Below the pieces are notes generated by a model. The model worked only from the letters and a program-made list of their open reading frames with translations, made no database searches and was not told the origin of the DNA. From the NCBI GenBank assembly GCA_965207375.1, contig CBDBMG010000003.1:868340-932339 (forward strand): DNA of 64,000 bases. Reading direction: 5' to 3'. A program made the position numbers and the translations under genes. The DNA comes from Nitrosopumilaceae archaeon. Its GTDB lineage: Archaea > Thermoproteota > Nitrososphaeria > Nitrososphaerales > Nitrosopumilaceae. This document shows positions 1 through 64,000 of the stretch, in pieces. The stretch's first letter is position 1. Every line of letters begins with the position of its first letter.

Positions 1-587
1 TCTATACATTAACAAAATGATGAACGCAAATGCAAAATTTGAAAAGCGTCTGCAGTTTTTGCAAGGTGTGCAAACCGCTTTAATCACATAAACAACCGGA
101 GTTTGAGAACTTTAAGAGATATTATAGCTGTCAGGACAACCAACAGAAGTAGTACTACTATAGCTTTAGCTACTCACCATTTATTAGAACAGTTGTCAGC
201 TTGTTTGTGGAGGCATAATTCCCTCATGGTTTTGCACCTCTTCAGTTTGTTGCCTGTCAGCCCTTTGTGGGAGTTGAGTCTTGAAGTAAACTCCCCTGCC
301 CATGGTTTTTGCCACGCTAAACCATTTGGTATATAATTATTTAATTCAATTGAGTATTTTATCAATGTTATTCCCTGGTGATTTTTGCCACTGTGAGCCA
401 CCAGGGGAATTTTAGTTATTTGCTAACAAGAATAGTCACATTGACAAGATGAATATGATAGAATTATGATCAATATGTAATGATGACAATATTTTGAGAA
501 GTATTGAATTGTGATGAATTTGAATTCTATAAACAGATGAATTTGTGAAAATGATGATTAGCAAACAAACTAATATCTATATACGTA

Positions 588-837
588 TGTGACTGGCTCT
601 GCGAAAAACCTCCATGTTAGTGTATTTTACATAGCTTCATACAAACAGCTGTAAAATCCTGATAGTTGCATTAATTTTTAATTGCTTTATATTTAACATG
701 TAGCTGGATCATTTATCAATTAATATGCAAGTTTCTACAACATTACATGGAATAGTAAGAGAGTTATGAGATTTTAAAGTTCTAAAAATGGGTCAAAATT
801 TGCACGCTAACATGGAGGATTCGCAGAGCCAGTCACA
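588..837. mobile_element. MITE with TGTGAC...GTCACA termini
   Basis: TIR tgtgactggctctgcgaa / ttcgcagagccagtcaca; TA on both flanks. Confidence 0.8.
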
Positions 838-871
838 TATATACCACTTTGTGTGGAAGGATCAAAATATA

Positions 872-1121
872 TGCGACCGAGTCTGCGAATACAGGTCTTA
901 CATATCTGCACATCCAATTACACGTATTCAGTGAAACATAACTTCCCCTGTGAATGAGCTACCAATCTGCAATTGCGCCACTTACTAGGATTTAGTCTGT
1001 CTTCTTCTAAATTCTTACGTACATCCATATGTACCACATCCACAGAGTGAGTTATGCATCTTTAAAGTCATAGAATTGGATATGCATGCAGATAAGACCT
1101 GTTTTCACAGACTCGGTCACA
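872..1121. mobile_element. MITE of the TGTGAC-terminus family
   Basis: TIR tgcgaccgagtctg / cagactcggtcaca; TA flanks. Confidence 0.75.
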
Positions 1122-1429
1122 TATCTTACATATATTGACCTGCTGCCATATATGCATTCCAAGAGAACTATTTCAACAATATTAAGTTAATTAGGAAGCT
1201 GTTCAAGTTGAAGCAGCACGCCAGCAGTTCCTCTATAGCAACTGTGTACATCACTTTCTTTCCCTATAATTGAAAACAATGTCACAATACAATAATGCAA
1301 ATCAATACAGAGTCCCCAGAGGAGGTTGGTCATGTGTCATAAAACTCACGTGACTTAATACACTGGATTCAACCTTTTCAACCCAAATTTTGCACATGTG
1401 CAGTATGTATATCAATACCACGATACTAC

Positions 1430-2550
1430 CTGAATCTACAATGCAAAAGCATCCACGAGTATTATCAAGTCCAAAGTTTACAACTCCAGCAAGAGCACAG
1501 AAACAAATGCCATTATGGAAGATTATGGAAGAGGAAATTGGAGAAACTGTTGATTCTAACTTATGAATATGATAAATCCTTGGATGAATCGTGTAGCAGT
1601 AATTGGAATATTGCTGAATACCCCTGAACACCGGCCACACTTGAACAAAGGAAGTTTGATGAAATTGAGGAAAATGCTATATATTATGTGGCTGGATATA
1701 TCATTAGGAAACTAATTTGGAAGCATGAAAAAACAAGTGGGGCTTTTTGTTAATGCATTGTGGGACATGTTAGGTCTACGTACAAGTACTTACAATGATG
1801 AAATCAAGATTTGGATAAAGGCTCAAGATCATGGAGGATTGCAACATGTTTCTAATGATACTTTTAACTGCTTTAAAGCTATTGAAGTAGTTACCTACCA
1901 GTAGGCTTGCGCCTAATATGCCGGCATAATTTGAGGAATAATAGGTACCATTTTATACGAGAATTATTCTGGAATAATAGGTCCTTAGTGAGCATAAAAT
2001 TTATTAAACGATCGTCCGCCCACGCAATTAATTATAGCGCATATTGAAAATATTTCGTCTCCAATTCGGCAATAACTTTGTGTACTTTCTCAATGTTATA
2101 GGTACTTTCTATGCAAGGTCTTTAATTCTATAGCTGTGTAATCAATGGTTAGTTGATATAGCTGTTATTTTCTTACTATCAGAGCGGAATAATTTGGGAA
2201 TAATAGGTGGTATTTTAAGAATAATAGGGAAACATTTTGAGAAGTTCTGGAAGGAATAATAGGTAAATTTTTGAGCATATTAGGCGCATCCCTACCTACC
2301 AGCTTATTGAAAGAGGATACAAAAAAGAGCAAATAATATCTGAAGCAAATTCTAACCCAAACATCTTGTTTTTCTGGGAGTTAATTTCAGATTTAGAACA
2401 AGAAAAATCTATGATGTTTCTACAAGATGTAATAGAGTTATGGTTCACAGTAAGGGGATTCGCTGTAACAAATAGGCTGTTTAAAGAGTGCAAGAAAGCT
2501 TCAAAAAGCAACATCAAAGGCAAAAAGGTCTGAGGAAAGCTTTACAATAA
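1430..2550 (+). pseudogene. Decayed gene convergent with the P-element transposase, resembling the P/THAP9 C-terminal region
   Basis: Reads EENAIYYVAGYIIRKLI...WIKAQDHGGLQHVSNDTFNCFKAIEVVTYQ|LIERGY...LWFTVRGFAV...KGLRKALQ* once the MITE at 1902-2294 is removed; has frameshifts; start uncertain. Confidence 0.65.
1902..2294. mobile_element. hAT-type MITE
   Basis: TIR taggcttgcgcctaatatg / catattaggcgcatcccta; perfect 8-bp TSD cctaccag (1894-1901, 2295-2302); removal restores the host reading frame. Confidence 0.9.
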
Positions 2551-3497
2551 ATCACCAGTGTTGTACTATTGTGTAACTGGAGCATAACATTCAATTATAT
2601 TTAGCTATACAAATTTTATGTGTCTGTTGCATCTACGTATGCTTTGGCAAAGGCCTACAAAGGGGTGACAATTGTAACTTACTTTTTGTTTACTTCCACC
2701 AAGTGCCAGGGACTTTTGTATAACTAGAGCTTGGTTATTTTCCATGAACTGAGCAACGGATGGGTTATCATTACGCTGCCCCGTGGCTCTCTGCTGTTCA
2801 AAAAATATTTCTGAAGTATCTTGATTGAATCGCTCTGTCAAAATGTAGTTGGCCCTTTCATGTGATAGCAGAAATTTGGTTGTCCATTTCAGGCAGAGTG
2901 TGTGCTGTGATATATACATATGTAATCAACTGTTGTTGTTTTCTCAAATTTGAAGCATACCACAAATCCTAATTCCTTCAATACTCTGCTGAGGCAATGT
3001 ACAATATGCCTTTTCTTCCTTAGGTATTGAGCTATCATCTGCAACTGGCTTCTTCCAATCTTCCAAGTACTGTAGTAAGGTAGTTTGTGGCCACTGAAAA
3101 TAACATTGAATGTATCGACCATTTAATGAGCAAATAGCTATATAAATTACACACCTCTAATCTTTCATCTCTACTTGAATAGAAAGGTTTCAAGTCAGGT
3201 TTTCTTTTTCAGTCTGCTTCTTCAATGGCACGAGTATTGAAAATATCAAAAAATTGTCAAAGATCCGACAAAACTTCTCTGTCTCAGTTGTGTTGGCTTG
3301 TATTCTTCTGAGTTCCCGCAGTGCTTGGAAACTATTAGCCACACTGCTACTAAGGACCTAAGTGTAGTCTTGTGTAAGATTATTAACAGAAACAACTAAC
3401 CTGAACAGCTAAACAAACTGTCATCCTTGAGTATAAGTTAAAACTGTGTGCTCTCTAGTAAGCTTCCTTCCTATGGACAGACCTGTACTGCTACTAG

Positions 3498-3671
3498 CAA
3501 TGCTTGAAATAAGAATTACAAATTGGTCGGCCATTTATTGAAAGTAGGAACGTATCATTGGATTCCCCATTGGAAGTGTACAGTAAATTTGTCCTAGCAT
3601 ATCAGTTTTGATCAACCAAACCTGAAATTGGTCGGAAAATGGCCGATGGCCAACTGTTATTTCAAGCTCTG
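3498..3671. mobile_element. Short MITE within the P transposase
   Basis: Imperfect TIR caatgcttgaaataa / ttatttcaagctctg; tactag duplicated at the flanks. Confidence 0.6.
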
Positions 3672-3815
3672 TACTAGTCTTCTCTACTAATTCAATCAGG
3701 TGCGATCATCTAATTTCAACTCCACTGTTCTACAACAAAGATCAAGTATGTACAACTCAGTAAGAAATTTATCCTCACCACAAGATGATGAGACCTTTTG
3801 TCCTGAGAATTGTAC

Positions 3816-4828
3816 TAGTGTTGTTTTAGTAAGGGCTTATAATTTTAGTTTTAGTAACTTAGCTCAATAATTTTAGTTTTAGTTTTAGTTTTAGTAAGAT
3901 TACTGAATTATTTTTAGTTTTAGTTTTAGTTTTAGTAAGATTTCTGAAATATTTTTAGTTTTAGTTTTAGTTTTAGTTAGATTTCTGAAGTATTTTTAGT
4001 TTTAATTTTAGTTTTAGTTAGATTTCTGAAATAGTTTTAGTTTTAGTTTCAGTTTTAGTTAGATTTCTGAAGTATTTTTAGTTTTAGTTTTAGTTATATT
4101 CTAAATACTTTTAGTTTTAGTTTTAGTTTTAGTAATATTTCTGAATTAATTTTAGTTTTAGTTTTAGTTAACTAAAATAAAAATGTCTTACTAAAACTAT
4201 TTTTAGTTTTAGTATTGAGTAAAAACAGGCTTAAAACAGGCTTAAACAGCGTTATGTTGCATCATATATGCCATTTGAAGACGTAATTACCCTTAGTTTT
4301 AGTTACGCTTTTAGTTTTAGTTTTAGTTTTAGTAAAAATTTACATTCTATTTTAGTTTTAGTTTTAGTTTTAGTACTGACTAACATTTAATTTTAGTTTT
4401 AGTTTTAGTTTTAGTACTGATTTGCAATTAATTTTAGTTTTAGTTTTAGTTTTAGTACTGACACGCAATTAATTTTAGTTTTAGTTTTAGTTTTAGTACT
4501 GACTTACAATTAATTTTAGTTTTAGTTTTAGTTTTAGTACTGACTCACAATTAATTTTAGTTTTAGTATTAGTTTTAGTACTGACTCACAATTAATTTTA
4601 GTTTTAGTGCTGACTCACAATTAATTTTAGTTTTAGTTTTAGTACCGAGTCACAATTAATTTTAGTTTTAGTTTTAGTACTGACTTGCAATTAATTTTAG
4701 TTTTAGTTTTAGTTTTAGTACTGACTTGCAATTAATTTTAGTTTTAGTTTTAGTTTTAGTTAACTAAAATATAATTGCTTTACTAAAATTATTTTTAGTT
4801 TTAGTTTTGATTAACTAAAACAACACTA
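3816..4828. mobile_element. hAT-type MITE filled with (TTTTAG)n arrays
   Basis: TIR tagtgttgttttagt / actaaaacaacacta; perfect 8-bp TSD aattgtac (3808-3815, 4829-4836); removal restores ICNAWYN|SQDKRSHHLV in the P transposase. Confidence 0.9.
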
Positions 4829-7196
4829 AATTGTACCAAGCATTACAGATGATTTTTATCAAATGTGGCATATTAGCAATAAAGTAAATGAAATCTCCGG
4901 ATGAACGACACACATTAGGCACTCTGTATGTGACACCTGATTTCATATAGTAATACTGCTCCATCTGATGCCATCTAAAGAATTTTCTGTTAGGAGCAGC
5001 ACCATCTGCAACCACACAAACTAGCTACTTGAACAACAGGTAATTGAAGCATTCTAATAGCTCTCCACACCAAATACACTAAGTAATTATAATTAGAGGT
5101 GACACCTAAGAATGCCACATACAAGACCAATATAAAATATATACGTATTACAAACCTGTGGTTGCAAAATGAAACAATGGAAAGTTCAATTTAAAAATTT
5201 CCTCTAATTATGGTCATTATATACGTATGTTACCATATGAGTTGCCACAGTGTGGCTTCTCAGAGACTGCCCACGAGTGCATTTCTCTTGGAATGCAGAG
5301 AACCATTCATCCAGGCTTTGCTGGCCACAATCAACAAATCCAGTAATTGTTCCAGTATGTTTGTCAAATACAAGATGCTCACGAATTTTCATCATAAAAC
5401 AACAAACCTATAATAGAAGTTTTAGTTGTAGTGTTTATCATACGTACGTTTCCTATTCTGCACTCTTAGATGATTGATTATAGTTGCATCAAAGCCTGGT
5501 CTCATGCTTATGCCAGTGCGTGTAATCTCTCAATGTCCTGTTTGAAGGTAAGCATATATAACCTGACACGCAAAATATCGTAAGTCTTCCAGGATGTCAA
5601 CATTATGTTAAGGCATAATCTTATAAACAAGGGGTGCCACCTGACACCATTTCTCTTTGCCTTGTTAGCTTTTACCTTTGTGGAAGATAAAATGAGGTAT
5701 GCACAGAAACTCAATGCATACCTGTTGTTCTCAAAAAATCTGCTTGAAATAATCTTTCTCCAATGCCTTGTGGTCCTCAATAACTCTTTGCATATCTGAA
5801 TTCAAACTATCATCCAGTTGTATACAAGAACTAGATTCCATCAACATTTTTGCTTTCAGTCTAAGCCTTCTGAGTTGAGCATTTTTGCTTTTAATGGCTC
5901 TCTGCAATGATTGTATGTATGCGGATCTTTGAGGTGTTTGCAAATATCTTGTGTTGATGTGACTGCTAACAGTTTTTAGCCTACTGTGTCTTGAAACTAG
6001 AGAACGGAGAGTGTTACACGATATTCACTGCAAGTTAAACAAACAGACTGCTCCATCAAAAATATACTACATTGTACATGTCCAACAGTAGCTGAGTATT
6101 CAACTCCATCCACATTGATGCACATGCTTTCATCCAGAGTAGCCACAATATCACCAGAAGGAGATAAAACCTTTTTCTTTCTCAGTTTAGCCACTTCTAT
6201 AAACTCTGGTTCAAAGTTTCCATGGCACAAACTTTGCCTTACTTATACACTGCATTAAGCTCTTCAAGAATGGTTTTAGGATAGGTACTAAAACATTATT
6301 TATTGAAACTAAGTGGCTACCAACAAAAACTTGCCAAGACATATCACTTCTAATCAGCAGACAACGGGAAAATGTATAGATGACGATGATGACTGGCTGG
6401 AAACTTGAGTACAGTGAATTTCTTTAATACCATGCAAAACGCAGATGGTGACATCAGTTTGTTCACGTGGGGTATGTATGTTTCCAATTCAGGAGGGGTA
6501 TCTCTTATCTATGGTATAAATTTATTACATCCATTTAAATTTTAAGTTATGTTAATGATGGGTGCATGGCTGCACATGCATTGCATGGGCCCCCAAAATA
6601 TTGATAACATACAGTGCTGCCTTATGACTGTTATCCTAAGTGATATTCCATGTATACAAATATAATCTATTAGGAGTTCTGCATTCTGCCAATTCATTGT
6701 TAGTTCTTTACTCTTAAGGTTCAAACAACCAGATTTCTAAATGTCCAACTGACAACTGATTCAGGCACAGCTGGTGATAGTACTTGAGTAAGGTGCGTAG
6801 GAAGCACTCCACAACTGAGGTGGCACGATAAGTTATCAGGATACATTATATGGAGTAACGGTAAAAACTGGGGGGTACGTGCTCCCTGATTCCGACGCCT
6901 ATGAGTTTTTACAAGATACCAGCCCTGGTTAATTAATCTATTTTCATGTAATTTTTATGTGTTGATAATTGATGATTACTGCATTGGATATACACGTACT
7001 TTGCATATAATTATATACTTATACTAGGGCCCAAACGAATTTGGATTACCAGGGTTCGAACATTCATTAGTTAAAGTTCACAAATCTTTTGAACTTAAAA
7101 AATCATTGTGCATAATAGTTACAAATTGATCTGTAAAACAAAATTACAGCATATTTAATAGTACTTGACTCAAAGCAATATTATGATATTTTTAAA

Positions 7197-8154
7197 TTAT
7201 GTTATTAAACAGTAATTGTTATGGAGAAAAATTAATGCATTTACATTCTCCCTGCTCAAACTGCTGCGAAGTCTAGTGACAGTTAACCCTGCTACTGAAA
7301 ACAACCTTTCACTGCTTATGGAAGTTGCTGGGATAGCAGAAAGAAGTTTTACAAGCTGACTGAGATGAGGATAACGTAAAGAGTTGGCTTTCCACCAAGC
7401 TAAAGGATCAGAATTCCTAGGAGCACCAGATTCAGAAAAATACAAATCCACTTCATCCTCTAATGTAACAGATGGATTATTTTCTTCTCTTCCAAACAAA
7501 ATATCCAGAGCTTTCTTCTTGGTTGGAGGTTGTGAATTTTGTGAGACTTGTGAGTCTGAGTTTAGCGTATCACAAGCAAATTGTAGCTGTTGTATTTGGT
7601 CTCTTAATTCTGCTTTTACTTCTGATATTTTTTCTGCATTAAGAAATTTTAGGGCTTTGTACCGAGGATCCAAAGCTGTTGCAAGCACTTTGATATCTGA
7701 AGAATCAATGTCATCCAAATGCCACATACTTCTAATCTGACTATCAACAGATATCTTAAATCTTCTAATGTTTGTTGAATCATTTTCTTTAACTTCCAGA
7801 TGCTTGAGAATTCCAAAAAGAACAGGAAGAATTGACGATAGAGATGAGGTTGCCTCAGAGCACAGGTATGTTGTTCCTATTTCTAGTGGGTGAAGTATTT
7901 TTACTAAATCACCAAGTAGCTCCCACTGTGTGGTTGTCAAATCTAGCCTTCTATGCTCTACCCTTGTCACAGATTCATCTGCTAGAACTGCTGAAATTGG
8001 CCATCTGTTTTGAAGAAGCGATTCACACATGTAAAAGGTACTGTTCCATCGTGTTTTACAGTCATTTTTCAATTTTTGTTTAGGTTGATTCATGCTTTCT
8101 TGCCTTTTTCGTAGCTCTTCAGTAGCTCGGGTACTATGGTGGAAGTGTTTGACC
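7197..8154 (-). pseudogene. hAT transposase, C-terminal half
   Basis: KHFHHS, DCKTRWNSTFYM, LDPRYK, PLAWWK, PATSISSERLFS (hATC dimerisation region). Confidence 0.95.
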
Positions 8155-8255
8155 GGTTGTTTCCCCATATAAGAATCACAAAATATGAATTATAAATATA
8201 TGTAAATAACATTTATTCCAGTGCAGTATTTCTAAATTAAATGCTTGAGGAATGC

Positions 8256-9681
8256 TCTACTGGTTCTAGTGGTTCTGATGGTTCTAGTGGTTCTGATAGT
8301 TCTACTGGTTCTAGTGGTTCTAGTAGTTCTTATGGTTCTGATGGTTCTAGTGGTTCCAGTAGTTCTTATGGTTCTGATGGTTCTAATGGTTCTAGTAGTT
8401 CTTATGGTTCTGATGGTTCTAGTGGTTCTAGTAGTTCTAATGGTTCTAATGGTTCTAGTGGTTCTAGTAGTTCTTATGATTCTGATGGTTCTAGTAGTTC
8501 TTATGGTTTTAAAGGTTCTAATGGTTCTAGTGGTTCTGATGGTTCTAGTGGTTCTAGTAGTTCTAATGGTTCTAATGGTTCTAGTGGTTCTAGTAGTTCT
8601 AGTAGTTCTTATGGTTCTGATGGTTCTAGTAGTTCTTATGGTTCTGATGGTTCTAGTGGTTCTAGTAGTTCTAATGGTTCTAATGGTTCTAGTGGTTCTA
8701 GTAGTTCTTATGGCCAGTTCTGATGGTTCTAGTGGTTCTGATAGTTCTAATGGTTCTGATGGTTCTAATGGTTCTAGTAGTTCTTATGGTTCTAATGGTT
8801 CTAGTCGTTCTAGTAGTTCTTATAGTTCTAATGGTTCTAGTGGTTCTTATGGTTCTGATGGTTCTAGTGGTTCTAATAGTTCTAATGGTTCTGATGGTTC
8901 TAATGATTCTAGTAGTTCTTATGGTTCTGATGGTTCTAGTGGTTCTGATGGTTCTACTGGTTCTGATGGTTCTACTGGTTCTAGTGGTTCTAGTAGTTCT
9001 TATGGTTCTGATGGTTCTAGTGGTTCTAGTAGTTCTAATGGTTCTGATGGTTCTAGTGGTTCTAGTGATTCTTATGGTTCTGATAGTTCTACTGGTTCTA
9101 GTAGTTCTTATGGTTCTGATGGTTCTAATGGTTCTAGTGGTTCTAGTAGTTTTTATGGTTCTGATGGTTCTAGTAGTTCTGATGGTTCTAGTGGTTCTAC
9201 TGGTTCTAGTGGTTCTAGTAGTTTTTATGGTTCTAGTGATTCTAGTGGTTCTAGTGATTCTAGTGGTTCTAGTGGTTCTTATGGTTCTAGTAGTTCTGAT
9301 GATTCTAGTGGTTCTTGTGGTTCTAGTGGTTCTAGTAGTTCTTATGGTTCTAGTGGTTCTGATGGTTCTAGTGGTTCTAGTAGTTCTTATGGTTCTGATG
9401 GTTCTGATGGTTCTAGTGGTTCTAGTGGTTCTAGTGGTTCTAGTGGTTTTAGTAGTTCTTATGTTTCTGATAGTTCTGATGGTTCTAGTGGTTCTAGTAG
9501 TTCTTATGGTTCTAGTAGTTCTTATGGTTCTAGTGGTTCTAGTAGTTCTAATGGTTCTAGTGGTTCTAGTGGTTCTGATGGTTCTAGTGGTTCTAGTAGT
9601 TCTTATGGTTCTGATGGTTCTGATGGTTCTGATGATTCTAGTGGTTCTAGTGGTTCTAGTAGTTCTTATGGTTCTGATGAT
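8256..9681 (+). repeat. Left subterminal array of 9-bp units (GGTTCT-AGT/GAT/AAT/TAT)
   Basis: Tandem array visible directly, starting immediately inside the TIR. Confidence 0.95.
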
Positions 9682-9744
9682 GCACTTCATTACTAAGGCC
9701 ACACCGGCTATTTCAATGGCAAACGTAACGGAACTCAAAACTTT

Positions 9745-9890
9745 TTAAACTGGTTATTGTTTTTGAAGCCTGTGGTGGGCACATACACAAACACACACGC
9801 ACACATACTGACACACATGAACAAACATGCACGCTTACTGACGTCCGTACAGAAATGATTTCAAGCAACCAGGGATGCGCCTGCATTAAA
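9745..9890 (+). mobile_element. Short interspersed repeat with (CA)n tract and terminal GC hairpin remnant (Helentron/HINE-like?)
   Basis: (CA)n then ctgacgtccgtacagaaatgatttcaagcaaccagg; related copies at ~14180-14270 and ~17133-17560 (opposite strand). Confidence 0.45.
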
Positions 9891-9974
9891 AATTCTAATA
9901 TCATGCAGCTCTAGTGACATTGTCTTTATGGTGCATAAATTACATAATTCCTTGAAAATTCTCACAATAAATAG

Positions 9975-12590
9975 CTATATTGTTGCATGTTCAAACATGT
10001 GTTTTAATTTTGAAGCAATCTGGGTAGCTGTTTTATATCTAAGCACAACTTCATCCTCTAAAGGCAAAAATTTGATTGTGAATAACTGATAATTTCATTG
10101 TACAGTTGAAAAGTATCTAAATCCTCTGTCTCCTCGATATTCTGTAGTTCACTTAGCACAATTGTTTCAAATGTTGACCAAATATTTACAGATAATACTT
10201 CTCCTCTTTCCACTGCAAATTTCTTGCTTGATGGAATTTCTATTTGTAATGAGAGAGCATGCCTCTTTCTCTTGCCTTCGATTGATGTAACTGGCTTTTG
10301 ACCATATGGATTGTTACAATTTTTGCAGTGACAATATGAACTACATGTAGTGCTACTTAAATAACACTTACATCTAGTAGCATAAGATTGGTTTGGAGTA
10401 CAGGATTTTCCTGAATTATTACCATTAATCCCACATCTGCAAGAGCTGTGCTCTTTGTGTGACTTGCTGCTTGCTTTGGAATCCTTCACTGTGTAAATAT
10501 AAGGTATTATTGCATCATAATGACCTGATCCTGTAGGGTTATATAGTAAGAACATCATATCAATTGGTTGACCAACTAGAGGAGTTACATATGTGGGATG
10601 ATATTAACATCCAGAGATAATAATTATGATGGATGCTTTTAGCGCTGTTGCTATAGCTAAGGGCATCAAATCACCAAATGCATTGTCAAAGAATCCATTT
10701 TGCAGAAACTTGTGTGCCTCTGTAGTATAATCATTAAGTAATGGAATGAATTCCTCATATAATGGACGATTTTCTCCACTAACTTCCTTCACAAATATCT
10801 CTCGCAGTTTGAGAGATAAAGATTCTAGATCAGTAGTGCCTAATTCAATCCATCTGTTAGGTCTTGATTTAATATTCATAGCCACCGCTTGGAAAAAGTA
10901 ATTTCCATTTGGAATTGTTGGAGAAACAGTCAATCCATATTTGCTTAGATTGTCATGATGATTAACAAAGCTGCTATCATCTTTGTTTAGAATACGAGTT
11001 GTGAATTCTTTAAATACATGAATGTAATCATTTAGCCTTGACACATTTGTTTTCTGTAATCCTTCAACAACTCGATATTTCTGAACACATTTTTGAAATG
11101 TGGCCATTATCAAATCTAAGTTTGTGCTATTTTCAAACGTAGTTTGCTCATAATGATCACATCCTGTGTCGTTTGTAATGGTTTGATGCTTTGGCATAAT
11201 TCCTATTGTTCTTGTACTCATTGTTGGAACTTTGCATAAAGAGTTGGCTGTAATTGGTTTGCTTACAACCTTTCCTCCAAATTTTATTGTGGCATTGTTT
11301 GAATGTAGAATTACAGTTAACAAGGCATAAGCAAGAAGTATTCCAATCCTACTTCTATTCCAATGAGTTGATGAAGTCCTTTATTTCGATTGGTTCCACA
11401 TCCTGCTGGAATATTAGACAAATACCCCAATGTTATGTGTTTCTTAAGCCTTTCAGTAGCAACATCTGTCTCACTATTAAATAATTTTACACCATTGTGA
11501 TCAGCTACTTTCTACCACTTTTTAATAAAATTATTCAAAGCTTAGTAAGATCTTTTCAGATGAGGGGGTTGTAGAAAGTCTTTTCTCTCCAGAATCACCA
11601 TCACATCTAAATACCAAACGCAAATCTTGTAAGCATTGTAATCTATATGGATGTCTTTTACGTAAAGTTTTAGAAATTCTTTGCACTGCATGAAATATAT
11701 CCAATTTTACAGATATATTTTTTCCAAAAACATTTTCTATTTTGTTGCGAAGTTTGCAACAGTCATCAACATACACTGTCCTCAAATTTTCATCTGATCT
11801 ACTTCCAAGATTTTGTAATAGAGCCACAACTTCCTGAAAACTTGTACCTTTTGTTAACTGCCAAGATACTATCTTTCCTTGATCATTTAGTACCAGAAAT
11901 AAAGAATTATATACATTAATCCATTTCTTATCTTCTCTAAGATATCCTATGTTAGAAGCTACTTTAAAAGTATGATCAAAACTAATACTTGTTCCTCTAT
12001 AGGAATAGCTTCCATTTCTTGCAAATATAATTGTTCATTCTGCAAAAATCCAGCTAAAAAGCACTTCGCTAAAATATCATTGCTTGGGGATTTAGAAGTG
12101 GGTGATTTCCAAAAGTCACTAGTAGTACTGCCATCTTCTTTAGTACTATCATCATTATTGGATAACAAGGTTTTTTGGTTGTTTTTAGTATGTTTTGTTT
12201 ATTATTGTAACATTCCCACCGTTTTTCTAATATGAAAGATTCCATGTCAAAGAATGTCATTCCTTTTTTACAAAGGGATGTACACATGTTAAACAGTTGC
12301 CTTGTCACTCCTGTTTGAAAAATGAATGGTATCACTTCTTTTGGCAATAGAGATAGTACTACTGTGTCATGTGATAGTAGTTTGTGTCTATTGTCACAAA
12401 CATAAACAGCGCTAATCAGATAAACAATATCCTCGACACTATGAAGTAACCTTGGTTGTCTAGAAGCACTACCACCATCATTCCAATAGGCTTCATACAT
12501 AGAACCTCCACATTCAATACACTTAATTAATCTTGGGGGGTAATTTGCGGATATATTAAGTATGGGTTCCATATAATGACAGTACACGTA
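9975..12590 (-). pseudogene. Zisupton/KDZ-like DDE transposase fused to OTU and CXC (CRC/tesmin-like) domains
   Basis: N-terminal C/H-rich region (IIWNP..CIEC..QPR..YVC..H); SISFDHTFKVASNIGY; VYVDDCC; VKLDIFHAVQRI; CGTNRNKGLH; OTU-like PNGNYFFQAVA...GDLMPLAIATAL...GHYDA; CRCG...RCKCY...CHCKNCNNPYG; several frameshifts and stops. Confidence 0.8.
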
Positions 12591-13444
12591 TGTCTCTTTT
12601 TATTCTTCATTTAAAAGTATATCCTAAACAACAAAAACATCCTGGCTGTAAAAAAAGTACAAGGCCAATCAGAAGCAGCATTGTAAATAGGTATGTAGCT
12701 ATGTATGTGTGACCAAAACTTTGATATCAGGTAAGATAAAGAATAGAACTGGTTAAAACTAGTGCGCTATGCATTTACTTAGTATACTATGCATGGTGTT
12801 TCCTTTTGTCCTTCTCTTTCCTCTATGCAGTCAGTTACTAAGAAGAGAAACTCATAAATAACCCTGCTTACAGTATTAAGTCACAAAAAATAACCGCACA
12901 GTTGTCAAAATGCGTGGTTAATGCTTACTAACTAGCATAATCATTTTTGTATGTATGTATTATCCTGTTAACTGTAAGAGTTATAATTATGGCATATAGC
13001 AGGCTTAGAGAAATAATTTTATGATGTTTCCAACTGTATTTTGCTTAACAACTGGCATGCAAAAATTATCAGGCACCTATGTATGCATCAAAGTTTCAAA
13101 AGTACTGGAAGATGGTGGTATTATTGGAATAGAAGCATTAACACCCGTCCTTGGCTCCACCTCAGACTCATGTAATAACTAAGAATCATACTCAGACCAT
13201 GATATAACTTATACTTATTGAATAAACATAGATAACTCATACTACTAATTCAGTCATATTATGATGTATTCTTAATGTTAATAAATAGGAAAGTTCGACG
13301 TTCTATCAAAAATATTGATACCAAACAGCTGATATTCACTGTGGCCATAATAACAAGGTGAAGTTTTAACCATCACATTTCCATTTCTTTTCAACAAAAT
13401 CAAAGTTACAATATAACTACGTAGTCATATCAAAGAATGTTAGT

Positions 13445-16400
13445 TAGCTACTAGTCATAAACATTGCTTCCTTTACATAATTTCCTGGTACTTGGCAGTT
13501 TTTTCGTAATTTCCTAGGAGCGACACTTTCAGCAGTTGCTTTCATTTTCTTCTGCTTTTGCTCTGACCTGTGCAAATTATGTACATGTGATCACAAAATA
13601 GCTGTAGTATTCATACATACATGTAAACTGTGTTAGTAGTAGTTTAACGTAGTTTACTATGCACGGTGCCTGGTTCGTAGATGGTAAAACATCAGCTTGT
13701 AATTTTATAGCAGAGAGAGGAGATTTCAATTTAACAAACCAATAGTTAACACAGTCAATGGAAGGTAGCTAACAACAAGTACAAAATCGTATGTTTTGGA
13801 AAGTCACAGACCAAAGAGTCATCACTGGGATCACATAACAATCCCTTTATAATCCAGTGTATTAGCAATGCTAAAGTTTTACCTTCTAAAACCAGGCACC
13901 ATATGTCTGTTACTATACGTACTGCTTTGATAAAAAATACAATTGCATCACAGGTAAGTCACATGAACAATGACTCATCACAAAGGAATGCAGCACTGCA
14001 TCCACATTTAAATTCAAATTTTTAAGTCTTATACTGAACAGCTAATACAATGTTATCTTAATCTTCTTTGGTAGTAGCTAACGACATGCTTTGTTTGTTA
14101 CTAAGGCTACACCCATCATCAGTGCCATAATTATAATGAAACTGAAAAGAAGTAGAATTTACTAAACTTCATTAGTCTTTAATACACAGACACAGACGCA
14201 TATCAACATCTGCACAGAAACAATTTCAGGAAACCAGGCATGCACAGGCCACAAGCTGGAGTTGGTTTGTTAAATTGGAATCTCCTTTCTCTGCTATAAC
14301 AAGTTTATATTTCACCATCTAAAAACCAAGCGCTGTGTAAGTTAAACCACTGTTAATCAACTGCTATTCAATGTATTTTAATAGTCACGTGAGTAAAGAC
14401 TCATCATTAAGGAACGCATAGCAATGCATACCTTCGATTGATTGTTTTAACTGTTGGTTAGTTAAAGTGGAATTTCCTGTGTCTGGTATAATCAAAGTGG
14501 TTAAAATTTGTATCATTTCACATGTTAACGTACATTCGATTGATTGTGTTAACTGTTGGTTAGCTAAAGTGTAATTTCCTGTCTCTGCTATAATAAAAAT
14601 GGTTAAAATTTGTATCATTTCACATGTTAACGTACCTTCCATTGATTATTTTAACTGTTAGTTAGTTAAAGTGGAATTTCCTGTGTCTGGTAAAATAAAA
14701 GTGGTTAAAATTTGTATTATTTTACATGTTAACGTACCTTCGATTAATTGTGTTAACTGTTGGTTAGCTAAAGTGTAATTTCCTGTCTCTGCTATAATAA
14801 AAATGGTTAAAATTTGTATCATTTCACATGTTAACGTACCTTCCATTGATTATTTTAACTGTTGGTTAGTTAAAGTGGAATTTCCTATGTCTGGTATAAT
14901 CAAAGTGGTCAAAATTTGTATCATTTCACATGTTAACGTACCTTCCATTGATGGTGTTAACTGCTGGTTAGTTAAAGTGGAATTTCCTGTCTCTGCTATA
15001 ATAAAAGTGGTTAAAATTTGTATCATTTCACATGTTAATGTACCTTCCATTGATGGTGTTAATTGTTGGTTAGTTAAAGTGGAATTTCCTCTTTCTGTAC
15101 AATAAAAATGCTTAAATTTTATACATTACTTTTTACACCTGTTTACTTTCAGTTGATTGTGATAATGGCTGCTGATTAAGATCTTGTTGAAATTCTGAAA
15201 ATGTAATAAGGTTACAACATTTTAGCATTTCCTCATCAAAATAGTTGCTTACTTGAAAGTAAGTTTTCTTTGATTTTGTCATCGAATATGTCCATATAAA
15301 GAATAATTGCTTTTGCTTTGCCATTTTTAAAATTAATTGCACAATTGCACTCTCCAACTTCATGACTAGCCTTTCTTGCTTTTCTAACCTCTGCTGCTAG
15401 TTCTTCCTTTTTCATTGGTAAAATAAAAGGAACTCCCTCAAATCGAACAGCTATTGCTGGTCTTTTCTGTCCCTTTCGGTTAGGTAATATTCTGATAAAC
15501 TGATTAAACTAAATTAGAGAGTTTTGTAATGTAATACAAAAGGTATTCTGTTGTCAAAGTTATTTAGCATTTTTCAGTACAGTAATCACAGCTTATAAGT
15601 ATTACTTTTATAGCAATGCCACAAGTCTGTATGAATAATACAGGTGTCACAGTCAAGTGGCAAATATAGCAAGGGGCGAAGCTACCTGTAAGTGCTATAT
15701 TTGTCATGAGACACTCACTGAGTGCTGTATTTTTCATATGAAAGAAGTGCAGTGCTTTAAGTCTTAAAATTCACATTTCTTTATATATAGCATTAACAAA
15801 GAAATTGCATTTATACTATTTGAAGACTAATTGTGTCAATAAGCCAAAATTCCATAAATACTCTACCATATTATGTCTACCCAACCACAGTTCTATAACT
15901 ACCCAACCACATGCACACTCCCATATCATACCTTATACAATACCTACCCAGCCCATAACCCTACCCACTAGCTTGAAACAACTATTGGGTTGCGCCACCA
16001 CTGTGGGCTGGCTAATCAATAATAACTTTACTAGAATGTACATATCAATCCCAAACCATTAATATTGTTTTAGCATACATGATTATGTAGCTATCATACA
16101 TATATGAGAAGCCTTGGCAAATTGAAGTTAACTTGTACAAGCACACTAGTGATTTTATGAAAAATAACCACTGCATTTGATCCTCCCATGCATAATACTA
16201 CGTATACATATATTTTGGTCAACTCATTTTTTTAGTGATATTGTGATAGCGTACTGTAAGTCACTCAAAGTCATGCATGTTTTGCATAAACTTATTACGT
16301 ACCATTAATGATTATGCGTGTATACTTCAGGACTCACGTGATAAAATAACATTTGTGTTACCAAGTGACAGAATCACCTCAGTGTTATTAGTAGATTAAG

Positions 16401-19400
16401 ATATCAAACTAAGGAAGCTTTAAAAAGGCACAATTCACCGAAAGCCACATAGTAGCACATTAAGTTGTGCACCTGTACATTTCCATTAGCCAGACACTCT
16501 TGTGCAGGTGCTTATCAATTAGAGATGATACGTAAGTTCCGCAGCACATGGCACAACAATTAAAATTTCTAATCAGTTATCGCCTATGCATACGAGACAT
16601 GTTTTCAAAACCTAAAGTTACACAGCAATTTAAGCCTGTTAATAAAGATCCAATACATTTTAGGCACCTCGTACTAGATGATAGATCCGATCGATCTCAT
16701 AGGTGGCCCTGCCAGGCTAATAAGGACATGTTAGTATATCCCATGTAATTCTGCACAAAAAGTATACACAATATATTGAGCTGTGTAAAGGCGGTGCACG
16801 ACTTTCGGTGACTTACGCTATGCAAGCCTAAAAATAACTAAAAGTAGTTACTTACAAATATTGTTTCAATCAATGGGATTTAAGTTACGTACAGTTATAC
16901 CCCAGTACAAGTATAATATCATAGTTATTATCCAAAGCTGAGGACACAACAGATATTTAGCAAGCATTAGTTAATATTATACGTATCTCTTTGAATTTAA
17001 GAGAATTATTTTTCAATCAAAAATCAGCCAAATAAGGATTTGTTTAGTGGGATATATAAAGTTATATGCCATGCAGTACACTGGTATCGACCATGCTAGC
17101 TTGTGCTTTTGATACTTAATGTTTTGATTACCTTTTAACGCCATCCGACTGGCGCACGCCTGGCTTCTATTTCTTTTATCCAGGAAGTGTGTATGCATGT
17201 GTGTGTGTGCGTGCGTGTGTGTGTGCGTGCTCCCAGGCTATGAAAACCATTCACATGAAATGAAGCCTGAACAACCAATCAAACAAGTCCTACTGCCTGT
17301 CAGTTCTTTATGTGGCCCTTACTATCGATATAACTGATGGGCGTGGCTTTAGTAACAAAGTGTGTCGTGAGTTACTGTCGAAAAAGAGCAAGCTTAAGGT
17401 AATACTATACATATTTGCCATTCAATTCATAACAAAGACATTTACATTACTAACAAGACAAAGTTAAAAGTGGGCATACTATGCAGGTTGTGAAGCTTAT
17501 AAAAGAAGGCTACCCTATAGTGTTACAGTAAGAATTTGGCTTTATATGACTTTTTAAAAAACTAAATACTGGAGTATAATGGTGATTTAAACATAGGAAT
17601 TAAATTTGTATACATACATTGTTATGTGTGAGTCTGAATTTAATAGCAGTAGATTTACACAGCACCTGGTTTTTAGATGGTAAAACATCACCTTGCTATG
17701 GACAGGCTTATTAGTCTTTAGGAAAATAATCTTCAATATTATAGCAAATTCTAAATAATGCACATCATAATAAACTCGTGCATTACTTAGTAATGACTGA
17801 ACTGTGCAGGTGTTAAGACTAACAACCATTCAGCAGAAAGTAAGCTCCACCTCAGCCTCATGCAAATTAACAAAGGATATCTGGCCTTATACGGGGTTTA
17901 ACTAATACATACATATGTATAAAGCCACACCTCATTTGTATCCAAATCTTCACAACCTTGTAGCAAAGCAGTAGCAAAGCGGTTGAATATATTGCTCTCC
18001 TCCTTACTGACTTCCTGGCTTTTAGGATCACTTGGATCAGCCTCCAAAAGTATTGGTAATACAGTTTCTATCATATGCTTCAGCACTCTTGCTTTCATTT
18101 CTTTAGCAGATGAGTCATTTAAGCCATAATCAAGCATCTGTTAGATACACATGAAAGAAATCAGTAACATACATAGAATTTCTGTTATTTAATGCTCATT
18201 AACACCTAGGACTCTTTGCACATATAATGAAATGTAAAAGTTTACCTTGTTTGTAAAGTAGAGTAAAATTGAACATCCTGTAACAACTCGGGGGTCGGAA
18301 ATTCCAACAATTTCAAAGAATATAGGATTTAGTAATTGCAGAATTTCTTCACGACCTTCAGTCTTAAGATCAGTTTCAATCCTTACTACGACACCAGCCA
18401 TAGAAGAAGCTGCTTTTAAATGGTTGGGTAGTTGTTGAAATGCTGCTGCCTGCATTGAATCCATAGGTCCTACTTTGGGAAGGTTGAATGGAACTAGCAG
18501 TGTGCGTGATGAAATTCTGTAAAATAAAACAGTAATTTTGTACCAAAATATGCACTCAGCATATATACATTTACCTTTCATTTTTTCCAAATGTGAAATT
18601 ACTGCTATAGAGAGGGCACGTTAATGGAAGTAGGCTACCACAAGCCACATTTGCTGAAATTGTGCCATTGTAGAATGAAACAATTACGTCTGCCACATCA
18701 ACAGGAAAGCTTGGATCATCTATTCTAAATGGTAAATTTGAAATTGTTGACCTTTGAAGGCAAAAGGCTTTGCTACATTTCATGTAGTGGTTTTTAGCAT
18801 TGTCGGCTCCAAAAAGTGACAGCGCTGCATGGATTGAAACTATTTTCCCGGTTGAAACTGGCCCAGAGACCATTACTTGTGGGCACAATCGAAACAGTTT
18901 TATTAGTTCTTGGTAGTGGAAGGTCATTATTCCAGCACCCATCATTAACACACAACTTAAAAAGTTATACATCAAACAAGTTTCCAATGTGTTTAGTAAT
19001 GCTGGAAATGATGCAGTAGACAGAGGCAACTCCAAATCACATGTTATTTCTTCCAGTGACAGCTCCTTTGAGTTGTTTCCTAATAATACAGAATACTTCA
19101 GCCACACATAATTGTGTTCAGAGTAACTTATGATGTGGCCATTACTGTTTAAAGCCACCTTGTCTGAAAAAAACCACACTTTTCCGCAGACTTGTTTGCC
19201 TAATGATGAAACTCCCGCTCGTGCTACATAATCTGGTTGGTCCTTATGAAAGCATTGCCGCTTATAGCTTATGTACTGTGCAAGCTCTTTGTCACTAAAT
19301 GAACACATCATTCTGCCACTCCCAAAGGTCGAATTTATTTGATTGATGAAATCCAATTTTCTGTGGACTGCAGCTATTGTAATATTATACTTACATAATG

Positions 19401-19845
19401 AATGTAAAGGAATATTAAAAATCTTACCTCTTCTCTTGGTCAAATTGCCGTGTAATTTTGCAACAATATCCGGTTTGTTGTTTTGCTTCAACAAAATCCA
19501 CTAACTGCATACCAAAGTCTGACTTAGGTAGATATAAATTACCCCTGTATATTCTAAATGACGATTCCTTATCACAGAATCTATATGGATTGTCCACTGT
19601 GACTTCATCAGGATCAATAAGGCGCACTTCAAGATCACTACTCATATTGATATTACTAAGTCACTTGCAGAAATGAGCATTTCATTTAAAGTCTCACTGT
19701 ATATAAATGGCTCTTTGCTTTGATGCTCAGTGTGAAAAATAAATCAAAGACAATATTGATGACACCTATTCAACTCAGTGCATCATGAAGTCACACCAAT
19801 GGTCATGATGCTTTGTAGGTCTCATTTGATGTTAAGTGTACCTAA
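13445..19845 (-). pseudogene. Multi-exon P-loop ATPase (AAA+/SF3/DUF927-helicase-like) with repetitive C-terminal tail
   Basis: Walker A GPVSTGKI, Walker B-like PFRIDDP, SSNF, ISSR. Phase-compatible joins at 18575/18516 and 18246/18137; open exon 15491-15253; tandem mini-exons; candidate terminal exon ~13567-13445. Linkage of the downstream exons to this gene is inferred. Confidence 0.7.
14420..15105 (-). repeat. 102-bp tandem repeat (~7 copies), each an intron plus mini-exon unit
   Basis: Unit = GTACGTT...TTATAG (48 nt) plus CAGAGACAGG...GAAG (54 nt, phase 1-1). Confidence 0.8.
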
Positions 19846-20151
19846 ATGACCTTTACTTTGATATGTAGCTAAACTCAAGGCATCATTAACAATTACATAA
19901 GGGGAAAGACATTTTATAAAGTAGATATAAGTTTAAGCCAAATGGTAATTCAAAATAGACATATGTATCCTTAGAAGAATACGTACGTACATACATACAT
20001 ACACACAATTAAACTTTAAGTAGAAGAATAAAAGGATATTTAACTGAGTTAACCACAGATCTAGAGTCACTGTATCACTAAACATAGCTACATAGCTACA
20101 TGTGCAGTAGCCCATAACATGATATTATTTTGCAAGTATTGATTTATGTCT

Positions 20152-21626
20152 CATAAGAACCACCAAAACCTTTAGAACCATTAAAACCACTAGAAACAGT
20201 AGAACCATCAGAACTGCTAGAACCATTAGAAACACTAGACCCATCAGAACCGTTAGAATCATTTTCCACCATTAGAACCATCAGAACCATTAGAACCATC
20301 AGAACCGTTAGAACCATTAGAACCACTAGAACCATTAGAACCATTAAAACTATCAGAACCACTAGAACCATCAGAACCACTAGAACCATTAGAACCACTA
20401 GAACCATCAGAACCAGTAGAACCATCAGAACCATCTGAACTACTAGAACCATCAGAACAACTAGAACCATTAGAACCATCAGAACCACTAGAACCATTAG
20501 AACTATCAAAACCACTAGAACCATTAGAACCATCAGAACCATTAGAACCATCATAACCATCAGAACCACTAGAACCATTAGAACTATCAGAACCACTAGA
20601 ACCATCAGAACCACTAGAACCATTAGAACCATCAAAACCACCAGAACCACTAGAACCATCAGAACCATTAGAACCATCAGAACCACTAGAACCATTAGAA
20701 CCACTAGAACCATCAGAACCATAAGAACTACTAGAACCATTAGAACCATCAGAACTACTAGAACCATCAGAACCACTAGAACCATTATAACCATTAGAAC
20801 CACTAGAACCATCAGAACCATTAGAACCATCAGAACCATCAGAACCACTAGAACCATTAGAACCACCAGAACCATTAGAACCATCAGAACCATCAGAAAT
20901 ATTAGAACCATCAGAACTACTAGAACCATCAGAACCACTAGAACCATTAGAACTATCAGAACCACTAGAACCATCAGAACCACTAGAACCATTAGAACCA
21001 TTAGAACCACTAGAACCATCAGAACCAGTAGAACCATCAGAACCATCTGAACTACTAGAACCTTCAGAACCACTAGAACCATTAGAACCATCAGAACCAC
21101 TAGAACCATTAGAACTATCAAAACCACTAGAACCATTAGAACCATCAGAACCATTAGAACCATCAGAACCATCAGAACCACTAGAACCATTAGAACTATC
21201 AGAACCACTAGAACCATCAGAACCACTAGAACCATTAGAACCATCAAAACCACCAGAACCACTAGAACCATCAGAACCATTAGAACCATCAGAACCACTA
21301 GAACCATTAGAACCACTAGAACCATCAGAACCATAAGAACTACTAGAACCATTAGAACCATCAGAACTACTAGAACCATCAGAACCACTAGAACCATTAT
21401 AACCATTAGAACCACTAGAACCATCAGAACCATTAGAACCATCAGAACCACTAGAACCATTAGAACCACCAGAACCATTAGAACCATCAGAACCATCAGA
21501 AACATTAGAACCATCAGAACTACTAGAACCATCAGAACCACTAGAACCATTAGAACCAATAACCACTAGAACCATTAGAACCATCAGAACCACTAGAACC
21601 ATCAGAACCATTAGAACCAGTAGAAC
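20152..21626 (-). repeat. Right subterminal array of 9-bp units, inverted relative to the left array
   Basis: AGAACC-ATC/ATT/ACT tandem array; rare variants recur at a 603-612 bp period. Confidence 0.95.
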
Positions 21627-21725
21627 ATTCCTCAAGCATTTAATTTATAAATACTGCACTGGAATAAATGTTATTTACATATATTTATAATTCATATTTT
21701 GTGATTCTTATATGGGGAAACAACC

Positions 21726-22686
21726 GTTTGACCACTGCTTTTGCAGCACCTAAAGCCTGTGCTATAGTGCTGATACTGAATCCTTCCATAATACATTACT
21801 GTAGACACTGAGCAGCACAGTTCACACTTTTCCACTGCTTGTCATCTTCTAAAAGACGTCCTGCCCGTTGAAAATTAGACCCTTGATCGTGAACAATAGC
21901 AAATATTTTGTTATCATCAATTTGGTACTCACTAACAACCTCCTTCAACTTCTCCACAATGTTGTCACCTGTGTGCTGCTCTGGAAACGAATAAGTAGCC
22001 AGAGTATAGCTCTTCATTTCCCAACAATCATCAATAAAATGTACAGTCAATGAAATGTAAGCTTCGTTAGCAAAGCTAGTCCAAATATCTGTTGTCATAG
22101 AATACTTTGTTGTATTTTCAGCTAAAACTTTCTTCAATTTTTCCTTCACCATAGCATACTTCCGACCAACAACATCCATTATGTGGACTGACGATGGAAC
22201 TACACAGCCAGGCTCTAGGAAAGATAAAAGTCGCTTAAACCCTTCTCCATCAACGACAGCAGCAGGTCGTAAATCTTTAGTCACCATGAACGCAATTAAT
22301 TCTATTATCTTTTTACTACGTGCTGGTGTACACTTATGGCGATTAAGGAAAGTATCCATGCTGGTTTGCTGCTTGTTGCCGCTTCCGACGGTATCGTTCC
22401 TTTTATATTTATCTTTGTGATAACGAATCAAATGATCTCTCAGGTTACTTGTTGCTCCGAGGTAAGAGTATTCATTGTTGCACAATCGGCACAGCATTTT
22501 CTTTCTGCCTGTGTCCTTAGTAAAGTAGTCCCACACGTCTGAGCGGTATTTCTTAGGCCTTAGGCTATCGCTACTATCCACAAAAATACTTTCTGTTTCA
22601 CTCACTGCAGTCGCTGGGTTATCCTCGCTACTTCTTTCACTCCGAGTTTCGCTCCTAGTCTCGCTAGAACTTTCGTCAGATTCCAT
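21726..22686 (-). pseudogene. hAT transposase, N-terminal half (BED zinc finger and catalytic core start)
   Basis: SDVWDYF...CRLC...TSNLRDHLIRYH; SMTTDIWTS; IVHDQGSNF; CAAQCLQ*CIMEG...AKAVVK joins KHFHHS across the insertion; one premature stop. Confidence 0.95.
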
Positions 22687-23749
22687 GTTCACTTTCACCA
22701 ACAACGGATATTGTTGTACTTTTCCGCATACTATTCTTTCATATAATTCGAAGCACTCAACCCACATTCGAAAGTTCGTTCATTCGAACGAATGTTCGAA
22801 TCCAGCTAAGTTCGTTTGGGCCCTAACTTATACATTATCGTCTATCACTGTAATTGCTTTACTGTTTATCATATCGGTACAAATTTCTAGATACCATTGA
22901 CCTGTTCATGTAGCTGCACTGTTGCTTGTACACTGAGAACGTACAGTGTATAATTATTATTGCACGTGAAGGACCGCAGGTCATAAGTGGTAAGTGTATA
23001 CATACCATCTATCATAGCCCCATGGAAGTTGTCTCGCTCTGTTGCAACTCAGATCATTAAACTAAATGAATTCTGTAGCATGGACATTCAAGAATCCTGA
23101 TCCTGATGATTTAAGTATACACGACCATATAGGGAGGAGGTTTTCTTGGGTTCTAGAAACCCCCTAGAACTTCTGGTTATTCTTGTACCACATCAATGTA
23201 CAAGAAGTGCAATAGAATTTTGCGGATCAATGATTTCTAATATATAGCAGTCAAAGGCTCTGTTACAGCAGTCAGCTTTAATATTGAGTGTACTATAAGG
23301 CTATACCTATTTGAAAAATATTTTTCTGTATTAAAGTTGGGTTAGTAGGTTGTTATAAGATAAAACCAATAAGGTACAAAATAGTTTTTAGTGCAGCCCA
23401 TGCATAATATTATTTTTACATTGAATTGAGCAATTATTTAGTGGCCGGGTTGCAATACAGTAACAGTTTCAAATGTATCTGTCCACTCACAGCACAAAAT
23501 TGCATACAGATAAACAACAGATTTTCCATGAAAACAGGTGCTTGTCACCAATTCTTCGTAATATTAATCACATGAATTTCATGTGACTTTTTAGCGCTTA
23601 TGTAAAGTCAGTCAGTCAGTCAGGTCAGAGCAACAGCTTCAAATAGGCCATAGAGTACTGATACCACCACACAAATCGCATCTTTCAGTCATATATATCA
23701 ACTAAAAATTGTTAACTATATAGCTATTGTATAAATTTGTACCGCAATG

Positions 23750-25545
23750 TTTAAGTAAGGACTAAGGAGAGCCCGATCTCTGGTCTTGCCTTTTTAAAGT
23801 CCTGAGTATGCTTGATTGCAAGTTCATTGATGATCCCATCTCTTAACAACTGCTTGGCTATCTGGGTTGGTATTAGATGGATGATACATACATGATTAGC
23901 TAGCTATATGTAGCTAGTACATGCAGCTATTAGCTACGGCTGCACATGTACATACCTTCAAACAAAAAACTCCACAATTGTGACCATCATATGCATTCTG
24001 AAGCCGTTTATTCAATTCTGTCACATCAACTTGATTTATATCATCATTGCATATTTCATTCCACTTCTTCAAGTATCTCCTACTTATAATTAATATCAGC
24101 TCACAATGAACTATCTGACTATATAGCTAGCTACGTATATAGTATACAACTTACATTACAGCAGTAAAAACTCCTTGCGCATAACGAAATGCCCTTGGGC
24201 CCAATGAATCGTAAAACCCAAAACTTTGCTTTTCAAGGTCTATAACCTACGTATACAGCTACAGCTATAGCTAGCTATAGCTATAACTACATAGAGTTAT
24301 GCTGTAATGATATGCAGCCATGCAGAAATATTAAGTTGGCCATAGCTACATAAACATATAGTTAACTAGCTATAATGTACAATTAGAATCCAATGGTTTA
24401 GAGAGCAGTCCAGTGAATTAGAGGTTAGAATCCAGTCCAGTGAATAGTGACAGCCCATGCATGTAGCACTATATAATAGTTAGCTGCATGTACGTATATG
24501 GTTTAGAGAGCTATAACCAATCTATGTATATAGTCAAGATAAAAGTAGCTATTTATACGTACGTATATACTTTTGGTCAATTTCAATTTGGCCAATAATA
24601 TCACTCTTTTACTTTCCCAATGGTAGCATCTCCCCTCCTGCAGTGAGGTGACATTCAAGAAAACCCTGTCTGTTTCATTTCTTAGTCAATCAAGGTTCCA
24701 TCTGGGTTTTGATTCTTGTAATACAGCTTGCCTTTTACCAGCTTGTAATTTTTGCAGCTTCTTCTTAATACAAATTTCTATGATTTTGTGAATCCATCTG
24801 GATAAGTTTAGTAGATGTTTGATTGTGGCATAGGATATCATCTACAAAGCAAATGGCGATCATAAATGATGTTATGAGCACAGAAAAGATTGCTATACTT
24901 TCAAAGCACTTATCAGATTCTTTTTTACCGATGGATAGTAATGAGATTTCACTTTTATCATGAACTTGCACTATATGTACATACAATAATAGCATGCATG
25001 TAAAATACTACAGCTACTGTGCATATATAACTAACTGCATAATGATACATAACATAGCTAGTTAGCTACAGATCAAAATTAAGGTCAGGTAACATAATTA
25101 TATTCCCTGACCTCCGCCTTGTCGTACAAAGACTTTTTTCATTTTTTGCTGTGTACTTGAACAGTGAACAAGTTGATTGATGTGCTTCAACAATTCACTC
25201 CCACAAAAAAGATCCTTGCACCAAAAACACTTGATTTTTCCTTCATCATTGTCGATATAAAGTGGCTGTTGCTCATGTAAAATACCGTATAGCGTGAAAC
25301 TTTGGCGGAGGAAAACTTTGGCGAATTTGCTCCTGCAGTATTTTGGCGAGTAAAACTTTGACGAATCAAATCCTCCAATCCTTTTAAATAATTATATTTT
25401 TTAAAAATTGGAGGGTTAAATTTTGGCGAGTTTCAAGAATTTGCCAAAGTTTTCCTCCGCCAAAGTTTTGCGCTATACGGTACCTTCTTCTTCGTCTGCA
25501 GAATTCAAAATCCTCTCCAGTTTTCTTTGTTTAACCTGACGAAAC
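23750..25545 (-). pseudogene. Decayed multi-exon gene: C2H2-like zinc finger, possible integrase Zn-binding remnant, Ulp1/C48 protease (probably TE-derived)
   Basis: Exon reads KCFWCKDLF...KHINQ (MITE removed); FLECHLTAGG...YYWPN; VIDLEKQSFGFYDSLG; QNAYDGHNCGVFCLK|gt. Confidence 0.55.
25285..25480. mobile_element. Tc1/mariner-pogo-type MITE
   Basis: TIR ccgtatagcg / cgctatacgg extended by aaactttggcggaggaaaac; TA TSD; removal restores EEEGILHEQQ. Confidence 0.85.
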
Positions 25546-25888
25546 CATAACATGCTATATGTATTAGTTATATCACTATTATGAGTATGATATCTTAGTT
25601 ATTACGTATATAGCTGCATGAGTCCAAGGCAAATTAAAGTCATTTACATGCTGAAAAACAATGATTACTGTCCATGCACAATTACACAAGTCATTGACCT
25701 AAACAATGTACTTTTTCTCACGCAGTTACGTGAGGTAATGAGCCACCCAGCCACCACACCGCGCACACATAGCATATATACATACCATCTATAACACTTA
25801 CTAAACCAGTATTTTGGGTGATACAGGGCAACCGAGGAAATTGTTAAGGGGCGGGGGCATTAAAACAAATTAAGTATTATTCTCTGGG

Positions 25889-26200
25889 CAGCACACACAT
25901 GTGCCACAAAGGTCATACCAGCATGCTGCAAAGGTTATACCAGCACACGCACATGCTGCAAAGGTCCTATCAGCACACACACGTGCTGCAAAGGTCAAAA
26001 CAGCACACACACGTACCACTAAGGTCCTACCAGCACACACACGTGCTGCAAAGGTCATACCAGCACACACACACGTGCTGTAAAGGTCATACCAGCACAC
26101 ACACGTGCTGCAAGGGTCATACCAGCGCACACATGTGCCGCAAAGGTCCTACCAGCACATACATGTGCTGCAAAGGTCAAAACAGCACACACACGTGCCA
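25889..26200. repeat. Minisatellite, ~31-33 bp unit
   Basis: cagcacacacacgtgctgcaaaggtcatac repeated about ten times. Confidence 0.9.
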
Positions 26201-28231
26201 TTTTAGAAATCTACAGACGAACACGTAACACATGACATGAGTGGTATGTTATTTTCCTCTCTTTAAACTTTGAACCCGGTGTTGACTCCAGCTATTCTAT
26301 TGTCAGAAGGTCCGAATGAGCCAGTTTCATTTCAGAGGACATTTACAGTGCGTCCTACTGTGTAGTGCAATAGCTACGCTTAATGCTTATCTTTCTAATA
26401 TTTGAGGATATCATCAGGGATTCCCTGAATTAACTGAGTACCAGCTTGCTGCTGTTGCTCCCAGACTTTATCGCACCTCTCTTGTCAGTGAACCATTGCA
26501 GATGTGGAATACGTATGTCACTGCTGCTCGTCATGACCACTCTCGCCACGGCGGTGGAGTTCTGTTATTGCATAGAGATAATTTACTGATGAATTCTGTT
26601 GATTGTGAGATGTATTATATGTCTGGGACCTCAGATGTGCTTTATCAAGAAACAATGATTTTGTCCATAAATTACATCGACAATCCAGTGTGTTTGATAT
26701 GACTCTAATTGATAATAAACCCAAACCGAGTGGATAAAATGTAGGGGGAAATGTGTCGATATAATTGTGAGTAAATAACTCGCTCGAATACCATGGCCAA
26801 TGTAGGGAGCACAGCGATCGGGCGACAAAATCGTGGGTCAGTGACAGAGCCTTTACATTAGTAAACAGGGGTGATATGAGAGACCTTTCATGCAAGTGGA
26901 AACTCCCTAGCTCTACACACACAATGAAACAATAAATACACTGAATAACAAAGTTTATCACAACAGTACTTCAAAATATTAAACACCATCTGAAGCTTTC
27001 TTCACATCAAGAGAACTTAACACACTGCGTACCTTAGAAAGTTTCACCCACCAAGATATTTTGCAAGTTACATTAGACACTTAGTAGACAAAGTAGGATC
27101 TAAATCAGCAGACAGTGATGCCTTGCTCACAAAATAAGAAGCAAGACTGTCAACATCAGGGGCAAATCAGATTTACATAGTCCGCTAATATTCTTAGTAA
27201 GATTCCACCATATACGATCATTAGTTCCTGACTGCAGTTTAGTGAGAAGAGATCTTCGATGATGATGAAGGGCAATAGCTTGGGCCCGCTTAGCTGGAAT
27301 CACAGAAGTACTTACAATAAGCTGGCCAATCATGCCTAGCCTGCAGTTTTTGTTTGTAGGCACGTTGGCAAAAACAATTCCAGGATGTTTAACAATAGAT
27401 ACGGTGGAGGACACCTAATGATCACGAACTTTTTTAAGAATTTTAACAAGGGCATCAACAACATCAGAGATAGGCTCAGACTTCAACATGTCCCATTGGG
27501 CTCGATGAAAGTAACCATTGATATGATTCCATGGAGCAGAGTTCCAATGATATACGTACCCTTCTAGAAGGTAATGGAGATGGCATATGTAAATTTCACA
27601 TTAAAATAGCAATAATTTATGATCACTAGCCCCCAAATATGGATGATAGGAAACAGTTCCAGTATATTCACTGATCGCCAGATCCAATACTCAACTAACT
27701 GGGAAAGTCTATACAGTTCACAGAACCCACGAACAGCAGCACCAGCAGAAGGGACTGCCTAACCATCCACGTTCGTGAACATTAAAATCACCAACAATAA
27801 TAATGAAGGCACTGGGGCTCAATATTGTGGAGCTGCTTTAGCATTATACAGGCTTTAGAGCGTGTCGAATTGTGTCCTTGGACATTCATGGAGCATTTGA
27901 TAGTGTTTGGCGGGGTGGATTATTACAACACCTCTGGAGTATGAGAATAAGGGGTAAGGCTTATTGTTCGGTGCATTCATACGTATATCTGTGAGTCTGT
28001 GACAGAAGCTTGTATGTTGTTGCTCATGAAGACACCTCATCCCAGTGGCCATTCACTGCAGGAGTTCCTCAGGGTGGCATTTGGTCCCCTATATTGTTTA
28101 ATATGTATTCGTCATCTTTCAGCTCAAATTTTGTATCACAGTTGTGATTTATATAATTACTTCAGTATGCTGATGATTCTCAGATGATAGGACTACTGCA
28201 GCTGATGAAACAAATGCTCGTGGGGTCGGAT

Positions 28232-28670
28232 CAGAGTTGAAACCAGGTCAAAGATATTGACCCAGTTGACCCGCTGACCCCGGCATTGATATTGACCTGC
28301 TGACCCGGATGGTGACCCGGATTTTTAGAACTTGAAATCTACAGAGCAACAATACTCAACATAACTTAAACCAGCTATAAAGTTGTTTTACGTAAAACCC
28401 AGTCTTCTTTTATAATCTTTGAAACCCGCATGGCACGCCCACTTTTAAAACTGAAGTGCCTCGGCCATCCTTTTAGTAATGTACAGTTGGTTAAAATGTC
28501 TTTTACTGTGAAATGAATGACTAACACAGCATTATACTTTGACAAACATCGATGCTCTCTAATAAAACAATCACTAGTATTATAGAGTATTAATCCAGGT
28601 CAACTGATCCAAACTTGACCTGGAGAAAAAGTGACCCATTTGACCCGGATATGTGGATTGATCTGATGTG
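28232..28670. mobile_element. hAT-like MITE with GACCC(G) subterminal repeats, right end decayed
   Basis: Starts cagagttgaaaccaggtca; gacccg motifs clustered at both ends; interrupts the LINE RT. Confidence 0.55.
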
Positions 28671-28749
28671 GATTATTAATTTTGAGCCTGCTAAATGTCA
28701 CTGGCTTTGTGTTTCACATAAGAGAGATGTTAGTTTATACACCCACCAC

Positions 28750-28885
28750 CATAGGCGGCGGAAGTAAGGGGGCCATGGCCCCTCTTAAATTTTAAGACTC
28801 CATAGGAATTCAATTTTTGCAATAGAAAATCACTTGAGTTTAGCTAAGTGGCCCCCCTAACTTTCAGTAGCTTCCTCCACCCTTG
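28750..28885. mobile_element. Short MITE
   Basis: TIR cataggcggcggaag / cttcctccacccttg; imperfect TSD cccaccac/cccaccta. Confidence 0.6.
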
Positions 28886-29908
28886 CCCACCTATGGCCAC
28901 TCTTCCCATTGAAGAAGTTGATGTTTGAAAATTTAGGGTATTTATTTTGATCGTAAACTTGCTTGGAGCTATATGATTGATCAGTTGACTACTGTTGTTG
29001 TCAACAATTAAGTATTCTCTATCACGTTAGAGAATACCTCAATGAGAGTACATGGCTTTGATGTTACGTACTTTTACATCTTTTGTTAGGTCTGTATGTG
29101 AATATGGTGGCATCATTTTTATGGGAGCTTCTGCTACTCATTTACACAAGTTGGTTTCAATACAAAGATGGCTGAGAAATTGTATGGAACAACATTTTTA
29201 TCCTTGACTTCTCGTCGTAAGGCCAGTGTTATTGACCTGCTGTGTAAGCTACTGGATTCTCAATGTTGAGGACCACTTCAGACTTTCTGCCCCACTCTTG
29301 CCAGTCTCTGTCACTCATCCCCGCCATCTGCAGCATGTCATTTGCTGCTGCAAAGCCCTACCAAATACAATTCACTGGATTTATGTGAAAACATTTTTCT
29401 GGGCATGGTTGTCACTATTTGGGCCACCATTCCACTGCCCTTAGGAGTTACTGAGGGGTGGTCCGCTGTTCGCCGTCTTCTGCAGAGGCACTTTTATTAA
29501 TTAATTGTTATACACACTGTGATGTCAACGCAAAAAAGCTAAAATTAATGAGATTCCCTATGAAAAGCTACATAAATGGTGTAAATTTTATTAGACTCCT
29601 ATGATTACTTATAAATCGCATTTTATGTGCAAATAAGTCCTGTTTTCACATGTCGGGTCACATATTAAGATATTGTGTCTCATATGTATATTCTTACCTA
29701 ACAGGCCACTTATATGCAGGCATTACAAGCTGATGGGCATATCGTCAAACCCATGCAGAGTGAGCAGCCACTTAAAAGTCATCAGGTTCACCACATAGCT
29801 AGCTACTTTTTATATACTGTAGCTAAACTGACCAAACTAGTAATTTTCAATGGAAATAGGGATCGAAGTTAACTAGCAACCAATTAATATATGTAGCTCT
29901 TACATAAT

Positions 29909-30533
29909 TGTGACTGGATTTGACAAAAGCCATCTTTGATGCAGACAATAACCAGATACACTTTTCACCACTACTCGATAGCTATGTCAATTAGCTAATA
30001 GTCCATGCATGTATTGGTGGTTAAAGTTCTCCGGTCTGCTTTTCCTGTGGCTTGTTTGTGGGGCCTGTCAGACATCCACGAGTGCTTGGGTGGTCTTTAA
30101 ATGGCTCTGGTGGGACTTGAAAAGCAGCCACCTGAGTGACCTGACTGGAAACCGTCCGGAGATTGGATAGTTGTCTTAGTTATCGATTTGGCTACTTTTG
30201 AAGCCTACAAGGGCCTCAAGTAAGGCTATTTGGCTGTGTTTCGGTCTCGTGAAGTTTTTATAAACCTGTAACCCACCCTCCGCCCCTATATAGAGGTATT
30301 TGTGATATTGACTGTGCCCGTTTTATAGATTATCTAAAATGGCGGGCAATTCAAACAGCTATCCAATGGAGAGCTGATGCACTGAAAGATTATAAACAGC
30401 TACATAATTGTGGCAAATTGCATGCACGCAGCTCCTTCCCTTCCGGAGATAGAATGAATTAAATAATTAAAACCAGTATTTCTAAATATTTATAATTGTG
30501 TGTGGAAGCCGGGTATTATCAAATCCGGTCACA
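29909..30533. mobile_element. TGTGAC-family MITE (~625 bp), copy 1
   Basis: TIR tgtgactggatttgac / atcaaatccggtcaca; AT flanks; closely similar to 36122-36762. Confidence 0.9.
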
Positions 30534-30576
30534 ATTATTGAACAAGTAAAACATACAGACTGAGCTCAATTGTATA

Positions 30577-30811
30577 TGTGACTGGACCTGAGAACACCAA
30601 TCTTATCTACACAAAATACACCTATTCATATCATGGTGTCTATCTCATTTCTTGTAAGTTTTGTTGAATTCCTTAGGAAATTCTGCATAGATGATGAAAT
30701 TTGTATTAAAATATTATGTTAGGAAAAAGAATAACGTATTAAACTTGAAAGAGCGAAAATTAGGTCAAAATTTATGTGTAGATAAGACTGGTTTTCTCAG
30801 GCCTGGTCACA
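30577..30811. mobile_element. TGTGAC-family MITE
   Basis: TIR tgtgactggacctgagaa / ttctcaggcctggtcaca. Confidence 0.75.
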
Positions 30812-31320
30812 TTTTGTGTGGACGGATCAAAGGGACTAGCTAAATGTGTTTTTTCCATCAAGTAGGTACGTAGTTAGCAAGGATGCTGTACGGATAATTT
30901 CTTGTTATTGGTGTAAAACTCCAAATGATGACAATTAACACTATTCAATACATTTATCTGTTAAAACAAGCACTTTATATGGTGCACCACCTTATGTGTG
31001 TCAAACGTTATCCAGCACTAACTAAATTCATTTTTGCTACTAATTGAGTAATTATGTTGTCAATTTGTGTGTCGATACAGCAGTCAATACTGCATGACGC
31101 CCCTATCACCAGAAACTTACAGCTAGCTGCATACTTAGATTCATGCCTAGTTAATTACGTAGCTCAAACCTTCTAACAACTTGAATCATCGCACTCGATG
31201 ATCTGCTGCTCTGCACCTTTAGGTGACTGAGAAGCACAATTATTAATATACATATGTAGTTATGTAGATAACAGCTAAAGCACCTTACGTACATAGCTCA
31301 TTACACAGAGAAACATCATT

Positions 31321-32068
31321 TGTGACTGGATTTGCGAAAACCATCCTTAAGGGCACATTTTGTGTTTCGAGAAATACCAATTTGAAATATTGAAGCCACT
31401 GTGGTTCTCTTGTGCTACAATGTAGCCACGCCAGACTAACAGTATAAGTAGACTACTTATGTAGCTATTGTTTTATAACTAATTCTACCACATAGCTGAT
31501 ACTGCTGGGTTTTGAGACAGTTTTTTTCCAACTGCTGTAATATCACGAATAGAATTTATAGTGGGTGGGTGGGCGGGAGGGGTGGGTAGTGGGGGCGGGT
31601 GGGGAGCTGAAGGCGGGTTATACCATCCACAAGGAGACAGACAGCAGCAGTGTGTCCCCAGTAGGGCACAGAAACAGCCACAGTCGACATGGTAGGCCGA
31701 GACGGTCATTGGCAGCAGCCTGACACACCATGTAGCCTTATTAGTGCCCCCCAGTGGCCCCTTGCACCTTGTAGTGGACCGATGTGGTTTAGCAGGGTGG
31801 GAAAAAGATCGCCTGTAAAAGCAGAACTGGCCATCTATAGCCCCGTGAATGGTGTATATGTATAGTGCTTGTAGCCTTATTAGTGCCCCCCAGTGGCCCC
31901 ATGCACCCTGTAGTGGACCAACGTGGTTTAGCAGGGTGGGAAAAAGACTGCCTGTAAAAGCAGAACTGGCCATCTATAGCCCCGTGAATGGTGTATATGT
32001 ATAGTGCTTGAGTCTAGGTGATTTCAATTCTTGTGCCATTAGGGACGGTTTTCGCAAATCCAGTCACA
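31321..32068. mobile_element. TGTGAC-family MITE with internal 139-bp tandem duplication
   Basis: TIR tgtgactggatttgcgaaaacc / ggttttcgcaaatccagtcaca; TT flanks; duplication 31731-31869 / 31870-32008. Confidence 0.85.
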
Positions 32069-32863
32069 TTTGGAGTTGTGTCTTGAGATAAATACACTTT
32101 GCCTCATGCTGTATTTATCTTTTGACATGCCCCCTATTTATATCATTATGTTGTATTTTCCTTACATATGTATATACTTGGAGAGTGCTTTAACTAGAAT
32201 GTTAATGCTTTGCAACATACGTAGCTATATGTTCCTATTTTACATGGCTCCAATCATATGAATCTACCAGATTTGGCCAGAATATGGATAGCAAATAGCT
32301 ACTATAAAATTACGTAATTTTTGTTTCATTCTTTAATAATCAGGTTATAACACAGTGGAATTAATTCTGTCCTAGTCCAATGTAATTGCCACAAAACAGC
32401 CTTAACCTTAGCATCACTGGAATGTTGCTCTATATCTGCAAATTGAGCAATTATTCTGTGCCTTGTAGGCGTAGCAATTTGGATATGGATCACGGTGGAA
32501 TCCAATTTGTTTACTCACTCTATTTTGTGGGAATCACAGATGATGTCATGCAGATTCCGTCTTGATTTCTTATTGATCTCATGAGAAGTTTTGACCACAA
32601 TATTATCTTTTTATTACTTGCATGCATGGAAATTTTTATTATAGCAACTACTATAATCACTGTGCTCACGCGATGAAATACTATAAATGTTCAATTTTTA
32701 GGTGTACATGATCGTTTTTACATATAGGATTTCAAAGGTCGGTTATAGCGAGCTATACTCTTTAGTTTCTTTTGTAATAAAGCTGCAGGTTTGTATTGTC
32801 AGATTCGTGGAATCAGGTACGTACGTACTCATACACGTAGCCAGCTAAATTCCTTATATGCGT

Positions 32864-33232
32864 ATTTAATGCAACATCGCGAGTAGCAACGCTTGTGAGT
32901 GCGTGTAACAGCATTCACGTTGCGACTCGAAGATTATTGACTGACTAATTAATTATATTTTTATCAGTTGTGTGTCTTTTCCCCCTCTACATGGGTAGCT
33001 CTCCTTTACGGAGGTATTGATTGATTTGCAAGTGCAAGACAATATTATCATATAGCTGTTCCACGCCCCACTTTATAAACTGTATAGTAGCTACTTCGTC
33101 TTGCTACTTCAATATAAGGATATTTCACAGGTGCTACACCGCTTATGAATTGATTCCTCAACTAAGGTGATACTTGCAAAGAATCAGTTTCACCCGTACT
33201 CGCGAGCGAGCGATTGCTACGTTGCATTAAAT
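32864..33232. mobile_element. MITE-like inverted-repeat element
   Basis: atttaatgcaac...gtagcaacgc versus gcgattgctacgttgcattaaat. Confidence 0.6.
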
Positions 33233-33837
33233 CTGTACCGTATAGCTACGTAGCTAGCTATAGCTAAATTTTGCACGCTAATATATATATATAATATAGT
33301 CAGACAAGAAGTTAGCTATTACTGCATATACCTAGCTAATCTAAATGTATAAGGCATTATGTATGCTCAGCAGGTGCCTCGAATGCAAATTATGCGTCCC
33401 AGGCTGTGGGGCGACGTTACTGTTTCAGCAGAGCCGGTGATGCTCCTTTGCTAAGGTTTCCTGTTATACGACTTCAGTTATAATCATAGTACGACATAAA
33501 GCTACGTATATTAGTCTAGCCAGCCGACCCTTTTTATGCGGTCCCTAGCTATAGCTACGACAGCTAGCTATAGGGATCGACACGATAAATACTGCATAGC
33601 TAGCCACGTACGTAGCTATGTGGTGTCCGTTTTTACACTGCACAGGCTTAGCAGCCGGCTTAAACACTATAATAAGTTATACCTAATCTGGCGTGCCGAC
33701 CCTTTTATGATGCGGCATCCTCCTAAAAACATTATACGTACTAATAGATGGAATGTCAATTAGCAGCCGGCTTAAACTACTATAATAAATTATACCTAGT
33801 CTAGCCGACCCTTTTTATGCGGTGCCCTCCTAAAAAC

Positions 33838-34422
33838 ATCAAAGTCGCCTCAACATATGTAAAAGATCTTGCATACAGAGCCCTGATAAGACCCAAATTA
33901 GAATACGCATGTGTGGTCTGGTCACCGTGGCAATAATTTCTTGTTGATAACATTGTTCTTGTTGATAACATTGAAAAAGTTCAGCGTCGCTCAGCTCGCT
34001 ATGTCCTTAATGATTACTGCTCTGATTCCAGTGTAACTGCCATGATAAATCATCTCAACTGGGAGTCATTAGAGGATCGTCGCAACAAAGCCAGCCTACA
34101 CACATTTTATAAGATGTTTAATAATCTCATAACGATCCCATATATCCAGTATGTTCAACTCTCCACTGTTACTAGTACCAGATACTCCCACCCCTTTAAA
34201 CTGAAAGCTAAGAAAAATCCCCTAAAGTATTCCTTTTTATCGAGAACAATACCATTATGGAATCAATTACCCCAAGACCTCGTGAACAGCAACTCATTAA
34301 TTTCTTTTAAAAACAAACTAGATGATTATATGATTGAACTGTAAATGTGTATGTATCTTTTTCTTCTGTGCATAGTCTTCGCTTGCGAAGTTTGCACAGT
34401 AATGGTAAATAATAATAATAAA
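33838..34422 (+). mobile_element. 5'-truncated LINE (CR1/L2-like) 3' end
   Basis: AYRALIRPKLEYACVVWSP, EKVQRRSAR, LNWESLEDRR, SFLSRTIPLWNQLP; (AAT)n tail. Confidence 0.9.
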
Positions 34423-34585
34423 ATATAGCCTAATTTCGAGGGTAAAAACTTTCACGGATTTGTGGATAACCACGAAAATTTTATCCTTGAATTTTTCAGT
34501 TATCCGCGAAATTTTATTCAGGAAGCTGCAAAATTCACAAATCCATGAAAAATTTCACCCTCGAAAATCTTAGGCTATGCGGTAT
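34423..34585. mobile_element. pogo-type MITE, left end clipped
   Basis: atagcctaatttcgaggg / ccctcgaaaatcttaggctatgcggta. Confidence 0.65.
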
Positions 34586-34999
34586 ACAGCTACTAATAGA
34601 TGGAATGTCAAATTCGTGTTTACGTCTTCTTAAAATACAAAGCTATAGCGGTAGACTAAGTGGCTATATGTACGTATATCTAGCTAGCTAGTTTGTAGCT
34701 ATAAGTAGCTAAATACTAATGCAGTTCAGTGAACTTTCAGGTAGCAAAAGGGACCAAAAAAGCATATTTCTATTGTTCCAAAGATGATACACTAATTTTT
34801 GTAAAGAGTTAGATAACTATTTATAATTAAACCTGTGCATTATAATCTTATTGATTCCTGCACAGTAACAATAATAATAATGATCTAATCCACTGCGCCA
34901 TAATTATATGGTTTGCGGTCTTTTTACGATGGCACAGAAGGCGGTGAAAATTCACTGAAGAATTTCGGCGTAAACACATGATGTACTCGATTGCATAGC

Positions 35000-36057
35000 T
35001 ATCATTAAGTACGGTAGTACTTAATAGTAGAGATTGGTAAGAAATTGTACGGCTTCGGGAAAATTTCGCACTTTAAAAATCAACCTTGCAATAGGCTTTA
35101 CCCGAAAAAACCAGCTGGAATGCATTGGTAAGGCTGTAATGATGCTGTACCTTGGTTAAACGAAACGACAAGTCGAATATTTCGACCTACAGCCAACTTT
35201 GAAAATTTCGAAATTCACCTGTATTTCGTCTGACAGCCTGCCGTAAGACCGGGTTGCGCTAGGTGTAGGGCTCCAGAAATTTCACACAATAAAGGTAATG
35301 GCGGCGCATTTATGAAAATGTTATTCCGAAGACGATTTACCCACTGCACCATGGCGATTCCCTTTATCCTTCATTCCTTTCCTTGTTCTTCTTTATTCCT
35401 TAGCAAGGTGCGAATTTTACCGAAGGTGAAGATAGCCTGTAACGGCTTCTGCTTATTGCGTCACACAAAAACCTGGCTTGCACGTGATATAATTAGTTAC
35501 AGTGGCACGATGTTTTCGCGTGTACTTTATTACATCATGAACTTCGAGATTATAGCCTTGGACAAATAGCTTTTGCTGTTTTTCGAGTATTATTTGCTAT
35601 CACACAGCTGTTTTGCCATGTCAGCACGTTGTTAACAAGCGCCTGTAAACAAGCATAATTATTACGTAAGCACCTGTAAAATTTTGTGCGTCTGCTGAAA
35701 GATTAATATGAATGCTTAGCATGTATAAAAAGTAAACAAACTAGAATGATAAAAAATTAAAAATTTAAAAGGTAAGTAGGGATTGAATTTTGGATTCAAT
35801 AGTGCTACAAAAAGTAAGGAAACAAGGAATAAGATTTTGGGACGAGAGAACATTTAATTTATAAAAGTTAAATCCCTACTTTTGGCAAACCTGAAGTGAA
35901 CCAAAAGTAGGGATTAAATTTTTATAAATTATCTCATGCCAGAATGTTCTCTCGTCCCAAAATCTTATTCATTGTTTCCTTACTTTTTGTAGCACTATTG
36001 AATCCAAAATTCAATCCCTACTTACCTTTTAAATTTTTAATTTTTTATCATTCTAGT
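35000..36057. mobile_element. Non-autonomous element with end hairpin and long terminal fold-back, copy 1
   Basis: ttaagtac-ggta-gtacttaa hairpin; AGTAGGGATT-type subterminal repeats; palindrome 35740-36057; homologous to 49436-50664. Confidence 0.7.
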
Positions 36058-36121
36058 ATAACAGGGTTTAAATAATATTAACCATGTATACATGTAGGTT
36101 TGATTTGTTGTCATTATTAAA

Positions 36122-36762
36122 TGTGACTGGATTTGACAAAAGCCGTCTTTGACGCACACAATAACCAGACACACTTTTCACCACTACTCGATAGATATGT
36201 CAATTAGCTAACAGTCCATGCATGTATTGGTGGTTGAAGTTCTCCGGTCTGCTTTTCCTGTGGCTTGTTTGTGGGGCCTGTCAGACGTCCACGGGTGCTC
36301 GGGTGGTCTTTAAATGGCTCTGGTGGGACTTGAAGGGCAGCCACCTGACTGGAAACCGTCCATAGACTGGATAGTTGTCTTAGTCATCGATTTGGCTACT
36401 TTTTAGGCCATTTGAAGCCTACAGGGGCATCAGGTAAGGCTATATGGCTGTGTTTCGGTCTCGTGAAGTTTTTATAAAGCTGTATCCCACCCTCCACCAC
36501 CCCACCCTCCGCCCCTATGTGGAGGTATTTGTGATATTGACTGTGCCCATTTTATAGACTATCTAAAATGGCGGGCAATTCAACCAGCTATCCAATGGAG
36601 AGCTGGTGCACTGAAAGATTATAAATAGCTACATAATTGTGACAAATTGTATGCACGCAGCTCCTTCCCTTCCCGAGATAGAATAAATTAAATAATTAAA
36701 ACCAGTATTTCTAAATATTTATAATTGTGCGTGGAAGCCGGGTATTGTCAAATCCGGTCACA
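36122..36762. mobile_element. TGTGAC-family MITE (~640 bp), copy 2
   Basis: Aligns end to end with 29909-30533; AA flanks. Confidence 0.9.
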
Positions 36763-37194
36763 AATATGTATTATAATGTAATTTGTAATAATTTATTTCG
36801 TTATTATGCAAGTAGCTAAGCCATTCTTCTCTAATTTTCATTGCGTTTCAACCTGCAAACCGGCATAATATCCCGGCGTGCGTTATTACGTAGCTATATG
36901 TTGGCGAAATCACTTATAGTGCCGGTACATTAAATAAGGCGAAACCGCAATCAAACGATCTCCCTTCGATAAGTAGCTAGCTAACCATTACAATATAGCG
37001 TTGAACAAAGAAATACTAGCGTCACCATAGTCATTGCACGTTTTTTGCAATAATAAGCACTCGATAAAGTACCGGCGCTTATAATAATGACTATAACTGA
37101 AAATTGGTCTGCAGCTGGCCTATACTCAACGACGAAGGTAACGCCAGCATTTTGTCCAAGACTAGTTTCAACAGGAGCGTCTTCAGCAGGGACC

Positions 37195-38412
37195 AAGACA
37201 TTATCATCATTTCAAAAGGCATAGAAAACCTACTCAATGGCCTCAAGACTCATAAGCAAGTGGTCCTGATGCTTTTAGCGCTACAATTCTTAAAGAGACC
37301 AGTGACATCATTGCCCCCATCCTTCAGGTAATATTCCAGACACTGGAAGAGTTCCTGCTGATTGGACTACTGCCTTTGTTACCCCAATTTTCAAGAAAGG
37401 TAGCAGTACCTTACCTTCCAATTACTGTCTAGTATCACTTACTTGTATCACATCCAAGCTACGTATTTAAACGCCTCATTGTTTGCAATATTATGAAGCA
37501 TTTAGAGAATAACAATATCCTATATGACCTACAATATGGCTTTCGACAGAGGAGATCCTGTGAAGCTCACCTGATTTCCTTGCTCGATGATCTCACTCTA
37601 AATTATGATAAAAGCAAACCGATCCTATCATATCAGATTTATCGAAGGCCTTTGATGTAATACAACATCGTAGACTTCTTTACAAGCTGGCATCAGGGGC
37701 TATACTTCTTTTTGGATCGAATCTTTTCAATCGCACCCAAAGGGTGGTCTTGGAGAATTCTGAATCATCTTCAATTTGTGTCAGCTCTGGTGTACCTCAG
37801 GGCACATGAAGTACTGGGTTCAATCCTATTTCTCATATACGTACATAAATGATCTCCCAGACTGCATTAGCCACAGTACCCCAAGGCTGTTCGCAGATGA
37901 CTGTCTACTATACAAGACAATTAAATCACCCCAAGATGCTGTTGATCTTCAACGGGACTTACTTGCCATGCAGACATGGGAAGACACCTGGCTTAATAAT
38001 ATGCAATTTAATATATCAAAATGCTTTGTGATGAGGGTCACTCAATTCAAAAAATATACAGTTTTGTATGATTACCAACTTCATAACTCTAGTCTAAACG
38101 CAGTAAATCACTACAAGTATTTGGGGGTTGTACTTCAGTCAGATTTGCAGTGGTTTAAACACATTGAAGAAATCACAGCCAAAGCTAACTCCACCCTTGG
38201 CATGATACGTAGAAATATCAAAAAAGCACCTAAACCAGTTAGAGAGAAACTCTACCAAACTCTGATAAGACCTCAGCTGGAGTATGCTTCTTCTGCCTGG
38301 TCGCCATGGCTGAAACAGGACATATTGGAGCTGGAAAAAGTACAACATCGTGCTGCCCTCTTTGTGCATAATAACTACTGGCCATTAGCAAGTGTGACAC
38401 AGATGATCAGGT
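37195..38412 (+). pseudogene. LINE reverse transcriptase remnant
   Basis: QYGFRQRRSCE, DLSKAFD, GVPQG, YINDLPD...LFADD, YQTLIRPQLEYASSAWSP. Confidence 0.9.
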
Positions 38413-38652
38413 CGTGACTATAAACTTTTTAAAACTAGATCCAAACTCCTTGCAAGATCTAAGTTTTTACTAATCAAATAATTGATCAGTGGAATGATTT
38501 ACCCCATCAACTAAGTAACGCCCAGTTAATAATTGAATTTAAGAATAAACTGGATATGTTTTGGGCTGAAAATGGATATGGACACCATGAGAGGCCAACT
38601 TTAATTATAATTATTTAATTGTAATTTTTGTCCATAAACAATAATAATAATA
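38413..38652 (+). mobile_element. 3' end of a second CR1-like LINE
   Basis: DYKLFKTRSKLLARSKFFTNQIIDQWNDLP; (AAT)n tail. Confidence 0.7.
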
Positions 38653-39301
38653 ACAGCTGGCATGGCCAGTTCCCACAGTAATGTCTTCAACAGGGACTAG
38701 GATCATATCCTAGCTGGCATGGTCAGTCTCAACAGTGCCTTTGGCAGGTCATGATCAGACCCTAGCGTACATGGCCAGCTTTACAGTGGAGACATACCTT
38801 CCATAATTTGCATAGCCTAATATGTATGTGCAGCTGCTATTAGCCATATGCAGAATATCCACTCACAGTAACTTACTCAATATTGATACTACACCAAGGA
38901 GTCACTGGCATCGCCAGGGACTTATGTACTTGTAGTACTTGGCATGGCCACAGTAACCACCTAATTACACACTGCAGGAGCACCAACAACATCAATGGCA
39001 GCCTAATTCTTAATTGGGCTTAGGCTTCAGCTATTGTAGCAAGGGTACCAATTATATGGTCAGGGACTTAACTTACAATCAAGACAACCACCACGCTGGG
39101 TGGTCACCCGAGCATATCACCATGGGTAACATTGCCTATAGCTAGGGGACAAAGAAAGGTGCTAATGTCAGGGGCAGAACAGTTGAGACTGTCGGTCTAC
39201 TCTACACCTACTCTTCCATCTACTCCTCCATCTTTAGAGATCTAGTTGAAACTTTCCTCATCAAAACCTCTTCATCAGTGATGGCTGAAGGGGCTCCCCC
39301 T

Positions 39302-39680
39302 TAGTGCTGGGCAATATTACAATATTTAATCGATATCATGATATTTGTCAGACAATTTATCGTATCATGGATTTATTTAATATCAAAATATCGTGTGTCA
39401 ATAATTATTTATTGCGTTAATTCATGTTAAGGATGAATACAATGGCTGTAAATACCATTTATATGATTATTAAAATCATAAAACAGATGTACATTGACAC
39501 TTTGACAGCAAATGTTTGGTTATGACCTTTTAGCTAGCATACAGTGAGTTATTTATGTGTAAAATAGAATGTAATTTGTTCAGAGTTTAATCTTTCATCC
39601 CAGGACAATATTTATTCATATTGTGAAATTAACTCTGACAATATATCGAGTTTACTAATTTTAAATATTGCCCAGCACTA
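39302..39680. mobile_element. hAT-type MITE
   Basis: TIR tagtgctgggcaatatt / aatattgcccagcacta; perfect 8-bp TSD ctccccct; truncated copy at 56179-56495. Confidence 0.9.
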
Positions 39681-42600
39681 CTCCCCCTATACCAATGGAA
39701 GGGATACAGAAATTGGAATATAGTGAGTCTTCAAGCTCCTGATGATACGTTGTGGCTATGGCACCAAGTGGCCAGCTACTGCTAGTGATTGTCAGCCTAT
39801 AAGGAAAAGGTCACTTTCAGCTGGGTACAAGCATTCACAATTTATCCTGTAGCTATCTTAGCAGCTGCCTCAACATCTAAGAAACAGTTGACCTGTTGGC
39901 CCACTTGTCCACAATTCTTCAACTGGTAAGCAACCTTGGATGGTAATATAGGGATTCAATATGATAAAAGTATACAGAGAATGTGCTGTAGCCAAAGAGA
40001 TACATAAGATTGAGGGGAGAGCTGAATCCCTCCACCTTTGGCCATTGCGTAGCATCACAACATAGACCTCAATTCCTACCAGTTGCAGAAAAGCAGTCAA
40101 GACCAGGGGAGGGCAATAAGAGAGGCATACCTTACTCAAGGTCACTTGTGGAACTTTGAGGGCAGGTACACCACAGGGCTTCACCAGACCAGCGTTGTAC
40201 AGGCAGCTGGGTATAATTATAGCTGTGTGGCTATACTGACCTAACTTGCTGGCATGCGCTTACACACACATGGCTTCATTTTTAAGCACACAGCAGAAAG
40301 CACAGTGGGATTGGTTCTCCACCTAGTTTGGGTGTGATCATAACTAACCTCTTTTGTTTTGTGCTCATCTACGTATCTGGGCAGTGTTAGGGAAGGAAAT
40401 TAAGTACCTAGCTATACTTGACTCATCTTGGATTGATGTATGTACGTAAGCCCTCAGTTAGTGGCTCTCCATCTTCAACAACAGAGCAAAAATCTCATTT
40501 ACCCCTCTAAATTGAGACATGGTCTCAAGAGCTGGCCACTCAAATAATAATACATCTTACATCATAGATGGGTGCAGCCATCACCTGCTATTGGCTGCTA
40601 ACATCATGACAAGAACACAGCAGTAATCTCAGAATACCTGCAGGGGGAAGTGAGGATGTAGAAGCATGTGCTGCCATCTAAATCAAATTGTGCATCAGTA
40701 GACCACCTGTCATCCCTAGTCGTATTTATGAAAATAAATGTCAAAGATCCATATAACTTTAATAGAACAGTCATAACAGATAGATAAGGGAATATCCTCT
40801 AATATAACAGTCTTAATAATAACAAAAGATTTGTGCAGTTAACATCAGTTTCAAATTATATGTTTCAGTGCATCACTACTGAATTATGCAGGTCACAGCT
40901 TTTACATAGGGGCAGCAGCAACTGCAGCAGTCATGGAGTGGGAAGACTCATCTATGTAGTTAGATGGGAGAGATTGTCTTACAAAAGAAAGACTGACTGG
41001 CCCAGTGCCAGATTTAGCCCTTATAACAGGAAGATGAGTAATTATATCGATCATTAGCTCTGCCTAGCTAAATGTCTGTACGTATATTGTCCGAAACCAG
41101 TCATCACATGATTGATCTTCAGTTAAGTATAGTCATATAAAAGTGAGATTTGCACACTTACCATTGTTACTGAGTCATGGCTGGGCAACCTGTTAGATTC
41201 AGACAGACTAAGTTCCAGAGATGTTGATCTTGAGACAAGAGCTGGGACCTGGTGTGCCCCCATCCTCCAGACACCATCGTTACTTATCATCCAGATAACC
41301 TCATCGCTCATCTCTTATTTTATTGATGAACTCAAATGTTTCATTTGTACGAGCCTGGAGTGTGAGCATTGCTTGAAGTCATTATCCTTAAGCCGAAGAA
41401 GAGAGGGATCAGGGGGTGACTTCTTACATGTTAGGATAGGGTCCAACAGCTGCTGATACGATCAGAGTAGAGGGTGAGCACGCCATTATTACAAAAGTCC
41501 TGGGGACAGCGTGACAGCAAGCAGGCTGAGTCTGGGGAAGGTTGCACTAGTGGTGCTGGATCCCCAAAAGGGCCACTTGCCGATGACAAGCCATCTTCCC
41601 CAGTGATGATAGACACCTCAACATCTTATTCCTAATAAGTGTAACAAAGATGAGGACAGTATACGTATATACCGTATATATTAGTAAACTATTTATAGTA
41701 TTTATAGCCAATATATCTGAGGGGAAGACCACGATACAATCTCCACCACATGTTACTATGAGAGAATCCACTAACTACTATGAGTCATCAATCTCCAACA
41801 GTAAACTTTGTAGTTTATTTCATAGGATACCAATTTATATCTGCAATAGTTTGAATATACATCAATATCTGCAATAGTTTGAATATACGTCAAGCCAAAG
41901 CTAGGTATGCTATGAGGAGAAATTAAAACTTGTTGGATTAAGTTTAGAAGAACATCCTTACAATGAGAGGAATACAAGGATGATATGACTGCATGGCCAG
42001 CATTGGAGTATGGATACATATGATACTTCATTAGGTGACCAGGGCTTTATATGCAAGAACAACTATCGTGGAAACAGCTTGAGGCTTACGACTATTTTCT
42101 GAATGGCTATGTTCAATCGGTGTACGCTTACAAGCTAAAGAGTGATGTCTGTGTTCTGAAGTCGTTAGGTGAACCCGAGTCAACGTTCCAAAAGTGATGA
42201 CCACTATGATTTTAATATCTGATGATTCATATACTGTATGTGTATATAAATCTAACACTATAGCTATTGTTTGGTCTGATATGACTAGGATATAAGTCAC
42301 ATGAACAAAGACTCATCACTTGGGCTGAGCGATCAGGCATCACGATTCTAAAGGATACATACGTATATCACAATTGTGAGAACTAGCTATATGTACCACA
42401 ATTATCATAATATAAGGCCACACATGATTTTAAATTTGTATATGTATGCTGTCCCAAGTGCTGTCCAGTGGAATAATAGGTATAGCTACAAATCAAAAAA
42501 CTCCAGAAACAAGTAGCCATAGCTACGTACCAAATGTAAGCTTTTAAATTAGTGCCTTTCCTTGACATTTAATTTGCACTAACTACTATAAATGCTATCT

Positions 42601-43299
42601 TGAGATGAGTAGAAGCACATGCATTTTGCGATTTTATGATCACGTGCAAGAAAAGCATTCATGTGGCTATTAAAATAGTGGTGCTGGCAGGGATAGGTTG
42701 ATCGTCACTGGATCGTCACTCCAGCTAGTCTCTTGCTAAGAAGGCAATCACGCCTGCAGATGCAAGCACCATTACCAGTTGCCAGAACAACAGCCTTCTA
42801 TATAAGCAGCTTATGATGCTGCATGTCGATATTGGCTCTGCGTATATGGTATTAGTCCACCAATCATGAAACTCAGTACAAAAATTCACTCCTTATATAG
42901 CTACCACTAAATTTTTGAAAGACTCACGTGCCACCCAATTTCTGATCCAATAAATACATATCTGTCGATATTCAGCGTGATAATGTACGTAGTTTCCGTG
43001 ATGGCAACCATCCCGCCTACCAGAGACTGGCCAGAGTTCATTTGCTGCCATCTTTGTAATTGGTTTTTGGTGTGGGGATTATGAATATCTGTGCCGATAT
43101 CGGTATCAGTACAGCCTTAATATCAACCACCTTTCTAACTGAGCATTAACCTGGTGACTCAACATTAACGTAATTTATTAGACTTACAAGATCTTTATCA
43201 CCAATTATCTGTATTGATCAGCTACACTCTCAAATGAAGTTGTACACATAATTTTAATATCAGTAGCTAGAACAATAAACATAATTTTAATTCACAAAT

Positions 43300-43640
43300 C
43301 ACTTTCCTGGCATCCTCATATACTGTATAGATAGCAAATATCCCCAACACAGCAACTAAAACATTAAATGTAATCTAAACAAAGGTTCATTTTGGACGAT
43401 AAAAGCTTATCTTAAGTTTGTCCATTATTGGATTACGCTGCACAGCAGTCTGGGATCCACATTACCAAAGTGATGTACAATTATTAGAGAAGGTCACATG
43501 CAGAGTAGGTCACTGAGTTATGACTAATCATATAGTTCTGTTATAATCTACGTATATGCTCCAATATCTAGGCATGCAGGCCCATACCATAAAATTTCTA
43601 CATACATATAGATTGCAATAGACCTTACTTTCCGGATATC
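43300..43640 (+). mobile_element. Highly decayed LINE RT C-terminal fragment
   Basis: PLLDYAA...VWDPHYQSDVQLLEKV across a frameshift. Confidence 0.55.
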
Positions 43641-44958
43641 TTGATCTAATACTTCGCAGATATCCTACAGATAGTGATATCATCAAACTTGTATTTTTAA
43701 CAGTATATATACGTTAATGTACAACCACAAGCTCAGCTAATAAGGACTTTAGCCATATATTTACAGTAGCTACTGATGTTAACTTCAAACACTGTCAGTA
43801 ACCATTAGAGTGTGCAACATAATTATATTATACATATTTCACAGCTGTTTGAAATACTTAGCTACTATCCTGAAGAGTTTCGGATCTGCATCCGGATTAG
43901 CTAGCTATACCTGTACGTAGCAAAATTTGGTTGGCGAATTATCTTCTAACAAACATATGTGTGGAGGACGAAAATTTGGTGAATTGAAATTCTTATTGTT
44001 ATTAATTATATACGTAGCTAAATACCTGAGCAGGCAGTTTAGTTAAATAGCTGATTGTCCTCTAATGTTAGCTATAAAATGATATACGTATGTACGTATG
44101 TGACTGACTCAGCGAAAATCCTTCATGTTTGTGTGCAAATTTTGACCCAATTTTTGAAATTAAAAATCTAACCAATCAACAGTAAGCTATCTTACATACC
44201 TACATATATAAATATTATGGTAGCCAGTTTTCCAAGATATTTATCTTTGGAATATGGTTTTTTAGAGACCATCCTGACACAGTTGCATCATTTTTGAATT
44301 AATATTTCATCATATAGCTAGCTACGTAGCTAATCCAAAACTCTAATACTATTTTCTTTATGTAATAAGTATTAGTTATACCCCAGAACGAGTATGGTAT
44401 CCTTGTTATTACACGAGACCGAGGTGCAGCCAGGTCAAGTATTAATATCAAGGATACCATACAAGTGAATGGGGTATAACTTGTTTATCTCCCATAAAGC
44501 TTGTTCACTTGTACTAAATCGTTTGTCACGAAAGGTGTTTGTGTGTACAAACTTTGTTATTAGTAGCTGTAAATAGGTGTTGAAACTACAACCTTAAAGG
44601 TTTCTGGGCAGGGAGATATTATAGTTATCACACTGTAATAACTATAATATCTCCCTGGCGGCTTCTTTGATCCGCCCACACACTGGGAGATAATAAATAA
44701 TAATTGTGACAGTACAATACACTTCCAAATTAGCCACTTCTGAATCAATTCTTTATAAATTTTGTTAGGAAAGAGATAGCTACAGAGTCCAATTTACAAG
44801 GTTTGTAAAATAAACATCGACTTTTGTATAGCATTCCAATATAATTAAATTTTTATAGACCATTGACTTGGCAAAATCGGAGGTGTAAACTAGGCTCAAA
44901 CAGTTATAAAACCATATATAGTTGCAATATTTTCATGTCCATTTCTAGAGTTTGAAAG

Positions 44959-53013
<8,055 letters not shown>

Positions 53014-53146
53014 TTAATTGACTATTGAGTTTCTTAACAGTTGCGTTTTAGTTTGAAAGTACGTAACATTTTATTAGGCATAAATGTTTGATTTTAGTTT
53101 GGATTATAGATACATTAATTGAAACAATAAAGATATCAATAGGAAA

Positions 53147-53284
53147 TAGGGCTAAGGTAATTATGCTCAAAATTGTATAGCTTTACTAAATATTTTACTG
53201 TTCTATTAGTGTAGCTACGTATATCAATTTATATTTACTTGTGAAATGCCATAACATGTTTATAGCATAATTACTGCAGCCCTA
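53147..53284. mobile_element. Short hAT-type MITE
   Basis: TIR tagggct..gtaattatgct / agcataattactgcagcccta; TSD ataggaaa/gtaggaaa. Confidence 0.7.
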
Positions 53285-55551
53285 GTAGGAAAAGGGCAGT
53301 ACTGTATAGCGAGTTTTATTTGTGAACCGTTGATTTTCTAGTCAAGCAGTAATATTTACTATTATTAAATTTGTAAACTGCATACAGCTATGTACATACA
53401 AAAATCTTCAGTTTAAATTTGCTATCTTGTGATGCCTTGCAAATTTTGCAAAAATTATAAAATTAGGAACTCGCAAACAAAAACCACTATATGGAATAAC
53501 TTTGTAATCAATATGTGTGTGTGTGATACGTATGTATCTATTAATGTAAATTTCTAAACAATGGCATGTTAAGAATGCGTTGATGTACGTATGAGAAGTA
53601 GGTTTGCGCCAATTGAGCATAATGTTGGCATATATAATAGGCAAAATTTCTAGCGTACACTGCCATGCTGCATACTCAAATCATTTATAACATCCACAAA
53701 GTTATTAATACACACATACGTACACTATACCTTTTAGATGGTATAGCTATTGGGTGCCACTAAAAATAATTAAAATGACTATGTAAATAGCTCTTTTGTA
53801 CAAGAAATTTCACACTCTAGAGGAACTAGCTAGAAAATAGCAACAAGTAAGATTAGCAATTAAGATAAGATGGAAGAAAGTAAAATTAATGTTGAATTCT
53901 TGAGCGTAATGATATTTATGGAGCATAATTGGAGTATGATGGGGAGCATTGCTCCAAGCATAATAGGCAATTTTAAAAGCATAATTATAATAGGCGCGAG
54001 GTATTTATGTAGGTGTTTCATTTGTGAAGACACCTAATACAGGTGTCTTACTGATAATTTAAGACACCCAAGCCATTGTAAGACATGCATTGCTAGGATA
54101 CTTCAGTGGATAAGCAGCCTGGAAGGAATGACACAGTAATTAACTCAGCAGGGATGCATGTCTTACTAGTTATCTATACAAATAGCAGAACAATAAATTT
54201 AGCTAACAATCCAAATTTTACAACATTTATAGTCGTACACTTAGTCTCTCTTGTGTCAAATTTGTGTACCTATACCTTGCCCACAGGCTGAGTTATATCT
54301 CTTCAAATTCATAAACCTGGAGACCTATTTTTGCAGACTTGGTCACAAGCATACGTATATACGTAGCTATAGTTGTATAGGTAAACTTTCAATAAATATT
54401 GTGGTACATACAAGATGAAATGCTTAGCTTATGCAGTAAACTGTCTATATTTTAATCAATAGCAGTCTGCTGCTCATTTTGTCAACATATCAATAAACAG
54501 TATCTTGCAATTGTCTTCACACTGCTGCCATGCATCACATACATAGTTACATATGTAGGTACTTACTGTGTGTACTTAGGATCAACTAAAATTAAAGTGT
54601 CCTGGTTTTCTATAGCTATAGGTCAACATATGAGCTAAAGGGCTACCTTGAGTGGGTGGATTATGCAGGTGTCCACATTGACAGGTTCCACTTAACAAGC
54701 TTGAGGTTACTAGAAGGTAATTTCAAAAATTTTGACCACAATAATATCTTTTTATTAGCTACTTGCATGGTTGTTAATTAATTTTAATACAATTATAATT
54801 GATTGTTTATTTAAACTACGTATAATCACTATGCTCACACAATTCGATTTTAAGGCGTGCATGATGTATAAGATTTCAAAGGTTGGTTACAGCGTGCTAC
54901 ATATACACTTTAGTTTCACTGCAGGTTTGTATTGCCAGATACGTGGAGTCAGGTGCACACTCACTCACGTAGCTAACTATAGCTAAAATTCCTTGTATTA
55001 TTTAATGCAACGTTGCACTCCCATCATTAGTATGCCTACTTTACAGGATTACATAATAGTTGTACTGATTGCATGGACTATTTCAACACGTTAAACAATG
55101 TAAACACTACGTATTTTGTTAATTTTGTATGTGAACCTAAAGCACTGTCACAAATTCAATGTGTTTCTGCGTAAAGTAAATAAAGATGCCGTAGTGCCAT
55201 GTAGCTACAAAGAGATTTCTGGAGCATAGACTAATAATATTCAGGGAATATGACTGCAAAACACAACTGATACAAACAAAATTTCAGAAGCATAATAGAG
55301 AGGTGTACATCTATATACGTAGATATACTCTACCAGCTACTGAGTTAATATCTCCAGATCGGTAGATAGCTGGCTATTTGGTTAGCGACATTTCTCTTGC
55401 TGTTCTGCAGGGCTGTCAATCCCTCGACACAAAAAATCTTATATGTTATCTTCCCCACGAGATCAAAGGATTTTATGATAGGTGAAAAAACTGTGAGACC
55501 CATAGGAAATTTTAGTCTTGGGTGCCAGACCCTTTCTTTTCACAGGTCGCT

Positions 55552-55769
55552 TACCATATAGTGCAAAAGATTGACGGGGAAAACTTTGACAAATGAAGCG
55601 TTCACAAAACTTTGACAAGCAAAACTTCAACAAATAGTTGCTTGTGATCATGAGTTTCAAAGGAGAAGCATTAAGAGAAGAAGAGATTGGTAGGGAAAAC
55701 TTTAACAAATCGCTAGCCATTTGTCAAACTCATCAGTTTTCCACCGTCAAACTTTTGCACTATTTGGTA
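55552..55769. mobile_element. pogo-type MITE
   Basis: taccatatagtgcaaaagattgacgg / ccgtcaaacttttgcactatttggta. Confidence 0.7.
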
Positions 55770-56496
55770 AGGGTGTTGTGAGCACACCAGGTGTTAATGA
55801 CCATTACTGGGCACCATTAGGGTGTTGACATTAAATTTTACACCCTATAGGTCAGCACACTTTGACACCCTAGAGGCATTGCCATAATACCCACATAACT
55901 TTTCAGATATTTTAGAGTGTTACCCTTTATAAGCATCAGTATTTGTACTTGTGTATACATTTAATACCAGTACTTGGTATTTGAAGTATCGGTAAATTCT
56001 ACGTGGCATGCTTATAGAAATGGGAGTGTTATTACTTTATAAACGATAGTGTCAAGGATGTACTGAAACTTAGATCATGATAGTGCAACATTTATCATAC
56101 GTCATATAAAATAAATCTGGAATAGTACCAATCTTAGGCTCAAATATGTATATAACTAAATTTTGTGCTACCGTACAGTAGTGCTGGGCAATATTACAAT
56201 ATTTAATCGATATTGTGATATTTGTCAGACAATTTATTGGATTTACCTTAATATTGAAATATCGTGTATCAATATTTATTGTGTTAATTCTTGTTAAGAA
56301 TGAATAAAATGGCTGTAGATACCATTAATATGATTACTAGAGTCATAAAACTGATGTTCACTGACAGCAAATGTTGGCTTAAAACCTTTTAGCTAGAGTT
56401 ATTTATGTGTAAAATAACTATCTATAGAATGTAGTCTGTTCAGAGTTTAATCTTTCATGCTAGCACAATATTTATTCATATCGTGAAATTAAACAT

Positions 56497-57620
56497 AGGG
56501 CAAGGTCATGTACAATTGAGATTAACTGGGTCTCACAACTCCTATGCCGACGAAAACCATGTTGTTCATCTTGTAATGCTCAGATGATCAAACAAACAAG
56601 AATAGATAATGTGTTCCATAATTTTTGAGCATATACAAGTTAGTGAAACCGGGCAATAATTGCCAGGGTCCTTTTTGTTTCCTTTCTTATATACTGGCAC
56701 CACCAAAGCAGACTTCCATATGTCAGGTAAAGTTCCTTGGTTCAACGAAGCTTGAAAATTAGAGAAAGAGCTGGAGCAATTTCGTTGGCAACTTCTTTTA
56801 AAAAGTAAGATGGAAAATTATCTGGGCCAGCAGCTTTGTGAAACTTTAGATTAAGAAGAAATTGAGCTACTCCATCAGCATGGATGTGAATTGGTGGAAT
56901 ATCGGGAAGGGGGTTTCCTTCTAAAACTGGAACATTAGTGGCATCCTCACTAGTATAAATTGAAGAGAAATAGTTAGTAAGAGCATTTGCTTTAGACAAT
57001 GAATCAGTGATTGTTGAGCCCTGATATTCAAATGGTCCAATACCAATAGCTACAATCCTGCTTTCTGTTTTTAACAAAGGACCACAGTTTCTTAGTGATA
57101 TTGTTATCATCAATAAACTTAGATACATATTTGTTAAATGCTGTGCGGCACTCCTGTTGAGAGAGTCTTTTCAGGTCAAAGTAAGCAGACCAGTCTTTTG
57201 CGCAATTGGTTAGACGTTTGTTTGATTATGAACCACTACATTCCATTAGTTAAAGAGGGTGGCACATGCAACAATCATCTCCATCTGATAGTGTCGTTTT
57301 CGTGCATGGACAATGGAACCATTTCTAATCGCCAAATTGTATGCTGGTGGGGGGTGCTCAGGCTTGCCCCTTTGAAAACAGGTGATACTCTGTAGTACTT
57401 ATATTTTCTTCGTGCATCCCAGCTGATTGCTGGTAATGGCTGGTCCAGTGGATGGTATCCTGGCTGTCAGCGCTCAGCAGTGAGACCTAACTTGAATGTT
57501 CCACATTTTCAACTAAACCCATCAGCATCGGTTGTTTCTAGAGATGTCTCCTCATTGGCTGTGGCTCCGTAACGACGGTAAACCATTAGTTTCCATCATG
57601 CATATCATCAATATAAATAT
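56497..57620 (-). pseudogene. LINE ORF2 remnant
   Basis: KANALTNYFSSIYT, KAAGPDNFP..FLKEVANEIAP, NYCPVSLTCICSKIMEHI, QHGFRRHRSCETQL. Confidence 0.85.
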
Positions 57621-58003
57621 TAGACTGTATCTCATCTATTATCGTTTGTACTGATGCGTTTTGCTCAGTTCTCCTTGGCCCTTTTCTTTATTTTTCCTGC
57701 GGTGAATGCTTCTGTATGTTCTTCCTTGGGTCGCTTTAATTCTTAACCTTTTGTAGCTGTTAACTTTGCTTTGCTCTTTCGAACTCGCTTTCGAAGCGTT
57801 ATACTTTTGTTGAAGATACATTTAGAAACATAATCTGCCAGGATTACCTTTAATAGAAGATGGTCCTCGCAGCTACGCCAGACTAGGTGATAGGCGCAGC
57901 TTCAGGTGATAGGTGCAGGTGATCACGTGGTAATAGGTGCTACAATGTGGTCCGGTCTGATCAGGTCCGTAAACTAGGGACCATGCATCCTTAGATAATT
58001 GAA

Positions 58004-59496
58004 ATGGCTGATGTTACAATACTACGTGATTTCCTTGATGAGATTGAACAAGTTGTAACGAGGATGGCTGTGAGCCATTCACAATTTGAGAGTGAAATGA
58101 ATGAAGAGGGAATACGGGAATTGCTATTACAAGCAGAAAAACTCCTTAAAGATATAGTATCTGTTGAAGACCTCTTGCTTGGGTATGTAGATGCTTTAAT
58201 TGAATCCTCAGTAGGAATTGCTCGAGCCATACAGAGTTCAATTGACGAGTGCCATCGTCGTCGTTTAAGAGGACGGCCCGTAATCCCAGTGTCGGAAGAA
58301 CACTTATCATTACTGTTAGAACATCATTTCACAAAGACAGCAATTGCACAATTGTTTAATGTTTCGCCAAGAACTATCAGGAGAAGAATAACTGAGTATG
58401 GTTTGGATAGTGAAACATGTTATAGTGATATAAGTGATCGTGAATTGGATATCTTCACTCAGCAGTTCGTAACAATGCACCCCTTTTCGGGTCAGAGATC
58501 ACTTGAAGGATACCTAAGAAGTTTAGGTTTGCGAATTCAACGTTACAAGCTTCGGAACAGTCTAATGAGAGTTGATCCTAGCGGAGTCTGTGAGCGTCTG
58601 AGGCAAAGCCTCCATTGAAGGAAATATAGTGTGGCAATGCCAAATAGCTTGTGGCATATTGATGGGCTACATCGACTTATAAGATGGTGGATTATCATTC
58701 ATGGAGCCGTTGACGGTTTTAGTAGGTTACCTGTATACCTTGGTGCCTCTTCAAACAATAGAGCTGAAACTGTGTTGCAACATTTTTTAAAGGCTGTACA
58801 GTTGTATGGATTACCATCAAGGGTAAGGTGTGATCGTGGAGGGGAGAATGTGATGGTATCACAGTTTATGCTTACCCACCCAGACCGAGGACCTGGTCGT
58901 GGGAGTTGTATCACTGGCCGTAGCGTACACAATCAGCGGATTGAACGCTTTTGGTGTGATTTATTCTCTGGTTGTATTTCATATTTTTACAACTTATTTT
59001 ACATGTTAGAAGACAGAAACCTTTTGGACCCTGGTAGTGAAGTAGATCTCTTTGCATTGCACTATATATATTTACCACGTATTAACTATGCACTTCATAT
59101 ATTCCAGAATTCCTATAGTCATCATCGTTTATGTACAGCAAGAAATTGTAGTCCATTTCAATTGTGGATCACAGGTGTTGTGGAGAGATGTAATGATGAC
59201 CATGCTGTACAAGGTCTCATGGAAAATTCTTTAGTAAGTTAACTTCCACACATACTTAAATACTTTTATCCACATATAATCTCTAGGACTGTTATGGCAT
59301 TGACTGGGAGGGACCAGCAGTCGTTGATAATGATATTGATGTGGTGACCATACCTGTCACCCATGTACCTTTGAATTCATGTGATATAATTACTTTGACA
59401 AACTTGGTAAATCCATTAGAAGAATCTGAAGATGGTGGACTATCATTATTCACTACTGTACGTTCTTTTGTACACGCATGCACATCACTTTCTTAG
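58004..59496 (+). pseudogene. rve-type DDE integrase/transposase (IS3EU/IS481-like) with N-terminal HTH; two exons, one premature stop
   Basis: GRP..., [48 protein letters not shown]; in-frame TGA at 58616-58618; intron 59234-59286; last exon YGIDWEGP... Confidence 0.9.
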
Positions 59497-62400
59497 AAGT
59501 ATGTAATATATGTACATGATGATTAAAAATCATAAAATTTAATATGAACAGTAGCTTTGAGTGCAAATTTTTTTGGACAAGGTATGAAAACTTAGTTTGC
59601 ATTGAAGTGTTTATGGAAGCTGTTAATTGCACATGGATGTTCAACTTCATTCACGGAACATAACATTGGGGTTGTTGGCCGTCATGCTTTATATCAATAG
59701 CAATAATTGAAGTGGACCAGTGCTTTCATAATCCAATACGCATGCCTCTCATGAGTTGTCTATTCCTGTTGTGGACACTTATCAAGTAACTTGCTATTAA
59801 ATGGCTATTATAACTGCATTAGTATCACTAGAGGCTTTTTGTTAGTTTGTAAGTTTATAGTCTTATCACTAACCAAAGCAGTAACTGGCAACTGGCAATC
59901 TCTTGCTCCACAACCTATCATAGACAATGGAAAGGGGGTACTAGGAGGCATGTGCCCCCTATTTTACTGTCACTCTATAGAAATGGCCATACTGTCCTGA
60001 TCATTTAAATAGCCCCTGGGTTCCCCCGCCCTTGCAACCTATCTTTGCTGTTCAGTCTGGTTTATAACCTACTGATTGTAACAAAGCCAGCTAGTGATTA
60101 CAAGATGCTTTCCCAAAACCAGCTTAGTAACTAGTTACCACTTAATTACTATATTATAAAAGTATTAGTTACCTGTACTTTTCTGATGAAGTTATAGCCA
60201 TATGGTATTCACAGATATTTTCATCTAGTTACATGTACATTAGAAGTCACCTTGTAATTAGCAGGAGTTCATAATATATGTGTGGTAATATTTCAAAAAA
60301 TACCATTTTAAAATATTCTGCCAATTCAAACACCCTACCGCCAGTAGCTGGCCGTCTTGTATTGGCAACAATAAACATAGTAATCTACTAACTTACATAT
60401 AGCTAACCTTGTTAATGGCTGGTGGTCAATTTTCAGTGCTTTTCAGACGATTTTTCAGGTGGGCATTAATATAAGGCCAACAAAGCATGTGGGTGGGTGG
60501 TGGGGAGGGAGGAGGCTAAACCTCCATAGAGACACTTTGGAGTAGCTATGGCCACCTGGGATAGCCACAAGGCACCTACGTACCATGTCGAGAAGAAGTC
60601 CACGGAGCAATGGCAGCAGTTTCAGCTCATGGCTCCCGAACTGGTGCCCTCCAGAGGCACCATTCTCTTAACCATGACATCACAGGGTCGGCAAAGTGCC
60701 CTCCAGAAAAGCAGACCAGTTAACATTGGACAGTAGAGACACTGTGTATAGATAGGTCTTTAGTGTAGCTATTGTCTTGTGCAATAAAATTGAATTTACT
60801 TTTTGTGCGAAGGTGGAGGCTTTCAGTTCCCAAAGCCAGTCACATATATATTTTTATAATATTATAAACTCTTGGTTATAAGTCTTAGATTGACCGTGGT
60901 TCAAAATTCTAACTGCTAATAAAATCCAAAGGGAGTTTCCTGAAACTCCCCTCGGCACATCCCTGTGAAAGGTAGTACCGTACTTAATTTAGAAAAGCTC
61001 TGTATATATATGGTATAGCCAATTTAAAGTGTTGCTATGGAGATGACCTGCCATACATAATTAAGATAGGAATCCAGAAATTAATTAAGATGATGTAATA
61101 CCTAATTAGCACTTCGCTGGGCCACAATCTGCATTGCAAGTGCCTGAGCAAATATGGATTATTGCTTACACTTTGATTAATGGACTCTACAATACCTGTA
61201 TGACTTAACATTACTGAGGGACCAAGGCCAACTGAAAATCACTGGTCAAATGTGATAATTATTGTGAACAACAAGTTATAATTTGGGTAATATTGGGTGC
61301 TTATGTATATATGTATAACATCTTATATAACTTTGAATTTAAAGGTAAGTATATAGGGATCGACATAGAAAGTAAGGACACAAGTATAGTACATCTACAA
61401 GGTTTAATTCCTACTTTGGCAAACAACATGCATAAGCAATTGTAATTAATACATTGATGATGCCAAAGTAAGGATATCTTGTTAGCCGGACCAATTGACG
61501 CGATAGCTGTCTGATAATACGAGCCCAGCTTGGAGCAGGCGCTTATAATGAAACATCGATAAGCAGCTGGTGTGTAAAACTGTAAATAGGTTTGATAGAT
61601 TATGTTAATGTTGTGCCAATAGAGTTGTAGCTGGTTTTGTGTGTTCTGATTTTAAAGTTTCAATGCACATATTTTTGTGAAATCATACATTTTCATAGTG
61701 ATCCCTACTATTATTAGACAATGGCAAGTCAAGAATGCTTTGATGTTTGAGAGATATTCAGGTGTTTTATTTGTGAATTATTTGTGAAGTCTACAGGTGT
61801 CTTACTGGTAAGACACCCAAGTCACTGTCTAAGTAACTAATAAGACATGCATTGCCAGCGTATCAGTAAATCTTCAGGAATGACACAATAATCACCTCAG
61901 CTTAAGCTTGCCTTGGTGATTAATATTGTGTCATTTCTTCAGGTCGTTTATCCACTGAAGAGTCCTAGCAAACTACTATGGTACTTAATGATTGTCACTC
62001 CAGGGGGCCAGGCACCCTCTAAATATTTGGGGCACTGTGTTGTGGAAGATTCATCAATATGATTACAAGCATTAACCATGTAGCTAATACAAAGCCTAAA
62101 TTAGATGTTTGTTTTTCAGATGAACTTATAATCAGTCACCATAAACCGAATCCTCCATGATTTTTAAATGCACATAACATTTTATCATGGAAATCCTGCG
62201 GAGAATCATGATATTTTGTGGGTATCGTCATTTCCAGGGCAAACGTGGATGCAGTAGGGAACTCCAATGAATTACAAAATCTTATGGTTGGATCTGTGTC
62301 GAATCCAAGTGGTGGCGGATATTCTGCACCAGTGAAGAAACTCAAAACTTGACTTAGCATCAAGTCACAATTCTCATTGTCTGCAACATAGTAACAATGA

Positions 62401-62521
62401 AATTAAATAAGTCTAATTAGTTAATTATTAGTCTTAACATTTTACTAATGCATAAATTAAATATGCTGTTGTTACATTGCACTTCTAAGACCACTTGATA
62501 TTAGATGTGCTTTAACATGAG

Positions 62522-62687
62522 CAGGGATTTTTCTAGTAAATAGCTAAGTTCAGGAGGGGCAAATTCAAGTATATATGCTGACTGTCGAGTCAAGCTGTTG
62601 ACTAAGTGCAAATATGTAAGTGAGGATAACTCAGGTGGGCAAAGCCATTTTTCTAGGGGGCAAAATGCCCCCTAGAAAAATCCCTAA
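62522..62687. mobile_element. Short MITE in the HECT intron
   Basis: cagggatttttctag / ctagaaaaatcccta. Confidence 0.6.
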
Positions 62688-63028
62688 TAAGCTACTGGGT
62701 GTAACTAGTTATAGCTATTCTAAGCTCTTTTCTTTGACTCAAGTTTTTCATTTTCAACTGCCCCCTCTTTCACAAAACAGACCCACACAGCTATGGGTGT
62801 TTAATATAGATTTCTTTATATTAAGCAATATTTAAGGTAGTAGAATATGCTGTGTTGGATAATGAAAATAGATCAGTAGAATAATGCAAACATGAGTAAA
62901 AATAAGTCTACAAAAGTTGTAAAAATTAATAGGTGGTAAATATTATTTATTTTTTCGCCATGTAGCTAATAGGTTTTCTATTTTTATCTGTAGCTAAGTC
63001 ATTTTAAAATGAAAGAAAGTACTAAAGG

Positions 63029-63503
63029 CAGGGGCGGCTCTGGCATACTGGCTGGTACGGTTTGGGCTGGTCCACTTTTTGCATTTTCTTATAGTTAAGT
63101 ATATATTTACCAACTAATAATCTGCACTATACAAAAGCTATCAACTAATTATATAATTGCCTTTCAAAAGCAGTTCTTTAATATATATACATTGATTACC
63201 AATATCTTTTTATTGCACACCCGTATCATGTGATTATGTTAAAAGATGGAATCATTCGCGATTGCGTGCCCTTCAGCTGCTACTTCATTAGAAGTCTATG
63301 CCTCAGTTACCAACGGAGGCAAGATATATGTTAATTTATATATTAGGTAGCTATATGCTGTTTTTATTAGTATTTAGATATCATGAGTTATATGATTAGC
63401 CCTAAAACCACAATGTATTCTAATATTTTTGTGCATTCCTTTTTAGAGTGGATTGGGAGCTTCAGTTGGCTTGACCAGTCCCTAGTTGCCAGAACCACCT
63501 CTG
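63029..63503. mobile_element. MITE in the HECT intron
   Basis: caggggcggctctggca / tgccagaaccacctctg. Confidence 0.55.
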
Positions 63504-64000
63504 AAAGGGATGTACTCAGATGTGGCTAAAACCTAATACACTCAGTTCAGTCAATTTTAGCTGATAGTGACTACTAAAAGTTCTAAAGTGAGGAAGGTAT
63601 GCAGTAGTACAACAAAATTAATGAAATCACCATTATTGTTACTGGAAATGTGTGTCTGAAATACTTTCTGCATTATAATTATAATGAAATTACCTTCATA
63701 CTCATGCAATAAATCCAAAAAGAGCATGAATGTTGTTTCTTCCTTTACTCTTTCGCTCATACCTCTCTCTGAATAAATCGTCTTTAACATTCTTGTTATC
63801 ATGTCTGTACAAACATGAACATTGTTAATTTGCTATGGCTAAACTAAACAACTGGTTATTCATCAAATAGTTACAGAGGTGATTATAACAGTCGGCCATT
63901 AGCTAAGATCTGCACAAAACTAGAAATGGCCAATCAGTTCAGGGAACATTCGGCCATCTAACAGATCAAAGAAATTCATTTTAAGGAGAAATCTGTAACC

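Follow-up and report, generated by a model that had tools for sequence, protein, structure and literature searches.

A spliced helicase-type ATPase gene within a 13.6-kb IS256/Mutator-like transposon of a marine-invertebrate-like genome

The locus described here raises the question of what a gene for a helicase-type ATPase is doing inside a transposon, and whether it serves the element that carries it. The window analyzed, a stretch of 64,000 nucleotides, belongs to a eukaryotic contig that is mis-binned with a bacterial genome; three contigs of this 'bacterial' genome record are host DNA, and the source genome looks like that of a marine invertebrate. On the minus strand of the window, from 19645 to 15133, there is a predicted six-exon gene with an open frame of 599 codons (1800 nt, no internal stops) and with GT..AG boundaries at all five introns (Table 1), a pattern far beyond chance. 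This agrees with the compatible introns proposed in the initial annotation. The span that it gave to the gene, 15253..19845, was right about the gene but wrong about both limits: an in-frame stop at 19663-19661 lies upstream of the ATG at 19645, so 19646-19845 is non-coding, and a sixth, short exon takes the gene to a stop codon at 15133. The further open exon that had been noticed at 15491-15253 is real and corresponds to exon 5 of the model. Intron 4 is swollen by interspersed repeats, with many dispersed copies of 17151-17629 and of other pieces. Among the differences listed between public runs is a 6-nt indel at the ATPase ATG.

Table 1. Features of the ATPase gene, its carrier element and the surrounding region (positions are those of the window).
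Feature	Position	Strand	Basis or remark
Interrupted hAT transposase, C-terminal half (hAT dimerisation domain)	7197..8189	-	Pfam
Left 8-bp target-site duplication GTTTGACC	8147..8154	+	Junction sequences
Whole DNA transposon, 13,571 bp	8155..21725	.	TIR-bounded; holds ATPase gene and K pseudogene
Left terminal inverted repeat, non-satellite part	8155..8262	+	3 mismatches in 127 aligned nt vs right end
Left subterminal satellite array	8256..9679	+	9-nt unit, TRF periods 36/45
K, decayed intronless gene for a transposase of about 880 aa	9978..12599	-	Zinc ribbon / DDE / OTU / CXC
9.4-kb stretch absent from duplicate C4:140001-174633	14027..23447	.	Joint 14025->23448 in run X1
102-nt tandem repeat, 6.9 copies	14429..15127	+	Spacer between K and ATPase gene
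ATPase exon 6 with stop codon	15133..15194	-	Model only; paralogue without conservation here
ATPase exon 5	15253..15508	-	Product 40-57% identical to paralogue's
ATPase intron 4	15509..17930	-	2.4 kb, vs about 0.8 kb in C3 paralogue
ATPase exon 4	17931..18137	-	Exon model and paralogue comparison
ATPase exon 3	18246..18516	-	ISSR as candidate arginine finger; 70% aa identity to paralogue
ISSR	18515-18504	-	Exon 3
ATPase exon 2 (N-terminal domain and P-loop core)	18575..19360	-	Walker A, Walker B and SSNF inside
SSNF	18606-18595	-	Exon 2
Walker B RIDD	18726-18715	-	Exon 2
Walker A GPVSTGKI	18864-18841	-	Exon 2
ATPase exon 1	19428..19645	-	ATG at 19645; 59% aa identity to C3 paralogue
Right subterminal satellite array	20152..21626	-	Inverted vs left array, 82-85% identity
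Right terminal inverted repeat	21618..21725	-	Reverse complement of left end
Right 8-bp target-site duplication GTTTGACC	21726..21733	+	Junction sequences
Interrupted hAT transposase, N-terminal half (BED finger)	21796..22779	-	Pfam; frame continues across insertion site

From stop to stop, the frame of the main exon (minus strand, 18571-19500) has 309 aa. Searched against 1.84 billion proteins, it matches 390 at E<=1e-3, of which 141 reach E<=1e-10; a search for longer relatives returned none. Relatives annotated in Patiria, Ptychodera and Amphimedon (the last with a PHD finger) are catalogued as uncharacterized genes. All four motifs recognized in the initial annotation were found on the minus strand, in the expected order and where it had placed them, including a Walker A motif with isoleucine rather than threonine or serine after GK. 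The Lys, DD, SSN and ISSR residues are all present in the window copy; by analogy, SSN is a candidate sensor and ISSR a candidate finger. The residue after the Walker A lysine is Thr or Ser in 108 of 114 relatives. The ancestral intron-1 acceptor AG, retained by the paralogue on contig C3, is TC in the window copy, and the acceptor of the exon model (cacAG at 19361) differs from it; the coding part of the ancestral exon 2 probably extended to about 19400. Judged from its sequence, the window copy is decaying, since the Walker A Thr/Ser is replaced by Ile and the ancestral acceptor is gone. The dN/dS comparison among genomic copies that had been proposed gave, over 560 codons shared with the paralogue C3:526321-530586, a pN of 0.228, below the pS of 0.766.

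In Foldseek searches of the PDB with the main exon (309 aa), its AlphaFold model (pLDDT 82, pTM 0.76) had as its top two matches Cch of SCCmec (5dgk; DUF927, PF06048), with E 1.6e-5, and the SaPIBov1 Rep helicase (8tch), with E 2.3e-4. In VIA-align the former reached Z 11.2 (rmsd 4.5-4.7, 232-233 residues aligned, model residues 32-309) and the latter Z 9.7-10.0, and no other chain reached Z>=8, either among the Foldseek candidates or among 48,161 representative chains. Their alignments run through 211-233 residues and take in the domain that precedes the P-loop on its N-terminal side. Generic AAA+ proteins have Z<=8.0 and align over about 115-150 residues only, the next best matches after Cch and Rep covering about 120-140. 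Cch and Rep, the best and only strong fold matches, share with the ATPase the order of Walker A, Walker B, the Asn motif and the Arg, and among viral folds the model best matches primase-helicases of phages, of which three carry the name DUF927. In the predicted structure the main exon is thus shown to fold like the DUF927-type helicases Cch and Rep, N-terminal domain included, which supports the earlier proposal of a mobile-element helicase of DUF927/Cch or SF3 type rather than a host ATPase.

At the sequence level, similarity to Cch and Rep is marginal and the assignment to DUF927 is weak. The best PDB profile match is 5dgk_A (E 0.017); the window exon has no Pfam match and no match to PF06048 at E<=1, and the PF06048 search of the whole genome gave 0 matches. 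Among 40 family members DUF927 is nevertheless the commonest Pfam match (7 at E<=0.01). Two of these seven have 21.9 and 20.3 bits, below the PF06048 gathering cut-off in Pfam of 22.6 bits, and a relative linked to a transposase gene in another assembly (L012:18568-19380) exceeds it with 28.7 bits. In hhalign, the 40-sequence family profile matched six primase-DUF927 proteins with a probability of 73.9% (E 2.8e-5) over only 67 columns, located around Walker A to Walker B. The phage PHROGs 'DNA primase' and 'primase/helicase' are matched by four of the 40 members. Pfam scans of the ATPase exons and of window frames >=150 aa found no primase or polymerase domain, in agreement with the earlier remark that neither of these, nor a capsid gene, is visible nearby.

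The carrier of the gene is bounded by terminal inverted repeats (TIRs) of at least 109-127 nt with 98% identity, starting exactly at 8154/21726, with about 1.4 kb of inverted subterminal satellite (9-bp unit) at each end and identical 8-bp target-site duplications (TSDs). An empty-site joint, 8146->21726, which skips 13,579 nt and has 8 ambiguous letters, was present in all four public runs, compared as contigs. No inverted-repeat pair bracketing the ATPase gene alone was found. Long TIRs together with a TSD of 8-11 bp characterize Mutator/IS256 elements, and both are present here; the 8-11 bp range is that given for Mutator-like elements (MULEs) in PMC6446971. The initial annotation had placed the gene inside the transposon, and this location stands; the carrier, however, is not the hAT but a 13.6-kb IS256/Mutator-like element nested in the frame of its transposase. 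When aligned to an intact hAT homologue (C4:76732-78472), the two hAT halves of the window adjoin.

An inverted duplicate of the region, C4:140001-174633, is 95-99% identical to the window but lacks a 9.4-kb stretch; among what is gone with it are the ATPase gene, the N-terminal half of the hAT transposase, and the satellite and TIR of the right end. A 109-nt TIR probe matched three sites only at 98-100% identity, namely both ends of the element and C4:166672-166780. Because the window has both hAT halves and identical TSD copies, its form is the original one and the C4 duplicate carries a deletion. A Helitron at the 14026/23448 junction was considered and rejected, as there is no TSD, the insert begins with TC and the ends are not Helitron-like.

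The other gene of the element, which we call K, is a decayed transposase gene. With the close relative P0155 (878 aa; 82-93% identical in aligned pieces) as tblastn query, K was recovered in pieces over three frames with one premature stop, a garbled stretch at about 11380-11530 and a Cys to Tyr change in the OTU domain. Because K is broken, the Mg-binding Walker A residue of the ATPase is altered and its ancestral acceptor is missing, the window element is probably no longer active. The predicted structure of P0155 has the IS256-family ISCth4 transposase (6xg8_A) as its top match (E 2.7e-7, TM 0.54 on the target, about 420 columns) and also matches OTUD3 (E 1.1e-5), showing in this model an ISCth4-like DDE transposase joined to an OTU domain. 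Across 37 full-length K proteins, D207, D277 and E405 do not vary. The K family (DDE + OTU + CXC) comprises 181 relatives and differs from MULEs and IS256 in carrying OTU and CXC; none of eight full-length K proteins matched the Pfam Mutator, MULE or Transposase_mut models at E<=0.01. A KDZ/Zisupton identity, suggested by the CXC match and the 8-bp TSD, was rejected since the fold points to IS256, and no KDZ Pfam model matched K at E<=10.

Whether the two genes travel together was assessed at other loci. The 2.14 Mb of eukaryotic contigs hold three ATPase loci and three K loci, with two of each lying together; no K lies near the third ATPase locus (C3:432181-433328). In the compared cores, the pair on C3 shares about 56% identity in K and about 67% in the ATPase with the window pair, and synonymous sites are saturated. 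A single ATPase exon used as query found no relative in the metagenome and genome contigs, so linkage was examined starting from K. Of 80 metagenomic K loci, three (L012, L055, L019) have a DUF927-like exon 2 at 2-7 kb from K, and two others (L020 and L054) have remnants of ATPase exon 3 nearby. Two more (L025, L075) have a DUF3987 gene about 1 kb upstream of K in head-to-head orientation; membership of this frame in the ATPase family was rejected (hhalign probability 12%), leaving two separate families. Among the 19 K loci whose flank extends 3 kb or more on one side, 14 show no partner gene; where 2 kb or more of upstream sequence is available (22 loci), a head-to-head partner was seen at two, L075 (1.8 kb) being a third case. 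As most K loci lack a partner, the ATPase gene is optional.

The arrangement of the pair also varies. The genes are in tandem in the window, head-to-head in C3, L019, L025 and L075, and in K-then-ATPase order in L012 and L055. Distances of K and ATPase over five loci show weak congruence, only window-C3 and L012-L055 being closest in both. Long inverted satellite arrays surround K in L020 and L056, and a 113-nt inverted repeat without TSD was found at L025; no TIRs were found around C3, L012, L019 and L055, and the window element is the one for which TIR, TSD and empty site are all established. Beyond ATPase exons, ORF-level blastp gave no genes common to the window or C3 and other K loci among the matches listed. 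The large ORFs beside K at two further loci are a coiled-coil protein with no clear P-loop context (L030, 1153 aa) and another transposase-like frame (L032, 563 aa).

We hold, with moderate confidence, that a large cut-and-paste DNA transposon of this eukaryotic, marine-invertebrate-like genome carries the ATPase gene as its second, accessory gene. The nearest structural counterparts of the ATPase, Cch and Rep, are likewise carried by integrated mobile elements, but the window ATPase differs from them in its eukaryotic host, its spliced gene, the lack of a detected primase or polymerase partner, and a carrier that is a TIR/TSD DDE transposon instead of a recombinase-mobilised island. Most prokaryotic DUF927 helicases are accompanied by a primase or polymerase. 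As in MULEs such as maize MuDR (mudrA + mudrB), there are long TIRs, an 8-bp TSD and an extra gene beside the transposase. That this gene is a helicase-type ATPase sets the element apart from the MULE second genes covered in the available part of the survey PMC6446971, in which neither 'helicase' nor 'ATPase' appears; nor do the accessible portions of PMC6431247 and PMC6446971 mention a helicase or ATPase second gene for MULEs.

The strongest competing explanation is that the gene is a passenger, captured as DNA by a Mutator-like element, without a role in transposition and belonging to a family mainly of host genes or of another mobile element. Pack-MULEs capture host genes, introns included, and introns are present in the ATPase gene but not in K; the absence of the ATPase gene from most informative K loci, the K-less locus on C3 and the annotation of the Patiria, Amphimedon and Ptychodera relatives as ordinary uncharacterized genes fit the same idea, as does the gene capture by MULEs reported in PMC6446971. 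We nevertheless consider a mere passenger unlikely. The pairing is old, both C3 genes having diverged together to the point of synonymous saturation, and it is found again in other assemblies; moreover, the other helicase family, DUF3987, occupies the same head-to-head position by other K genes, which looks like repeated recruitment of one function.

Alternatively, the ATPase might be no helicase at all but a regulator, an ATP-dependent DNA-binding switch that would choose target DNA or deliver it to the DDE transposase and confer target immunity. Mu (MuA/MuB), Tn7 (TnsB/TnsC) and IS21 (IstA/IstB) likewise combine a DDE transposase with a separate AAA+-like P-loop ATPase in each element; all of these come from prokaryotes, and the ATPase in each is known as a regulator and not as a helicase. 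The lack of a primase or polymerase in the window frames scanned would suit such a role, as would the requirement of maize MuDR for a second gene, mudrB, in reinsertion (PMC6446971). The fold comparison between Cch/DUF927/SF3 and IstB/TnsC/MuB, called for in the initial annotation, favours the helicase type, with Cch and Rep on top and aligned through the N-terminal domain. MuB, TnsC and IstB are absent from the best 50 fold matches of either VIA-align list and from the 12 PDB sequence matches at E<=10, though a family may be related and yet be missing from such lists. The matches of family members to phage primase and primase/helicase PHROGs also speak against a regulator, which we regard as improbable.

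It is very improbable that the gene is left over from a virus of eukaryotes or from a virus-like element (Polinton-like, or a giant-virus D5-type primase-helicase) and lies in a transposon-rich region by chance. Poxvirus D5/E5 and giant-virus D5-like helicases do occur among the fold matches, and the SF3 viral helicases (D5/E5, papillomavirus E1, SV40 LTag) have a broad AAA+-like core in common with the ATPase, D5 aligning with the model over about 181 residues. All of them rank below Cch and Rep, with Z 6.0-7.4 and Foldseek E of 6e-4 and weaker (PDB); D5-type proteins are far behind Cch, SaPI Rep and the phage DUF927 proteins, with Foldseek E values of about 6e-4 to 5e-3 against the PDB and of about 2e-3 against BFVD, and with VIA Z of about 7.2-7.4, and the window ATPase differs from SF3 viral helicases in having no primase domain. 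In addition, window frames >=150 aa include no capsid, polymerase, primase or packaging gene, and the gene lies within a TIR/TSD-bounded transposon. An ordinary or domesticated host ATPase gene around which transposons accumulated would agree with six exons all open beside a broken K, and with coding exons free of letter differences across the four runs among the best supported rows listed, but it is hardly credible for a gene that lies within the element's TIRs, is absent from the empty site and wholly missing from a near-identical duplicate of the region, and has a rare Walker A substitution and a lost ancestral acceptor.

As the accessory gene of its transposon, the ATPase in intact relatives is predicted to be a ring-shaped, ATP-driven DNA motor that would act on the DNA of its own element, with K presumably doing the cutting and joining. 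Cch and SaPI Rep start replication of their islands; by analogy, the most likely task of the ATPase would be to unwind the long, repeat-rich ends or to start replication of the element or of its excised copy. Introns in the ATPase gene and none in K are what would be expected if the gene had been captured by the element. More tentatively, and as a possibility that we would not press, a lineage of IS256/Mutator-like transposons of marine animals may have recruited, more than once, replicative helicases (DUF927/Cch-like here, DUF3987 in sister elements) of kinds met otherwise only in phages and in mobile elements of bacteria and archaea. If so, these eukaryotic DDE transposons would include a helicase-driven step, in which either their kilobase-long repeat ends are unwound or an excised copy is replicated, and they would correspond, in animals, to replicating islands of the SCCmec and SaPI type.

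We found no published account of an ATPase-bearing element of this kind in the open literature, Repbase Reports and subscription journals being outside this scope. Titles and abstracts on DUF927 and DUF3987 concern almost exclusively prokaryotic elements and phages, with no eukaryotic transposon among them; no literature was found on DUF6729, and a search for MuDR together with an OTU cysteine protease returned only work on Ginger. Within the searchable literature the K transposase family is undescribed.

Eukaryotic cut-and-paste transposons are thought to require a transposase alone, and to our knowledge helicases are known in Helitrons and virus-like elements and not in Mutator-type DDE elements. 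The spliced helicase-like gene inside this 13.6-kb element hints that some animal transposons bring their own DNA-unwinding engine. If the helicase serves the element, it would add a replicative or end-unwinding step to eukaryotic DDE transposition, reveal a path by which genes pass from phages or the mobile elements of prokaryotes into animal transposons, and propose a function for an unannotated gene family of sponge, echinoderm and hemichordate genomes.

Within the four-contig record, which is scored as a complete bacterial genome (99.95% complete, 0.06% contaminated), contig C1 (2.16 Mb) alone looks bacterial, with a coverage by frames of at least 150 aa of 0.83. The window is the terminal 64 kb of C4. 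Contigs C2, C3 and C4 (0.43, 0.78 and 0.93 Mb; GC 0.37) show coverage by such frames of 0.13–0.22 and contain genes with introns, frames of hAT and of LTR-type retro-elements, and short SINE-like repeats in dispersed copies. Because of these eukaryote-like features, and since sea star, sponge and acorn worm supply the named relatives of the ATPase gene, the window is read as animal-like host DNA binned with a bacterium; all three contigs probably derive from the host of a symbiont or associate with which they were binned.

The ATPase gene was modelled with six exons and five GT..AG introns (67, 58, 108, 2422 and 58 nt), the joined exons giving 1800 nt without internal stops. The initial annotation had proposed four ATPase motifs in order across compatible introns and a further exon at 15491-15253; the motifs are present in that order in the open spliced frame, and the exon is contained in the fifth exon of the model. 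A search of 1.84 billion proteins with the main exon gave 390 homologues at E≤1e-3, mostly single-exon fragments. In a 40-sequence alignment many relatives end or lose similarity just past the end of window exon 2, which points to an old intron position common to the family. A paralogue at C3:526321-530586 has kept exons 1 to 5 with 36–83% amino acid identity. Comparison of these genomic copies, also proposed at the outset, gave pN 0.228 and pS 0.766 over 560 codons with saturated synonymous sites, and the gene is real and has evolved under purifying selection.

Features of the ATPase gene, its transposase neighbour and partner loci (window positions unless a locus is prefixed)
Feature	Position	Strand	Remark
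Main frame	18571-19500	-	309 aa; essentially exon 2
GPVSTGKI	18864-18841	-	main exon
RIDD	18726-18715	-	main exon
SSNF	18606-18595	-	main exon
ISSR	18515-18504	-	start of exon after main exon
ATPase exons	19645-19428, 19360-18575, 18516-18246, 18137-17931, 15508-15253, 15194-15133	-	six-exon model
hAT transposase BED half	21796-22779		Pfam
hAT transposase dimerisation half	7197-8189		Pfam
K, decayed copy	12599-9978	-	intronless family of ~880 aa
DUF3987-type genes	L025:1744-3201, L075:1-777	-	head-to-head with K genes

Intron 4 of the ATPase gene and the spacer between it and K are filled by short interspersed repeats (17151-17629, 14296-14431, 15595-15903 and 16252-16810), which occur in dozens of copies across C2–C4 at 65–79% identity, and the 102-nt tandem unit at 14429-15127 recurs in inverted orientation as a 63-nt piece at 13705-13767. 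At position 19644, 6 nt within a short AATATC/AATATG repeat at the start codon are absent from all four public runs; the ATG is retained. C3:432181-433328 (L085 9179-10329) holds the third ATPase-family copy, which is decayed, broken into several frames and of a subtype closer to that of Amphimedon; no K gene lies nearby, and a C-terminal-like ATPase piece occupies the opposite strand at L085 8274-8567.

The left part of the window is an inverted duplicate of C4:140001-174633 (95–99% identity), which lacks 14027-23447 and shows no target site duplication (TSD) at that junction. A near-perfect inverted repeat begins at 8154 and 21726 (127 nt aligned, 3 mismatches), and inward of each terminal repeat lies a satellite of ~1.4 kb with a 9-nt unit, in inverted orientation; no inverted-repeat pair surrounds the ATPase gene alone. 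The sequence GTTTGACC flanks the element at both ends. Beyond it lie the two halves of a single hAT transposase, which adjoin in an intact homologue and whose frame is continuous across the insertion site, and two studies supply four public runs, all four of which have contigs that join 8146->21726 (8 letters ambiguous); this joint is the empty site. Therefore, 8155-21725 (13,571 bp) was inserted as one unit, creating an 8-bp TSD, and the form of the duplicate arose by later deletion. The earlier placement of the ATPase gene inside a transposon thus holds for this inserted element, whereas the hAT frame is the interrupted target and not the carrier.

The duplication comprises window blocks 1-14026, 23448-33714 and 47319-56837, inverted relative to C4:140001-174633, and a second window-private stretch of 13.6 kb occupies 33715-47318. 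An in-frame TAA lies in the hAT gene just before the insertion site (21796-21860, minus strand; ...CAAQCLQ*CIMEG...), so that this hAT copy is either itself damaged or contains an intron there. Two adjoining frames at 57995-59242 (plus strand) with HTH and integrase core domains (rva_4, E 4.9e-81) are part of another mobile element.

Besides the ATPase gene, the element carries a decayed copy of K, a transposase from a large, well conserved and almost wholly unannotated family (181 relatives of ~880–950 aa). The family combines a zinc ribbon (sub-threshold DUF6729), an IS256-like DDE domain, an OTU domain and a CXC cluster; 37 full-length proteins share D207, D277, E405, an OTU Cys/His pair and a CXC cluster with no or almost no variation. 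The predicted structure of the close full-length relative P0155 (pLDDT 80.9) matches the IS256-family ISCth4 transposase (E 2.7e-7, ~420 columns) and OTU domains (OTUD3, E 1.1e-5), and Pfam Mutator-type models matched none of eight K proteins. The long terminal inverted repeats and 8-bp TSD of the window element agree with what PMC6446971 gives for the Mutator superfamily. Inverted tandem-repeat arrays, 10–16 kb apart, also bracket K in two other loci of the family (L020:5792-6857 and 17815-22068; L056:168-677 and 9749-10107), suggesting that kilobase satellite ends are a trait of the K family.

Evidence stands on both sides as to whether the ATPase gene belongs to the element family. Against it, 14 out of 19 K loci flanked by 3 kb or more have no partner, gene arrangement varies from locus to locus, element ends were verified for the window's element alone, and introns interrupt the ATPase gene but not K. 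However, two of the three ATPase loci in the host contigs (2.14 Mb) coincide with two of the three K loci, namely in the window and on C3, where the genes stand head-to-head 0.6–0.75 kb apart and K is followed by the same satellite. In three of the 80 metagenomic K loci, namely L012, its near copy L055, and L019, K has a DUF927-like exon 2 close by, and L020 and L054 have an exon-3 remnant only. In L025 and L075 a DUF3987 gene (61.9 and 39.0 bits; cut-off 27) lies head-to-head with K, ~1 kb upstream of it, as a second kind of helicase-type partner. PMC5862659 describes DUF927 and DUF3987 as ATPases substituting for known helicases beside primases in prokaryotic mobile elements. We read the ATPase gene as an accessory, optional for the element, which its lineage picked up repeatedly; that it is only a passenger we consider unlikely.

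The proposed assignment to mobile-element helicases of the DUF927/Cch type was favoured by structure prediction. Pfam found no match in the window exons. In a Foldseek search, the main-exon AlphaFold model, made with 40 relatives (pLDDT 82, pTM 0.76), matched first the SCCmec helicase Cch (5dgk, E 1.6e-5), second the SaPIBov1 helicase Rep (8tch, E 2.3e-4), and then poxvirus D5/E5. VIA-align gave Z 11.2 for 5dgk (232 residues aligned, model residues 32–309) and 9.7 for 8tch; all remaining chains reached at most 8.0, over the P-loop core only. When 48,161 representative chains were screened independently, only 5dgk (11.2) and 8tch (10.0) reached Z≥8. In a viral structure library the best matches were phage primase-helicases, of which three bear the name DUF927, with giant-virus D5-like proteins about four orders of magnitude weaker in E-value. 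The sequence evidence agrees weakly in direction: 5dgk_A was best in a PDB profile search (E 0.017), 7 of the 40 relatives matched DUF927 at E≤0.01 (the two with scores seen fall below the cut-off), hhalign against six undoubted DUF927 proteins gave a probability of 73.9% over 67 columns only, and one relative, L012:18568-19380, reaches 28.7 bits (cut-off 22.6). We place the protein among the DUF927 helicases as a distant branch resembling Cch, short of a proven Pfam member.

The window copies themselves are degraded. Compared with P0155 (95% identity over the core query piece, 82–93% in other aligned pieces), K is split over three frames, with a garbled stretch, a premature stop and Tyr in place of the OTU catalytic Cys, and is dead. 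In the ATPase, Ile follows the Walker A Lys, a position held by Thr or Ser in 108 of 114 relatives and by Leu in the nearest fragment, P0006. The ancestral intron-1 acceptor, which yields ...K-R-ICYFT in the C3 paralogue, is TC in the window, with a two-codon insertion in the conserved motif; the frame is held open by an AG that lies 39 nt further downstream and is compatible in phase, at the cost of 13 skipped codons. This copy is probably inactive or nearly so.

A literature search covering sources other than Repbase Reports and subscription journals found no account of the K family, nor of any eukaryotic transposon with a DUF927- or DUF3987-type gene. For the ATPase, a MuB/TnsC-like regulatory role seems quite improbable. 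It would be a ring helicase that acts on the element's own DNA in cooperation with K, unwinding the repeat-rich ends; alternatively, it may start replication in the manner of Cch and SaPI Rep.
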